Shown: positions 1-64,000 of the stretch, piece by piece | Numbering within the stretch: position 1 is the stretch's first letter | Layout of the letters: each line of letters starts with the position of its first letter | DNA from: Mobula hypostoma | Taxonomy: Eukaryota | Reading direction: 5' to 3' | Assembly (NCBI RefSeq): GCF_963921235.1 | Contig: NC_086097.1 | Location: 86,552,001 to 86,616,000 of the forward strand | Length of the DNA stretch: 64,000 nucleotides | The notes under the pieces: model-generated | Seen by the model: the letters and a program-made list of their open reading frames with translations, nothing else | What the model was told of the DNA's origin: nothing | Database searches by the model: none | Translations under genes and position numbers: made by a program

Positions 1-424
1 CTCTAAGTCAATTTTGTGTAAGTAATTAAATATAACGACACCAAATTACAACTAATTAAAGTAGAGATGCAGGATCAGGTAATGCATTGTATCTGCATGT
101 TGGGGGAGCTGCTGGGTCCTATTGTGGTTTCCGGTGACCACATCTGTTGGTGACCTGAGGAACTCAAGTTCAAAGTTGTTAACCTGGAATCTGAGCTTCA
201 AACATTGTGACACATCAGAGTTATTTGGATGTTGTGTTTCAGGAAGCTGTAGATTAACCCATTCGATTAACTACTTGAAATTCAGTCTGTGGTCAAGGAC
301 AAAGAAAGTGTGAAACAGGTAGAGGAGCTGCAGAGATAGTGCTGGAGTAGCCCCAGCCCTTGAGCTTGTCCAGCAAGTCTGAGGTTCTTATTCCTTATGG
401 GGGCAAGATTGGGGGCTACAGGAA

Positions 425-1465
425 GGATAAGATGTAGGAACAGAATTAGACATTTTGCCCTACCGAATCTGTTCCACCATTTCATTATGGCTGACCCATT
501 TTTCCTCTCATACCCAATCTCCTGATTTCCCCCTGTATCACTTCATGCCCTGACCAATCAAGAATCTATCAACCTCTGCCTTAAATATACACAAAGACTT
601 GACCTTCATGCCTGTGGCAACAAAATTCCACAGATTCATCACTCTCTGGCTAAAGGAATTCCTCTTCATCTCTGTTCTAAAAGGAACCCCCTCTATTCTG
701 AAAGTCCTCTGGTCCTAGACTCTCCCACCATAGGAAACATCCTCTTCCCATCCATTGTCAAAGCCTTTCTTCATACAATAGGTTTCAATTAGGTTACCTC
801 TCATTCTTCTGAATTCTAGTGATTACAGTCCCAGAGCCATCAAACTCTCTTCATAAGACAAGCTATTCAATCTTGGAGTCATGATTGTAAATCTCCTTTG
901 AAATCTCTCCAGTGTCAGCACATCTTTTCTAAGGAAAGGGGTCCAAAAATGCTTACGATACTGCAAGTGAGGACTCACCAGTGCTTTTTAAAGCCTTAAC
1001 AATACATCCTGGTTTTTATATTCTAGTCCTCTTGAAATGAATTCTAACTTCGCTTTTGCCTTCCTCACCACAGACTCAATCTGCAAAATAACCTTCAGGG
1101 AATCCTGTACAAGGGCTCCCAAGCCCCTTTGCACCTCAGTTTTTTGTATTTTCTCCACATTTAGAAAATAGTCAATCCTTTCATTTCTTCTGCCAAGGTG
1201 CAAGACCATACACTTCCCCGACACTATATTCCGTCTGCCATTTCTTTGCCCATTCTCCTAATCTGTCTGTCCTTCTGTAGCCTCTCTACTTGCTCAAAAC
1301 TACCTGCCTCTTCACCTATCATCTGCAAATTTTGCAACAAAGCCATCAATTCTGTCATCAAAATTATTGACATACAATGTAAATTGATCTTGACTACCAG
1401 TCACTGGCAGCTAATCAGAAAAGGCTCCCTTTATTCCTACTTTTTGCCTCTTGTCGACCAGCCAC
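425..1465 (-). mobile_element. CR1 LINE 3' fragment
   Basis: Minus-strand KCMVLHLGRRN...QRGLGALV...FISRGLEYKNQDVLLRL and a CR1 3' UTR. Confidence 0.85.
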
Positions 1466-1754
1466 TAATTGTGACACAGTTGTTCAGGAAGCCTTTCAAG
1501 AGTGGGGAGAGAATAGAAATGTAATTAAATTTGGAAATAATATAATCAGTGGAATAGACAATTCTCCGTCACAAGGATCAAGGGTCACAAAGGCTGTATG
1601 GCATGTCTGGTGCCTGGGTTCAGGACATATCATCTGACCTGCAGAGAAATTTGGAATGAGAGGGCAAAGATCCAATTATAGTAGACCATGAGGGTACCAA
1701 TGATAAGGTAGACCAAGGAAAGAGATTCCGCTGTGGAAATATGAACAGCTAAAT

Positions 1755-1978
1755 TGATTCTCAAAGTCCAACCCTACGTCCCTGTCGTGAGAGGTAGAAA
1801 CGGGTAAAGCCAGACAAGCTGGTGAAGCTGTATAGGCCAATCCCCTGTAAGTGGTTGGAGTGGATTGCAGAAGCATTGATGACCTCCCACCATACCATCA
1901 ACTGCAGAACACTATGGAGATGGGAGGTCACCGGTGGCCTATGCTCTACCTGGAGCTAAGATCCCAAGTAAGTAAGTT
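1755..1978 (+). mobile_element. RTE-type LINE 3' end
   Basis: Ends ggtggcctatgctct (GGLCS) followed by an (AAGT)n tail. Splits the CR1 ORF1. Confidence 0.5.
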
Positions 1979-2489
1979 GAAGACTAAATTAAAAAGATGA
2001 ACTATGAAGGTAATCTTTGGATTGCTACCAGAGCCATATGCAAATTGATAGGTCAATAAAATTAGAGAGTGAAAATGAGTGGCTCAATGATTGGTTTTTG
2101 GATTCCCAGGACATTTGTACCAGTATTGGGGAAGATGGAACTGTTCTGATGGGACGGGTTTCACCTGAAACAAGCTGGGTCCAGAGTCCTGGTGAATCAG
2201 ATTACTAGGGCTGTGTGTTGACTTTAAACTAAATAGTAGGAGGCTGGTTGGAACAGAATGGAAACCTATGGCTAATGTCAAAGAGAAGTATCCAGTAAAG
2301 GTAACTAAAATCTCCAAAATAAAACAGGAAGTTTAAAAGAAGAATTTTACTTCAGGCAACATGGAGACTAACTTGAGAAGGAGGAGGTTGATAAAGAACT
2401 GAATGCTTTATATTTGAAAGTATGCAGTACACAAAAGTAGTCAAATAACATTACAGTGCAGTTAGATATTGGTAGGTACACCACTGTGA

Positions 2490-2940
2490 GCACTTTAAAT
2501 GCGCCCAGTGACTTGGCCTCTACAGCTATCTGTGGTAATGGATTCCACAGATTAACCATCCTCTGGCTAAAGAAATTCCTCATCTCTGTTCTACTGGGAC
2601 ATCCTTCTATTCTGAGGCTGTGCACTTTGGTTCTAGACTCTCCCACTGATGGAAACATCCAATCCATGTACACATGTATACTCTATCTGGACCATTCAAT
2701 ATTCGGTATGTTTCTATGAGATCCCCTCCCCTCACCCCTATTGTTCTAAAGTTAAGTGCGTACACATGCAGAACCATTAAATTCTCCTCATACGTTAAAC
2801 TTTTCATTCCCAGGATCATTCTTAAAAACCTCTTCTACACCTTTTCCAATGCCAACACATCCTTCCTTAAATACAGGGTCCAGAACTGTTCATTATACTC
2901 CAAATATGGATAGACCAATGCCTTATAATGCCTCAGCCTG
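2490..2940 (-). mobile_element. CR1 3' fragment; continues at about 6520-6800 beyond the Penelope insertion
   Basis: RGGDLIETYRILNGPDRV and FFSQRMVNLWNPLPQ motifs. Confidence 0.8.
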
Positions 2941-2969
2941 CAAGTTAATTTTAGGGAATTATGCATTAT

Positions 2970-5900
2970 GAAGTCTCTTTCAGGGATGCCTACCCTGAAG
3001 TAGTTTAAATCTTCCCTTCGCTGGGAGTTCAGTGAAACCCTCTCTCACTCTTCCCCCTCGACTCTTCGACCATGTGCTTACCCAGACCCACAACCACAGC
3101 CATGAATCCTTTCTGGGAATGTGTCTTCGCTGCCAGCTTGTACCACACACTGTCCAGATTTGTTTTCAAGCTTCTCAATTTGGACCCTCTGAGGACCCCA
3201 GATCACATTCTATTGACAGCTTCTCCCGCTGCGTTCTATACGCTACGCTTTCCGGCATGAGGAGGTAGCTGGTGTCCCTATCCCAGTCACTTCCACAAAC
3301 ACTGGTATTCTCTCTCCGCCACCTGTAATGGACCTGTACACTTCTCTATCCTCTGTGGGATCCACACTTTCAATCACCAGTCCTTTGATTTTCTCACAAC
3401 ATTCAAGGATCAGACCACAGAACCTGCTGTCTCCAACACTGGCAGGCCTGGGAGTCTCCAGACTGTTGTCCTCAACGGCTCTAATGATCCAGAGCAGATT
3501 CAAAACCCAGACTCCATCGCCATCAATGCAGGGTCCAACGGCCTTGGACACCTCCAAAGTGCCGATTGCGCAAACTCTAACTCCAGCCTTGACCTCCAGG
3601 CAGGGACTTTACACACTGGCGCTGAAACCCCGTCTCCCCTTCCCCCATCACCACTCTGCAATCTTGTGTCTCTCAGGTCCCACCGCCAGCTATAGGGTCC
3701 TCAGAACCTCCATCTTCCTCCCACCCCACCTTCCATGAACACCTCAACCCTCCTTTCTCCTCAGACACTACCAACCCTCTTACCTCCTCTGATCCCAGCT
3801 CTCATCCCCTCTCTGAGGCAGAATGTTCTGCCCTCAGTCAGGGCATCACCTTTGTTCCCCTGCACCCTCACCTCAGTGAGTTCCGCACCACCAAGATGCT
3901 GAGCTCTTCTTTCACTGCCTCGGTCCCCGAGCCTATTTCTTTGGCAGGGACTCTCCAACCCGTGCCAATGACCCCTTCTCCCATCTTCAACCCTCCTCCT
4001 CTTCCTGGTCACCCTGCCCTGGTCTTCTGCCTGCTCTGGACCTTTATATTGCCATCTGCCGACCGGACATCAACCATCTCGACTTCAGCATGCCTCTTTT
4101 CAATTCCAACCTCCGAACGCTTTGCTCTCCACTCCCTCCGCACTATTCCTAACATCATCAAACCCTCAGATAAGGGGGTGCTGATTAGTCTGGCGTACTA
4201 ACCTCTACCTTGCTGAGGCCCAGCACCAACTCTCAGGCACCTCCTCTTACTTACCCCTCGAACAGGACCCCACTAAGGAACACCAAGCCATTGTCTCCCA
4301 CACCATCACCAGCATTATCGACTCCAGGGATCTCCCATCCACTGCCACCAACCTCATGGTTCCTGCACCCCAATGGTGGCATCCGTTTGTCTCACGAGAC
4401 CTGGGCAAGGTTGTATGGAAGACCGGCAGTTGCCCATGCAGCAAGTCTCCCCTCTCCACGACACCGATGTTGTCCAAAGGAAAGGCAAGTGCCAATACAG
4501 CTTGGCACCAGTGTCATCGTAGGAGTTGCCAGAACGAGGTTGAAGGCAATGTCGGACTGCCTTAGGGACTCCAGCTCCGGATTTGTCCTCAGGGTTTACT
4601 CCTGAAGCCTTTCCCATGAGTGGGTATGGCCGTGAGGCAGCGGAGGTTTGAAATCTGCACCCCACACCTCCCATTTCTACCTCCCACCCAAAATCCACAA
4701 ACCTGCTTATCCAGGTAGACCCATCGTTTCAAGCTTGTTCCTGCCCCACTGAACTCATATCTACATATTTTGACTCTGTCTTATCCCTTCCTAGTTCAGT
4801 CACATCCTGCCTACATCTGTGACACTTCACATGCTCTGGATCTTTTCAATGATTTCTAGTTCCCTGTCCCCAAGCATGTTATTTTTACCATGGATGTCCT
4901 GTCCATATACACCAGGAAGGCCTCAAAGGTCTCTGCTTCTATTTGGACACCAAACCCAACCAGTTCCCCTCCACCACCACTCTCCACCGCTTAGCAGAAC
5001 TTGTCCTCACTCTAAATAATTTCTCCCTTGGCTCCTTCCACTTCCTTCAAACAAAAGGGGGAGCCATGGACACTCGCATGGATCCCAGCTACGCCTGCCT
5101 GTTTGTCAGCTATAAGGAACTGTTCAAAGCCTATACTGGTAACTGTCCAGCACTTTTCCTACGGTACATTGATGACCGCATTGGTGCTGCTTCCTGTACC
5201 CATATGGAACTTGTCAACTTCATCCACTTTGCCTCCAACTTCCACCCTGTCTCAAATTTACCTGGTCCATTTCGAATACCTTCCTCCCCTTTCTGAATCT
5301 CTCTGTCTCTGGAGACAGCTTATCTACTGATGTCTATTACAGACCTACAGATTCTCACAGCTACCTGGACTATACCTCCTCCCACCCTGTTACTTGTAAA
5401 AACGCCATTCCCTTCTCTCAATTCCTCCATCTCCACTGCATCTGCTCTGAGGTTTTTCCATTCCAGAATGAGGATGTCCACTTTCTTCAAAGAAAGTGGC
5501 TTCCCTTCCTTCACCATCAATGCTGCCTTCAACCACATCTCTTCCATTTCATGCATGTCTGCTCTTACCACATCCTCCCACCATCCCAGCATGGATAGGG
5601 TTCCTTTTGTCCTCACCTACAACCCACCAGCTTCTGCATCTAGCACATAATTCTCTACAACTTCCGCCACCTCCAATGGGATCCCACCACCAAGCACATC
5701 TTTCCCTCCCTCCCACTTTCTACTTTCCACGGGGATCACTCCCCAGGTGTCTCCCTTGTCCATTCGTCTCTCCCCACTGATCTTCCTCCTGGCACTTATC
5801 CTTGCAAGCAGAACAAGTGTTACACCTGCCCCTACACTTCCTCTCTCACTACAATTCAGGGCCCCAAAAAGACCTTCCAGTTGAGGCGACACTTCACCTG

Positions 5901-6520
5901 TAAGTCTGTTGGGTTCATATACCGTGTCCAGTGCTCCCAGTGTGGCCTCCTGCACATCAGTGAGACCCAACGTAGATTGGGAGACCGCTTTGCTGAGCAC
6001 CCACGCTCCATCTCCCAGAAACAGCAGGATCTTCCTGTGGCCACCCATTTTAATTCCACTTCCCATTCCGACATGCCTATCCATGCCCTCCTCCACTGTC
6101 ATGATGAAGCTACACTCTGGTAATGCCCCTCACTCTCTTTCACTATTCCCCATCCCCTTTTCCCGCTCTCACCTTATCTCCTTGCCTACCTATCGCCTCC
6201 CTCTGGTGCTCCTACCCCCTTTTCTTTCTTTCAAGGCCTCTTCTATCAGACTCCCTCTTCTCCAGTCCTGTATCTCTTTCACCAATCAACATCCCAGCTC
6301 TTTACTTCATCCCTCCCCCTCCCGGTTTCACCTATCACCTTGTATTCTCTCTCCCCTCCCCCCACTATCCCACCATTTAAATCTACTCCTCACCCTTTTC
6401 TCTCCAGACCCTCCGAGGGGTCTTGACCTGAAACATCGACTTTACTCTTTTCCATTGATGCTCCAGCATTTTGTGTCTGTTGCTTGGATTTCTAGCATCT
6501 GCAGATTTTCTCGATTGTGA
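2970..6520 (+). mobile_element. Near full-length Penelope-like element (RT + GIY-YIG), degraded
   Basis: IKPSDKG, FYLPPKIHKP, QTKGGAMDT, RYIDD (5162), RHFTCKSVGFIYRVQCSQCGLLHISETQRRLGDRFAEH, and a pyrimidine-rich 3' UTR. Confidence 0.9.
4373..4654 (-). mobile_element. Non-autonomous RTE-type short element inside the Penelope
   Basis: 10-bp TSD CTGCACCCCA (4363-4372 / 4655-4664). Its 3' half is shared with the SINE at 40785-41091. Confidence 0.75.
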
Positions 6521-7198
6521 TTAGCACTCCCAAGAATCTTCTGCACCACGAATGTCTGAATTCATTCCCATTTAGAAAATAGTTTATGCCAGTATTTCTT
6601 CTACCAAAGTGCATGACCATACACTGCATTCCACCAGCTACTTCTTTACCTTAATCTACCCACGTCCTCAGACTTCCTGCTTCCTCAGTACTATCTGTCC
6701 CTCTACCTATCTTTGTATCATCTGCAACCCTGGCCACAAAATCATCAATTCCATCATCCAGATCATTAACAAATAATGTGAAAAACACCACTAGTCACCA
6801 GAGTTTTCCATTCCAATTCTATTTTATTAGCTTAATTAGGCATCAAATCTTAACCCAAATGTGTTAGTGTGCTAGTTCCAATCACCATCTGAGTATAGTC
6901 ACTTTATAACAAAACACCATCTTCTAACTTCTTCAAGTGAGAAATCCACTAATTGTGCAAAACAGTACAATCATTGAAAATTGAACAGTTCATGAAACCA
7001 CTGCCAAAAAAATAGCGTCTTGTCAATGTATATCTCAACTTCTTTTTCACTAATTTTTTTGTGTCCAGCTCATTCTATTCGCTTTTCTTACTGGTTTAAT
7101 TTTTCACCTGCTTCTGTCCCTTTTGTATGGAACTCATGTATCTTGCAAGAGTTTAGTTCCATATCTTGGATGACTGATCAAACAGCTTTCCTCGACTG

Positions 7199-8321
7199 TG
7201 TAATGTAGAAAACTACTGTTGGATTTCACGCCTGGGGTTAGTCTAATAAATAAGTTGGCTAAATTTTGTCTGATGGTGACACACTATGATTGGCCTAAGT
7301 ACGGAACAAATGTAAGTCAAAATAATTGCTCTGGATGTGCATTTAAATTACAATTTGTGTAATTGAATGGACATATTCTGCACCATATCTCAACTTTCAA
7401 TGCTGCAAAGGTCTCCTTGCCCCATCAAAATCATAATTTTGTTTTTGAGTCAATGCCACCTGTACATAGCCCAATTAGTCTTCAATATCACTGGACTTGG
7501 CAGTAGCTAAAACAGTGCTTTGCCTCTTAGCCAAAGAGTTAAAATAATTGGCCAAAGATCAAAGTAAACAAGAGCCAGTCTTCAATTCTCAATATAGATG
7601 ACAAGCAGTCATTCGCTTTAAGTTAAAAAGCCAGCTTTGCAAATAAGTACTATCTGCAGAACACAGGCTGTTGGCTTCGTAGTACCTGGGCTAACTGGTG
7701 AAGAGGTGCAGTGTAAGACAATGGGGTATGCTTAATTTGGCTTATTTCAAACTAGACAAATCTGGCTAAGTTGTTTAGTTCAAGAAAACATGCAGACTGG
7801 ATGAATAATATCACTTGTACATCAATAGATGATCTATTAATCATTGGAATATTTGTGTACTCAACGATTCAGATTCGCAGTATTAATTGTGGGTACCTGG
7901 GATCTCTGTCTTCAGAAGTGTTTAGATCATTTGTGTAAAATGGTATTGGAAAAATACCACATATGTGTGAGGTCATTCAAGTGGCAGGAAAATAGTATAA
8001 ATTTATAGAGCAGTCATGCTTATTAGGAATGATCAAAAACATCAAGAATGAAAGAAACATGGGGTGAATTTCAATCCATTCCTCTACCTTTGATATCTGC
8101 GACAGACAACTGGTTCATCTGCAACTCATGGGTATCTCTTTTTAGCTTATAGGAACCGTACCTATGCTTTGGAAATTCTTTGTGTTTTAGCAATTGTTTG
8201 TAATCTGGAATTCCTTTACAAGATAGAAATACTCTGAAAGATTTAAATGTATTTTAAGAATGTTGTTTGGATTTAAATGTGGATCACTGCACATAAATGA
8301 ACTGCTTTTAAACTACTTTGT
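7199..8321 (+). repeat. 5' LTR of the foamy-like ERV (U5, PBS and 5' gag apparently deleted)
   Basis: Collinear anchors with the 3' LTR: tgtaatgtagaaaactactgttg vs tgtattgaaaaataaaacatgttg (7199/12612); ttgctct..tttaa..atttgtg..aatg..tattc..tatct (7326/12766); tcactggacttggcagtagctaaaac vs tcatctgacttgggcacccctaaaac (7488/14318); gtgcagtgtaa (7706/14816); taaactactttgt (8309/15295). Confidence 0.7.
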
Positions 8322-8804
8322 CAGGTGGAAGTATCTTCCTAATGAGGAGGGGATCCCACCACTCAGACGGTGGGTATTGGCAACTAAACTCATTATGGAG
8401 GATAAACAGGGAAGTGAACTAGTCTTTGAAGATTGAGTAATTACAGCATAATCTCCCTTTTGTGAGGGTACCTGTAGTTACCTATATCAGATAGGGCTTA
8501 AGGTCATGGTTTGAGTTTGGAACTTTGCAGTCAACAAACCTATACAATCACAGTTAGCGCCTGAAGTAGTCATATTATACCAAAAGTATTATTTTGGAAA
8601 GAATTATTATTTAGCAATAATCCAATTTAGAGCATGCTTGGTAAGTGCTATAAAACAGATGACATCCTGGTTTCCAGTAGTTGTGCAGGCAAATGCTGGT
8701 CGATGTTATGAATGTGTTAATTATAGGGCAGAAATATGGGATAATACCACAAATGCTCCTCAAATTGAATATGAGGAATATTTTATTCTTCAGGGACTGG
8801 AATA
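8322..8804 (+). pseudogene. gag: 3' remnant of gag with a degenerate CX2CX4H knuckle
   Basis: Near-open frame RWKYLPNEEGIPPLRRWVLATKLIMEDK...AGRCYECVNY lying between the LTR and the protease. Removing one base after CYECVNY gives G-Q, where Q (CAG) is one change from H. Confidence 0.55.
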
Positions 8805-8829
8805 ACGAAGGGATAGAACATAGAGAAGA

Positions 8830-11800
8830 ATGCAGACTAGACAGACTAAAGCCGACTGTACAACCCTGCTGTTTTGATACAGCAGATATTTCAATGCTAA
8901 GTTTGGATATTGTTCAAGGCAATAAACTAGGGGAGCAACAGGGAAAGTTAAAATTGAAGGCAAGGCATGAATGGAAGCAAAGTGGAGTGCCCATCTTATG
9001 AAGTTTCCATAAAGATATACGGAATTAAACGAACAGTAAAATTAGCTGTTTGGTCTTTACACCAGGTTTCTGCAGATTGTACTAAACTAGCACTTATATT
9101 ACGAACACTGAACGTTTCCTGTTGGATTCGTACTATAATCAAACCAACAACTGATGCAATACACCAGATGAATGAGACATACATATTCAGAAACAAGAAG
9201 ATTATCATCAGGATGAAACAATCAGAGTGAAATTGAAACATATTTTGCACAAATGTCATGATGTCCTACAACAATCTCCTAACCACTATGGAATGGTTGA
9301 TATTGAACCAACTAAATTAGGATGTAGTCCTTTCCCACGCCAGAAACAGTGGCATATTCCTGACCATAGAGGAAAGCAATCCCTACAGGAAATTGTAGAT
9401 TTCCTCTACTGACAAGCTGTTTTGAAAAAAGAACCTCCTCAATTTAACTTGCCTACGTTTGGCGTAGCAAAGTCTGCTGGACAATGGTGATCGGTCATCA
9501 ACTACATCGTCCTGAATAAACACATAGCACCTAATACGACCTAGCAACAGACATTACAACAAATGCTGCAAGGATTGATTTGTAAAAAAACTTTTTCGTG
9601 GATCTGGCCAATGGTTTCTAGTCACACCCAATTCTTGAAAGTGACAGACTTTACAGAGCATTTACAACACCCAATGGCTCACAGTATCAGTGGGTCAAAC
9701 TCCCACAAGGTTTTTGGAATAGTCCACAAATATTTATTGCAGAAGTTCATAAAATTATAACACACAGGAGCAGAATTTGGCCATTTGGCCCATCAAGACT
9801 GCTCCGCAATTTCATCATGCCTGATCTACCTTTCCTCTCAGACCCAACTTCTCCACGGATCATTCAGACTCTACAGGGAATACCAAACATTAGTGCATAT
9901 GTTGATGCTATATGCTACACAGCCACTGGACAAGCATTGAACACTGACAGAGACTTATTAAAAGGATGACAGATAGAGGTTATGTAATTAACATTTTAAA
10001 AATCGCACCTGTCATAGAAAAGTAAATTTCCTGGGTATGACAATCAGGGACATGGCTTAACCTCTCAATTTAGACAAGAAGTTGCCCAAGTAGGATATCT
10101 TAAGAACCTAAAAGCCTTATCATCAATCCTAGGCCTATTGAATTATGCTAAAGCTTTTATACCTGACTCTGCTCAATTGTCAAATCCTTTAAATGACAGA
10201 TGGACACTGAAAAACAAAAAAACTTTTGTTTTTAACCCAAAAGATTATGAGGTGCTGGAGAAATTGATGATGGACCTTCTTCTCCATGAATTGATGAAGC
10301 AAGCAATAGACCCAATAAAATCTCTTGTTCTGCAAAACACACTCTTTCATGGATCTGGCCAATGGTTTCTAGTCACACCCAATTCTTGAAAGTGACAGAC
10401 ATTACACAGCCTTTACAGCAGCCAATAATATCAGTGGACCAGACTCCGACAAGGTTTTTAAATAGTCCACAAATATTCCAAAAACCACAGCAGCCATCTG
10501 TTATGAGGGAAAAAAAACACAAGCCCCCATACATTATGCCTCATATAATTTCACCCCAATCAAATAGAAATTTCCTGCCTTAGAACAATATCTTATTATG
10601 ATATTCCATACGTATGTTGCAGTAAGAGCACTGCAGGAAAACAAACCATTATACAGAGTTAGCGGCTTTGAAAGCTGATAGGAAATTATCCACAAATGAA
10701 TGGAGAGCTACCATAACCAGTTATAAGAAATAGCAAGCACATTCACAAGACAACACTTTATAGTGGGAATACATTCCTGAGAGCTATGACTTACAATCCT
10801 TACCTATCATGAAAGATACAGAACCATCTTCTCCATGAACCGATGTAGCATGACATCTTTTACAGCACTATTCCCAAATATAGTACCATGATGGTTCAGC
10901 AAAAAAAAATCCAGAAAGACGGATTCACCCAATTATAAATATAAAATGAATTTTTTTAAAATCGGAAACTGAATTTGAACCTCATGAGTTGCAAGTGCAT
11001 CCTTTAGGGAATCATACAGCTAGCTCAGTTTGCAGAGGCTAAAGTCCTAGGATTATGACTAAAACAAGTCGATACAACAGAACCAGACTTGATATGTACT
11101 GACTCTAATTATGTTACGCATGTGGTAGAAAGAGATCTTCCCATCTGGTCAACTACTGGATGGAGAAGGCTCAGAGGTAAAGTGCTTCCACATTTATTCA
11201 TCTGGAAGAATATTTATGAATTACTAGTGACTAGACCATTAGTGCAGGTGTTACACATCCTGGGACATACTGCAGGTCTCTATGATAATAAACTAAAAGT
11301 AAACAAGCTGTCGAGATGGATGTTAATAGAGAAAAAGTGGCCAGAGTTTTGGTAGTAACTAAGTAACAAATAATAAAATAACCAGAAAGAAGTTTAGGAA
11401 TTCTCCTATGTACAACAAAACCCAATTCCAAAGGAGTTCCAACATGGTACAAATGTGAAGCTGAAGGTGAAGGTAAGATTTGCGTCTGCCACCCTAAAAA
11501 AGATAAGAAGCAAATCCCTCCTGACCATTGGCAGGAAGCACTGATTTAAGAAACACACCAAGGATTTCATTACTATCATGGTGGCAGACCAGCTATTCAT
11601 GTGAAATTAGCCATGTTATACTGGTGACCTTACATGTTGAGTGATACGTGATTCATTGCAAATAGTAAAGAATATCTGGCCTATAATCAAGGAGCAGTCA
11701 CATGACCACCTCCTACAAGACAAACAAAAACAATTGCACCAATGCATGCATGACATATTGATTATATGGAACTATTTCTAGCATCCCAAGGCAACCCAGC

Positions 11801-12559
11801 TTATCAGAAATCTAACAGATATATTCTTGTAATCATTTATGTTTGTATGGGATATATACAGTATGTGGTCAGTCTCCATGACTTCTTGTAGTGAGACCAC
11901 AACATCACAGCATTCCAGAACTCCATTGGCCCATATGCTGGTAATCCTGTCGCATTACATGGTAACCAAGGGTCTTTCTTCAGTGGTGAAAGGTTTCAGG
12001 CCATGAGTGAACAGCACTCCATGCTATTAACAACCGAGTAGCGTGGTGGAGTGAAGGAATCGAGAGATTCAGGAGGCCTGGCAAAACTAATCTACTCTAG
12101 AGGCCAAAAGTAGACAAAATTTGTCCCTGCAGTGCAACTGTCAGTAAACAAAATACCAGTTGTGAAAATATGAGTGCACAAGAATGTTACATTTCTTAAT
12201 GTACAATGTCTACTTAAATACAACACTGCTCACAAACTCAGGCCAACCAGCGCCTACACCCGAGACAATTCTCCTCAAGGAACTGACAGAGTTTGTGGGA
12301 ATTCAAGAAAAGCAAAAGAACCTGACAAGAAAATTTGGATACCATAAAAAGGAGACTGGGTCCAAGAAAAGAAATTCCATAAAAATGACCCCCAAATGGA
12401 AACCTCCCTGTCTCATTTCCCTGGTTATCAATGATAAGACTGTGGTAATTGAGATCATGAGAGGAAACAAGACTAAGTAAAACTGTCCCCATAGATTACA
12501 TCAAACTTGCCAGCAGGATCTATCCTCCCAGAACAAGTGGAACCCTTATACTAGGCTAG
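8830..12559 (+). pseudogene. pol: Foamy-type pol (PR-RT-connection-RNase H-IN) with many stops and frameshifts
   Basis: PR: FDT-ADIS (8873). RT: PRQKQWHIP..KQSLQEIVDFL, DLANGF*SHPI (9601), LPQGFWNSP, IPNISAYVDA (YVDD-derived, 9898), KNLKALSSILGLLNYAKAFIP. RNase H: YHDGSAKKNP (10884), PLGNHTAQFAE (11001, across a 4-bp duplication), ICTDSNYV..LPIW..GW. IN: KGVPTWY..GKICVCHP..IPP, HGGR..KLAMLYW*PYM, HIDYM, LHGNQGS, PKWKPP..VINDKTVVI..KTVPIDYIK. Confidence 0.92.
9761..9872 (-). mobile_element. Short CR1 3'-end insertion interrupting the ERV RT between motif B and YVDD
   Basis: Similar to the CR1 tails at 430-530 and 29790-29880. The RT reading resumes on both sides. Confidence 0.7.
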
Positions 12560-12594
12560 TAAATCGGTCCAATATGGAACTTCTTCACTCTGAC

Positions 12595-12611
12595 AAGAAC
12601 TGGGAGTGAGA
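12595..12611 (+). promoter_or_regulatory. Degenerate polypurine tract of the ERV
   Basis: AAGAACTGGGAGTGAGA immediately precedes TGTATTG (3' LTR start) and begins 36 bp after the pol stop. Confidence 0.6.
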
Positions 12612-12840
12612 TGTATTGAAAAATAAAACATGTTGAGATCAAAAAAAAACATAAAAATTCCTGTTCACTTGAGGAAGATGTCATAGATACATTGCCCAGG
12701 AATAATACACCTAAAATGCATTGTTACTTTAACTGTAAGAAAGATTTAAACTCCAGGGAGAAATGTTGCTCTCGTTATACTTTTAATATTTGTGCTTATA
12801 ATGATATTATTCAGTACTATCTTGCTTAGAGTTTGCTCTA

Positions 12841-14310
12841 TAGACTTCAGGAGGAAGAAACTAGAGGTCCATGAGCCAGTCCTCATTGGATTATCAGAGG
12901 TAGAAGGGTCAGTAACTTTAAACTCAATGGTGTTATTATTTCAGAGGACCTGTCCTGGGCCCAGCAAGTAAGTGCAATTACAAAGAAAACATGGTAGCAC
13001 TTGTATTTCCTTAGGAGTTTGTGTATATTTGAGTGTGGGAAGGGTCATTGCCTGGTTCATGGCGGGGGGGGGTAGGGTGTCTTTGGGGTTCTAATATTTT
13101 AACTGTCACTCATTCTTTGGGGGACTCTTGTGTTTTTGTGGATATTTCCAAAGAAAAGGAATTTCAGGATGTATATTGTATACATTTCTTTGATATTAAA
13201 TAGAATTATTGAACCAAAGGGGTTCACTTAACTTCATTTATCAGTCATTGTGATGTTTCCACAAATTATAGACTCAAATTCATTTCATATTCTTGATATT
13301 TATGGTTTATTTACTTATTATTACTTCTTTCTTTTTGTATTTGTACAATTTGTTGTTTTTGCACACTAGTTGTATGACTAATTCTGTTATGATTAATTAT
13401 TCTATTCTAACCATACTATCTTTTGGCCTTATTGATTATATACTTATAGATACTGATTGCAATGTTACAGCAGTAAACCCAACCTTCTTCCTCAGGCATA
13501 AATTAGACAAATGATAGGTCCCCCAGAGACACCTCCTTATATACCCTCTTGCATGAGCAGAGCATAGATGGGGCTTAATGCTCAATCCTGATTGGCTGGA
13601 TCTGAACTGCCTATTACTAATTAGCTAGTTTTGAATTGGCCTTGTTCTGATTGTTTGATTCTTTTAGGCTAAACCCTGTTTAGGAATATGTGGTGTCAGA
13701 CTGGATTTATCTCTACACTCTTAGAACGTACATGTAGACCCAGGTTTGATGAGGCCAACATCCTTAGCAAGGAAGAGAATGCCTACAAGAGAAAGATTAA
13801 GGAATCACTAGAGATGGAGCATGTGGGGTATCTAAACTTAAGTTCTAAGAGTGTCAAGATAGCTCCAATCTGGGACCACACTTACCTAATGAGGATTTGG
13901 CCTTTAAAAAAAAATCAACCAATCAGGACAATTCATACTAACCAATCAGGAATAGGCAATTCAGATCCAGCAAATCAGGATTGAGCATTAAGCTCCACCC
14001 ATGCACTGGTTCACTGAGAGGGTATATAAGGAGGTGCCCCTTAGATGGGGGTAACTTATCATTTGACTAACTTGTCTAAGGAAGATGGTTGGTTTACCAT
14101 TGAAATATTGCTATCAGTATCTGTAAGTATGTGACTGTTAATACCAAAAGATAGTATGGATAGATTTGATAACCAGTCACAAAGCTTTTATAGTCAGTAA
14201 ATTATTCTATTATTGATTTATTGAGCAAGTCTGCAAGAAAATGAATCTCAGGGTTGTATGTGGTGACATATATGTACTTTGATAATAAATTTACTTTCAA
14301 GTTTCACTTA
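12841..14310 (+). mobile_element. Rex1/Babar-type LINE fragments with nested insertions, inside the ERV 3' LTR
   Basis: Similar to 17770-18620, including the tail gaatctcagggttgtatgtggtgacatatatgtactttgataataaatttact. Confidence 0.7.
13414..14165 (+). mobile_element. Second-family Penelope 3' end with an inverted pLTR
   Basis: About 300-bp inverted arms (13414-13712 / 13857-14165) flank GIY-YIG C-terminal FDEANILSKEENAYKRKIKESLEM. Confidence 0.75.
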
Positions 14311-14876
14311 CTATGGCTCATCTGACTTGGGCACCCCTAAAACCTAATACCTCAGAACATTAGATTAAAATGTTTACTGAACAATGATGATTCTAATTTA
14401 AATATCACCAAATAGCCCTTACCACTTGGTCATATGTGAACTAACACACTGGAACTCTTGAATATTGTCTCTGGCAAAATGATTCTTCCTGCTGCATTGT
14501 AGTCCATTCAAGCTTGTAAAATATTGGATTAAAGTTTGAACAGCTTCCAAGTGATATTTTAACTCCTTGTGAGCTCACAGCATGTAAGGTATCAAGATGT
14601 CTGTATGAGTTAAACACTGTAGAATTGTTAACGTCTAATGTTTGCTGATAGCAGCTGGAGTCTTTCTTGGCCTCAGGCACCAGTAGCATAAGAAGAAAAG
14701 AGCAGAATGTATGTATCCCTGCATATCTCTCAATGTTTGTAGAACTCCTAAAGAAACTATGCTGAGTTAGTGGCATGAGAATAAAAGATGAGTTTGTCTG
14801 CCTCTGTGACTTGCTGTGCAGTGTAACACTATTTATTGAGGTGCCTTTTACTTCGTTATTGGGACTTAACCTAGAC

Positions 14877-15082
14877 CAGGGATGGCAAACCTTTTATATT
14901 CCATGCATCAATTTTGTCACGCACGAGTTCAGATGCGATTTTTTTTTCTCTTTTTTTCACGCACAAGTTCTATATTAACGCATTTTTACAAGCATTGAAT
15001 GGGGGTACAAGACTTGTATGGCGCATCTGAACTCGTGAGTGAAAAAATTGATGCATGGAATGCAAAAGGTTGGCCACCCCTG
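14877..15082. mobile_element. hAT-Charlie-type MITE
   Basis: TIRs CAGGGATGGCAAACC / GGTTGGCCACCCCTG, palindromic arms of about 60 bp, 8-bp TSD ACCTAGAC / ACGTAGAC. Confidence 0.88.
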
Positions 15083-17649
15083 ACGTAGACCAAAGATTAT
15101 GATTTGATTATGCCTGGGATGGACCCAGGGTGATTTCACAAGTCAGGATTCAGAGTTCTGCTGACAACAACAGCAACAATCAAGTGGAAACTAAGAATTG
15201 TAAGCCCTGAAATGTTTGGAAATTTTTGTAACTTTTTATCATAGTATTTTGTATGATTATTTGTGCTTTCTTTTTTATGATAATAAATTAGGCTTAAACT
15301 ACTTTGTTGTTACCTTATTACCAAATCTCCTGGATAGTCAAATTGTATGGTTTGGGTCTGATCAACCCAGCCCATTACACTGGTTGACTTAAACATTCAC
15401 ACTGATTGCATTGCAGCTGAAATGAACATAGATACATAGGAAGGAAAAAAACACTTGGGAAATGATTAATAAAACCCCAACAAAACTGATTCCAGCCCAG
15501 ATATTGAAGGTAAACTAATTGAGGAATTTCTTGACATTGATTTCTCTAGGCTTGAAGAAAAGTGTAGACATGAGAATATTGTAACACTCATGGGAATATG
15601 ACATTGAAACCATTAGACTACAACATTGTGAAATTTTTTTTTAAATAAAAAATCTTCTACATTAGATAGATATTGCATTTTCCCTTTATGGCCAACAAGT
15701 ATATAAAAACACAAAATTTTAGACATTTCCCTTTCTTCAATTATGGCCACTTTTCCACTTGATTGCTAAGTGTCAAAGATAATATGACAATGTTCTGCAT
15801 TAGTGGTTTGTATTTTAAATGATTCAACAACAGTGGATCTGGTTTTTGCAAAGGAAATTGAGATAGAAGGATGTAATGAAGCAAAAGATAAGAGAAAAAG
15901 ACAATGTTTTCCTTCCTGGTCAACTGAAGCTGCTAATTCCAATAACTGTTTTGGAGATTTTAGTACCATAGACTACCCAGATTTCATACTTGCCCTCAAT
16001 TAAACAGCTATGCTGTGGTGCAAATAATACCTTATAGCAAATTAGTACTGAACTTTTGTTTCCAATGAACTTAAAGCAGGGAAGGAAAAAAGCCTATAAT
16101 AACTTTGCTGTTGGAGACAAAATGATGATAAATTTTGGGGTTGCATTGATAACATTCTCCCCAAATAGATAATGTTACATACACAGACAAGTCTTTAATT
16201 ATTGCTGTGTGTTCAGTCACAGGCAGATAAAAAAAAACAGTACAGCACTGAACAATTTTGATTTATAAAAAAATATTAGAGTAAACCTGCCCATGCAGCC
16301 CTGCCTTTGACAGTGCTCCCTTTCATAATTGTACTGATGTTGTCATCCTATAGTTCACTCACAAGGTGAAATTTCTGATGACAAAAGTTGTTCAGACATA
16401 CTGTGGTCAATGAATCACTTGCTTTTTAAGGCTTATAAAAGGAAATGCTCCTTGGAGCAATCTGATTCTTCACCCAATATTGCATATCTCAAGACAGAAA
16501 TGAAAGCCCAGTTTTAAGGAATGATTTGTGATAGATGCAGCAAACAGTATTCTAGATAAACTTGATATTCATCAACAATGGCAAGAAGAAACTCAGTCCA
16601 ACCAAAAGAATATTTCTCTATACACTACTGGAGTAACTGAACTGGCATAATCAAATGAGCGAGGCACCTCCTTTCATAACTTACTTTTGCAGATGCATAC
16701 CAAGTCCCTGACTGGCTTAATGCTCTAGCTGAAACAATAACTAAGACCTTCCAAGCTTTTTCAAATTTAACTTCCGCAGCAGCAAATACAGTTTCTGGGA
16801 GGATTGGTACTACATTAAATTGGGTTAAAGATTTTTTTTTGCAGTTTTCCAATGGACAATTTCCCTTGTCATTGGATTTATTATTTTTATAGCACTCCTT
16901 TTGTTGAAGCATTGAAGCCTGCAAAGGATGGAAGTTTGGTGACTTCTGCTCCACTTCTAAGACTCTGCTAACACCCATACCCACCCTGCACTGCCTACAC
17001 TACACTGTCTATGTCTACTGTGCTATACCCTGCCTCATACTCACCTTTTATCTATTCCTCTGGTTTGTCTTCAAATCTGGAAAAGTAGGAGACCACCCTA
17101 ATTATGTTATCCTTGCTCCTCTCCTTTTTTTGTCCTGATCACTAATATTGTGTATGGTATGTATGTCTCCCCTCATTTTGAGGAATGTCGGGATATATAG
17201 AAGTTACTTAAGATTTTAGATGGCATGCCATATCTGTGCAAACTTCTGAGAAATAGATATGTTGTTGTATCTTTGCGATTGTACTCCAATGTTGAAGTTG
17301 AGATGAAAAAGAAATGTAGTCTGGATGTCACAAAGGACTGGGAAAAGAGAACAAGTAGCAATTTTTCTGTGAATGAATCAGCCTACCTAGCAAGCAAGTA
17401 TCAGTTAAGTTGCTGACACAATTAATAACATTTTATAGCTGCATCTGCTGCAATTGCTTGGTTTGCAAACTTTTCCACCTTCAGATGCTCCAGCGTAATA
17501 ATGCTATCATAGCAGTGTTCAGCAATGTCAAAACTTTGCCTTAGAACTATCTTAGTCAATGTGCATGCTGAAGTGCAAGCACAGTCTCTAGCATTACTGA
17601 TTCACAAAGATTCTATTTTTTTTTCTTGCACGCTTTCAATCTTTTATCA

Positions 17650-18620
17650 AAAATAGAATCGCCACTGTCATACACCGAATCAAAGGTGATGAATCAGCAG
17701 ATGGGAGGGAGATCTGACTAAGTGGTGCCATAACAACAACCTCTTACTCAATGTCAGCATGACCAAGCGGCTGACTTCAGGTGAAGTAAACCAGAGGAAC
17801 CCAGTCATTGGAAGATCAGAGGTGGAGAGGGTTAAAAAACTTTAAATTCTTTAGTGTTTTTATTCAGAGGACCTGTGCTGGTCCCAGCAAGTAAGTGCAA
17901 TGATGAAGAAAGCATGGCAGCACCTCTACTTCCTTAGGAATTTGTGGAGATTCAACATGACACCTAAAATTTTGACAAACTTCTACAGATGTGTAGTGAA
18001 GAATATACCGACTGGCTCATCACAGCCTGGTACGGAAACACCAATGCCCTTGAATGAAAATCCTACAAAAAGTAGTGGACATGACCCAGACAATCATGGG
18101 TAAATACCCCTCTGCCATTGAGCACATCAACATGAAATGCTGTCACAGGAAAGTCACATCGATCATCATGGACCTCCACCACCCAGGACATGCTCCTTTT
18201 CTCACTGCTGCAATCAAGAAGGTAGTATAGGAGCCTCAGAACTCAACTATCAGGTTCAGGAACAGTGACTAACCCTTAACCATTTGGCTCTCGAACCAAA
18301 GGGGATAACATCACTCAACTTCACTTGCTCCATCATTGAAATGTTCCCACAACCAATGGACTCACTTTCAAAGACTTTTTATCTCATGTCTTCTTTTTAT
18401 TGCTTATTTATTTATTTATTTATTTTTACTTTCTATTTGTATTTGGATAGTTTGTTCTCTTCTGCACTCAGGTTGAATGCCTAAGTCAGGGGTTATTTTG
18501 TTGACTGTTCTGGTTATTATTCTTTGGATTTATTGAGTATGCACATAAGAAAATTAATCTCAGTTGTATATGGTGGCCTATATGTACTTTGATAATAAAT
18601 TTACATTGAACTTTTGAACA
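17650..18620 (+). mobile_element. Rex1/Babar LINE, 5'-truncated
   Basis: KKAWQHLYFLRNLWRFNMTPKILTNFYRCVV and the family tail. Confidence 0.8.
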
Positions 18621-18799
18621 GTCCTTACATTTGGGATAAAATAGTACAATGATGAAAGGCTGTATTAATAACACATCTGGAAATAAGAAAACATTCTTTT
18701 AAAAATATCACAAACCAACAGTCTTATTCATTAAGTAGCAAAGAAAATGGCTCCCCATGCAACCACTGACGGAAAATTTACCCTGAATTTGCAACTGTT

Positions 18800-21700
18800 T
18801 ATGGGTGGACAAGTCGAGAGAGGATATACTTGATCTGGTATTGGGAAATGAACCTGGTCAGGTGTCAGATCTCAGTGGGAGAACATATTGGAGATGGTGA
18901 TCACAATTCTATCTCCTTTACCATAACATTGGAGAGGGATAGGAACAGACAAGTTAGGAAAGCATTTAATTGGAGTAAGGGGAAATATGAGGCTATCAGG
19001 CAAGAACTCAGAAGCATAAATTGGGAACAAATGTTCTCAGGGAAATGTACAGAAGAAATGTGGCAAATGTTCAGGGGCTATTTGTGTGGAGTTCTGCATA
19101 GGTACGTTCCAATGAGACAGGGAAAGGATGGTAGGTTATAAGAACTGTGGTGTACAAAGGCTGTTGTAAATCTAGTCAAGAAGAAGAGCTTATGAAAGGT
19201 TAAAAAAAATAGGTACTGATAGAGATAGAAACCATAGAAACTACAGCACAGAAACAGGCCTTTTGGCCCTTCTTGGCTGTGCCGAACCATTTTCTGCCTA
19301 GTCCCACTGACCTGCACACAGACCATATCCCTCCATACATCTCCCATCCATGTATCTGTCCAATTTATTCTTAAATGTTAAAAAAGAACCCGCATTTACC
19401 ACCTCATCTGGCAGCTCATTCCATACTCCCACCACTCTCTGTGTGAAGAAGCCTCCCGTAATGTTCCCTTTAAACTTTTCCCCCCTCACCCTAAACCCAT
19501 GTCCTCTGGTTTTTTTCTCCCCTTGCCTCAGTGGAAAAAGCCTGCTTGCATTCACTTTATCTATACCCATCATCTATCAAATCTCCCCTCATTCTTCTAC
19601 GCTCCAGGGAATAAAGTCCCAACCTATTCAACCTTTCTCTGTAACTGAGTTTCGCAAGTTCCGGCAACATCCTTGTAAACCTTCTCTGCACTCTTTCAAC
19701 CTTATTTATATCCTTTCTGTAATTTGGTGACCAAAACTGAACACAATACTCCAGATTCGGCCTCACCAATGCCGTATACAACCTCATCATAACATTCCAG
19801 CTCTTATACTCAATACTTTGATTAATAAAGGCCAATGTACCAAAAGCTCTCTTTACGACCCTATCTACCTGTGACACCACTTTTAGGGAATTTTGTATCT
19901 GTATTCCCAGATCCCTCTGTTCCACTGCACTCCTCAGTGCCTTACCATTAACCCTGTATGTTCTACGTTGGTTTGTCCTTCCAACATGCAATACCTCACA
20001 CTTGTCAGTATTAAACTCCATCTGCCATTTTTCAGCCCATTTTTCCAGCTGGTCCAAGTCCCTCTGCAGGCTCTGAAAACCTTCCTCACTGTCTACTACA
20101 CATCCAATCTTTGTATCAGCAGCAAACTTGCTGATCCAATTTACCACATTATCATCCAGATCATTTGATATAGATGAGAAATAACAATGGACCCAGCACT
20201 GATCCCTGTGGCACACCACTAGTCACAGGCCTTCACTCAGAGAAGCAATTCTCTACCACCACTCTCTGGCTTCCTCCATCGAGCCAATGTCTAATCCAAT
20301 TTACCACCTCTCCATGTATACCTAGCGACTGAATTTTCCTAACTAACCTCCCATGCGGGACCTTGTCAAAGGCCTTACTGAAGTCCGTGTAGACAATATC
20401 CACTGCCTTCCCTTGATCCACTTTCCTGGTAACCTCCTCGAAAAACTGCAATAGATTGGTCAAACATGACCTACCACGCACAAAGCCATGTTGACGCTCC
20501 CTAATAAGTCCCTGTCTATCCAAATGCTTGTAGATTCTGTCTCTTAGTACACCCTCCAATAACTTAACTACTACCGACATTAAACTTACAGACCTATAAT
20601 TTCCCGGATTACTTTTCAATCCTTTTTTAAACAACGGAACAACATGAGCCACTCTCCAATCCTCCGGCACCTCACCTGTAGACAGCGACATTTTAAATAT
20701 TTCTGCCAGGGCCCCTGCAATTTCAACACTAGTCTCCTTCAAGGTCCGAGGGAACACCCTGTCAGGTCCCAGGGATTTATCCACTTTAATTTTCCTCAAG
20801 ACAGCAAAGACCACCTCCTTTTCGATCTGTACAGTTTCCATGATCTCACTACTTGTTTCCCTTAATTCCATAGACTTCATGCCAGTTTCCTTAGTAAACA
20901 CAGATGCAAAAAACCTATTTAAGATCTTCCCCAATTTCCTTTGGTTCCGCACATAGCCGACCACTCTGATCTTCAAGAGGACCAATTTTATCCTTTACAA
21001 TCCTTTTGCTCTTAATATACCTGTAAAAGCTCTTTGGATTATCCTTCACTTTGACTGCCAAGGCAACCTCATATCTTCTTTAGCCCTCCTGATTTCTTCC
21101 TTAAGTATTTTCTTGCACTTCTTATACTCCTCAAGCACCTTATTTACTCCCTGCTTCCTATACACGTCATACAACTCCCTCTTCTTCTTTATCAGAGTTG
21201 CAATATCCCTTGAGAACCAAGGTACCTTATTCCTATTCACCTTGCATTTAATCCTGACAGGAACATACAAATTCTGCACTCTCAAAATTTCTGCTTTGAA
21301 GGCTTCCCACCTACCGATCACATCCTTGCCAGAGAACAACCTGTCCCAATCCACGCTTTTTAGATCCTTTCTCATTTCTTCAAATTTGGCCTTCTTCCAG
21401 TTTAGAACTTCAACCCTAGGACCAGATATATCCTTGTCCATGATCAAGTTGAAACTAATGGTGTTATGATCACTGGAACCGAAGTGCTCCCCTACACAGA
21501 CATCTGTCACTTGTCCTAACTCGTTTCCTAACAGGAGATCCAATATTGCATCCCCTCTAGTTGGTCCCTCTATATATTGATTTAGAAAACTTTCCTGAAC
21601 ACATTTTACAAACTCTAAACCATCTAGACCCCTAACAGTATGGGAGACCCAATCAATATATGGAAAATTAAAATCCCCTACCACCACAACTTTATGTTTC

Positions 21701-23903
21701 CTGCAGTTGCCTGCTATCTCTCTGCAGATTTGCACTTCCAATTCTCTTTGACTATTGGGTGATCTGTAATATAATCCCACTAATGTGGCCATACCTTTCC
21801 TGTTTCTCAGCTCCACCCATAAGGACTCAGTAGACAAGCCCTCTAATCTCCTGCCTGAGCACTGCTGTAATATTTTCCCTAACAAGCAATGCCACTCCCC
21901 CACCTTTCATTCCTCTGCCTCGATCACATCTGAAACATCGGACCCTGGAATATTAAGCTGCCAGTCCTGCCCCTCCTGTAGTCAAGTCTAGAAGATTGTA
22001 AGGCTAGCAGGAAGGAGCTTAAGAAAGAAATTAGGAGAGCCAGAAGGGGCCATGGGAAGGCCTTGGTGGACAGGATTAAGGAAGACCCCAAGGCATTCTA
22101 CAGGTATGTGAAGAGCAAGAGTATAGGACGTAAGGGAATAGGACCAATCAAGTGTGACAGTGGAAAATGTGTATAGAACCGGAGGAGATAGCAGAGGTAC
22201 TTAATGAGTACTCTGCTTCAGTATTCACTACAGAAAAGGATCTTGGCGATTGTAGGAATGACTTGCAGCAGACCGAAAAGCTTGAGCATGTAGATATTAA
22301 GGAAGAGGATGTGCTGGAGCTTTTGGAAAGCATCGAGTTGGATAAGTCACTGGGACCGGACAAGATGTACCCCAGGCTACTGTGGGAGGTAAGGGAGGAG
22401 ATCGCTGAGCCTCTGGCGATGATCTTTGCATCATCAATGGGAACGGGAGTTCCAGAGGATTGAAGGGTTGTGCATGTTGTTCGTTATTCAAGAAAGGGAG
22501 TAGAGATAGCCCAGGAAATTATAGACCAGTGAGTCCTACTTCAGTGATGGAGTAAGTTGATGGAGAAGATCCTAAGAGGCAGGATTTATGATCATTTGGA
22601 AAGGAATAATATGATTAAGAATAGTCAGCATGGCTTTGTGAAAGGCAGGTTGTGCCTTACGAGCCTGATTGAATTTTTTGAGGATGTGACTAAACACATT
22701 GACGAAGGTAGAGTAGTAGATATAATGTATATGGATTTCAACAAGGCATTTGACAAGGTATCCCATGCAAGTCTTATTGAGAAAGTAAGGAGGCATGGGA
22801 TCTAAGGGGAAATTGCTTTGTGGATTCAGAACTGGCTTGCCCACAGAAGGCAAAGAGTGGTTGTTGACAGGTCATATTCTGCGTAGAGGTTGGTGACCAG
22901 TGGTGTGCCTCAGGGATCTGTTCAGGGACCCTTCCTCTTCGTGGTTTTTTATAAATGACCTGGATGAAGAAGTGGAGGGATGGGTTAGTAAATTTGCTGA
23001 TGACACAAAGGTTGGAGATGTTGTGGATAGTGTGGAGGGCTTCCAGCGGTTACAGCGGAACATTGATAGGATGCAAAAATGGGCTGAGAAGTGGCAGATA
23101 GAGTTCAATCCAGACAAGTGTGAGGTGGTTTATTTTGGTAGGTCAAATATGATGGCAGAATATAGTATTAATGGTAAGACCCTTGGCAGTGTGCAGGATC
23201 AGAGGGATTTTGGGGTCCGAGTCCTTAGGATACTCAAAGCTGATGTGCAGGTTGACTCTGTGGTTAAGAATGCTTACGGTACATTGGCCTTCATCAACCA
23301 TGGGATTGAGTTCAAGAGCTGAGAGGTAATGTTACAGCTATATAGGACCCTGATCAGACCCCACTTGGAGTACTGTGCTCAGTTCTGGTCACCTCACTAC
23401 AGGAAGAATGTGGTAACTATAGAAAGGGTGCAGAGGAGATTTACAAGGATGTTGCCTGGATTGGGGAGCATGCCTTATGAGAATAGGTTGAGTGAACTTG
23501 GCCTCTTTTCCTTGGAGCGACCGAGGATGAGAGGTGACCTGATAGAGATAGAGATCGAGGTGTATAAGTTTGTGAGAGGCATTGATCGTATGGATAGTCA
23601 GAGGCTTTTTCCCAGGGCTGAAATGGCTAAGACGAGAGGACACATTTTTAAGGTGCTTGGAAGTAGGAGATGTTAGGGCTAAGTTCTTTCACACAGCGGT
23701 GACTGCATGGAATGGGTTGTTGGTGATGATGGTGGAGGTGGATATGATAGGGTCTTTTAAGAGACTCCTGGATAGGTACGTGGAGCTTAGAAAAATAGAG
23801 GGCTATGGGTAACCCTAGGTAATTTCTCAAGTAAGTACATGTTCGGCACAGCATTGTGGGCCGAAGGGGCTGTATTGTGCTGTAGGTTTTCTATGTTTCT
23901 ATG
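18800..23903 (+). mobile_element. CR1 LINE family B ORF2 (EN-RT), split by a nested CR1 at 19226-21988
   Basis: DHNSISF, QHGFVKGR, DFNKAFDKV, KFADDTK, RPHLEYCAQFWSP, and a (ttctatgt)n tail. Same family as 55558-58432. Confidence 0.92.
19226..21988 (-). mobile_element. Young CR1 LINE family A ORF2
   Basis: ORFs of 285, 250 and 220 aa with VVVGDFNFP, SDHNTI, PGNYRSVSL, QHGFVRGRSC, DFSKAFDKV and KFAADTK. Confidence 0.95.
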
Positions 23904-24684
23904 ATCAAAAAGGTTCTGTCTTTCATAGAAAGGAGACATTATTCATGTCACACTTTATCCATAGAACACAGTCACATTCAATACCAATGTGCTGCAAAGG
24001 GGCTCGAGTGCTGCCAAATGATTACGTCTGCAGTGGAGTTTTGTTAAGTTGAACAAAGTAGACCAATAATTGGCATTTAATTTTTTCATTTATTAACTTG
24101 GGCATTTTTACTTTCTTAGAAGCTTAAGTAGGTTCAAGATGTCACCAAACATTCTAACAAACTCCTACAGATGTACTAATATTTGGGTTCTAGCAAATTC
24201 AATATACAGGAAGGCACGGGGCTGCAGAGAGAAGTGAACACAGCCCATTACGTCACAGTCATATCCCTCCCCACCACAAAGTATCAACACGAGGTGTTGC
24301 TTCAAGAAAGCAACATGTGCCATAGCTCTCCACCATCTGGGCCATGCCATCTTCTCATAGCAACCATCAGGCAGGAGGTACAGAAGCTTGAAATCTTACA
24401 CCACCAGATTCAAAAACATCTTCCCTTCGACTATTTGGTAGCTGAATCAACCTAAGCAAACCACAGTATAGAAGGACAATGACCACTGTGCATGACAATA
24501 GACTGGTTTTCTTTTATTCTGATTGTGTTCTTTCTCACAGCTCATTCTACGTACTCACCACTGTCTGCATAAGAGTATTTCCCCTCATGTCACTTTTCAA
24601 ACTTCCCCTCTCACTCTAAATTTACTTTCCATAGGGTAGACTCCCTTACACTGGAGAAAAGACTCTCTCCAGTCCACTATCCTA

Positions 24685-27455
24685 CAACAGTTCTAATGAT
24701 CCCAAGCAGTTTCAGAATCCAGACTCCTCCGCAATCAATGCAGGTTCCAACGACCTTGGACTCCTTCAAAGTGCCAATTGTGCAAACTTCACTCTGACTC
24801 TAGCCTTGACTGACAGCATCACCAGGCAGGGACTTTACAAGCTAGTGCTGAAACCCCGTCTCCCCTTCCCCCACCACCACTCTGCAATCCTGTGTCTCTC
24901 AGGTCCCACCGTCAGCTCTAGGGTCTTCGGAGACTCCATCTTCCTCTCACCCCACCTTCCCTGAACACTCCAACCCTCTCCTCTCCTCTGACACTACCAA
25001 CCCCCTCCACCTCCCCCCCCGATCCCAGCTCTCATCCATGTTGGGTCTTCACCATCCCCTCTGAGGCAAAATGTTCTGCCCTCAGTCAGGGCCTCATCTT
25101 TGTTCCCCCGCACCCACACTTCAGTGAATTCCACGCCCACCATGACACTGAGCTCTTCTTCCGCCACCTCCATCTCCGTGCCTACTTCTTTGGCAAGGGC
25201 TCTCCACCCCGCACCGATGATCTCTTCTCCCATCTTCAACCCTCCTCCTCCTCCTCCTGGACACCCTGCACTGGTCTTCTGCCTGCTCTGGATCTTTTCA
25301 TTGCCAACTGCCAATGGGACTTCAACCATCTAGACTTCAACACTCCTCTCTCCTATTCCAACCTCACCCCTTCCAAATGGTCTGCTCTCCACTCCATCAG
25401 CACTAATCCGAACCTCACGATCAAACCTGCAGATAAGGGAGGTGTTGTAGTAGTCTGGCATACTGACCTCTTACCTTGCTGATGTCCTGCAACAACCGTC
25501 AGACACCTCCTCTTACTTGCCCCTTGAACAGGACCCCACTAAGGAACAGCAGACCATTATCTCCCACACCATCACTGACCTTATTGACTCTGGTGATCTC
25601 CCATCCACTGCCACCAACCTCATGGTTCCCGTAACCTGCACCTCTCATTTCTACCTCCTACCCAAAATCCACAAACCTGCCTGTCCAGGTAGACCCATTG
25701 TTTCAGCTTGTTCCTGCCCCTCTGAACTCATATCCACATAACTCAATTCAGTTTTATCCCCCCCCCCAACGGTTCAGTCCCTTCCTGCCTACATCCGTGA
25801 CACGTTACACACTCTGCAGCTTTTCAATGATTTCAGGTTCCCTACCCCCCCATCATCTTATTTTACTATGTATGTCCAGTCCCTATACACCTCCATCCCC
25901 CACAAGGAAGGACTCAAAGCTCTCCATTTATTTCTGGACACCAGACCCAACCAGTTCCCTTCCACCACCACTCTACTCCATCTGACGGAATGTCCTCACT
26001 CAGTAATTTCTCCTTTGGCTCCTCCCACTTCCTTCAAACAAAAGGTGCAACCATGGGCACTCGCATGGGTCCCAGCTATGTCTGCCTTTTGTCAGCAATG
26101 TGGAACAGTCTGCATTCCAAGCCTACACTGGTATCTCTCCTCAACTTTTCCTGCGCTACATTGACACTGCTTCCTGCTTCCATGTGGAGCTCGTCAACTT
26201 CATCAACTTTGCCTCCAACTTTCACACTGCCCTCAAGTTTACCTGGACCATTTCCAACACTTCCCACCCCTTTCTTGATCTCTGACTTTAGAGAAAGCTT
26301 ATCTACTGATGTCCATTATAAACCTACTGACTCTGAAACTACCTGGACTATACCTCTTCCCACCCTGTTACTTTAAAAATGTTATCTCCTTCTCTCAATT
26401 CCTCCGTCTCCACCACATCTGCTCTCTGTAGGAGCCATTTCATTCCAGAACTAAGGAGATGTCCTCCTTCTAAGAAAGAGGCTTCCCTTCCTCCACCAAC
26501 GCTGCCCTCAACCGCATCTCTTCCCTTTCACACACATCTGCCCTCACCCCATCAGTGATAGAATTCCTCATCCTCATTTAGCACCAGACCAGCCACTGTG
26601 TCCAGCACATAATTCTCCGTAACTTCTGCAATGGGAGCCCACCACCAAGTACATCTTTCCCTCACCCCCCATGACCCAAACCTCCCCCCCCACTTTCTGC
26701 TTTCCGCGGGGATTGCTCCCTAAATTTGTCCCTCCCCACCGATCTCCCTCCTGGCACTTGTCCTTGCAAGTGGAACGAGTGCCACACCTGCTCCTACACC
26801 ACCGCTCTCAGGGTCCCAAACTGTCTTTCCAGGTGAGGCAACACTTCACCTGTGAGTCTGTTGGGTTTATCTACTGTATATGGTACTCCAAGTGTGGCCT
26901 CCTGTATAATTGGTGAGACCTAACGTAGATTGGAAGACCGCTTCATCAAGCACTACATCCACCAGAAAAAGTGGGTTCTCCTGGTGGCCACACTCAAGTT
27001 GAAGGAGCAACACCTTGTATTCTGTCTGGGTAGCCTCCAACCTGATGGCATGAACATTGCTTTCTCAAACTTCAGATAATGCACCCCCTTCACCATTCCC
27101 CATTCCCATTTCCCCCTCTCACATTATCTCCTTCCCTTCCCATTACCTCCCTCTGGTGCTCCTCCCCCTTTACTTTCTTCCATGGTTTTCAGTCCTATCC
27201 CATCAGATCCCCCTTTCTCCAGCCCTGTATCTCTTTCACCTATCAACTTCCCAGCTCTTTACTTCACCCCTACCCCTCCTGGTTTCACCTATCACCTTGT
27301 GTTTCTTTCTCTCCTCTCCCCACCTTCTTAGTCTGACTCCTCGTCTTTACTTCTCCAGCCCTGATGAAGGGTCTTGGTCTGAAACGTCAACGGTTTACTC
27401 ATTTCCATAGGTGCAGCCTGGTCTGTTGAGTTCCTCCAGTATTCTGTATGTGTCT
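24685..27455 (+). mobile_element. Penelope-like element, same family as 2970-6520
   Basis: FYLLPKIHKPACPGRPIVS, SLYTSIPH, QTKGATMGT, GIY-YIG region and 3' hammerhead. Confidence 0.9.
27356..27393 (+). ncRNA. Minimal type I hammerhead ribozyme in the Penelope 3' repeat
   Basis: cagcc-CTGATGA-agggtcttggtct-GAAAC-GTC-aacgg. Core intact, stem I degenerate. Confidence 0.65.
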
Positions 27456-27910
27456 CATATCTTTAAACATTACTACACAGTCATCCCTCATTCTCCTTTA
27501 TTCCAAGGAATAAAGATTATCCAGGTTAACCCCTCAAATCCTGACCACACCTTTGCAGTTGTTTTTTTTAAAAAACACTAACCACATCATTCCGATAATA
27601 GGGTGACCCAAACTATGTACAGTACTCTAAGTGTGGCTGCACCAATGACTTGTACAACTGCAACATAAAGTCTCATCTCCTCTACTCAATGAAGGTCAAC
27701 AAGCTAAACACCTTTTTCACTACCGTCTCCCTGTGATGCCTCTTATAATGAACTCTGCATTGTATTCCTACACCTCTTGATTCCATTGCACTCCCTGGTG
27801 ACTTCGCATTCACAGTACAAACCCTACATTGGTTTGAATTTCCAAATGTATTTTCTCATACTTATCTGTTATTGAAATAAATTTGCCACTCCTCAGCCCA
27901 CTGCCCTAAA

Positions 27911-28621
27911 TAGAAACCATAGAAACTACAGCACAAAAACAGGCCTTTTGGCCCTTCTTGGCTGTGCCGAACCATTTTCTGCCTAGTCCCACTGACCTGC
28001 ACACAGACCATATCCCTCCATACACCTCCCATCCATGTATCTGTCCAATTTATTCTTAAATGTTAAAAAAGAACCCACATTTACCACCTCGTCTGGCAGC
28101 TCATTCCATACTCCCACCACTCTCTGTGTGAAGAAGCCCCCACTAATGTTCCCTTTAAACTTTTCCCCCCTCACCCTAAACGCATGTCCTCTGGTTTTTT
28201 TTCTCCCCTTGCCTCAGTGGAAAAAGCCTGCTTGCATTCACTCTATCTATACCCATCATAATTTTATATACCTCTATCAAATCTCTCCTCATTCTTCTAC
28301 ACTCCAGGGAATAAAGTCCTAACCTATTCAACCTTTCTCTGTAACTGAGTTTCTCAAGTCCCGGCAACATCCTTGTAAACCTTCTCTGCACTCTTTCAAC
28401 CTTATTTATATCCTTCCTGTAATTTGGTGACCAAAACTGAACACAATATTCCAGATTCGGCCTCACCAATGCCTTATACAACCTCATCATAACATTCCAG
28501 CTCTTATACTCAATACTTTGATTAATAAAGGCCAATGTACCAAAAGCTCTCTTTACGACACTATCTACCTGTGACGCCACTTTTAGGGAATTTTGTATCT
28601 GTATTCCCAGATCCCTCTGTT
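27911..28621 (-). mobile_element. Young CR1 family A 3' fragment
   Basis: Nearly identical to 19226-19921. Confidence 0.92.
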
Positions 28622-28745
28622 GAGTAGAGGAGATGAGACTTTATGTTGCAGTTGTACAAGTCATTGGTGCAGCCACACTTAGAGTACTGTACATAGTTTG
28701 GGTCACCCTATTATCGGAATGATGTGGTTAGTGTTTTTTTAAAAA
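28620..28745. repeat. Inverted duplicate of 27565-27689
   Basis: Reverse complement is identical over about 120 bp except for homopolymer length. Confidence 0.92.
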
Positions 28746-31519
28746 TGATGAAGATCTTCCTGTAATGATAACCACCTTCACCATTCACAACACCTTATAA
28801 TTTAATGTCATTTGCAAACCTACTAACAAACCCTTATGAATTAGCATCTAAATCATTTATATAAATAACGAATAACAGAGTTCCCTGCAGCACACCACTA
28901 GTCACTATCCTCCCTTCCAAGAAAAAAATCAACCTTCAATTACCACTCTATACTTCCTATATCTCTATAGCTAATCTTGAATCCACCTTACTAGCTCTCC
29001 CCAGATTCCACTGGACCCGAACCATCCAAAACAGCGTATCACATGGGACCTTGTCAAAGTCCAAATAGACAACATCCTCAGCACTACTCTCATCAACCTT
29101 TTCAACCACTTCTTTCAAAAAGACTCAAAGGTTTTTCAAGCACAACTTCCCACATGCCAGGTCATGCTGACTCCTCCAATACTGACTCTGCTAGAAGATC
29201 CTGCCCTTAGCAACTTCCCCACTACTGATGTCAGCTGTGAATTTGTTTCTTTAGTAGCGGTATTCCATGATCAGGTGAGCATGTCGCAAATATAGAATGG
29301 TTGCAATGAAGAATTTTGTCAAAAGGTTATTTTATTTGATTATATTTTATTTGAGGAAATCAAACTAAGAAATCAGATAATATTAGATTTAGTAATGAGC
29401 CAAATTCTATTCAGGGACATTGGAATGTGACTGTATTATGAAGTTCAATATAGGGCTTTGAAGTAAGAAAAACAAAACAGCCAAGATTCTATTCGGGCAA
29501 ATTTGATTTCAGTGCAGTGTAATAGAAATCTTCAACAGTAAATAAGGGGCAAATGAGTCAGCAAACCAACAAAAAAAAAATCAGAGAAGATTAAGATAAA
29601 CGATGTGATGAAGGACCATTTGATATCTCTAATGTTATGAGGGCTAAATGTATCAAAAAAAATCAACTATATATGAACTTGAGTTATAAAATACAACTTA
29701 AACCCATAAGGACCAATAAAAAATGCAGTAACTATCATCACCATTGGAGACAACGAATATTCAAATAACAGTAACAATGATATAAGACCATAAGACAAAG
29801 GAGCAGAATTAGGCCATCTGGTCCATCGAATCTGCTCCACCATTCAATCATGGTTGATACTTTTGTCTATCTCCTCCTCATTTCCAATTTCTAGCCTTCT
29901 CCCTGTAACCTTTGATGCCATGTCTAATCAAGAACCTGTCAATCTCTGCCTTAAATACATCCAACGACCTGGCCTCCACAGCTGCATGTGATAACAAATT
30001 CCACAAATTTACCACCCATATAAGAGATAGAAAAATTGAAACAGCCTGAAAAGAGTATAAATTCAACATCAAAGCAGAAGAAATTTATATTCAACACCAA
30101 AAGAATGGTTAGCAGGAACATGAGCCCAATGAATGAAAGAACATCATGAATAAAAATAAAGATTAATGATATTACATCAGTATTTACAGTAGAAACAGTT
30201 TATAGAGTCCATGGAGTCACACAGCCCTCTATGTCTTTATAATGTTCTTGGTCAGCTTTCTAATATCTTTAATTTGTTACATAATATCTAATTATATTGC
30301 ATTGTCATGACAAATTTAAGGCATTAAACGAGCCACAATAAAGCAAGCTCATAATACAGACCATCAACAATTTGGGCACACATTGTCAAAGCCTCTGAAG
30401 TAATTTTTTGGAGTTTCAAAATAAAAATATACTTAAAATTTTCTCTAATTTACTGCTGAAGTATAAGGGAAGCATTGGGGTCTGCAGAGGTACTCAGCAA
30501 CACCGCCAAAGATCATGTGATATTCAGTCCACACTATAGTTATGTAGGTCCAGTCCTTTCTCTTTCCTGATTGGCTGCAAGAGGGTACAGTAGCATACTG
30601 GTTAAAGAAGAATAACCAGTGTTACCGCACTCAGGTAGCATTTGCTGAATTTCATTTCAAATAACCTTTTGATTCTATGCATCTATGCCCACTCTCCTTG
30701 CTTGATGCAACTACTTGAAATACTAACTCATCACCAAAGAGAACTTTGGGAAAAGAAAGAAGGCAAGGAAGGATGAAAATTGTTCATATGTCACCAATAG
30801 TTTAAAATGACCAGAAGTGAAAATGCTCCAATCTTCCCAAAGTCAAAACCCTGGTAAATTCCTTCCTATCCTTTTTTCTTAAAAGAGGTTATCTCTACAC
30901 TCACCAGAAACAGGGTCACTTTTAACAGGAAGGAATTCACCAAATTGGTACTCACTGCATAGAACAGAAACCTTCTTCAGACGACTTTGGAAAAGGAACC
31001 TTTCCCAGACCTCCAATCTGGAACGTATTTTAAAGGTCTTAAAACTGTATCATCTCTCCTATCTCAATTAGAAGAAACCAATAAGTCAAACACAACCGAT
31101 TCTGAATCACCCTACCACCTACAGATCCCAAAAGCCTTGCTTCTCTGAAGTACAGAGTCCATACTTTCAAGCCACTCTCAATAGTTTAATCCAGGGGCTG
31201 ACCGCACCCACCAGGCACAAAAGCTAAAACTAGCATAGCATTCTAACTAAGGACTGACTGCGGTCTTGTAAAAAAACTGTCTAATTTATCTTATGGTCAA
31301 CTCTCCTATAATAATCTTGTTGGACAACAATCGATTTATTCACTGTTCATAACTCTTTAGAAAACAGTAGAACATTGAAATCTTTTTTTCAGTGCGCTAT
31401 ATTAATGCTATTCATGATGGCTGTATGTATGCATGTCCATCAAGCACATGTATAATGCTTTTACTCAGTAAAACATTATTTGGTAATTTCATCCTAAATC
31501 CTCCAACACACCAAGTGTC

Positions 31520-32740
31520 ATAGTCATAGTGTCAAGACATAGAATCAGGCCCTTGTACCCACCACGTCCATGTGAATTTTTCTGCCCATCTACACTATTG
31601 CCATTTGCCTGCGTTAGGTTGTATTCCTGAAATACTCTGCTGCAGAACCTGTAAAGGTCGAGCAGCATCTGTGGAGGGGATGGTACATGTGGGCCTTGTT
31701 TAGTGTTTCCTTTGTGTTTTTCTATGCTTTGCTATTCAAATGTACATGTAAACATCTCTCGTATTTGATTCCACCACTTTCTCTGGGAGTGAGTTCCAGA
31801 CACCAACTCTACCATGTAAAAAAAACAACTTTCTTCTCAAATCCCCTTTAAAACTTTTTCCTCTCACCTTAATCTATGCCCTTTTATTTATAATACCCTA
31901 CCATGTGAGACAAAGATTCTGAAAATTGGCACACTATGTCTCTTATAATTTGATATTATTCTATCAGGTCATCCCTCAGCCTCCTTCACTCCTGAGAGTA
32001 CAACTCCAGCCTGTCTGATTTCTCCCCATTATGAAAGCTCTATAGCCCAGGCAAAATCCTGGTACGTCTTCTCTGCTCTGCCTCCCACTCAATCACGTTC
32101 TTCCTATAATGTGGGGACCAAAACTACATATAATATTCCAACTGCATTCTAAAGAGTGTTTTGCAAAGTCGAAACATAACATTCAAACTGCTGCATTCTA
32201 TGCCCTGACCTAAGAAGGCAAGCATGACATATGCCTTTTATTACTTCATTCCTTTCCTACTTTCAAGGATTCATGGACTTGAACACCTATGCTCCTGTTC
32301 ATCAACATTCCTTTTCAACCAACCATTTATTGTATATGATCCATTTAATATCCCAAAATGCATCGCATCATACCAATTAAGAATAAATTTCACCTGAAAA
32401 TGCTTTACCTAATTTTTTAACTGATCAGCATCCTCTTTTCACTTTCGGCATTCTGGTTTGCTATGCATAATACCATCAACTTTTGTGTCCTTTGCAAACT
32501 TAGTCATCCCTCCTATATTAATCCAAATCTATACTAAACATTATAAAAAAAACAAGGGTCCCAGCACTGTTCTCTGCTGTATACCATGGATTGCAGACTT
32601 CCACTCAGAAAAGCATCCTTCCCTGATTACCCTTTGCCTCCTATCAGCAAGGCAAGTTTGGATCCAATTAGGTAGCTCATCTTGAATCCCATGTGCCTTA
32701 TAACCTTCTGGAACAGACCACCATGCACAACCTTTACTTA
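31520..32740 (-). mobile_element. Old CR1 3' fragment
   Basis: Degenerate LEYYV.FWSPHYRK and KFAKDTK motifs and a CR1 tail. Confidence 0.65.
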
Positions 32741-35146
32741 AGTTATCCTAATATGCACTTTGAAATCAAAATGCTCAGGCAACACATTGCTAATGACTCA
32801 ATCATTATTTTTCCAAATTGTCAATAACCAAGTAGTAAACTTCTTTTGAACTCAGATTTTCACTAGGAGCTTCAGCTTTCTCACACTTACAAAAGAAATT
32901 GATTAACTGGGCTATTCTAATTATCCTTTTGTGTAAAAACATGGCAAAAGTAATCAAAAAGAGAGTCAAGAGAGTCAATGGGTACATGAGCGAGAACAAG
33001 CTGCAAGGTTACAGAGAAAGTATGATAGAGAGAATGGGACTGACATGATTATTCTTTTGGGAGCCACTTCAATGGGCTGAATGGCCTTCTTGTCTATCAT
33101 ATGATCTGATGTTAAATTCAATGGCCCAGATAGTTTGATTATGCCCAGTTTAAATACAAAGCATCCAGTGCATTTTAAGTGTATTCAGAAAACAGATTAA
33201 GAAAATAATCATTGAATATAGACACTTTTCCCTCTCAATTCCTTCTCTGCAAGGAATAATATAATCTAGCTTGCAAAATGCTTTAAAAACACTTGCTTTC
33301 AAATATAAAAGTTTAAAATCCATTCAAAAACCTAGCTAAACATTCTAGACCAAGTAAATGAAATTATCAGTGATATTTGTCACAGAGATCTCTCTAAATA
33401 AAACAACTCAAATGGCTACTTGACCTTCACTTACTATAAATTCCCATGGGAACAAGACTTAACGCAGAATGATAGTTAAGTGGTATCAAACCACTCAACA
33501 CAGTTTGCTCAGCAAATACTGCAGCCAATGTGGAAATCTTGCATTAAAAAAACAAACATTATTAGTTCAGTGCTTCCTCTATGCCAACATAGCCCCTAAC
33601 AGGATGGTCTCAGTTATTCCAGATAAAAAAGCTGCAAGGTATTGAAGCACTGGGGAATGCTGGAAGATGAAGTCAATGTCAGTCCCATTGTAATTCCTCT
33701 CCATCTGTACCTCATGTATGGATGTTGATTAAAGCAAAGCTGAGTTCAGTTACGCCATGGCAAGATATAGCAAGACCATTAGCACAGACAAAATCACACT
33801 CCAACCAGAACTACTGCCATCAAACCATGTATTGTCCCTGATAAATAAAAGGATTTTTTTTAAATTTTATTCTTGTTTGATAGTGAGGTAGAATGTTATT
33901 GGCCAACTGTAATTGCTTCAACAAGACTCCAATTGGATATTCAAATAAACAGTGTAAACTACCCTAATCTGAAATTGCTGCATTTTGCATTTGACTGAGA
34001 TTGCAAATAGCTTCATCACTAATTTGAAAGGAAAATCTGACTTCAGATCCCAAAGAGTAGATTTTTAAAACACTGGTATCTCTGTACCAGCCTGGATAAG
34101 TGATAGCGCTACTTTTCATTCACTGGCCCATCCAATATCTTTTTCTTGACCCATTTAACATTCATCTTCTATGATCAAAATATTAATATTTTATGCACAA
34201 TTTAGGGTGACAATTAAATACATTACATCAGTGAAGATATGTAATTTTATCAATCAACAAATAGGATTTGACTGAAATAATATTTTCCCCAAAACTTTGT
34301 GGAACAAATAGAAAAGCAGCATTTGCAAATCCCATCGTAGTGAGGCTCACAGTGCTCTGTACAGTACTAAAGGATAGCTGCACAGTCAGAATTACCAACA
34401 TCAAACACACAAAAATAAACTGTTGATGTTGAAAATTTGAACTACAAGAAAAAAAAACATTGGATATACTCAGAGGGGCAGGCTGCAACTATGGAGCGAG
34501 AAAGTGTCGAGTAGTACATTATAAGAAGCAAACTGAATTCATTCCCAAATAGGCAAAGGATACTGAGGACAATTGCAGGTTTTAAAATCCAGGGGTTCTC
34601 AGGCAAAGGATTGAAGCAATGATACATAAATTAAAGTATTATCATGACATAAGTGAAAGGTGAACAGAAGGCAAATCTTAACCACACTTGGAATAATTTA
34701 ACTTAAACTCTCTCCACAACACACCCCCACCCCCCAACTCCTATCAAACTACCCTTCTTCCAGAGTCTACTTCTTCCTAAATTCTGAGACTCTGCATAAA
34801 ACTGTGTTTTTGAGAGGTATCTTTGACTTTATTGGTGCATAATACAATCCAATTGAATTGAAGCAATGGAAATTCACAAACCACTTGTAATGATATTAGC
34901 TTTGTGCAATATACATAAACGAGTTTTAATACTGCTTCTTCCTGTGTTTCTAACATTGAAGTCACAGGAATTTATTTCTTATCATGTCTAAAGTTGAAGA
35001 ACATAAAATTAGTAGTTTTCAATGTCACATGAACACTTTTATCTGGCACAGGATAGGCAGCAAAACAACTTACATCCCCATGTTGGTTGATCTCCCATCA
35101 CACCAGTAAGCACACTTTTGTCTAGTGTCATTCATTTTCTAATCTA

Positions 35147-35704
<558 letters not shown>

Positions 35705-37112
35705 CTAAACAGCCAAAAAAAAAAATTGATTTATTCCATCTCAAAGCATGTACATGTTGTCCCTGACAACACTCATCATATCTTCATATTCAGCTGACAG
35801 TGTTACAGTAATTCTTTATTCGACCTACACCACCTTTCATACACTGCAGATACCCACCTGCTTATTCCAGCTTTAATTTCATTAGATAAGTATTGTCAAC
35901 TGTCCTGCTGACCTCTCTGTGCAATAATTGTCAATATCTTTTCAAAACTCAATCTACATACAAGAGAAAAACACTGCCAAATTAGTTGTATATACCTTGG
36001 TAACAGACCTCAAACCATTTGCTTTCTCTCATATAAAGAGAAGCTTTTCAAAGTTTGATTTTGTCATTCGGGTATAGGATCTCAGGTCTGCAGAAGAAAA
36101 GCTTGTTCAATGCCAATGGACTTATTGTGTGATTCTTTTAAAAAAATCTAAATGCAATTCATCTTAAAATTCTAATATTTTGGTTTAAAAAAATCCACCC
36201 CTAATACATTATATATCAAAATTATCTGAAGCAGTTCCAGTTATTGACTGAATTGACACTAGCAGCCAATTTCTGGCTGATATTCTATTAAGTTATTCTT
36301 TGAATTATTCTAACATGGTCTGCTTATGGTGGAGTGATAATGGAATAGTGGATGTTTATCTTAAATGCATACTATATACTTCACAACTGCTTAAACTTAT
36401 TCTTTTGGAATAGCCAAGAATAACATCAAGCAGAGGCACTCTTTCAACCCAGATCAAATGCAAAGCAAAGAGAAATAAGCCAAGAGGCAGTATTCTTATT
36501 TACTGGCCATTCAGCCCTTTAAGTACAGCCAGCTGTCAGCCAATCAATCCCACTCTCCATCTCCTCAGTAGCCCTGCAATTTGTTCTCTCACATATATGC
36601 CCATGATAAGAACAGCAAATTCTTTCATCAACTTCTTCACTCAGAGAGTCATGAGAGTGTGGAATGAGCTCCCAGCACAAGTGGTGTAAGCTTGATTTCA
36701 AGATTTGAGAGAAATTTGGATAGGTACATGTATGGTAGGGGTAAGGAGGGCTTTAATCCCGGTGCAGGTCGAAGGGATTAGGCAGTTTAAATAGTTCAAA
36801 ACAGACTAGATGGGCTGAAGGCCCTTTTCTGTGGTTTACTTTTCTGTGACTCTATGACTAATCAATACCTATTAAGAACATAGAATAGTACAGCATATTA
36901 CAGGCTCTTCGGCCCACCATGTTGTGCCGACCCTCAAACCCTGCCTCCCATATAACCCCCCACCTTAAATTCCTCCATATACCTGTCTAGTAGTCTCTTA
37001 AAAGAGTTGATATGAAACAGCTGCTTTGACATGGAGAGTTAAAAAGTTGCCTAACTTCAGGAACAGCAGGAATCAGAATGCCAATACATTACATATATTC
37101 AGTAATCAACTG

Positions 37113-37865
37113 CAGCGGTCCCCAACCACCAGGCTGTGGACCGGTACTGGGCCACAAAGCATGTGCTACCGGGCCGCGAGGAAACGATACGAATCAGCTG
37201 CACCTTTCTTCATTCCCTGTCACGCACTGTTGAACTTGAACATAGGGTTTCCAACTGTCCCGTATTAGCCAGGACATCCCGTATATTGGGCTAAATTGGT
37301 TTGTTCCATACAGGACCGCCCTTGTCCAGTATTTTCCCCGCTAAGGTAGAGCGTTCCTTTCATGCCGAAACGGCATAAAGCGAAGAAGCAATTACCATTA
37401 ATTTATATGGGAAAAATTTTTGAGCGTTCCCAGGCCCAAAATATAACCTACCAAATCATACCAAATAACACATAAAACCTAAAATAATACTAACGTATAG
37501 TAAAAGCAGGAATGATACGATAAATACACAGCCTATATAAAGTAGAAATAATGTATGTACAGTGTAGTCGGGAAGATTAAGGCAAAACCAATTTGTGGAA
37601 AAAAATTGGCATGTACGTGCATGCGCACGTCACATATGCACACATCATGCATGCGCACACAGGTGCCCGCGCAAAGCTTCATGGTCATGGTAGTCTTTCT
37701 CGGGGTAAACACAAGTGTCCTGTATTTGATTGCTACTTCTGTCCCTTATTTGGGTGTGAGAAAGTTGGCGACCCTACCCCCCCCCACCCCCCGTCGGCTG
37801 GTCCACAAGAATATTGTCAATATTGTTAAACCGGTCCATGGTACAAAAAAGGTTAGGGACCCCTG
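37113..37865. mobile_element. Composite non-autonomous hAT element
   Basis: Outer TIRs CAGCGGTCCCCAACC / GGTTAGGGACCCCTG with a perfect 8-bp TSD ATCAACTG. Inner TIR pair TAGGGTTTCCAACT (37243) / AGTTGGCGACCCTA (ending 37776). Confidence 0.88.
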
Positions 37866-39075
37866 ATCAACTGAACCACAAGAGTAGATTGCAACTTTCT
37901 AAATCTACCTATTTTGGTTTCAAACCTGCATTCAGATGTAACAGAATAATGAAACACAATGGCTGCATGTTGCTTGCCAAATTTTTCCAATTCCCAGCAA
38001 AAATTAACTTATACTAATCAGCAGCAAAATTCAACAACAAATAGGTCAACGGGATGCCACTAAAATAAGAAGACTAATTCTCGCAACACTCTTCACAGAC
38101 TAAAAGGGCAATTCTCTGATCCTGAAGCTATGTAGCTATGAGGGGAAACATCCTCTCAGCACCTATCTGGTTAATCTCCATCTCCATTCAGAGTCAATAG
38201 TGTTGACATATTTTGCTGTCACGATCTTCTGCCAGTGGTGGTATTTCAGTTCAGCTGTCCTGATCTGTGCAATAATTTACTCAAAAGTATGTCCAACATT
38301 TATTTTCAACCAACCATCTGGGAATATAAAAATAAAGTACATTTTTCCCCACAGATACATTGATAAAAATTCAAATCAGTTATATCCAAACTATCAATAG
38401 GCCTCTTCCACTTCTGATGCTGAATGACCTTTCTCCTCACCCTTTCATTTCAAGAGCCATAAGGTAACATGAAACAAAATACTTAGCTTGCTACATAAAA
38501 TTTATTTTTAGGTGGAACAGAGCACTTGGTAAGGCTAGAAAGTATAAGAAAGAAGGTTAGAATGAACCAAGCCAAAAACAAAATAACGCACATGTTGTGA
38601 TTCCCCCCCCCCCCACACTGTATTGAAAGAACACAGGTGTTCCATTATACATAATCTGACATTGGTGCGTGGAACATTACTGAATTTGAAAAGCATTTTT
38701 AACATCCCAAAATTAAACTCTAGTTATGATTCCCAAATGACAGATCACATTAACTTGCCCATTAAGTCACACTGTAAAAGGAAACTTATTTATCTATATG
38801 GGATTTCAAAAGACTATTGAAAGACTGGATGCCTAATTGATGCCTAATTGTAAGATTTTCTTGTCATATAAAAAAATGAACATTTCAAGTGTTTCAATAA
38901 TGTTATCAAACAAAATTGCATACTAAGTTGCATAAAAAACACTCGCCTTGTGCAGCTTGAGGTGATGGGAAAATCAGGTTTATTCTATTTTCATTTATTT
39001 TGGTGCATTTAAAACCGAGCATTTTAACTGTTTTCCACAACTAATTGCTTGATAAACTATATTTTCTAGACAGCA

Positions 39076-39304
39076 NNNNNNNNNNNNNNNNNNNNNNNNN
39101 NNNNNNNNNNNNNNNNNNNNNNNNNNNNNNNNNNNNNNNNNNNNNNNNNNNNNNNNNNNNNNNNNNNNNNNNNNNNNNNNNNNNNNNNNNNNNNNNNNNN
39201 NNNNNNNNNNNNNNNNNNNNNNNNNNNNNNNNNNNNNNNNNNNNNNNNNNNNNNNNNNNNNNNNNNNNNNNNNNNNNNNNNNNNNNNNNNNNNNNNNNNN
39301 NNNN
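39076..39304. other. Assembly gap (N run) in MAP3K9 intron 1
   Basis: Run of n characters. Confidence 1.
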
Positions 39305-39914
39305 TTCCATTAAGCAACACCCTCTCAGCTCAAGTTAAATTTTCAGCCATGCATTGGAGTTAATGCATATCCACATTCTGGTGTTACTGTTAATTGGATG
39401 CTGAACTACTCTGCTGATACCAATTGTAATAACAGTTTAATACATTTAAAAAATAAACACCTCTTGAAGGAAGATATTAGGTACTTGTACTTTCCATGGC
39501 CTATCTACCTTGCAATGTCACAAATGATGTCCTTGTTTTTTTGCACCAATAAGCACAATTATTTATAACCATCCTGCCTCCTCAGTTAGATGTTTTTGAA
39601 CACCCAGAACCCAATATCCTGGAAAACTGATATTCTCCTTATATGCCATTATTGTAAGTTTTAGTACTCACAACCTTCAAAAAACTATATCTTTTACTTT
39701 CCCACCATTACAACACATCCTCCAATCTCAGCTATTTTCTGACTTCCCAAGAATGATGCTTCTTTTCATTAAGATGAAAAATTATAGTCACTCTCAGAGT
39801 AGAAAACAACCAACAAGGCAAATGTAATAATCAAGCATTGTTATAAATTGGAATACCTTATCTTAAGATATAATGGTTGCATATTCAATTTCAGCTTACC
39901 AAAAATATTTTTTA

Positions 39915-40220
39915 TGACACAGGAGGGGACAATTTGGCCCACTGGATATGTGGCTATCTTCCAGAGTATTCTTTTCAGTCCCACTTTCCTGTAACCTGTT
40001 CATTCTTGGATGTACGTTAATATCCACTTCTCCATTGATTCTCCTGCCACTCATCTACATCAGTGGGATCTTAAACTAGCTAATTAACTTACTGAATAGA
40101 TCATCTTTGGAACGTAAGAGGAAGCCCAAGTGAGAACATGCAAACTCCACAGATAGCTCTAGGGCTAGATCAAGATGAGTCAGCATAGTTGTGAAGCACA
40201 CCAGCTATTGTGCCACTATG
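39915..40220 (-). mobile_element. Degenerate V-SINE (HE1-like)
   Basis: Minus strand contains the V-domain-like tgtggagtttgcatgttctcac..gggcttcctc. Confidence 0.6.
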
Positions 40221-40784
40221 CATTACATATTTGAATAAAGAAATTGTAGGGTTATGGGGGAAGAGTAGGGAAATGGATCCAACTGGGTTTCTCCATTTAG
40301 AGCAAACGCAGTTTCAATGTGTCAAAAGCTATTCTACGCTTCTATGATTAGTGTAATATATGATGAAGGAAAATTTATGTGCTTGCTTGTAGAGGCATGC
40401 ATTGTTTTAAGAAAATTGTATAATGAAGTACAAATTATGGAGTGGCCTTTATTTAAGTAAATTCTGCAAAAATATTGTGGAAGTAATCACTATGTATGAT
40501 ACTTAGAAATTTTAAAAAGCTTGCCTTTCTAAAATTTTAGGATTTGAGAGCAAATTCCAGTGGCTCCCTCCTCCAAAGCATTCACGTCCTTCCAGAACTA
40601 CATAATGCTCAACTATAAATCAATGCTCACTCCACTCACCCCAGCACCGAACATATTCCACAACCTATGGATTCACTTTCAAAGACTCTAAGTTCATGGT
40701 CTCACTATTTATTTATTATTATTATTTTGTTTGTTTCTCTCTTTTTGCATTTATGTATTTTGTTGTATTTTACATATTGGTTGT

Positions 40785-41091
40785 GTGGGCATGTGGCCAA
40801 GTGGTTAAGGCATTGGACTAGCGACCTGAAGTTCGAGCCCCAGCCAAGGGAACGTGTTGTGTCCTTGAGCAAGGCACTTAATCACACATTGCTCTGCGAT
40901 GACACTGGCGCCAAGCTGGATGGGTCCTAATGCCCTTCCCTTGGACAACATTGGTGTCGTGAAGAGGGGAGACTTGCAGCATGGGCAACTGCTGGTCTTC
41001 CATACAACCTTGCCCAGGCCTGCGCCCTGGAGAGTGAAGACTTTCCAGGCACAGATCCATGGTCTCGCAAGACTAACAGAGGCCTTAACTA
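40785..41091 (+). mobile_element. tRNA-headed SINE with RTE-type tail, inserted in a Rex1 3' fragment (about 40595-41250)
   Basis: A box TGGCCAAGTGG, B box GTTCGAGCC, 13-bp TSD ACATATTGGTTGT. Confidence 0.88.
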
Positions 41092-41999
41092 ACATATTGG
41101 TTGTTTAGCCATCTTCATTGTATGTGGTTATTCATTGATTCTATTGAGTTTCTTTGTATTTACCATGAATACCAACAAGAATGTGAATCTCAGGGTTGCA
41201 TATGGTGACATATATGGACTCTGATAATAAATCCACTTTGAACTTTAACCTATACCACCATTTGGAGCACCATCAATTCTATAACAATATTTATTTTACA
41301 TAACAATCTTAGTTTCTTGTCCCAACAAGATTAAAAATGTGTGCACGTGGTAGTTTCCTAAATTGTTACCATTACATATTCAATGTGGAATTGCTTTATA
41401 AATACCCCTTTCCTCATCCTTCGAAAATGTATCACCTCTCACTACTCAACATTAAATTTCATAGTCTGTGAGTCTGCCCATTTCATCAACGCCTAAATCA
41501 AAACTCGTCTGAAATCCATGTACCCAATATCAGACGCACTACCCTCACCAACTCTCTACTACTTCATCAAAAAGCATTTTAGGGGCAGATGTTACATCGA
41601 CAGGGAGGAAACATAATCACAGAAAAATGTGAATGCAATATTGGTGATCATAAACTGGGCCTAGGGAGCTTTGAAGTAAAGGATCTACTGAAAGTTAGGC
41701 ATTGAGCAGTAACATTTCGGATGAGTTAAAATTTACTGCGAATAGATGATGGGAAAGAATCCAAAATTCTGGAATTGTGAGGTCTAGGAGCAATAAGAAC
41801 ATTTTCAGTCACAGATGGATTGAGGCAATAGTATATACAAAAACTATCACTGAAGTATGTCATCTTGATGATCAACCTGACATGGAGACATAAAGATCAA
41901 ATAGTACATTACTTCTGTGAACTTTTGGTTTAGTCTCAGACAGTACTTGGGCATGGGATGAATTTCATGGCTTAAATGTAGACATTCTGAATTTAGCCA

Positions 42000-44900
42000 T
42001 GTTGCATTTTGTAACTCCAAAACAAATTGAAAGAAAAACACACGGAGCCTGGGGATAAATGTGTGTACTTAATTTTTACTTTAGCGAGACATGAACATAT
42101 GATGTGATGGCTTAATGACCTATGCCACTCATGTACTTTTACATATAACCCATAATTACTTTAATAACATAGAATGCTTAATCAAACAATATATTTATAT
42201 TACTGCTCAAATATTACTGTGATGTTAAATACACACACTTCTCTCTGCATAGCTATAAACTTCAACTCAATACAGAATACATCTCAACTACATGCACAAT
42301 ATACTTTATAATGCAACTACTATATAGACATCCACAGCCAAGTAAATTTTTAATGTCCCTTTAAAGCCTCAAGATTTAATCGCTGTGGAGGATTTCCTAC
42401 TCTTGTATGATAATGTCTTTCCTGCCCGGGGGTGGGGGCGGGGGTGGGGGGGGGGTCACTCTGCTTGGCAGGTGAGACTTGTGGCTGTGAAACAATCTCC
42501 TGTCCTGGGAACCCCTCCATGGAGGCTACAGGAGATGACTCCGGCTCTGCAGGGAGTGGCTCTGACAGCTCTGGCCAACTTTCCTCTGGACACGCTGGCA
42601 TCCCAAACAGTTGGCATCTGAGGCCATCTTTGAGCCAACGCTTTCATTTTGACCATGCCTAGGTGACCGCCATGTATCTTCTCCAACACTGTACTCTCAG
42701 CTTGGATAGTACAGCAGCTCTCAATCCCCACAAAAGTCAGCCTCCATGAAGGGCAAGTACATCCCAGCACTGGTAAAAATGGGGGAAACTTCTGCTGCAC
42801 ACTCAAGCCATTTTGGGTTGCTACGTAGACCTCAGACAGTGTGTAGTTTTTACTGGTTTCCTTTGGGATCATCCCTGCTGTAATAGGGAGACTTTTAATT
42901 TGCATTAGGGAGAATACGACTAGAGGAGTGTCCTCTTTTGTAAAATCTGTCAGGTATTTCCAATCCCAAGGGTAAACAGGACAATCTATCAGCATTTCCA
43001 TTATTAGTCATCCGCTTGAATTTAATCTTGCAATTATGTCCTCCAAAAAACAAAGCTCTTCTCTTCATTCATGCTGTTATTATAAGTGGAGCACCCTTCT
43101 GTGGATTAAAAATAGATACTAGTGGTTGATGATCAGTAATAAGGGTAAACTCTCTCCCATACAAAATACTGGTTGAAACGTTTTCACCCCAGACCAGATT
43201 CAAGGGCTCTCTGTAAATCTATGTGTAACTTTTCTCTGCAGTGGTAAGTAAATGTGATGCAAAGGCTATGGGGTGTTCACTTCCGTCAATCATAACATCT
43301 GACATGACTGCACCTATACCATGAGGCTAGTTTCAATGGATGATGTGGATCATAATGTGTGAGTACAGTATCTGCTGTCATGATTTCTATTGCCTTTAGG
43401 AAAGCCACTTCACACTGCTTTGTCCATTGTCATTTGTTCTCGAACTGTAGTAGTAAGTTCAAGGGCTGCAGCACAGTAGCTAATTTGGCAGGTGCCTGTC
43501 ATAGTAATTGCCAAATCCTTAAAAGGACCACAACTGTGATACGTCCTTTGATCTTGGGGCATCCACCATGCTTGAATTTCCTCAGCACACTTGTAGATAG
43601 GACTCAGCTAAGTCCACTCCAGAAAGGTGTGCAAAGATATCCTCTATCCTGGGCAGAGGACACTGATCTATTTTCAGTACTGGGTTGATGGTGACCTTAA
43701 AATCACCACAGATCCTGACAGACCCATTCTTCTTGGCTACACTGACCACTGGTATTTCCCATTGGCTCCACTCAATCTTGGAAAGAACTCCTTCAGCCTC
43801 CATGTGATCTAGCTCACTAGCTACTTTATCATGGTTGATATAAGGAAATGGACGACTGTTGTAAATCTAGGTGTGGCATTTTCATTTACCACTATTTTCC
43901 CTTGATATGTTTGAGTTTTCAAATGCCATCCCTGAACACTGATGTAGCATCATCCAGTATCTTGATTAAATCACTTTCAGCTGCCCTTATTGCAGAGGAT
44001 ATAGCATGGACCTCCAATCAAGTTGTGGTTGTAGTTATCTCAGCCACTCATGTCCCCACAATGCTGGCCCTCCTGTTTTTACCACATACAATCCCAATGT
44101 GACTTGTTGGTGTTTGTATTTCACTGTTATGAATGTCATTCCCACAGGACTTATCTTTTCTCCAGTATAGGTTCTTGGGTGGATATCTGCAGGCTTTAGT
44201 TCAGTATCTTTGAAATGCCACTCAAACTCATTTTGTGGAATGACTGAGACAGCCAAACCAGTGTCCAATTGCATTTTAATTAATTTGCTGTTCGCTTCTG
44301 GTGTAAGCCATATTGCTTGCATCTGGTTAGTTTCCACGTTGTAAATCTCAAGGCTACCAAGTCTTGCATCACTCTCATCATAATCCAATTTTTCACCAAC
44401 AGCATGTAGATTCATGCTCTTTTTGAAACTGCAAAATGGATGTTTATCTTTATCTCTTTCCTCTGCAGCAATTCCAAGTGTTCTTTTAAATGTGAGTTGT
44501 ACTTCAGTTAGGTGCGATTTTAATGCATTTTTGTAAGATTCTACAAACTAAATGATCTCTCAGTGCATCATTAAACCCATCACCAAACTGACAATGCTCA
44601 GACAATCTCTTCAATTCAGCCATGTAAGCTGAAATGGATTCCCCTTCCTTTTGATTCTGCATATGAAATCTAAAGCATTCTGCAATCAACAATGGTTTTG
44701 GTTCTAAACGTTCCTGCATTACTTTCATGGTATCAGCAAATCTCATTTCAGCTAGTTTGGTTACAGCAGTCGAACTTCTTAGCAAACTATAAGATTTCCA
44801 AGCAATGCACTCAGCAACAATGGCACCCGCTTTACACTGGCTATTTCATTTGCTTTAAAACACTGCTCAATTCACTCAGTATACATCTGTCAGTTATCTG

Positions 44901-45397
44901 CTGTATAATTGAACACATCTATCTTACTAATGTAGCCAGCTATTTCTGCCTTTTTAAGTTAATATTAATAAGTAATAATTAAGTTAATAATTATTATAAA
45001 ATTCATGAACCCATGAATTTTAACCATTTTCTGCCTTTTTATTTTTACTTGACCATCTCTGTCCCTCTTCTGAAGAAACACGTGATTTTTTTTTAAACTT
45101 AATCATCTCGCTGCACAACAACAGGTAGGCAGTCGTCTCGGGTTCACTTAAAACTTCCTTGTCACCACTGTTATATTTTGTAATTCCAAAACCAATCAAA
45201 AGAAAAATATGGGGAGCGGTGGGATAAATACATGTACTTCATTTTACTTTAGCGAGGCGCACACATATGACGTGGTGGCATAATGACGTATGCAATTCAT
45301 GTACTTTTACATATAACCCATAAATGAATTACTTAAACAAACAATGCTAAATCAAATAATATATTCACAATATTACTGAAATATTATATACACAATA
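42000..45397 (-). mobile_element. Ty3/Gypsy LTR retrotransposon, internally deleted
   Basis: LTRs at 42000-42237 and 45169-45397. PBS-like TGGTGACAAG. Gag IAECFRFH..NQKEGESISAY..CQFGD, PR LDTGLAVSVI, RT PVVSVAKKNGSVRICGDFKVTINP, IN HGGHLGMVKMKALA. Confidence 0.92.
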
Positions 45398-45429
45398 TAC
45401 CATTACCAATTGCTGTAGTTTTCCCAATT

Positions 45430-45900
45430 ATTACTGGGAATTAGACTTCTTCCCACACAAAACTGAATGGGCATAAAACCTCTAATGCCCTGGGGAAGCT
45501 GGAAAAGATCATGATGATGTGGAAATGATATTATGAGTCTGTGGAGTATGGAATATTTTCTGATGATGTTGCCTAGATAAAGTAGGTTGATGAGAAGGAG
45601 GAGAGAGCCAAGAACAGAACCTTAGAGCCTCATGAATTTATCAGTATGGGATATGGAAGAGATCCATTCACTAGAAGTAGTAACCCCATAGATTGACAGA
45701 TGGATTGGCGCCAAAGGGGGTCAGTTCCATTTCATTGGATAACAGTAGCCCGAGTTGAGGATAGTATAGATTGTTTTATCCATGTCGATAGGCTGTTCGA
45801 GAAGGAAAATGAATGATCTATTTGAGACTGCACAGCAAAGTCAGTAGTGCCATGATAAAAAAAATCAACCAGGAAAATTACTGAATAGCTGCATAGGCAC
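45430..45900 (-). mobile_element. Ancient L2/CR1-group RT fragment
   Basis: Minus strand reads GSVLGSLLLLIN, resembling the QGSVLGPLLF motif, near 45590-45625. Confidence 0.45.
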
Positions 45901-47319
45901 TGCAAGGGGGAGGCAAATTGCAATGCCATTTTAAACACAAATCTTAAATCAATCATCACTTAATCTTCCAAATTCCAGAAATAACAACCCTAATTTCCGC
46001 AATCTCTTCACATTTCCTGAAATCCGGACAACAGCCACAAATCAATGCTGTGCTCCTGCAAGCCCAATGTATCCTTCCCAAGATACAGCATCCAGAATTC
46101 CTTACATTATTCCTGATGTGGTCTGATCAGAACATTCTATAGCTGTAGCATTACTTTGACCCCTCTTACTCCAAACCTCTGCATAAAAGGCTAGCAATCC
46201 ACTATCTGCCTATGTCACATTCAATTAATTTGTTTCAAAGAACCACCACCTGCCATCTGTCTTTGAACTTCTATTTATACCCAAAGCGAACGGCCTCATA
46301 TCTCTCTAATTGAAATAAATTTGCAGGTTTAATATATGAATTAAGTTAATTAACATCTTTCTAATTTAGTGCTTCCATCAATACTCATTTTACACTACCT
46401 ATTTTTGTGTCACCCCCTATTTTTGTCTCCCTCTTCTCTCAAAGATGCCAATGTCATATTGGTAGTTATCATTTGCCACTTTTGACCAGGAAATACCTTT
46501 CCTTGTGTTCTACTGTGTAGTTGACTTCAGCACTGGAATCTGCTTCTATAAGAAAGTTGCTGTTGAATGGTGGCAACTATGAACCTCCATCCCACACTAA
46601 CCCCCTCCCTCCAACCCCGCATCTAATTGATGGTACAGTAAGGCCTGATAGGGAAGTAGCAGTGACTCTTTGTGGCAGATTGAGAACGGGATCAGCAGAG
46701 GCAGTGGGCTTTGCTGAATATGCGGAAAAGACAATATTGAAAGGCTGGAGTAATCCCACAACAAAGGTCGCCAGAAGCATTTATAAACATGATAAATAGT
46801 TGCAGCCTAATGGAATCTCATTTTGGGAGCCCAACAATTTGATCACCTGCCTATTCCCTGTCTCCCGTCACTCGGTCATCTCCTCGCTAGATTGTTCCTT
46901 TGAGCTTCAACTTTGTCACATATTCTTACGATGGACTGTGGAAAAAACATTATCGCGTCCGCTACTTGACTGGAGAAATGCTTGAGGTTCATCGGGACTG
47001 ACTGACAGACAAACCGTTTACAATTAGGGCTGGCTCTCTCTAGCATAAATACAACAAATAAACATCACTAGAATCAAAGATTTGAGATGAAGTGATGGGA
47101 TGCAGGAAGACGGGAATGTTGCTTCTGCAGATGCTCCGATGCCCCCCACTATTTGAAATAGTCAACCATTATTTAAAATGACAATGTTTGTAATAACTAG
47201 AATATTTTCAGTCATACTGGGATTTGTTCTTTCTGCATTCCGTTCGATATGTTTTGATGTGTTTGAGCTGAATTAGAAACACCAGTGTTTGCTCCCATCC
47301 ACTGAGATGCATTCGCAAC

Positions 47320-47960
47320 CAGGCTGAAGCCGGTTGCGCAAAAGCCAACCTACCTTGGAGAGCACCTCCACCACATCCCCCTTGCGCAGGCTGAGTTCGT
47401 CTTCGGCGCTCGCCTCATAGTCGAAGACGGCCGTCCAGTAAAGGTTAGCAGTAGGTTGCTGCTCCTCCTCCTCCTCCTCCTCGTCCTCTTCTTCCACCTC
47501 CTGCTGTTGCCAGGCTTCCCGCACCGCCCTATCCCTATCCTCAACCTCCTCCTTCCCCACAGCTGTCGAGGAGGACGAGAAGCCGGCTGCTGCAGAGGAG
47601 GGGGACCAGATGAATACGGATCTGAGCTGCTCCATGGGGGGGAGGGAAGAGCAAGGGAGAAGCGGCAGCGCCGCTCCTCCGATCGCATCCGTCACCACCT
47701 GCAATTCAGCCTATCCTGATGACTGAGGCGAAGGAGGGAGGAAAGGGGGCCGAAATTCCGCACGTCCCGCCTACTCTCCCGGCAGCCTCCCCGATAATTG
47801 GCTTTACCAGCTGTGTCACTCCGGAGCAATCCACAATTCGATTCACTGCGCTCACATGTCAATCATACAAGCGTCCCGTCTCTGGTCCCGGGAATTTGGG
47901 AAGAGAAGGCTGCGAATGGATCTGCGATGTGACGGGATGGCTGTCTCTTCTCTGAAACGG
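47320..47960 (-). promoter_or_regulatory. CpG-island-like promoter / 5' UTR of MAP3K9
   Basis: The only non-repeat GC- and CpG-rich stretch in the window. It covers exon 1 and about 300 bp upstream. Confidence 0.6.
47354..47635 (-). CDS. MAP3K9: MAP3K9 (MLK1) coding exon 1: acidic N-terminus and first half of the SH3 domain
   Basis: ATG at 47635. Translates MEQLRSV...EEEDEEEEEEE...[29 protein letters not shown], followed by donor GTAGGT (phase 0). Matches MLK1 [29 protein letters not shown]. Lies in a CpG-rich block. Confidence 0.93.
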
Positions 47961-48910
47961 ACTGAACAGCTTAAACAGTCTGCAATTTCCTCCATGTCGC
48001 CCTCCATTGTTTCACTTGTCATATTTTAAAGTGTCCTGCTCTAAAATATACGATGCCTATGCAATTCATTCTGTCGCATCCATCACGCAAATTCTCCCCG
48101 AAGTACCATGATGGGAATGAAGTGGTAGTTGGGATCCAATATTGTATCAGTATGTGCTATCCCTGTATTTGTTCTGGCCGATGACTTAAAAACATACTCT
48201 GCAACTTGCAGTAGACCTTTACAACACAATTAAATCAGAATGAGCATCATGGTCATTATACCTGCTTTGGACACTGGATCTGAGTTTACTGGTGTTTGAT
48301 CTTTTCGCCAGTTTGTGATAACAAATAAAAAAATTTGACTACATGGTAAACAAAGACGTTCAATGCCGTGATGGAGGGTCTTGGTCTGAAACATAGGCTG
48401 TTTACACTTTTCCATTGATGTTGCCTGACCTGCTGGGTACCTCCAGCATCTTATGTGTGTTCCTTTGGATTTGCAGCTTCTGCAGATTATCTGGTGTTTG
48501 AAAGACACCTTCATCCTCGTAAAGAACTATTCAGAGGAGCAAGATCTTGCATGTCAGCCTGGGCCATGACGGGAGCAGACAACAGGCCCAACAAAGCCAG
48601 CAACATATTCAACTGAGATAAAAATTAAGATTACATGCCAGAATTAGAAATAAAGAATGCAAATTTTGCACAAAGGCACCATGCACACGAGAGACAAACT
48701 ATGATCTCTGACATAAATTAGTCTTTATGCTAAATAATCAACTTGGAAAATTAATGCAGGGTTTTGATATCACAACGTATTCGAAACTGAGCTCAGAGTA
48801 TTTAATTCTTTTTAATATGAAGAGACAATGATAAATTACACATTTATTTTTGACAGTTCAGTGATCAAACCATTTCAGAGGTCCAAAGTCTTGAAGGAAT
48901 CTTCATTATC

Positions 48911-49325
48911 AATCATCATCATCATTATGTGCCATGTTGTATGACATGTGCGATCATGGTTTTCTGACTTTAATCTGAGAAGTTCTGAGGGTTTCCCACT
49001 ATTCTTCTTATTCTTTTCTCCATACATGACCATAATTGTTCTTGGCAAATTTTGCAGAAGTGGTTTTCCATTGCCTTCTTCTGGGCAGAGTCTTTGCAAG
49101 ACAGGTGACCCGGCCATGCTTCAGAGATTGTCTGCCTGGCATCAGTGGCCACGTAACCAGGGCTAGTGGCATGCAACAGCTGTTAGTATGACTATCCACC
49201 ACCTGCTGCCATGGCTTCACCTGACCCTGATCAGGGGGCTAAGCAGCTGCTACACCTTCCCCGAGGGTGACCTGCAGGCTAGCAGAGGGAAAGAGTTTGA
49301 TAGAGATGTACCTCCACTCTGCCAA
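48911..49325 (-). mobile_element. RTE/BovB-related non-autonomous element
   Basis: gaagaaggcaatggaaaaccacttctgcaaaatttgccaaga (Bov-A-like) and a (GAT)n tail. Confidence 0.65.
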
Positions 49326-50689
49326 CTTGATTTTTACGTATCATTTGACATATTTTAAATAAATTCAGACACTGAAAAGTTCATGATAAAGCCACCTGAC
49401 TCTTTAGTTAACTCTTTATATTTGGCTTGCTTTGCTGTGTAATTTGAGAAGTTTTGGCATGTCATACTTTAGTTTTCACAGCTGAATGTCTAAATTAAAG
49501 CATACAGTATGGCAGTAAAATATGCAAATTGACTGCTAGAAATGAAAACAATCTGCTGCTTTATGAGTTAGAAATAGGCAGACAAATGATTAGACATATG
49601 TTGTATTTCATTATATCAAATATGTACAGAATGAGCTTTTTGAGCAAAGTGGGTAGGACAGGGGAGAGCAGGATTTTAAAAGATGTCATAGAAAAATCAC
49701 ATTTGTGGTTTGAATTGTAACATAGGGAATGCAGTAATAGAAAGTGTAAGATCTAGATTTAAGCAAGCTGATGCAGAATATTTTCTAATGTAAAAAAAGC
49801 ACTAGAAATTGTGGGAGAACAAAGATATTTAGCTATCCATAAATAGAGATCAATATAAACTAATCAAAATGACAAATGGCATTTTAGCCTTTACCTCAAA
49901 GAGACTGGAACACAAAGGGCTTCAGTTATAGAAGGTGATAGCCAAGCACCATCTGGTGTATTAAGTTCTCTTCCAGGCACCACAGCTGGATTTGTCTGGT
50001 GTGATATGTTGAATTCATATTGGGCATACTGATATTCTCTTTAATTTATGAGATAGCAGCAGTAGCAGCAATCTTTTTAAGATGATTCCTTATGGATTCC
50101 AAAGGATTCCGCAGTAATCCAGTGCTGGGGTTGTAGGTGGATCTTCAGAAATTACATATGCTTCCATGTGGGAAAGGGTGGATTTCCCACATAGAAGTTC
50201 ATCCTTCCTTTACACACAATCTTCTCAGCTTTGATGACAAGCATTTCTTCTGAAGCAGGTTTTTCTGTGATAAAGATTCCAACAGCAATAACAGTGATTT
50301 GTGTCTATTTTTCCAAACTAATATATCTGTGACTGCTTCTAAGTGATGTGCTACCTCCACTTTTTGTAACATTTCTTTTCATCATCAGTAGACTTTGGGC
50401 TATGGCTGGGCAGGAGTACAAAACTTGAAAATTAAAAATCTAGAAATAAGAAATTAGAAGTAATGATAATACTGAAAGCACTCAGTAGGTCTGAAGATGC
50501 TACAGTAATTTAGACGTTAAAGGCTGAAATCCCAACATTTCCAAAGTGTCAGAAAGCAATTCTCAGCTGAGAATTCATCTTTTGTGCTAAAAATCAAATT
50601 TTTTAAAAGCTTGTGAGGAATGGTTAAAGTAAGCAAACACTTTAATTGTGTAATACGTTAAGTAGTTCAAGATCTCTGACAGCATGGTT

Positions 50690-51520
50690 CAACACGCAGG
50701 TGAAGAATAAGTTAAAAGGAAAGGGCCAACACAAACCCTTGTTTCACACCATTTGAAATGCTGAATCGGTCTGAAGCTTCTCTGTTTGACAGGACAGGGC
50801 CAATCACATTGTCGTGAAAGAGCTGAATGAAGTTGACAAATTTGTGGGGGCATCCCAGCTTGACAATACCCTGCAGATAGCTTCTCTGCTGACCATGTCA
50901 AATGCTTTGGTTAGATCTATGAAAACAGCGTATAAGTTCAAATGTTGTCTTACGCACTTTTCCTGAACCTGACAAACAGCGAAGACCTTGTCAATAGTGC
51001 TGCGACTCAAGTGAAAACCACATTGTGTCTCAGGGAGATTCCATCTGATATGCTGGTGATCGGACTGTTGAAAATTCTACGGGCCAGAACCTTCCCAGCA
51101 ATGGTCAAGCGGGAGATGCCTCGGTAGTCACCACAGTCAGCTTTGCTTCCCTTCTCCTCTCCTGTCATCAGACAGTACAACTTTGCTCAGGGGGAAGAAC
51201 AGCACCAACCCCAGATGGAGGGAGCACTTCAGCAACTTCCTTGGCAGACCCTCTGCTGTAGACCACGTTTCATTTGACCAGATCTGGCAGAAAACTTTTA
51301 TTGGCACTCTCGAACTTTTTCCTACATTAAATGAAGTCAAGAAAGCCATTGCTCAGACAAGCTCTGGAAAATTCCATGGGCAGGATGGAATCCCCGCTGA
51401 GATCTTCAAGTCAGCAGGTTCAGTTGCAATCAAAACCTTCCACACTATTCTTATGAGCAACTGGGAAAAGAAGCTTTTTTGCTTAAAGACTTCAAAAATG
51501 CCATGATCGTCCCGCTGTTT
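50690..51520. mobile_element. RTE LINE RT fragment with an internal inversion
   Basis: Plus 51180-51520: RWREHFS..PTLNEVKKAI..GQDGIPAEIFK..IVPLFK. Minus 51160-50690: DCGDYRGIS..IAGKVLAR..QEKC..FIDLTKAFD. Confidence 0.85.
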
Positions 51521-52464
51521 AAAATATGAAGTAATACAAAAAGAAATGCTAAAGTAATAATAACTGAGAGAGGTAAAGAGTACAAGCATATAGCAACACC
51601 ACTGAGAATGAAGTGTAAAAGGGGTAATTGATTCAGAAGCTTGATAGCATTGGGGAAGAGACTGTTTTTAAGTCTGGATGTCTGGACTTTCAAGTCCTGT
51701 GTCTTCCTCCAGAAAGTAGAAGACAGAAGAGGAAATGGCCAGGGTGTCAGACATCATTGATGATACTGTAGGGTAACGTAATTGGGAGAAATGTACATAA
51801 TTCACAACCACCGACATTGAGTTGGGGTTTCGCTCTAAGCGACTGGTCTGACATGATAACATTATTATGTGAAGAGTTTTAGTATGCTTTGGTGTGTGGG
51901 TTTTGGAATTCAATAAAATGTGTTACAGGTTTCATTAAACATAAGACAACTCACTTCATTTTTATTTGGGAAAACCTACATAGGTGACCCTTATGCTCTA
52001 GGATGATTCCAGAATTATTGAACATGTCAGCCAACAGGGTCGATTGAAGCTGCCAGAGTTTTGGGGTCAAAATGCCATCACTTGGTTTGTACAAGCAGAG
52101 GCCCAGTTCTCCCTGCGAGAAATCACTGCCAATGACACCAAATTCTACTATGTGGTGGTGTCACCCAGCAATTCCACAATGGAGAGAGTAGAGAGTCTGC
52201 TTGAACACCTGCCTAAACATGATAAATACTGATGACTGAAACTCGCCTTTTACAGACTTTTGGACAATTGGAGTCAGGGCGCGACAAACAGATGCTCTCC
52301 TTACTCGGTTTCGGCAATGCTAGGCCTTTGGAGATAATGGACCATGTGTTGTCTCTCCAGGGAAATCACCATCCTTGTTCTGTTTTTAAAGAATTCTCCA
52401 TGCAACAAATGCCTGATGAAGTTTGCATAGCGCTTGCTAATGCACCCACGATAGGGAGCTTATA

Positions 52465-53695
52465 AGAGAAAATCTGCAGATGCTGGAAATCCAAGCAGAA
52501 TGCCAGAGGAACTCTACAGGCTAGGAAGCGCCTCTGGAAAAGAGTACAGTTGAAGTTTCAGGCTGAGACCCTTCATCAGGACTGAAATAAAAGATGAGGG
52601 GTCAGGGTAAGAAAGTAGGGGGAGGGAAGGAAGAACCACAAGGTGGTAGGTGGAACCAGGAAGGGAAGGAAGAGTGAAGGAAACAGCTTGAAAGTTGATC
52701 GGCGAAAGAGATACAGGACTGGAGAAAGGGGAATCTGATAGGAGAGGACAGAAGAACCATGGAAGGAAAAAAAGTGGAGGAGGAGCCCCAGAGGTAGGTG
52801 AAGGGCAGGTAAGCCGATAAGGTGAGAGAGGGAAAGGGGAATGGGGAATGGTGAAGGGAGGGGGGGCATTGCCAGAAGTGAAGAAATCTATGTTCATGCC
52901 ATCAGGTTGGAAGCTACTCAGATGGAATATAGGGTGTTGCTTCTCCAACCTGAGTGTGGTCTCAATGCAACAGTGGAGGAGGTCATGGATGGACATGTCG
53001 GAATGGGAATGGGAAATGGAATTAAAATGGATGGGCACTTTTCTGGCAGATGGCATGTAGGTGCTTGGCAAAGTGGTCTCCCAATCTGCGTCGGGTCTCA
53101 CCGATATGCAGGAGGCCACATTGGGAGCACTGGATACAATAGATGACCCCAACAGACTCATAATTGAAGTGTCACCTCACTGGGAAGGACTGTTTTGGCC
53201 CTGAATGGTAGTGAGGGGCGAGGTGTAGCACTTGTTCCACTTGCAAGCATAAGTGCCAGGAGGGAGATCAGTAGGGAGGGACGAATGGACAAGGGAGTCA
53301 TGTAGGGAAGCAGAAAGTGGGAGGAAGGAAAGATATGTGTGGTGGTGGGATCCCACTGGAGATGGCAGAAGTGATGGAGAATTATGTGCTGTATGCAGAG
53401 GCTAGTGGGGTGCTAGGTGAGGACAAGGGAAACTCTATCCTGGTGGGGTGGGATGAGGGCAGACGTGCACAAAATGGAAGATATTAGTTGAGGGCAGCGT
53501 TGATGGTGGAAGAAGGGAAGCCCCTTTCTTTGAAGAAAGAGGACATCTCCTTAGTTCGGGAATGAAAAGCCTCATCCTGAGAGCAGTTGTGGCAGAGACG
53601 GAGGAATTCAGAGAAGGGGATGGCGTTTTTACAAGTAACAGGATGGGAAGAAAATAGCTGATAGTGTACACTCATCAGGGCAGTGATACTTAATT
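52465..53695 (-). mobile_element. Penelope-like 3' fragment inside the Gypsy gag
   Basis: CKNAIPFSEFLRLCHNCSQDEAF, GIY-YIG region and the family 3' repeat. Confidence 0.88.
52547..52584 (-). ncRNA. Minimal type I hammerhead ribozyme (Penelope)
   Basis: Minus strand reads cagtc-CTGATGA-agggtctcagcct-GAAAC-TTC-aactg. Stem I cagt/actg pairs. Confidence 0.65.
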
Positions 53696-55557
53696 CCTCC
53701 TCTTTCTCCTTCCCCTTCCTCAATTAGTCCAGTCAAGAAGGCCCCCAACATAAGGACACCCCTGGCTGCGAAACAGACAATGCCAGGTTTGTGTTTTACT
53801 ACGCTTGCTTTGGTACAAATGCGAGAAAGTGCCAACTGCTTTGCAGCTTTAGCAGTGCCAGTGCATTTGGACATCAGAGGTCTGCAAACACCATGGGTTC
53901 CAGCTGCCAGTGTCATCTACTGTTCATTACAGACATCCTTACAGGGTGACGTTTCCCGTGTGACATCGGTACTCAAGTGAGTGTGCTGCCAGCATCACCC
54001 ATTGATGAAAAGGCAATGAGCGATGAAACCACACAGGAGGCTGCCAACAGCAGCAGGATCCAGGCTTACGGAACACAATGGGTGACGCTCTGCTTCAGTG
54101 GGTGATATTACATATAGGACGTCTTCCTGGCTAAAGAGGCTAGACCTCTGCTCGGTGCATATTTTCTGTATGCCCAAGGACTGTAATAGTGGATCTTAAG
54201 GACTGCCTGCTTGTGTATGTCAAGGACTTTAGGTCGTTACTCTGCGCCCCACAGAAAGTTCCCCGCAACAACTCTGTCAAGCGCATGCATCACCGCATGT
54301 GAGTTTATTCGACTGATGGGCAAATTCTCAGACCTTGCCAAGCCCACATTCTCCACTACAGTCGCAAAACATGGCGTTGAGCACCATATTCCCTCAACTA
54401 GCCCACCGTCCATGCCCATGCTTGTAGACTGGACCCAGAAAAGCTGGCAACTCCGTAGGCTGAGTTTGCCAATGTGGAAATACTTGGAATTGTAGGCCGG
54501 TCAAATAGCCCCTGTGCTTCATTCTCCCAATGGCGTTTGCCACCCATGGGGTGATTACCAACACCTTAACAAGACCACCAGCCCTGATTGTTACCCGGTC
54601 CCACACATTCAAGAATTTTCGGCATGCTTAGCCAGAAAGATTATTTTTTCCAAAGTTGATCTAGTTAGGAGCTACCATCAGGTGCCTGTGGGTTTCGAAG
54701 AACATTCCCAAATTGGCTATGATAACCCCGTTTAGCCTTTTTGAGTTTCTGTTCATGCTATTTGGACTGACAAATGCAGTATAGACTTACCAACAGCTGA
54801 TGGACTCTGTATGAAATGACTTAGATTTTCTTTTTGTTTACCTGGATGACATACTTGTCACCAGTGCTTCCAAACCAGAACATGTATTTCATCTCTGCAC
54901 ACTTTTTGAGTGATCAAGCCAACACAGGTTGATTATTAACCCTGCTAGATGCCAGTTTGTGTTGTCAATCATTGACTTTCTCGGCCATTGCATCTCTGCA
55001 GAAGGTACAAAACTATTCCCATCAAAAGTAGCTACTATTCTGGATTTTACACTCCAAAAAAACTACAGGAGTTTTTAGGTGTAGTAAATTTCTATCACCA
55101 CTTCACTCCACAAGCTGGTGAACTTATGCTCCCCTGAATAGTTCACTTAAAGGCAATACCCCTAATCAAGGGATGACTGGACAGCAAACATGACCAGGGC
55201 ATTGATGATACCAAGCAAGCTCTCTCTAACACGACCCTACAAGGGCACCCCCTCCTCGACAAAGCCATTACTACTGACGCTTCAGACTGCGCTGTGGGTG
55301 AAGTGCACAAACAGTTGGTCTGAGGTGTGTGACAGCCGCTCAACTTTTTCAGCCAACAACTCTGTCCCTCCGAAATGAAGTACTGCATGTTTGATTGTGA
55401 GCTTCTCTATCTGGCTGTCTCCCATTTTTGTTTCCTTCTAGAGGGTCGCCATTTCACAGCATCTGTTGACAACAAGCCTCTCGTGCACACAATAGCCAAA
55501 ATATCAGACCCTTGGTCTGCACAGCAGCAATGCCACTGGCCTATATATCAGAGTTAC

Positions 55558-58432
55558 ATAGAAACATAGAAAACCTACAGCACAATACAGGCCCTTCTGC
55601 CCACAAAGTTGTGCAGAAAATGTCCCTACCTTAGAAATTACTAGACTTACCCATAGCCCTCTATTTTTCTAAGCTCCATGCACCTATCCAAAAGTCTCTT
55701 AAAAGATCTTATCGTATCTGCCTCCACCACCATTGCTGGCAGCCTATTCCATGCACTCACCACTCTGAGTAAAAAAACTTACCCCTGACATCTCCTCTGT
55801 ACCTACTCCCCAGCACCTTAAATCTATGTCCTCTTGTGGCAACCACTTCAGCCCTGGGAATAAGCCTCTGACTATCCACACAATGAATGCCTCTCATCAC
55901 CTTACACACCTCTATCAGGTCACCTCTCATCCTCTGTCGCTCCAAGGAGAAAAGGTCAAGTTCACTCAACCTGTTTTCATAAGGCATACTCCCCAATCCA
56001 GGCAACATCCTTGTAAATCTCCTCTGCACCCTTTCTATGGCTTTCACATCCTTCCTGTAGTGAGGCAACTAGAACTGAGCACAGTACTCCAAGTGGGGTC
56101 TGAACAGGGTCCTATATAGCTGCAACATTACTTCTCGGCTCCTAAATTCAATTCCACGATTAATGAAGGCAAATAAAACCATATGCCTTCTTAACCACAG
56201 AATCAAACTGCACAGCTGCTTTGAGCATCCTATGAAACTCGAACCCCAAGATCCCTCTGATCCTCCACACTGCCAAGAGTCTTACCATTAATACAATATT
56301 CTGCCATCATATTTGACCTATCAAAATGAACCATTTCTCACTTTTCTGGGTTGAACTCCATCTGCCACTTCTAGCCCAGTTTTGCATCCTATCAATGTCC
56401 CGCTGTAACCTCTGACAGCCCTCCACATTATCAACAACACCTCCAACCTTTGTGTCATCAAAAAACTTACTAACCCATCCCTCCACTTCCTCATCCAGGT
56501 CATTTATAAAAATCACGAAGAGTAAGGGTCCCAGAACAGATCTCTAAGGCACACACTGGTCACCAACTTCCATGCAGACTATGACCCGTCTACAACCACT
56601 CTTTGCCTTCTGTGGGCAAGCCAGTTCTAGATCCACAAAGCAATGTCCCCTTGGATCCCATGCCTCCTTACTTTCTCAATAAGCTCTGCATGGGGTACCT
56701 TATCAATTGTCTTGCTGAAATCCATATACACTACATCTACTGCTCTTCCTTCATCAATATGTTTAGTCACATCCTCAAAAAATTCAATCAGGGTCATAAG
56801 GCACGACCTGCCCTTGACAAAGCCATGTTGATGATTCCTAATCATATTATACCTCTCCAAGTGTTCATAAGTCCTGCCTCTCAGGATCTTCTCCATCAAC
56901 TTACCAACCACTGAAGTAAGAATCACTGGTCTATAATTTCCTGGTCTATCTCTACTCCCTTTCTTGAATAAAGGAACAACATCTGCAACCTTCTATTCCT
57001 CCGGAATCTCTCTTGATGATTCAAAGAGGCTCAGGAATCTTCTCCCTCACCTCCCACAATAGCCTGGGGTACCTCTCATCCAGTCCTGGCGACTTATCCA
57101 ACTTGATGCTTTCCAAAAGCTCCAGCACATCCTCTTTAATATCTACATGCTCAAGCTTTTCAGTCTGCTGCAAGTCACCACTACAATCACCAAGATCCTT
57201 TTCCGTTGTGAATACTGAAGTAAAGTATTCATTAAGTATCTCTGCTATTTCCTCCGGTTCCATGCACACTTTCCCACTGTCACACTTGATAGATCCTATT
57301 CCTTCACATCTTATCCTCTTGCTCTTCACATACTTGTAGAATGCCTTGGGGTTTTCCTTAATCCTGCCCGCCAAGGCCTTCTCATTGCCCCTTCTGTCTC
57401 TCCTAATTTTCTTTTTAAGCTCCTTCCTGTTAGCCTTATAATCTTCTACATCTCTAACATTACCTAGCTCTCTGAACCTTTTGTAAGCTTTCCTTTTCTT
57501 CTCAACTAGATTTATTACAGCCTTTGTACACCACGGTTCCTGTACCCTACTATAACCTCCCTGTCTCATTGGAACGTACCTATACAGAACTCCACACAAA
57601 TATCCCCTGAATATTTGCCATATTTCTTCCACACTTTTCCCCAAGAACATCTGTTCCCAATTTAAGCTTCCAATTTCCTGCCTGATAGCCTCATAGCCTC
57701 ATAGTTTCCCTTACTCCAATTAAATGCTTTTCTAACTTGTCCGTTCCTATCTCTCTCCAATGTTATTGTAAGGGAGATAGAATTATGATCACTATCTCCA
57801 AAATTAGATTAGATTAGATTAGATTCAACTTTATTGTCATTGTGCCGAGTACAAATACAAAGCCAATGAAATATAGTTAGCATTTCATTTCAAAATGCTC
57901 TCCCACTGAGAGATTTGACATCTGACCAGGTTCATTTCCCAATACCAAATCAAGTAGTCTCTCCTCTTGTAGGCTTATCTACATATTGAGTCAAGAAACC
58001 TTCCTGAACACACCTAACAAACTCCACCCCATCTAAACTCCTTGTTCGAAGGAGATGCCAATCGATATTTGGGAAATCAAAATCTCCCATCATGACAACT
58101 CTTATTGTTACAGCTTTCCAGGATCTGTTTCCCTATCTGCTCCTCGATATCCCTGTTACTATTGGGCAGCCTATAAAAAACACCCAGTAAAGGACCCCTT
58201 CCTTTTCTTCTCCACACACAGAGACTCCGTAGACAATCCCTCCATGGTGTCCACGTTTTCTGCAGCCTTGACACTATCTCTGATCAACAGTGCCATGCCC
58301 CCACCTCTTTTGCCTCCCTCCCTGTCCTTTCTGAAACATCTAAAACCCGGCACTCGAAGTAACCATTCCTGTCCCTGAGCCATCCAAGTCTCTGTAATGT
58401 CCACCACATCATTGTTCCAAGTACTGATCCAA
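55558..58432 (-). mobile_element. CR1 family B ORF2 inserted between Gypsy RNase H and IN
   Basis: DITETW, GRIKENPKAFYKYVKSKR, QHGFVKGRSC, KFFDDTK. Gypsy reading resumes at TDIQHIKGKNN. Contains a small (TCTAA)n-tailed insert at about 57803-57890. Confidence 0.93.
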
Positions 58433-61400
58433 CTGATATACAGCATATCAAGGGGAAAAATAATGCTGCAGCTGACTGCCTCTTGCGGCCAGACATTGAG
58501 GCTGTACACATATGGGTTGACTATGCTGGCATGGCAACTGACCAGGTTACTGTCCCAGAGGTCCAGGCTTACCGAATGGCCCTGCGGTTGGTTGACATTA
58601 AGTTTGAGGAAGGTGGGGTTTCTCTCCTTTGCGCTGTCTTAACTGATTGCCCTTGCCCCATGGTGTCCACAGACTGGAGATGGACAGTTTTTAATTCCAT
58701 TCACAGCCTCTCACATTGGGGCCGGAAGGCCTCACAGAAACTAGTTTCACTAAAGTTTGTTTGGCATGGCCTCAGAAAGGATGTGCGTAATTGGGCTGCA
58801 GATTGTGTGGAGTGCCAGAGGGCAAAAATTAACCAACAAGTTTAAGTGCTATTGGCACCATTTGAGGTCCCTGAACATATTAATCTGGACCTTATTGATC
58901 CTCTTCCCACCTCCCACAGTTTCATGAACCTTCTTACTATGATGGAACAAACCACCAGGTGGCCAGAGGTCTCTCTAGCATCAATGATGGCCACAGATGA
59001 GGCTCAGGCATTCGTCAGCACCTGAGTCATTCAGTTTGGCACTCCATCTAATATTTCCTCTGACCACAGTCCCCAATTCATTTTAGACCTCTGGGCTGTG
59101 ATGGCCCAGAATCTTGGCATTAGGCTACTTCACACCATGACATATCACCCGCAGTCCAACGGCATATACGAGCAGTTTCACCACTCCTTAAAGACTGCTC
59201 TGAGGGCTTCCCTAACTGATGAGTGTTGGCATGATCATCTCCCGTGACTCCTGCTGGGGCTCAGAACTGCTTCAAAAGTGGACCTGCAGTTGTCCGTGGC
59301 AGAGTTAGTATACGGATAGTGTTATGAGTGCCAGCTGATTTAATTCCTGACGCCACAACCACCAGGTTGGCCTCTCAATGGCTTTCAACCCTTCTCAGCA
59401 AATTCATTTCCTTTTCGTCTATTCCAATGTCCCATCATGGAATACAGCACTCCAGGGTCCTTGTTGACCTACATTCCACCTGGTTTGTTTTCGTCCATCA
59501 TGATGTTCACTAACATCCCCTTAGGCCCCCTTACAATAGCCCATTCCACAACCTGGAATGGGGAGAAAAGACTTTTATCACAGATAAGAGTGATAAACCT
59601 GAACGTATTTCAGTAGATCACCTTAAACCAGCCCACCAAGATTTGGAGTATTCTGCTGCCATACCCCTGGCATCACAACATGACCATGAATGCGCCAACA
59701 AACCTCTGGATAAGCCAGGGCACCTGCTGTTCCTCCACCCATAGAACACTGGACCAAGTCAGGCGTCTTGTCCAAGCTCCAGACAGATTCATTATGCCGG
59801 TTTTAGTGAATTCTGGGGAGGGGGATGCTTGTGTTGGGTAATGTAATTGGGAGAAATGTGCATAATTCAAAACCACCGACCTTGAGTTGGAGTTTCACTT
59901 TAAGAGGCTGGTCTGACATGATTACATTATTACATAAATAGTTTTAACGCATTCTGGTGTGCAGGTTTTGGAGTACAATAAAATGTGTTACAAGTTTCAT
60001 CGAACATAAAATGGTTCACTTTGTTTTATTTGCAAAAACCTACAGTGCCACTAGCCTTCCTGAAGCAATGATGGACTAGAAGGAAGGAAGTGATGACTCT
60101 GTGATGGACTGGTCCATGTTCACCATTCACTGCAGATTCCATCAAATGCCGGGTTTTGAGGGGTGGAGGGTGAGGACCAGGGGAGCTTAGTTCTTGTCCT
60201 CTATAGGAAGGGAGAGTGGGCACACAGAGATGTGGGAAATAGCTCTGTTCATCGTGGTAAAAGATAAATGATGTTTCAAGAAGAAGGAAGACACTAAAGC
60301 ACCTCTTGTGTGGAATGTTTTATCATCGCATGAAAGTGACAGAAATAGAACAGCTGAGAGAATGGAATGGAACCTTTACAGAGGTCAGGTTGGGAAGAAG
60401 TATAGAAATACAACTGTGGGAGTCCATGGGCCTGGATAGATTTTCATGTGGTCATTATAACATTATTTATTAGAGTCATCCTAAACACTGCTATACTGTA
60501 ATTAATCTTCACAAAGTTTTGTTCATCCACTATTCTTACACTGACTGATTTGCATTGGCTCCTGAAGTTCTCCATCACTGAATTGCCCATTAGTACTCGC
60601 CATTTGGACTTTCATTTGCAGCGGAAGTCTATTGTAACGCCAAAATAAATCCCAAGTGCCAAAATTTCTAGATGGATTGAAAATGCATTAGGAAATTAGA
60701 TAGGACGAAACAAAAACATATCTCTGCAAATGTCGATCTGGATAATCATGAGATTTGACCTCCAAGTACTATTAAATTTCATGGCCTCTCAGAGATTAGG
60801 TTTCCAGAATTATTGCCTATGTAATAATGGCTGAAAATACTAATTGTTACATTGAAACCAACGACTGAAAGAAATCAGCGGGTAAGGCAGCACCTGTAGA
60901 GGGAAATGGACAGACACCGTTTCTGACCTGCTGAGTTCCTCCACCAATTTGTCCTTGACTCAAGATTCTAGCACCTGCAGTTCCTGTGTCTCCAGTTGTT
61001 GTTTCAATGTTTCCACTCATTTTCGGATTGTGTCATGGGCTCAACAATATGAATGTAAAATTTAAGTACCAGTCTGGGAGCAGCTCTTTGATATAATACA
61101 TTTGGTTAGAGTTTAATGGTTTTCATGTGTATACAGCTACATTTTGCAATGGACTTAGTTTGATATTAAGAATTCACTAAACACACATATTTTACAGTTG
61201 CCAAGAGCCAAGTTAGCTGACAATGACAAGCTACTGACAAATGCATTTTAATAGGATCATCATGAATTGTATTAAAATACAAGATGGCTGATTAGTTATC
61301 TGCACCTTGGAGCTGTGTGGATTTGATACTGGATGACTACATCAATGGTAATTTTAGCTCCAAATTTCCATTGGCTGTCATCTTGAAGTTAGTTAGAATA

Positions 61401-61594
61401 CTATTTTTCTCTTTTCATTACTTAGCTTAATCAATATAGTATTGATGAGATGTAGTTCTGATATACATGCCTTTGGTTTTCTAGGATTTATGTGCATGAC
61501 TGTTGAACAGAATTTAAAAATGGAGGGAAGCTGCTTTTCTACAGAAAGAGAATTTGATAGAATGCTTATTCTGTTATATTTTTTCCTTGATATA

Positions 61595-63074
61595 CACTCA
61601 GTGGTCACTTTATTCAGTACACCTGTTAATATCTAAACTGACAATCATGTGGCAGCAACTCAGCGCATAATAACATGCAGACATGGTCAAGGGGCTCTGT
61701 TGTAATTCAGAGCGAACATCAAAGTGAGGAAGAAATGTGATCCAAGTGACTTCGACTGTTGGTGCCAGATGGGGTGGTTTGAGTATCTCAGAAACTGCTG
61801 ACCTTCTGGGACGTTCATGCACAAGTCTCTAGAATTTACAAAAAATGCTTCTGCCCCTCTGACCCTCAATACAGGAGCCCCTCAGGGCCCCTTCTTTACT
61901 CTCTGTACACCATGACTGTGTCACTACCCGCAGCTCCATTCTGCTAATTAAATTTGCTGATGATACTACATTGATTGACCTTATCTCAAATAATAATGAA
62001 GCAGCCCACAGAGAAGAAGTCATCACCCTGACACAATGGTGTCAAGAAAACAGCCTCTCCCTCAATGTCACAAAAACAAAGGAGCTGGTTGGGGACTGCA
62101 GGAGGAATGGAGACAAGCTAACCCCTTATTGACATCAATGGATCTGGGGTAGAGAGGGCGAACAGTTTTAAGTTCCTTGGTATACACATCACCAAGGATC
62201 TCACATGGTCTGTACATACTGGCTGTGTGGTGAAAAAAGCACAACAGCACCTCTTTCACCTGAGATGGTTGAAAAAGTTTGGCATGAGTCACCAAATCCT
62301 AAGGACCTTCTACAGCGGCACAATTGAGAGCATTTTGACTGGCTGCATCACTGCCTGCTATGGGAACTGTACTTCCCTCAATCACAGGACTCTGCAGAGA
62401 GTGGTGCGGACAGCCCAGCGCCTCTGTAGATGTGAACTTCCCACAGTTCAGGACATTTGCAGAGCCAGGTGCATAAAAAGGGCCTGAAGGATCATTGGGG
62501 ACTGAAGTCACCTCAACCATAAACTGTTCTAGCTGCTACCATCCGGGAAACAGTACCGCAGCATTAAAGCTAGGACCAACAGGCTCCGAGGACAGCTTCT
62601 TCCACCAGACCATCAGACCGATTAATTCATCTTGATACAATTGTATTTCTATGCTATCTGTCCTATTGTACATACTATTCATTACAAATTACTATAAATT
62701 GTACATTGCACATTCAGATGGAGACGTAACATGAAGATCTTTACTCATGTGTGTGAAGGATGTAAGGAATAAAGTCAATTCAACTCAGTTCAATTCAGAG
62801 TGGTGCTAAAAACAGTGAGCGGCAGTTCTGTGGGTCAAAACACCATGTTAATGAAAGAGGTCAAAGGAAATGGCCAGACTGTTTCAAACTGACAGGAAGG
62901 GGACAGTAACTCAAATAATCACGCATCACAACAGCGAAATGCAGAAGAGCATCTCTGCACAAAATACCAAACCTTGAGGTGGATGGGCTACAGCAATAGA
63001 AGACCAGGAACATACAGTTAGTTGCCACTTTATTAGGTACAGGAGGAGGTACCTAATAAAGTGACCAGTGAATG
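61595..63074. mobile_element. Non-autonomous Tc1/mariner element interrupted by Rex1
   Basis: TA-flanked TIRs CACTCAGTGGTCACTTTATTCAGTAC / GTACCTAATAAAGTGACCAGTGAATG, with an internal TIR-like repeat near 63015-63040. Confidence 0.8.
61846..62796 (+). mobile_element. Rex1/Babar LINE RT 3' fragment
   Basis: TGAPQG..SLYTHD..KFADDTT, KKAQQHLFHLRWLKKF, and a (TTCAA)n-like tail. Confidence 0.88.
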
Positions 63075-64000
63075 TACATTTCCAGTCATATCTGTCTCAA
63101 AATGTGCCTTGAAGTGCCGATAAACTTTTTTTCTTGCAATCAATTATCACAGTTTAGAAGGAAGTTTTATGTTTGGGTTTATGTTCACCCCTAATAAATG
63201 ATCAAAGTACATGCTGCAAAGATTGGCCACAGATTCTCTTAAGTAGGAAAGTGGGTGAGCTAAATCAAGTAACATTGTAATGATATCAAGTTCAGTTACT
63301 GTATGTAGGAGCACAAGGAAAATTAACAAGTATTTTGGAAATAAGGATTAAATTGGTATGCAGTGCTTCAGCAGTTTAGATTACATTTCTTGTTTGCAAT
63401 ATATAGATGACACTATTAATAAACATGTTAGAACAGACTGATGGTGTTGCCTCTTAACAAATAGCAAATTCACACTTCAGTAAAGCTCTGGATCTACAGT
63501 GTGCAGGCTAAATTACAAAAAATTTGATTTCACTTGAGATCTTATGCGAGTTTCACCTACAGCCCAATAGGGAATCTTCCATATACTGAGCTTTCATTAG
63601 AAGTTTGGGGTTTATAATCACCACAAGGGCTACAATTTCAATCTCAAAGTTGAGAGGGCATTATATTTACAGAAGATGGAAATTATATAGATCAGAATAT
63701 CCAGGAGTCTATGGAGATGCAGAAGCTAAATCTTGGCTTTTCAAAAATAATGTGAAATGTGTGACGGTGATTTGGCTGTCTGGTTTACATTTCACTCTGA
63801 CTGTAGTTGAAATGGAAATGAGCAGATACAAAATAAACTGCCACTTTGTATTCAACAGCTTTATATTATCACACAATATGTACCCGATATTTTAAGGAAT
63901 ACAAGTTAGAAGCAGATATGTATTTGGCAGATAAATTGACTGAAGCTGCAATTTTTCCAAAATTGGGGCATACCAGAAGGACATCTATGATTTTCCTTGC

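Follow-up and report, generated by a model that had tools for sequence, protein, structure and literature searches.

A decayed foamy-like endogenous retrovirus with a split env-like segment near a MAP3K9-like exon of Mobula hypostoma

The DNA analysed here, referred to as the window, comprises 64,000 nucleotides of Mobula hypostoma (NC_086097.1, positions 86,552,001 to 86,616,000) and very probably carries a decayed member of an old endogenous foamy-like retrovirus family that has many copies and an env gene. The family layout, LTR-primer binding site-gag-pol-env-accessory region-LTR over about 11 kb, is pieced together from overlapping copies, no single fetched copy being complete. The window copy lacks the middle of gag and the right-hand end including the 3' LTR, and retains env in split form, the family DNA beyond pol lying at 12560-12843, 14314-14491 and 15387-17194 with two unrelated repeat insertions between. 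The viral features lie on the plus strand, downstream of and antisense to a host exon encoding the end of an SH3 domain and the kinase N-lobe (35147..35704, minus strand), whose best match is MAP3K9 (E 2e-75, versus 8e-62 for MLK4), the host gene already named in a preliminary description of the locus. A position in intron 2 of MAP3K9 is plausible; no following kinase exon is found within the window.

That description delimited the provirus at 7199 and 15379 and assumed a pair of LTRs. Nothing at 7199 is repeated at 12613 or 15379, however, and both boundaries are TG...CA ends that occur by chance in unrelated DNA. The stretch 7199..7573 is not proviral and has no other copy (a genome search with 7100-7600 yields one candidate, itself), while 15379 is the end of a separate repeat of about 680 bp; a single outer element from 7199 to 15379 is therefore rejected. 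The 5' LTR is found at 7574..8552, its first ~165 nt missing. Family LTRs measure 1.12-1.15 kb and have TG...CA ends, with seven solo LTRs of 1118-1151 nt, one of which has a perfect 4-nt target duplication. A decayed primer binding site follows (8553..8572); it recurs in the internal copies, is missing behind solo and 3' LTRs, and may resemble a tRNA-Lys site. The junction between polypurine tract (PPT) and LTR is G-rich in the two copies read, without being identical to a GGGTG-type motif.

The pol gene (8867..12559) encodes a clipped protease, reverse transcriptase (RT), tether, RNase H and integrase, and is decayed by 22-23 stops and 15-16 frameshifts, owing to which the window copy presumably makes no working protein today. 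All seven motifs by which the Pol was first likened to that of prototype foamy virus are found in window frames (at 9601, 9700, 9898, ~10129, ~11013 across a frameshift, 11616 and 12488), and pol indeed ends at 12559, its stop being at 12557-12559. The claim of a full protease-RT-RNase H-integrase pol stands for a foamy-like pol but not for a foamy-type protease; the protease of the window copy also lacks its N-terminal part. In a frameshift-aware alignment, the window Pol is 31-33% identical to BFV, FFV and PFV Pol over residues ~121-1131, scoring 652-678 with foamy Pol, 104-142 with two Gypsy-type Pols and 51-56 with five shuffles. The second RNase H after the tether, a trait of Retroviridae as opposed to Ty3/Gypsy, is present (Pfam RNase_H at 11059-11352, E 1.2e-5), and the alignment to foamy Pol is continuous. 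The window protease gives no alignment with the foamy A9 protease (scores of 26-35, the background level), nor do four foamy proteases align with five family copies, a comparison whose power is lowered by decay; the protease of a relative, P0019, matches RVP and not Spuma_A9PTase. Private to the window copy are a short repeat inserted in RT (9747..9849, with related pieces at 436-522 and 29782-29858) and a duplicate (10325..10477) of the RT piece 9575-9734, 84% alike.

Upstream of pol, only the 5' ~300 nt of gag remain (8573..8866); the junction of a gag deletion of ~1.48 kb, at 8866..8867, fuses them to the protease motif region without a shift of frame. As this junction is a short direct repeat rather than GT-AG, an origin of the deletion as a splice product is rejected; a deletion of about 1.5 kb is common to 8 of 39 sampled copies. 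The part missing here matches Pfam Gag_FV_central in copy L013, in one of nine frames and below the cut-off (E 0.001). No Cys-His boxes are found in six gag-bearing copies, where decay lowers the power of the search, and P0019 Gag scores 36-58 against six family gag regions (shuffles 36-52). In the family, gag and pol lie in the same frame with a TAG between them, seen in 8 of 14 rows, and these rows share no common in-frame ATG before the protease motif. One frame and a separating TAG suggest readthrough rather than the mammalian-type spliced pol, although splicing would also be compatible with the DNA; mammalian foamy pol is made from a spliced mRNA (PMC9143442). A search for RNA structure after the gag TAG finds none in eight copies (z -0.6 to +1.15, with low power) and so lends a readthrough signal no support. 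The literature searched, PMC5210030, PMC6955096 and PMC5512871 included, gives no relevant paper on readthrough in endogenous foamy viruses or on the deletion classes.

Beyond pol, the first piece of env (12560..12843) contains a strong hydrophobic segment (12771-12827) and an internal purine tract. This tract, followed by TG at ~12600-12613, had been taken for the PPT near the end of pol; it is real and common to seven env-bearing copies, but internal to env. A second piece (14314..14491) is followed by a third (15387..16915), which is rich in cysteine and holds the other hydrophobic segment (16850-16906). A post-env, putatively accessory region of ~1.6 kb then begins (16916..17194), the window copy breaking off at 17194. 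The G-rich tract at 17179-17194 is rejected as a 3' PPT because 1.55 kb of family DNA separates it from the LTR in copy L033. Of the two later insertions, 12844..14313 holds common-repeat fragments, probably LINE-like and also present at 17663-18619, into which two inverted copies of a ~440-bp repeat are nested (13401-14198), and 14492..15386 holds the unrelated ~680-bp repeat ending at 15379 (env-like DNA lies near none of eight fetched copies), within which a palindromic element of 206 bp is nested (14877-15082). Because these insertions split env, the gene was invisible to a reader without tools, and the DNA after pol, in fact an env-like segment running to 17194, was assigned to the LTR.

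The segment is best read as a foamy-type Env with two membrane segments, each single match being below cut-off. Its stop frequency is 2.3% along a single frame path, 8.3% off the path and 3.2% in a reverse-strand control. In one copy, Pfam Foamy_virus_ENV is the only family match (E 3.3e-4, below the Pfam cut-off), and four of the five genome-wide matches of this model fall inside the post-pol segment. When profile A2 is compared with the PDB, three of four matches are 'Envelope glycoprotein' chains (8OZH, 8RM0, 8RM1; E 0.47-1.4), which we take to be foamy Env. Env matches are absent from all six window env frames, from 14 of 15 env frames in Pfam and from all 24 frames of eight further copies, as well as with profile A1, in one single-frame PDB search and in a homologue search with A2; a language-model atlas likewise gives no reading of Env. 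The family Env, at ~750 codons, is shorter than the 988-residue PDB chain. Its two hydrophobic anchors would correspond to the pair of membrane segments described for foamy Env (PMC11468914).

The preliminary description considered the provirus to lack env, either as a lineage or through a clean deletion here. This reading fails because 28 of the 29 other integrase-bearing loci carry an env-like segment after pol, of which the window copy keeps 95%; matches are found at all 40 scored loci, and the copies share no common integrase-PPT-LTR junction. Copies L014, L018, L021 and L026 do lead from pol to the accessory region or the LTR with no env between, and locus L093/L114 shows none after integrase, but the four junctions all differ and thus reflect separate deletions, which, with the segment kept so widely, makes an env-less spuma-related lineage spreading inside cells barely credible. 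Somewhat less remote, though still unlikely, is a foamy-like family whose 2.2-kb segment represents not env but an accessory gene or a captured gene for a membrane protein, the virus then having been non-infectious. The individual Env matches are weak, most frames match nothing, and ray-finned fish endogenous foamy-like viruses (FLERVs) have extra ORFs between pol and env (PMC5512871, PMC5210030). Yet three different kinds of search point to foamy Env, two of them (Pfam with copy frames, A2 against the PDB) placing a match to the N-terminal part of Env towards the 5' side of the segment, which moreover has two terminal hydrophobic segments and is followed by a further 1.6-kb region before the LTR.

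It is also very improbable that a lokiretrovirus, an Odin-like or a Gypsy element merely resembles foamy viruses in Pol. The best PDB matches of the family Pol are foamy Pol (E 6e-22, versus 2e-5 for Ty3), and Gag and Env match foamy-specific Pfam models. In the RT tree, the family groups with P0019 and the catshark sequence P0001 of Scyliorhinus torazame (98/92), and these join mammalian foamy and newt sequences (97/87) on a foamy side (100/98) apart from orthoretroviruses and with Gypsy outside (100/99). The tree comprises 6 of 11 family rows, without named coelacanth, lokiretrovirus, Odin or published shark foamy sequences, and PFV Pol served as the guide in reading the family rows, a possible source of bias towards foamy viruses; with the same treatment, other ERVs grouped with orthoretroviruses. 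The families L120-L133 were rejected as loki-like, grouping with WEHV1 and other orthoretroviral RTs. A protease unlike the A9 type of foamy viruses and the single frame of gag and pol favour an element outside the foamy viruses, but the loki Env resembles paramyxovirus F (PMC7947760), and Pfam searches of window env frames and other copies give no Fusion_gly match. Lokiretroviruses are sister to all other retroviruses, whereas the family is nested within the foamy side of the tree. The assignment as spuma-related and not Gypsy is thus borne out by Pol alignment, PDB matches and RT tree.

The family resembles PFV, FFV, BFV and EFV in its Pol from RT to integrase, 31-33% identical, and in weak Gag and Env model matches. 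With mammalian foamy viruses it shares the two hydrophobic segments of Env, and a region between env and LTR, and no Cys-His box is visible in its decayed gag copies, but it differs in having gag and pol in one frame with a TAG between, a protease that is not A9-like and a shorter Env. A study by Wang, Chen and Cui reportedly covers sharks and rays, including S. torazame. By its title, this work describes an endogenous foamy virus from cartilaginous fish that roots to the vertebrate foamy viruses (J Virol 2023, PMC9972966), and at the level of the title the tree position of the family fits. As described in PMC10699275, ERV-Spuma.0-Sca of the small-spotted catshark likewise has gag, pol and env between LTRs, with gag and pol ORFs both in frame 3; unlike the family, with its ~11 kb, LTRs of 1.12-1.15 kb and putative accessory region, it measures 9.2 kb, has an 866-nt LTR, a 1.3-kb env and no accessory region, and groups with ray-finned fish FLERVs. 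Fish and amphibian FLERVs (PMC5512871, PMC5210030) are also endogenous and decayed, with gag-pol-env and accessory ORFs. No detectable similarity to known viruses is reported for teleost FLERV gag and env, whereas the family gives weak foamy matches, and teleost FLERV proteins fall outside the RT clade holding the family and mammalian foamy viruses; for the shark FLERV, only pol is reported as found (PMC5512871).

Family copies show ~78% likeness to one another and end branches of 0.13 in their tree, and LTR pairs are 69-84% alike. As the copy tree is star-shaped, an enveloped foamy-like virus may have colonised the germ line and amplified there in a single burst. Two deletion classes with shared junctions are observed, the gag-deleted class, to which the window copy belongs, and another without protease and the region of the RT active site. 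Both would have arisen by template switching at short direct repeats. Since both classes would have been copied again, their proteins would necessarily have been supplied in trans. Mouse IAP I-delta-1, an ERV class that is non-autonomous through a gag-pol deletion in frame, is copied in trans; the analogy to the gag-deleted class is one of mechanism only, IAP being unrelated, class II, env-less and active. The RT palm is missing in 0 of 8 gag-deleted and 8 of 12 gag-bearing copies, a sample drawn with the window as query; complementation may account for this split, but two separate founders would produce it as well. The gag-deleted copies are not monophyletic, and a single origin is unsupported (4 changes on the tree, like shuffles). 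After integration, the window copy lost its LTR ends, and the two repeats inserted into its env.

Cartilaginous fish are already known from the literature to have endogenous foamy viruses, to judge from the title of Wang 2023 (PMC9972966), and an env-less foamy lineage would have surprised; with that reading refuted, what is left is a complete map of the genes of an old foamy-like virus of shark or ray type. We tentatively propose, as a doubtful reading, that mammalian foamy viruses invented their spliced, Gag-independent Pol later and that two complementary defective classes account for part of the family's spread in this genome, one gag-deleted with pol and env, the other with gag, env and a dead RT, able to supply each other. 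The gag/pol junction is a useful lead: if it is true that basal relatives of mammalian foamy viruses reach pol by reading through a stop, the point at which the subfamily's hallmark, a spliced pol, originated could be placed on the tree.

Every one of the foamy-like Pol motifs quoted in the preliminary description is present in the window, and the end of pol that it placed at 12559 coincides with a stop codon. When the RT frame of the window is searched against PDB, foamy Pol structures rank first (E 6e-22 to 1e-20; judging by their names, we take the top chains to be foamy Pol), followed by Ty3 at 2e-5 and HIV-1 at about 0.004. Frameshift-aware alignment to BFV, FFV and PFV Pol covers residues ~121-1131 at 31-33% identity, scoring 652-678 against the foamy proteins, whereas two Gypsy-type Pols score 104-142 and shuffles 51-56; aligned in this way to foamy Pol, the window pol carries 22-23 stops and 15-16 frameshifts. 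The spuma-related rather than Gypsy affinity proposed earlier holds in RT trees built with FastTree (172 rows) and IQ-TREE (48 rows drawn from those), which give concordant placements with the family on the foamy side and Gypsy outside. Reading the family rows against PFV may have introduced bias, but other ERVs read likewise are placed elsewhere.

Within these trees, which are labelled by source names and contain no named loki, Odin, coelacanth or published shark sequences, the family forms one group (98/92) with the Scyliorhinus torazame protein P0001 and the Gag-Pol protein P0019, and this group in turn unites (97/87) with Pleurodeles sequences and the foamy viruses of mammals. Deeper on the foamy side (100/98) come proteins from teleosts and Callorhinchus, and the sister side comprises WEHV1 and other orthoretroviral RTs; we infer that the teleost and newt proteins are FLERVs. 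P0019, sister to the family plus P0001, is an intact-looking 1687-aa Gag-Pol in one ORF from a record of 10,956 nt, and may represent a foamy-like virus that is young or circulating. P0001 (scyTo_0007882) is a predicted protein in which a PR/SET domain is fused with a foamy-like RT, probably a gene-model chimera.

The boundaries proposed for the provirus did not survive comparison with the many other copies in the genome, which are 70-80% alike and were sampled as 39 loci of 10 kb, 20 of them extended, plus 15 further loci. No LTR pair links 7199 to 12613 or 15379; 7100-7600 is single-copy, and 15379 is the end of a separate ~680-bp repeat. The true family LTR measures 1.12-1.15 kb, occurs also as solo LTRs, and ends in the window at 8552, where a primer site common to the copies follows. 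DNA shared with other copies occupies 7565-9746, 9850-10270, 10477-12843, 14314-14491 and 15387-17194, and the family as a whole is organised as LTR-PBS-gag (~1.8 kb)-pol-env (~2.2 kb)-region of ~1.6 kb-LTR. First-look searches returned 4256 LTR, 206 gag-start, 209 integrase-end and 409 env candidates, counts that are not copy numbers and that suggest hundreds of proviruses. The provirus lies downstream of, and antisense to, a MAP3K9-like exon recognised by sequence match at 35704-35147 on the minus strand; the next MAP3K9 exon was not found within the window, which leaves intron 2 a tentative placement. A run of 229 N at 39076-39304 falls outside the provirus.

The post-pol pieces split in the window are uninterrupted in other copies, and the gaps between them are later insertions. 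The one at 12844-14313 consists of a common repeat into which two inverted copies of a 440-bp repeat are nested. The one at 14492-15386 holds the ~680-bp repeat, with a palindromic element inside it; none of eight fetched copies of this repeat has env-like DNA nearby. A 770-bp imperfect palindrome at 13401-14198 consists of two inverted copies of the ~440-bp repeat family. The idea of an env-less family sharing a pol-LTR junction fails on the results of an integrase-end search (40 matches, 30 loci cut out, one being the window), as an env-like post-pol segment lies no more than 1.5 kb from the integrase end in 28 of the 29 other loci; four fetched copies do lack the segment, with a different junction in each. 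This segment was formerly coding, its frame path containing 2.3% stops versus 8.3% off-path and 3.2% in a reverse-strand control. Pfam Foamy_virus_ENV is the sole match in one of 15 env frames (E 3.3e-4), and four of its five genome-wide matches fall within the segment (E 0.015-0.51, none over the cut-off). A profile built from 19 in-frame stretches matches four PDB chains, three of which are envelope glycoproteins (E 0.47-1.4), and hydrophobic segments stand at either end, at 12771 and 16850, as foamy Env likewise bears them according to passages of PMC11468914. On these four lines of evidence, each of them weak, the segment resembles foamy Env. No Env match was obtained in the window's own frames, in 24 frames of eight further copies, with a second profile, in a single-frame PDB search, or in a homologue search with the PDB-matching profile.

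Other ERVs share this genome. L120 (G000 C9:67315000-), L123 (C64:7787000-) and L127 (C1:111898000-) represent younger families that fall on the orthoretroviral side in the RT tree; their paired terminal repeats, 91-95% alike, enclose spans of just 5.4, 6.3 and 7.5 kb. As candidates for ERVs truly devoid of env, the two shorter are better than the window provirus. L128-L132 form an Epsilon-like family that groups beside WEHV1 and has open frames 1,100-1,400 codons long.

Gag, rather, is reduced in the window, where a deletion of about 1.48 kb, with its junction at 8866/8867 in a short direct repeat, fuses the gag start in frame with the protease motif region. The same junction recurs in six of 30 newly fetched junctions (23 retain gag, one is unclear) and in two of nine earlier gag-start matches, eight of 39 altogether. 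A second class, found in 10 of 16 inspected copies, keeps gag and, in most cases, env, and lacks the RT active-site region, usually together with protease. No copy carries both deletions, the RT region being missing in none of eight gag-deleted versus eight of 12 gag-bearing copies under biased sampling. In a star-like tree of 27 copies (end branches 0.13, mean identity 78%), RT-deleted copies group together and gag-deleted ones do not. The amplification burst is old, since LTR pairs within three copies are only 69-84% alike. Individual loci show further rearrangement: L021 carries a ~1 kb internal tandem duplication (2725-4733, 75% alike) over the gag end and deleted RT junction, and in L047 two 100% identical 880-bp repeats (3975-4855 and 8013-8893), exactly at the RT break, mark the insertion of a very young element in a provirus that is itself old. 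Open frames of 977 codons (beyond L030, in L064) and 684 codons (beyond L015, in L062) belong to other retroelements adjoining family copies.

In gag-bearing copies a single frame stays stop-poor through gag up to the protease motif, and the 26th codon before that motif is TAG in eight of 14 rows and one change from TAG in each of the other six; stops that are frequent at other in-frame positions are for the most part TGA alongside CGA or fall within the first ~110 columns. Judged from this pattern, Pol would rather probably be expressed by readthrough of the gag TAG, as the gag stop of MLV is read through, whereas the Pol of mammalian foamy viruses is translated from a spliced mRNA (both in passages of PMC9143442). 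A splice that escaped notice is a less probable source of Pol. No in-frame ATG common to the copies lies between the TAG and the protease motif, and no RNA structure was detected downstream of the TAG. P0019 joins Gag and Pol, with an RVP-type protease, in a single ORF, and the gag and pol ORFs of the catshark ERV-Spuma.0-Sca share one frame, as given in PMC10699275. Nothing on deletion classes or readthrough in such viruses was found in a literature search that did not reach the most relevant papers. Foamy-like ERVs of sharks have already been described (in sections of PMC5512871 and PMC10699275), and the window provirus, a real foamy-like provirus that is not env-less, most likely belongs to these ERVs of sharks and cartilaginous fish.

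Follow-up and report, generated by a model that had tools for sequence, protein, structure and literature searches.

Within the window, a 64,000-nucleotide stretch of the Mobula hypostoma genome (contig NC_086097.1, positions 86,552,001 to 86,616,000 of the forward strand), two exons of a MAP3K9-like kinase gene lie on the minus strand and the decayed remains of a retrovirus on the plus strand. The first exon, at approximately 47273–47500, was assigned from exon motifs as the start of the SH3 domain. The second, at 35144–35704, encodes the end of the SH3 domain and the kinase N-lobe, with E-values of 2e-75 for MAP3K9 and 9e-62 for MLK4. The minus strand encodes both exons, and the window shows no kinase motif beyond them. 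The provirus therefore occupies, in antisense orientation, the intron that follows the second exon seen, which ends in HRDLKSSN; the initial annotation likewise placed it in a MAP3K9 intron.

The surrounding DNA is rich in other features. The first kinase-gene intron contains an assembly gap, a run of 229 N at 39076–39304. Two copies of a C-rich reverse transcriptase element, approximately 85% identical to each other and presumably Penelope-like, occupy 3473–6350 and 24685–27300. LINE-like pieces at 19225–19872 and 27910–28572 are 97% identical, and a 126-bp inverted pair (27564–27689 with 28620–28745) is 99% complementary; these pairs suggest a recent local duplication or inversion. By eye, open frames at 42456–44845 (minus strand) and 58363–58845 (plus strand) resemble remnants of Gypsy-type gag, protease and integrase.

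The foamy-like pol region and the nested inserts

The pol region is read on the plus strand and starts with a frameshifted segment in the position of the protease (8860–9229), assigned from this position and from a D-T-x-x motif near 8877 that we take to mark the protease. A search of this segment against PDB returned weak unrelated matches and no foamy protease. A foamy-like reverse transcriptase (RT) with stops and frameshifts follows at 9230–10330. Among solved structures, its match to foamy PR-RT (E 4e-22) was far ahead of those to Ty3 (1.4e-5) and HIV-1 (2e-3); its first portion, 9230–9496, matched foamy Pol 125–214 (E 3.5e-6), and Pfam RVT_1 was recovered at E 7.8e-7. A tether (degenerate RNase H) domain at 10409–10630 (Pfam RT_RNaseH_2, E 0.0087) and an RNase H at 11026–11292 (Pfam RNase_H, E 3.2e-5; 24.6 bits, cut-off 25.8) come next in the expected order, each scoring under its Pfam cut-off. 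The foamy-like integrase spans 11430–12510. Its 11430–12182 part matched PFV integrase at E 6e-11, the sole integrase matched at E ≤ 1, and the tail beyond 12182 is presumably integrase as well, having been assigned by eye from its resemblance. Homolog searches with the integrase and with the RT found nothing, a comparison of the locus with viral and metagenome contigs gave no match, and Rfam returned 0 matches. Judged from its sequence, the portion from RT through RNase H to integrase, at approximately 9230–12180, is genuine: the heavily decayed relic of an old foamy-like retrovirus.

Several inserts and duplications interrupt the element. A 114-bp short repeat is inserted in the RT at 9746–9859, with related copies at 436–522 and 29782–29858; in all 4 runs, contigs from the genomes compared (see below) skip it, passing directly from 9745 to 9860. 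A plus-strand segment at 10325–10477 is an internal duplicate of RT 9575–9734 (84% over 161 columns, E 4e-43; K2P 0.12). Downstream of pol, two inserts had been cut out beforehand, a LINE-like one at 12841–14310 and an inverted-repeat element at 14877–15090, and our analysis confirmed the boundaries of both. The first is a LINE-like 3′ fragment with 78–84% matches at 17773–17952, 18514–18614 and 41176–41252, itself interrupted at approximately 13361–14233, where contigs join 13343–13360 to 14231–14234. Nested in it is a palindromic element of approximately 760 bp (13406–14164) with arms at 13406–13738 and 13831–14164 (self inverted match E 3e-103; 82% identity over 321 columns, K2P 0.205). Several contigs cover this palindrome in all four runs, and it carries what we take to be CCAAT- and TATA-like motifs on both strands. 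The second insert, presumably hAT/MITE-like, consists of a small inverted repeat at 14877–15082 (self inverted match E 1e-18; K2P between arms 0.106) with a 7/8 flanking duplication.

The proposed LTR pair and the env position

The initial annotation read 7199–8321 as a 5′ LTR whose 3′ partner was made up of segment A (12612–12840), segment B (14311–14876) and segment C (15091–15379), collinear and 60–70% alike. This likeness proved no better than that of shuffled sequence. In blastn comparisons of 7000–8600 with the whole window at four settings, no partner appeared within 12.5–15.4 kb at E ≤ 1. Across four scoring schemes, the local score against 7199–8321 was equalled by 27–162 of 200 shuffles for segment A, by 36–132 of 200 for segment B and by 4–41 of 200 for segment C. 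The alignment with inserts removed and tested by shuffling, which had been proposed as a check, likewise gave no significant pair by local, chained or tiled tests: under the model of the initial annotation, with the inserts masked, the chained-anchor score was equalled by 23–64 of 150 shuffles and by 2–4 of 41 control stretches, and among 20 tile pairs between the 5′ and 3′ sides none fell below 6/100 shuffles. Compared as protein, the left and right blocks reached at best E 0.4. Shuffled sequence yielded 66–68% identity under gapped alignment; thus, the 60–70% identity seen by eye is what gapped alignment of AT-rich DNA produces by chance.

These tests had the power to find such a pair. Pairs were simulated on random sequence matched in base composition, at 60–85% identity with 1% or 3% indels and no very large deletions; they were detected in 40/40 trials at all 12 settings. 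The weakest setting gave a median score of 46.5, and no simulated pair scored 28 or less; the best observed pair scored 28, which coincides with the 95% point of the null. A check on genuine repeats came from the arms at 14877–15082, approximately 100 bp long and 70% identical, which this blastn recovered with E 1e-18.

Some signals do speak for a genuine 1.1-kb LTR pair that has decayed to 60% identity or less. Besides a terminal TG..CA heptamer and the fact that only 2–4 of the 41 real control stretches attain the chained score, they comprise a 14-nt exact match between 8308–8321 and 15294–15307 (4/200 shuffles in one scheme), a slight excess of shared 10-mers (11; the 16 control stretches have 2–9 and the reverse strand has 9), and two pieces, chosen after their seeds had been seen, that stand above shuffles. 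For 8040–8340 against 15100–15330, the score was equalled by 14/300 shuffles and 3/1262 window tiles, and for 7690–7780 against 14800–14876 it was reached by 0/300 shuffles. The 14-nt match is probably due to chance, and we read the residual signals as the tail of many comparisons. ATAAAT stands shortly before each copy of the 14-nt match, which is the sole anchor above shuffles in any scheme.

At the ends of the proposed element, TGTAATG at 7199 and CATTACA ending at 15379 are present as letters, as had been noted; between 6800–8800 and 14300–16400, there are 30 TG..CA inverted pairs of 7 bp, this one included. As for the 4-bp target site duplication (TSD), the flanks read ACTG and CTGG, an imperfect match that would require the terminal A to be counted twice, and 9 other TG..CA pairs with inverted repeats of at least 4 bp in the same two regions have perfect 4–5 bp duplications. 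A search for a tRNA-Lys primer-binding site (PBS) gave 0 matches at ≤3 mismatches, the best site in 6800–8900 having 8. GGGTG, the motif of the foamy PPT/3′ LTR border, occurs solely at 8062, 13075 and 15128, with none 3′ of the candidate env anchor described below. Nor is 15379 the end of repeated DNA, several contigs also covering 15707, 15865 and 16037. With no LTR pair, lysine PBS or TSD found anywhere, the ends of the element are undefined. From the foamy-type retroviral fossil proposed at the outset, the foamy-like RT and integrase remain, and the paired long LTRs and the 4-bp TSD fall away.

Downstream of the env anchor, at 15860–15886, a purine run (11/12) precedes TGTAATG, repeating the heptamer of 7199. 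We considered a 3′ LTR that would begin with this purine run and the TGTAATG at 15872, and dropped it, as it showed no alignment to 7199–7700 (14/100 shuffles).

The three right-hand segments are more likely the remains of env, as argued by their position after the integrase and by the two most hydrophobic stretches of the window. Among 1656 21-residue hydropathy peaks in the six frames of the window, ranks 1 and 2 fall at 12765 in segment A and at 15223 in segment C, both on the plus strand. Segment A, approximately 100 bp after the integrase, would accordingly hold the beginning of env, its N-terminal part being hydrophobic at 12765–12827; segment B, lying between the two hydrophobic stretches, would be a remnant of the ectodomain; and segment C, by its hydropathy, would contain the membrane anchor (15223–15285) and tail, with the LINE-like fragment inserted in env between A and B. 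The env-position frames of segment A found no homolog in Pfam and weak unrelated matches only in PDB; segment B had no homolog in Pfam, nor in PDB for the one frame searched. We infer that what was taken for the 3′ LTR more likely represents a gutted env, roughly half of which is left as approximately 350 codons. A bioRxiv paper on envelopes, which from its description concerns gamma-type Env, was set aside as a comparison.

The left-hand side was assessed with contigs from other genomes, matched to the locus in 4 of 24 runs. Among the matches listed, all 32 contig rows were used for comparison, except that 5 were treated as paralogs and kept apart on account of their greater divergence; the 80% cut-off hides older paralogs, and no contig spans the whole locus. 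Bin depths were not taken as copy number, since 14448–14774 averages 523 in run X5, yet position 14504 has 9. In runs X5, X9 and X11, positions 7157, 7212 and 7242 were covered by one contig each, as in the flank, and most listed pol positions by 4–29, all of these being contig counts rather than copy numbers. In organisms B, C and E, one contig runs continuously from the flank through the 7199–7600 region. This first part of the claimed 5′ LTR, which has no partner within the window, is low-copy DNA without LTR evidence, possibly host intron.

The notion of a true LTR pair, then, has to contend with the power simulations and the 67% identity of shuffled sequence, with a heptamer that is 1 of 30 and an imperfect TSD, with hydrophobic stretches inside segments A and C, and with a single contig at 7212 and 7242, whereas pol positions mostly have 4–29. 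It would, moreover, leave approximately 540 bp for the PBS, leader and gag, and no space for env. We consider such a pair very improbable. The match of 7199–8321 to the right-hand segments is an alignment artefact in which a 5′ region is set against the probable env.

The gag-position region and a ubiquitin-like stretch

Beyond the low-copy part, up to 6 contigs cover 7648–7679 and up to 12 cover 7730, and several contigs start at 7648–7730. The plus-strand region from 7650 to 8860 is repeated in the genomes compared, lies in the gag position and carries a decayed frame from approximately 8230 into the protease position. Over the 217 codons of 8230–8880, 6 stops interrupt this frame, fewer than the 16.6 of shuffles (P 0.0035), and the 31 codons up to 8322 are free of them; for the 7201–8229 frame, the signal is weak (15 stops in 343 codons, P 0.07). 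Since it continues past 8321 towards pol with few stops, the end proposed for the LTR falls within decayed coding sequence at the gag position. Neither of the gag-position frames, 8230–8880 and 7201–8880, found a homolog, and a fold prediction for 8230–8880 was uninformative (pLDDT 32.8). We infer a gag identity and a single origin for the left block.

Within this block, on the plus strand, 8204–8406 may contain a diverged tandem ubiquitin-like sequence, in which the end of one unit is followed by the start of the next in the exact 76-residue register, with an EGIPP piece in another frame. Translated and ungapped, 8204–8341 is identical to ubiquitin residues 46–76 then 1–15 at 17 of 46 positions; none of 1500 shuffles and none of 316 other tiles attained its score of 55, and 7 of 1276 tiles attained that of the EGIPP piece. 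In a PDB search, the frame from 7640 matched polyubiquitin with a per-domain E of 15 when untrimmed, whole-sequence E-values being inflated by repeats. Trimmed to the match, which was chosen post hoc from 10 PDB searches, it gave di-ubiquitin at E 1e-4 to 5e-4. Pfam ubiquitin (PF00240) reached E 0.084 with 13.1 bits against a cut-off of 25.4, and a ubiquitin DNA profile built from 91 viral genes reached E 4.3 at 8336–8361. Under a neutral-decay codon model, the 46 codons scored −14 and −2 bits, and these negative scores rule out a decayed ubiquitin pseudogene. An ISG15-like reading of 8204–8300 was rejected after finding no PDB match at E ≤ 10.

Set beside linear polyubiquitin or di-ubiquitin (PDB 6NJD, 2W9N), the stretch is thus alike in its identities across the unit junction, its exact register and the nearby EGIPP. 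It differs in that the C-terminal LRGG is absent at the unit junction, three stops are present, a stretch is missing, the frame changes before EGIPP, the Pfam score falls under the cut-off and the divergence is too great for neutral decay. We regard a protein-level diverged ubiquitin-like tandem as a doubtful reading of 8204–8406, the other being chance.

The same stretch bears on a different view of the left block, in which approximately 7650–8450 would be a separate piece: either what is left of a second element that abuts pol, or captured host cDNA, possibly from a gene of ubiquitin-like type. The di-ubiquitin-like register at 8204–8341 together with EGIPP fits this view, as does an A/T skew that is near 0 at 7200–8800 but mostly positive in pol. 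However, the stop-poor frame continues into the protease position; the ubiquitin-like frame has 3 stops in its 46 codons and no LRGG terminus, and its score for neutral decay from ubiquitin is negative; and the ubiquitin match came from 1 of 10 PDB searches and was trimmed afterwards. A separate origin therefore appears unlikely, and we keep the left block as the 5′ region of the provirus. It is conceivable, if speculative, that a foamy-like family carried a captured host ubiquitin or ubiquitin-like tandem at its gag position, kept at the protein level, in an insertion common to several lineages of a host group that evolves slowly. Such a putative domain might have replaced Gag ubiquitination in budding or served as a decoy. 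If the signal were true, it would represent an unusual host-gene capture by a foamy-like virus; in the literature searched, as title listings, no case of host ubiquitin gene capture by a foamy-like virus was found.

A shared locus, its age and its known relatives

Relative to the window, contigs differed at 69/4048 bases in organism B, 311/3706 in C, 228/2892 in D and 370/4356 in E. Single contigs in C and E run from 6800 to 7954. Contigs bridge the junctions between env and the LINE-like fragment in D (12525–12893) and, from 14271 onward, in C and E. In E, the passage from the LINE into the palindrome is bridged as well, and in D so is the RT duplication. The 114-bp repeat in the RT is missing from other contigs. 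The locus with its nested inserts is therefore common to three other organisms that are 8–9% diverged, in contigs that look orthologous. The initial annotation had proposed looking for either the orthologous insertion or an empty site: orthologous-looking contigs were found in three other organisms, and no empty-site joint (7198–15380) was present among the 15 joints listed of 4007. In a small, selected sample, orthologous-looking pol pieces within 9081–12550 differed by 5.3–8.5% in C, D and E, and other pieces by 6.0–11.2%.

Paralogous pol pieces differed at 238/1407 bases, a corrected distance of 0.19 that is a lower bound, and the family is approximately twice as old as the split of A from C, D and E. 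The internal clocks all stand at 0.1–0.2, so the LTRs of this copy should be approximately 80% alike and unmistakable. LTR divergence is unavailable as a clock because there is no pair, and the LTR-based dating of a very old integration, as first proposed, cannot be had from this locus. The integration is nonetheless old, as orthology indicates; LTR divergence as evidence for its age, and a number of years, did not hold. Likewise, a minimum-age calibration at a conserved gene would have to come from orthology rather than from LTRs: the locus lies in such a gene and is shared with its nested inserts, and it would provide a rate-free minimum age once the dates of the species splits are known.

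Published rates spread widely. At 0.5e-9 per site per year, the rate assumed in PMC10699275, the shared locus would be approximately 83–90 Myr old; with the two rates given in PMC4422223, it would be approximately 200 Myr (2.2e-10) or 20 Myr (the mammalian 2.2e-9). The measured shark rate reported in PMC10587355, 7e-10, is per generation. On published assumed rates, the shared locus may thus be approximately 20–200 Myr old, with no figure in years established, and it may or may not rival the 104–110 Myr of ERV-L.

The account that we favor, and consider probable, is that of one foamy-like (clade III type) provirus consisting of a 5′ region, pol and a partial env, with its LTRs lost or eroded; it joins four observations, namely the foamy-like pol, the absence of an LTR pair, the inserts and the shared locus. 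A foamy-like retrovirus would have integrated antisense into an intron of the MAP3K9-like gene in the germ line of an ancestor common to the source organism and at least three others, become fixed and then decayed, presumably neutrally. What survived would be the gag-position 5′ region (approximately 7650–8860), pol (8860–12510) and about half of env (12.6–15.3 kb minus the inserts). After integration, the provirus would have gained the short repeat in the RT, the partial RT duplication, the LINE fragment with its nested palindrome and the small inverted-repeat element, and its LTRs would have been lost or eroded past recognition as a pair.

The same anatomy could belong to a lokiretrovirus-like sister lineage instead of foamy-like endogenous retroviruses (ERVs) proper. 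According to PMC7947760, lokiretroviruses also carry a tether and an RNase H, the latter grouping with foamy viruses, and a foamy virus would be the best PDB match either way, as no lokiretrovirus reference was seen in PDB. Yet the integrase here matched PFV only, and that paper reports an independently replaced integrase in lokiretroviruses and in its abstract names no cartilaginous fish host; in addition, the broken frames gave no PF00523 (paramyxovirus F) or SMC match at E ≤ 1. We judge this placement quite improbable and return to the foamy-like one.

The closest comparison is with the foamy-like ERVs (FLERVs) of fish, shark and amphibians, as outlined in PMC5512871 and PMC5210030. As in those elements, the RT and integrase are closest to foamy viruses, pol has downstream of it a putative env region that is hydrophobic near both its N- and C-terminal ends, and stops, frameshifts and nested transposons abound, many FLERV fragments being without LTRs. 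Unlike them, the window element shows no paired LTRs, 4-nt TSD or lysine PBS. It retains approximately 350 env codons, against the 718-aa Env of PpERV-1 with its N-terminal and C-terminal membrane segments (PMC5210030), and its internal clocks far exceed the LTR distances of 0.002–0.05 given for FLERVs (PMC5512871, PMC5210030). The missing LTRs, TSD and lysine PBS were likely lost by decay, and we file the element as a foamy-like remnant rather than a proven FLERV member.

It also resembles, by description, the clade III ERVs of cartilaginous fishes such as ERV-Spuma.0-Sca (PMC10699275) in its foamy-related RT; those were dated by LTR pairs, to at most approximately 36 Myr for catshark, whereas the window locus can be dated by orthology only. 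Foamy-related remnants are already common in cartilaginous fishes, with 2843 clade III RT loci in 6 genomes according to the account in PMC11089739, and in that setting the element, an old foamy-like remnant, is unexceptional, though its orthologous locus is usable. In this respect, it parallels the ERV-L orthologue of placental mammals, described in PMC3758187 as 104–110 Myr old: both are old class III remnants dated by cross-species orthology and shared nested inserts, and they differ in that the age of the window locus is not established in years.
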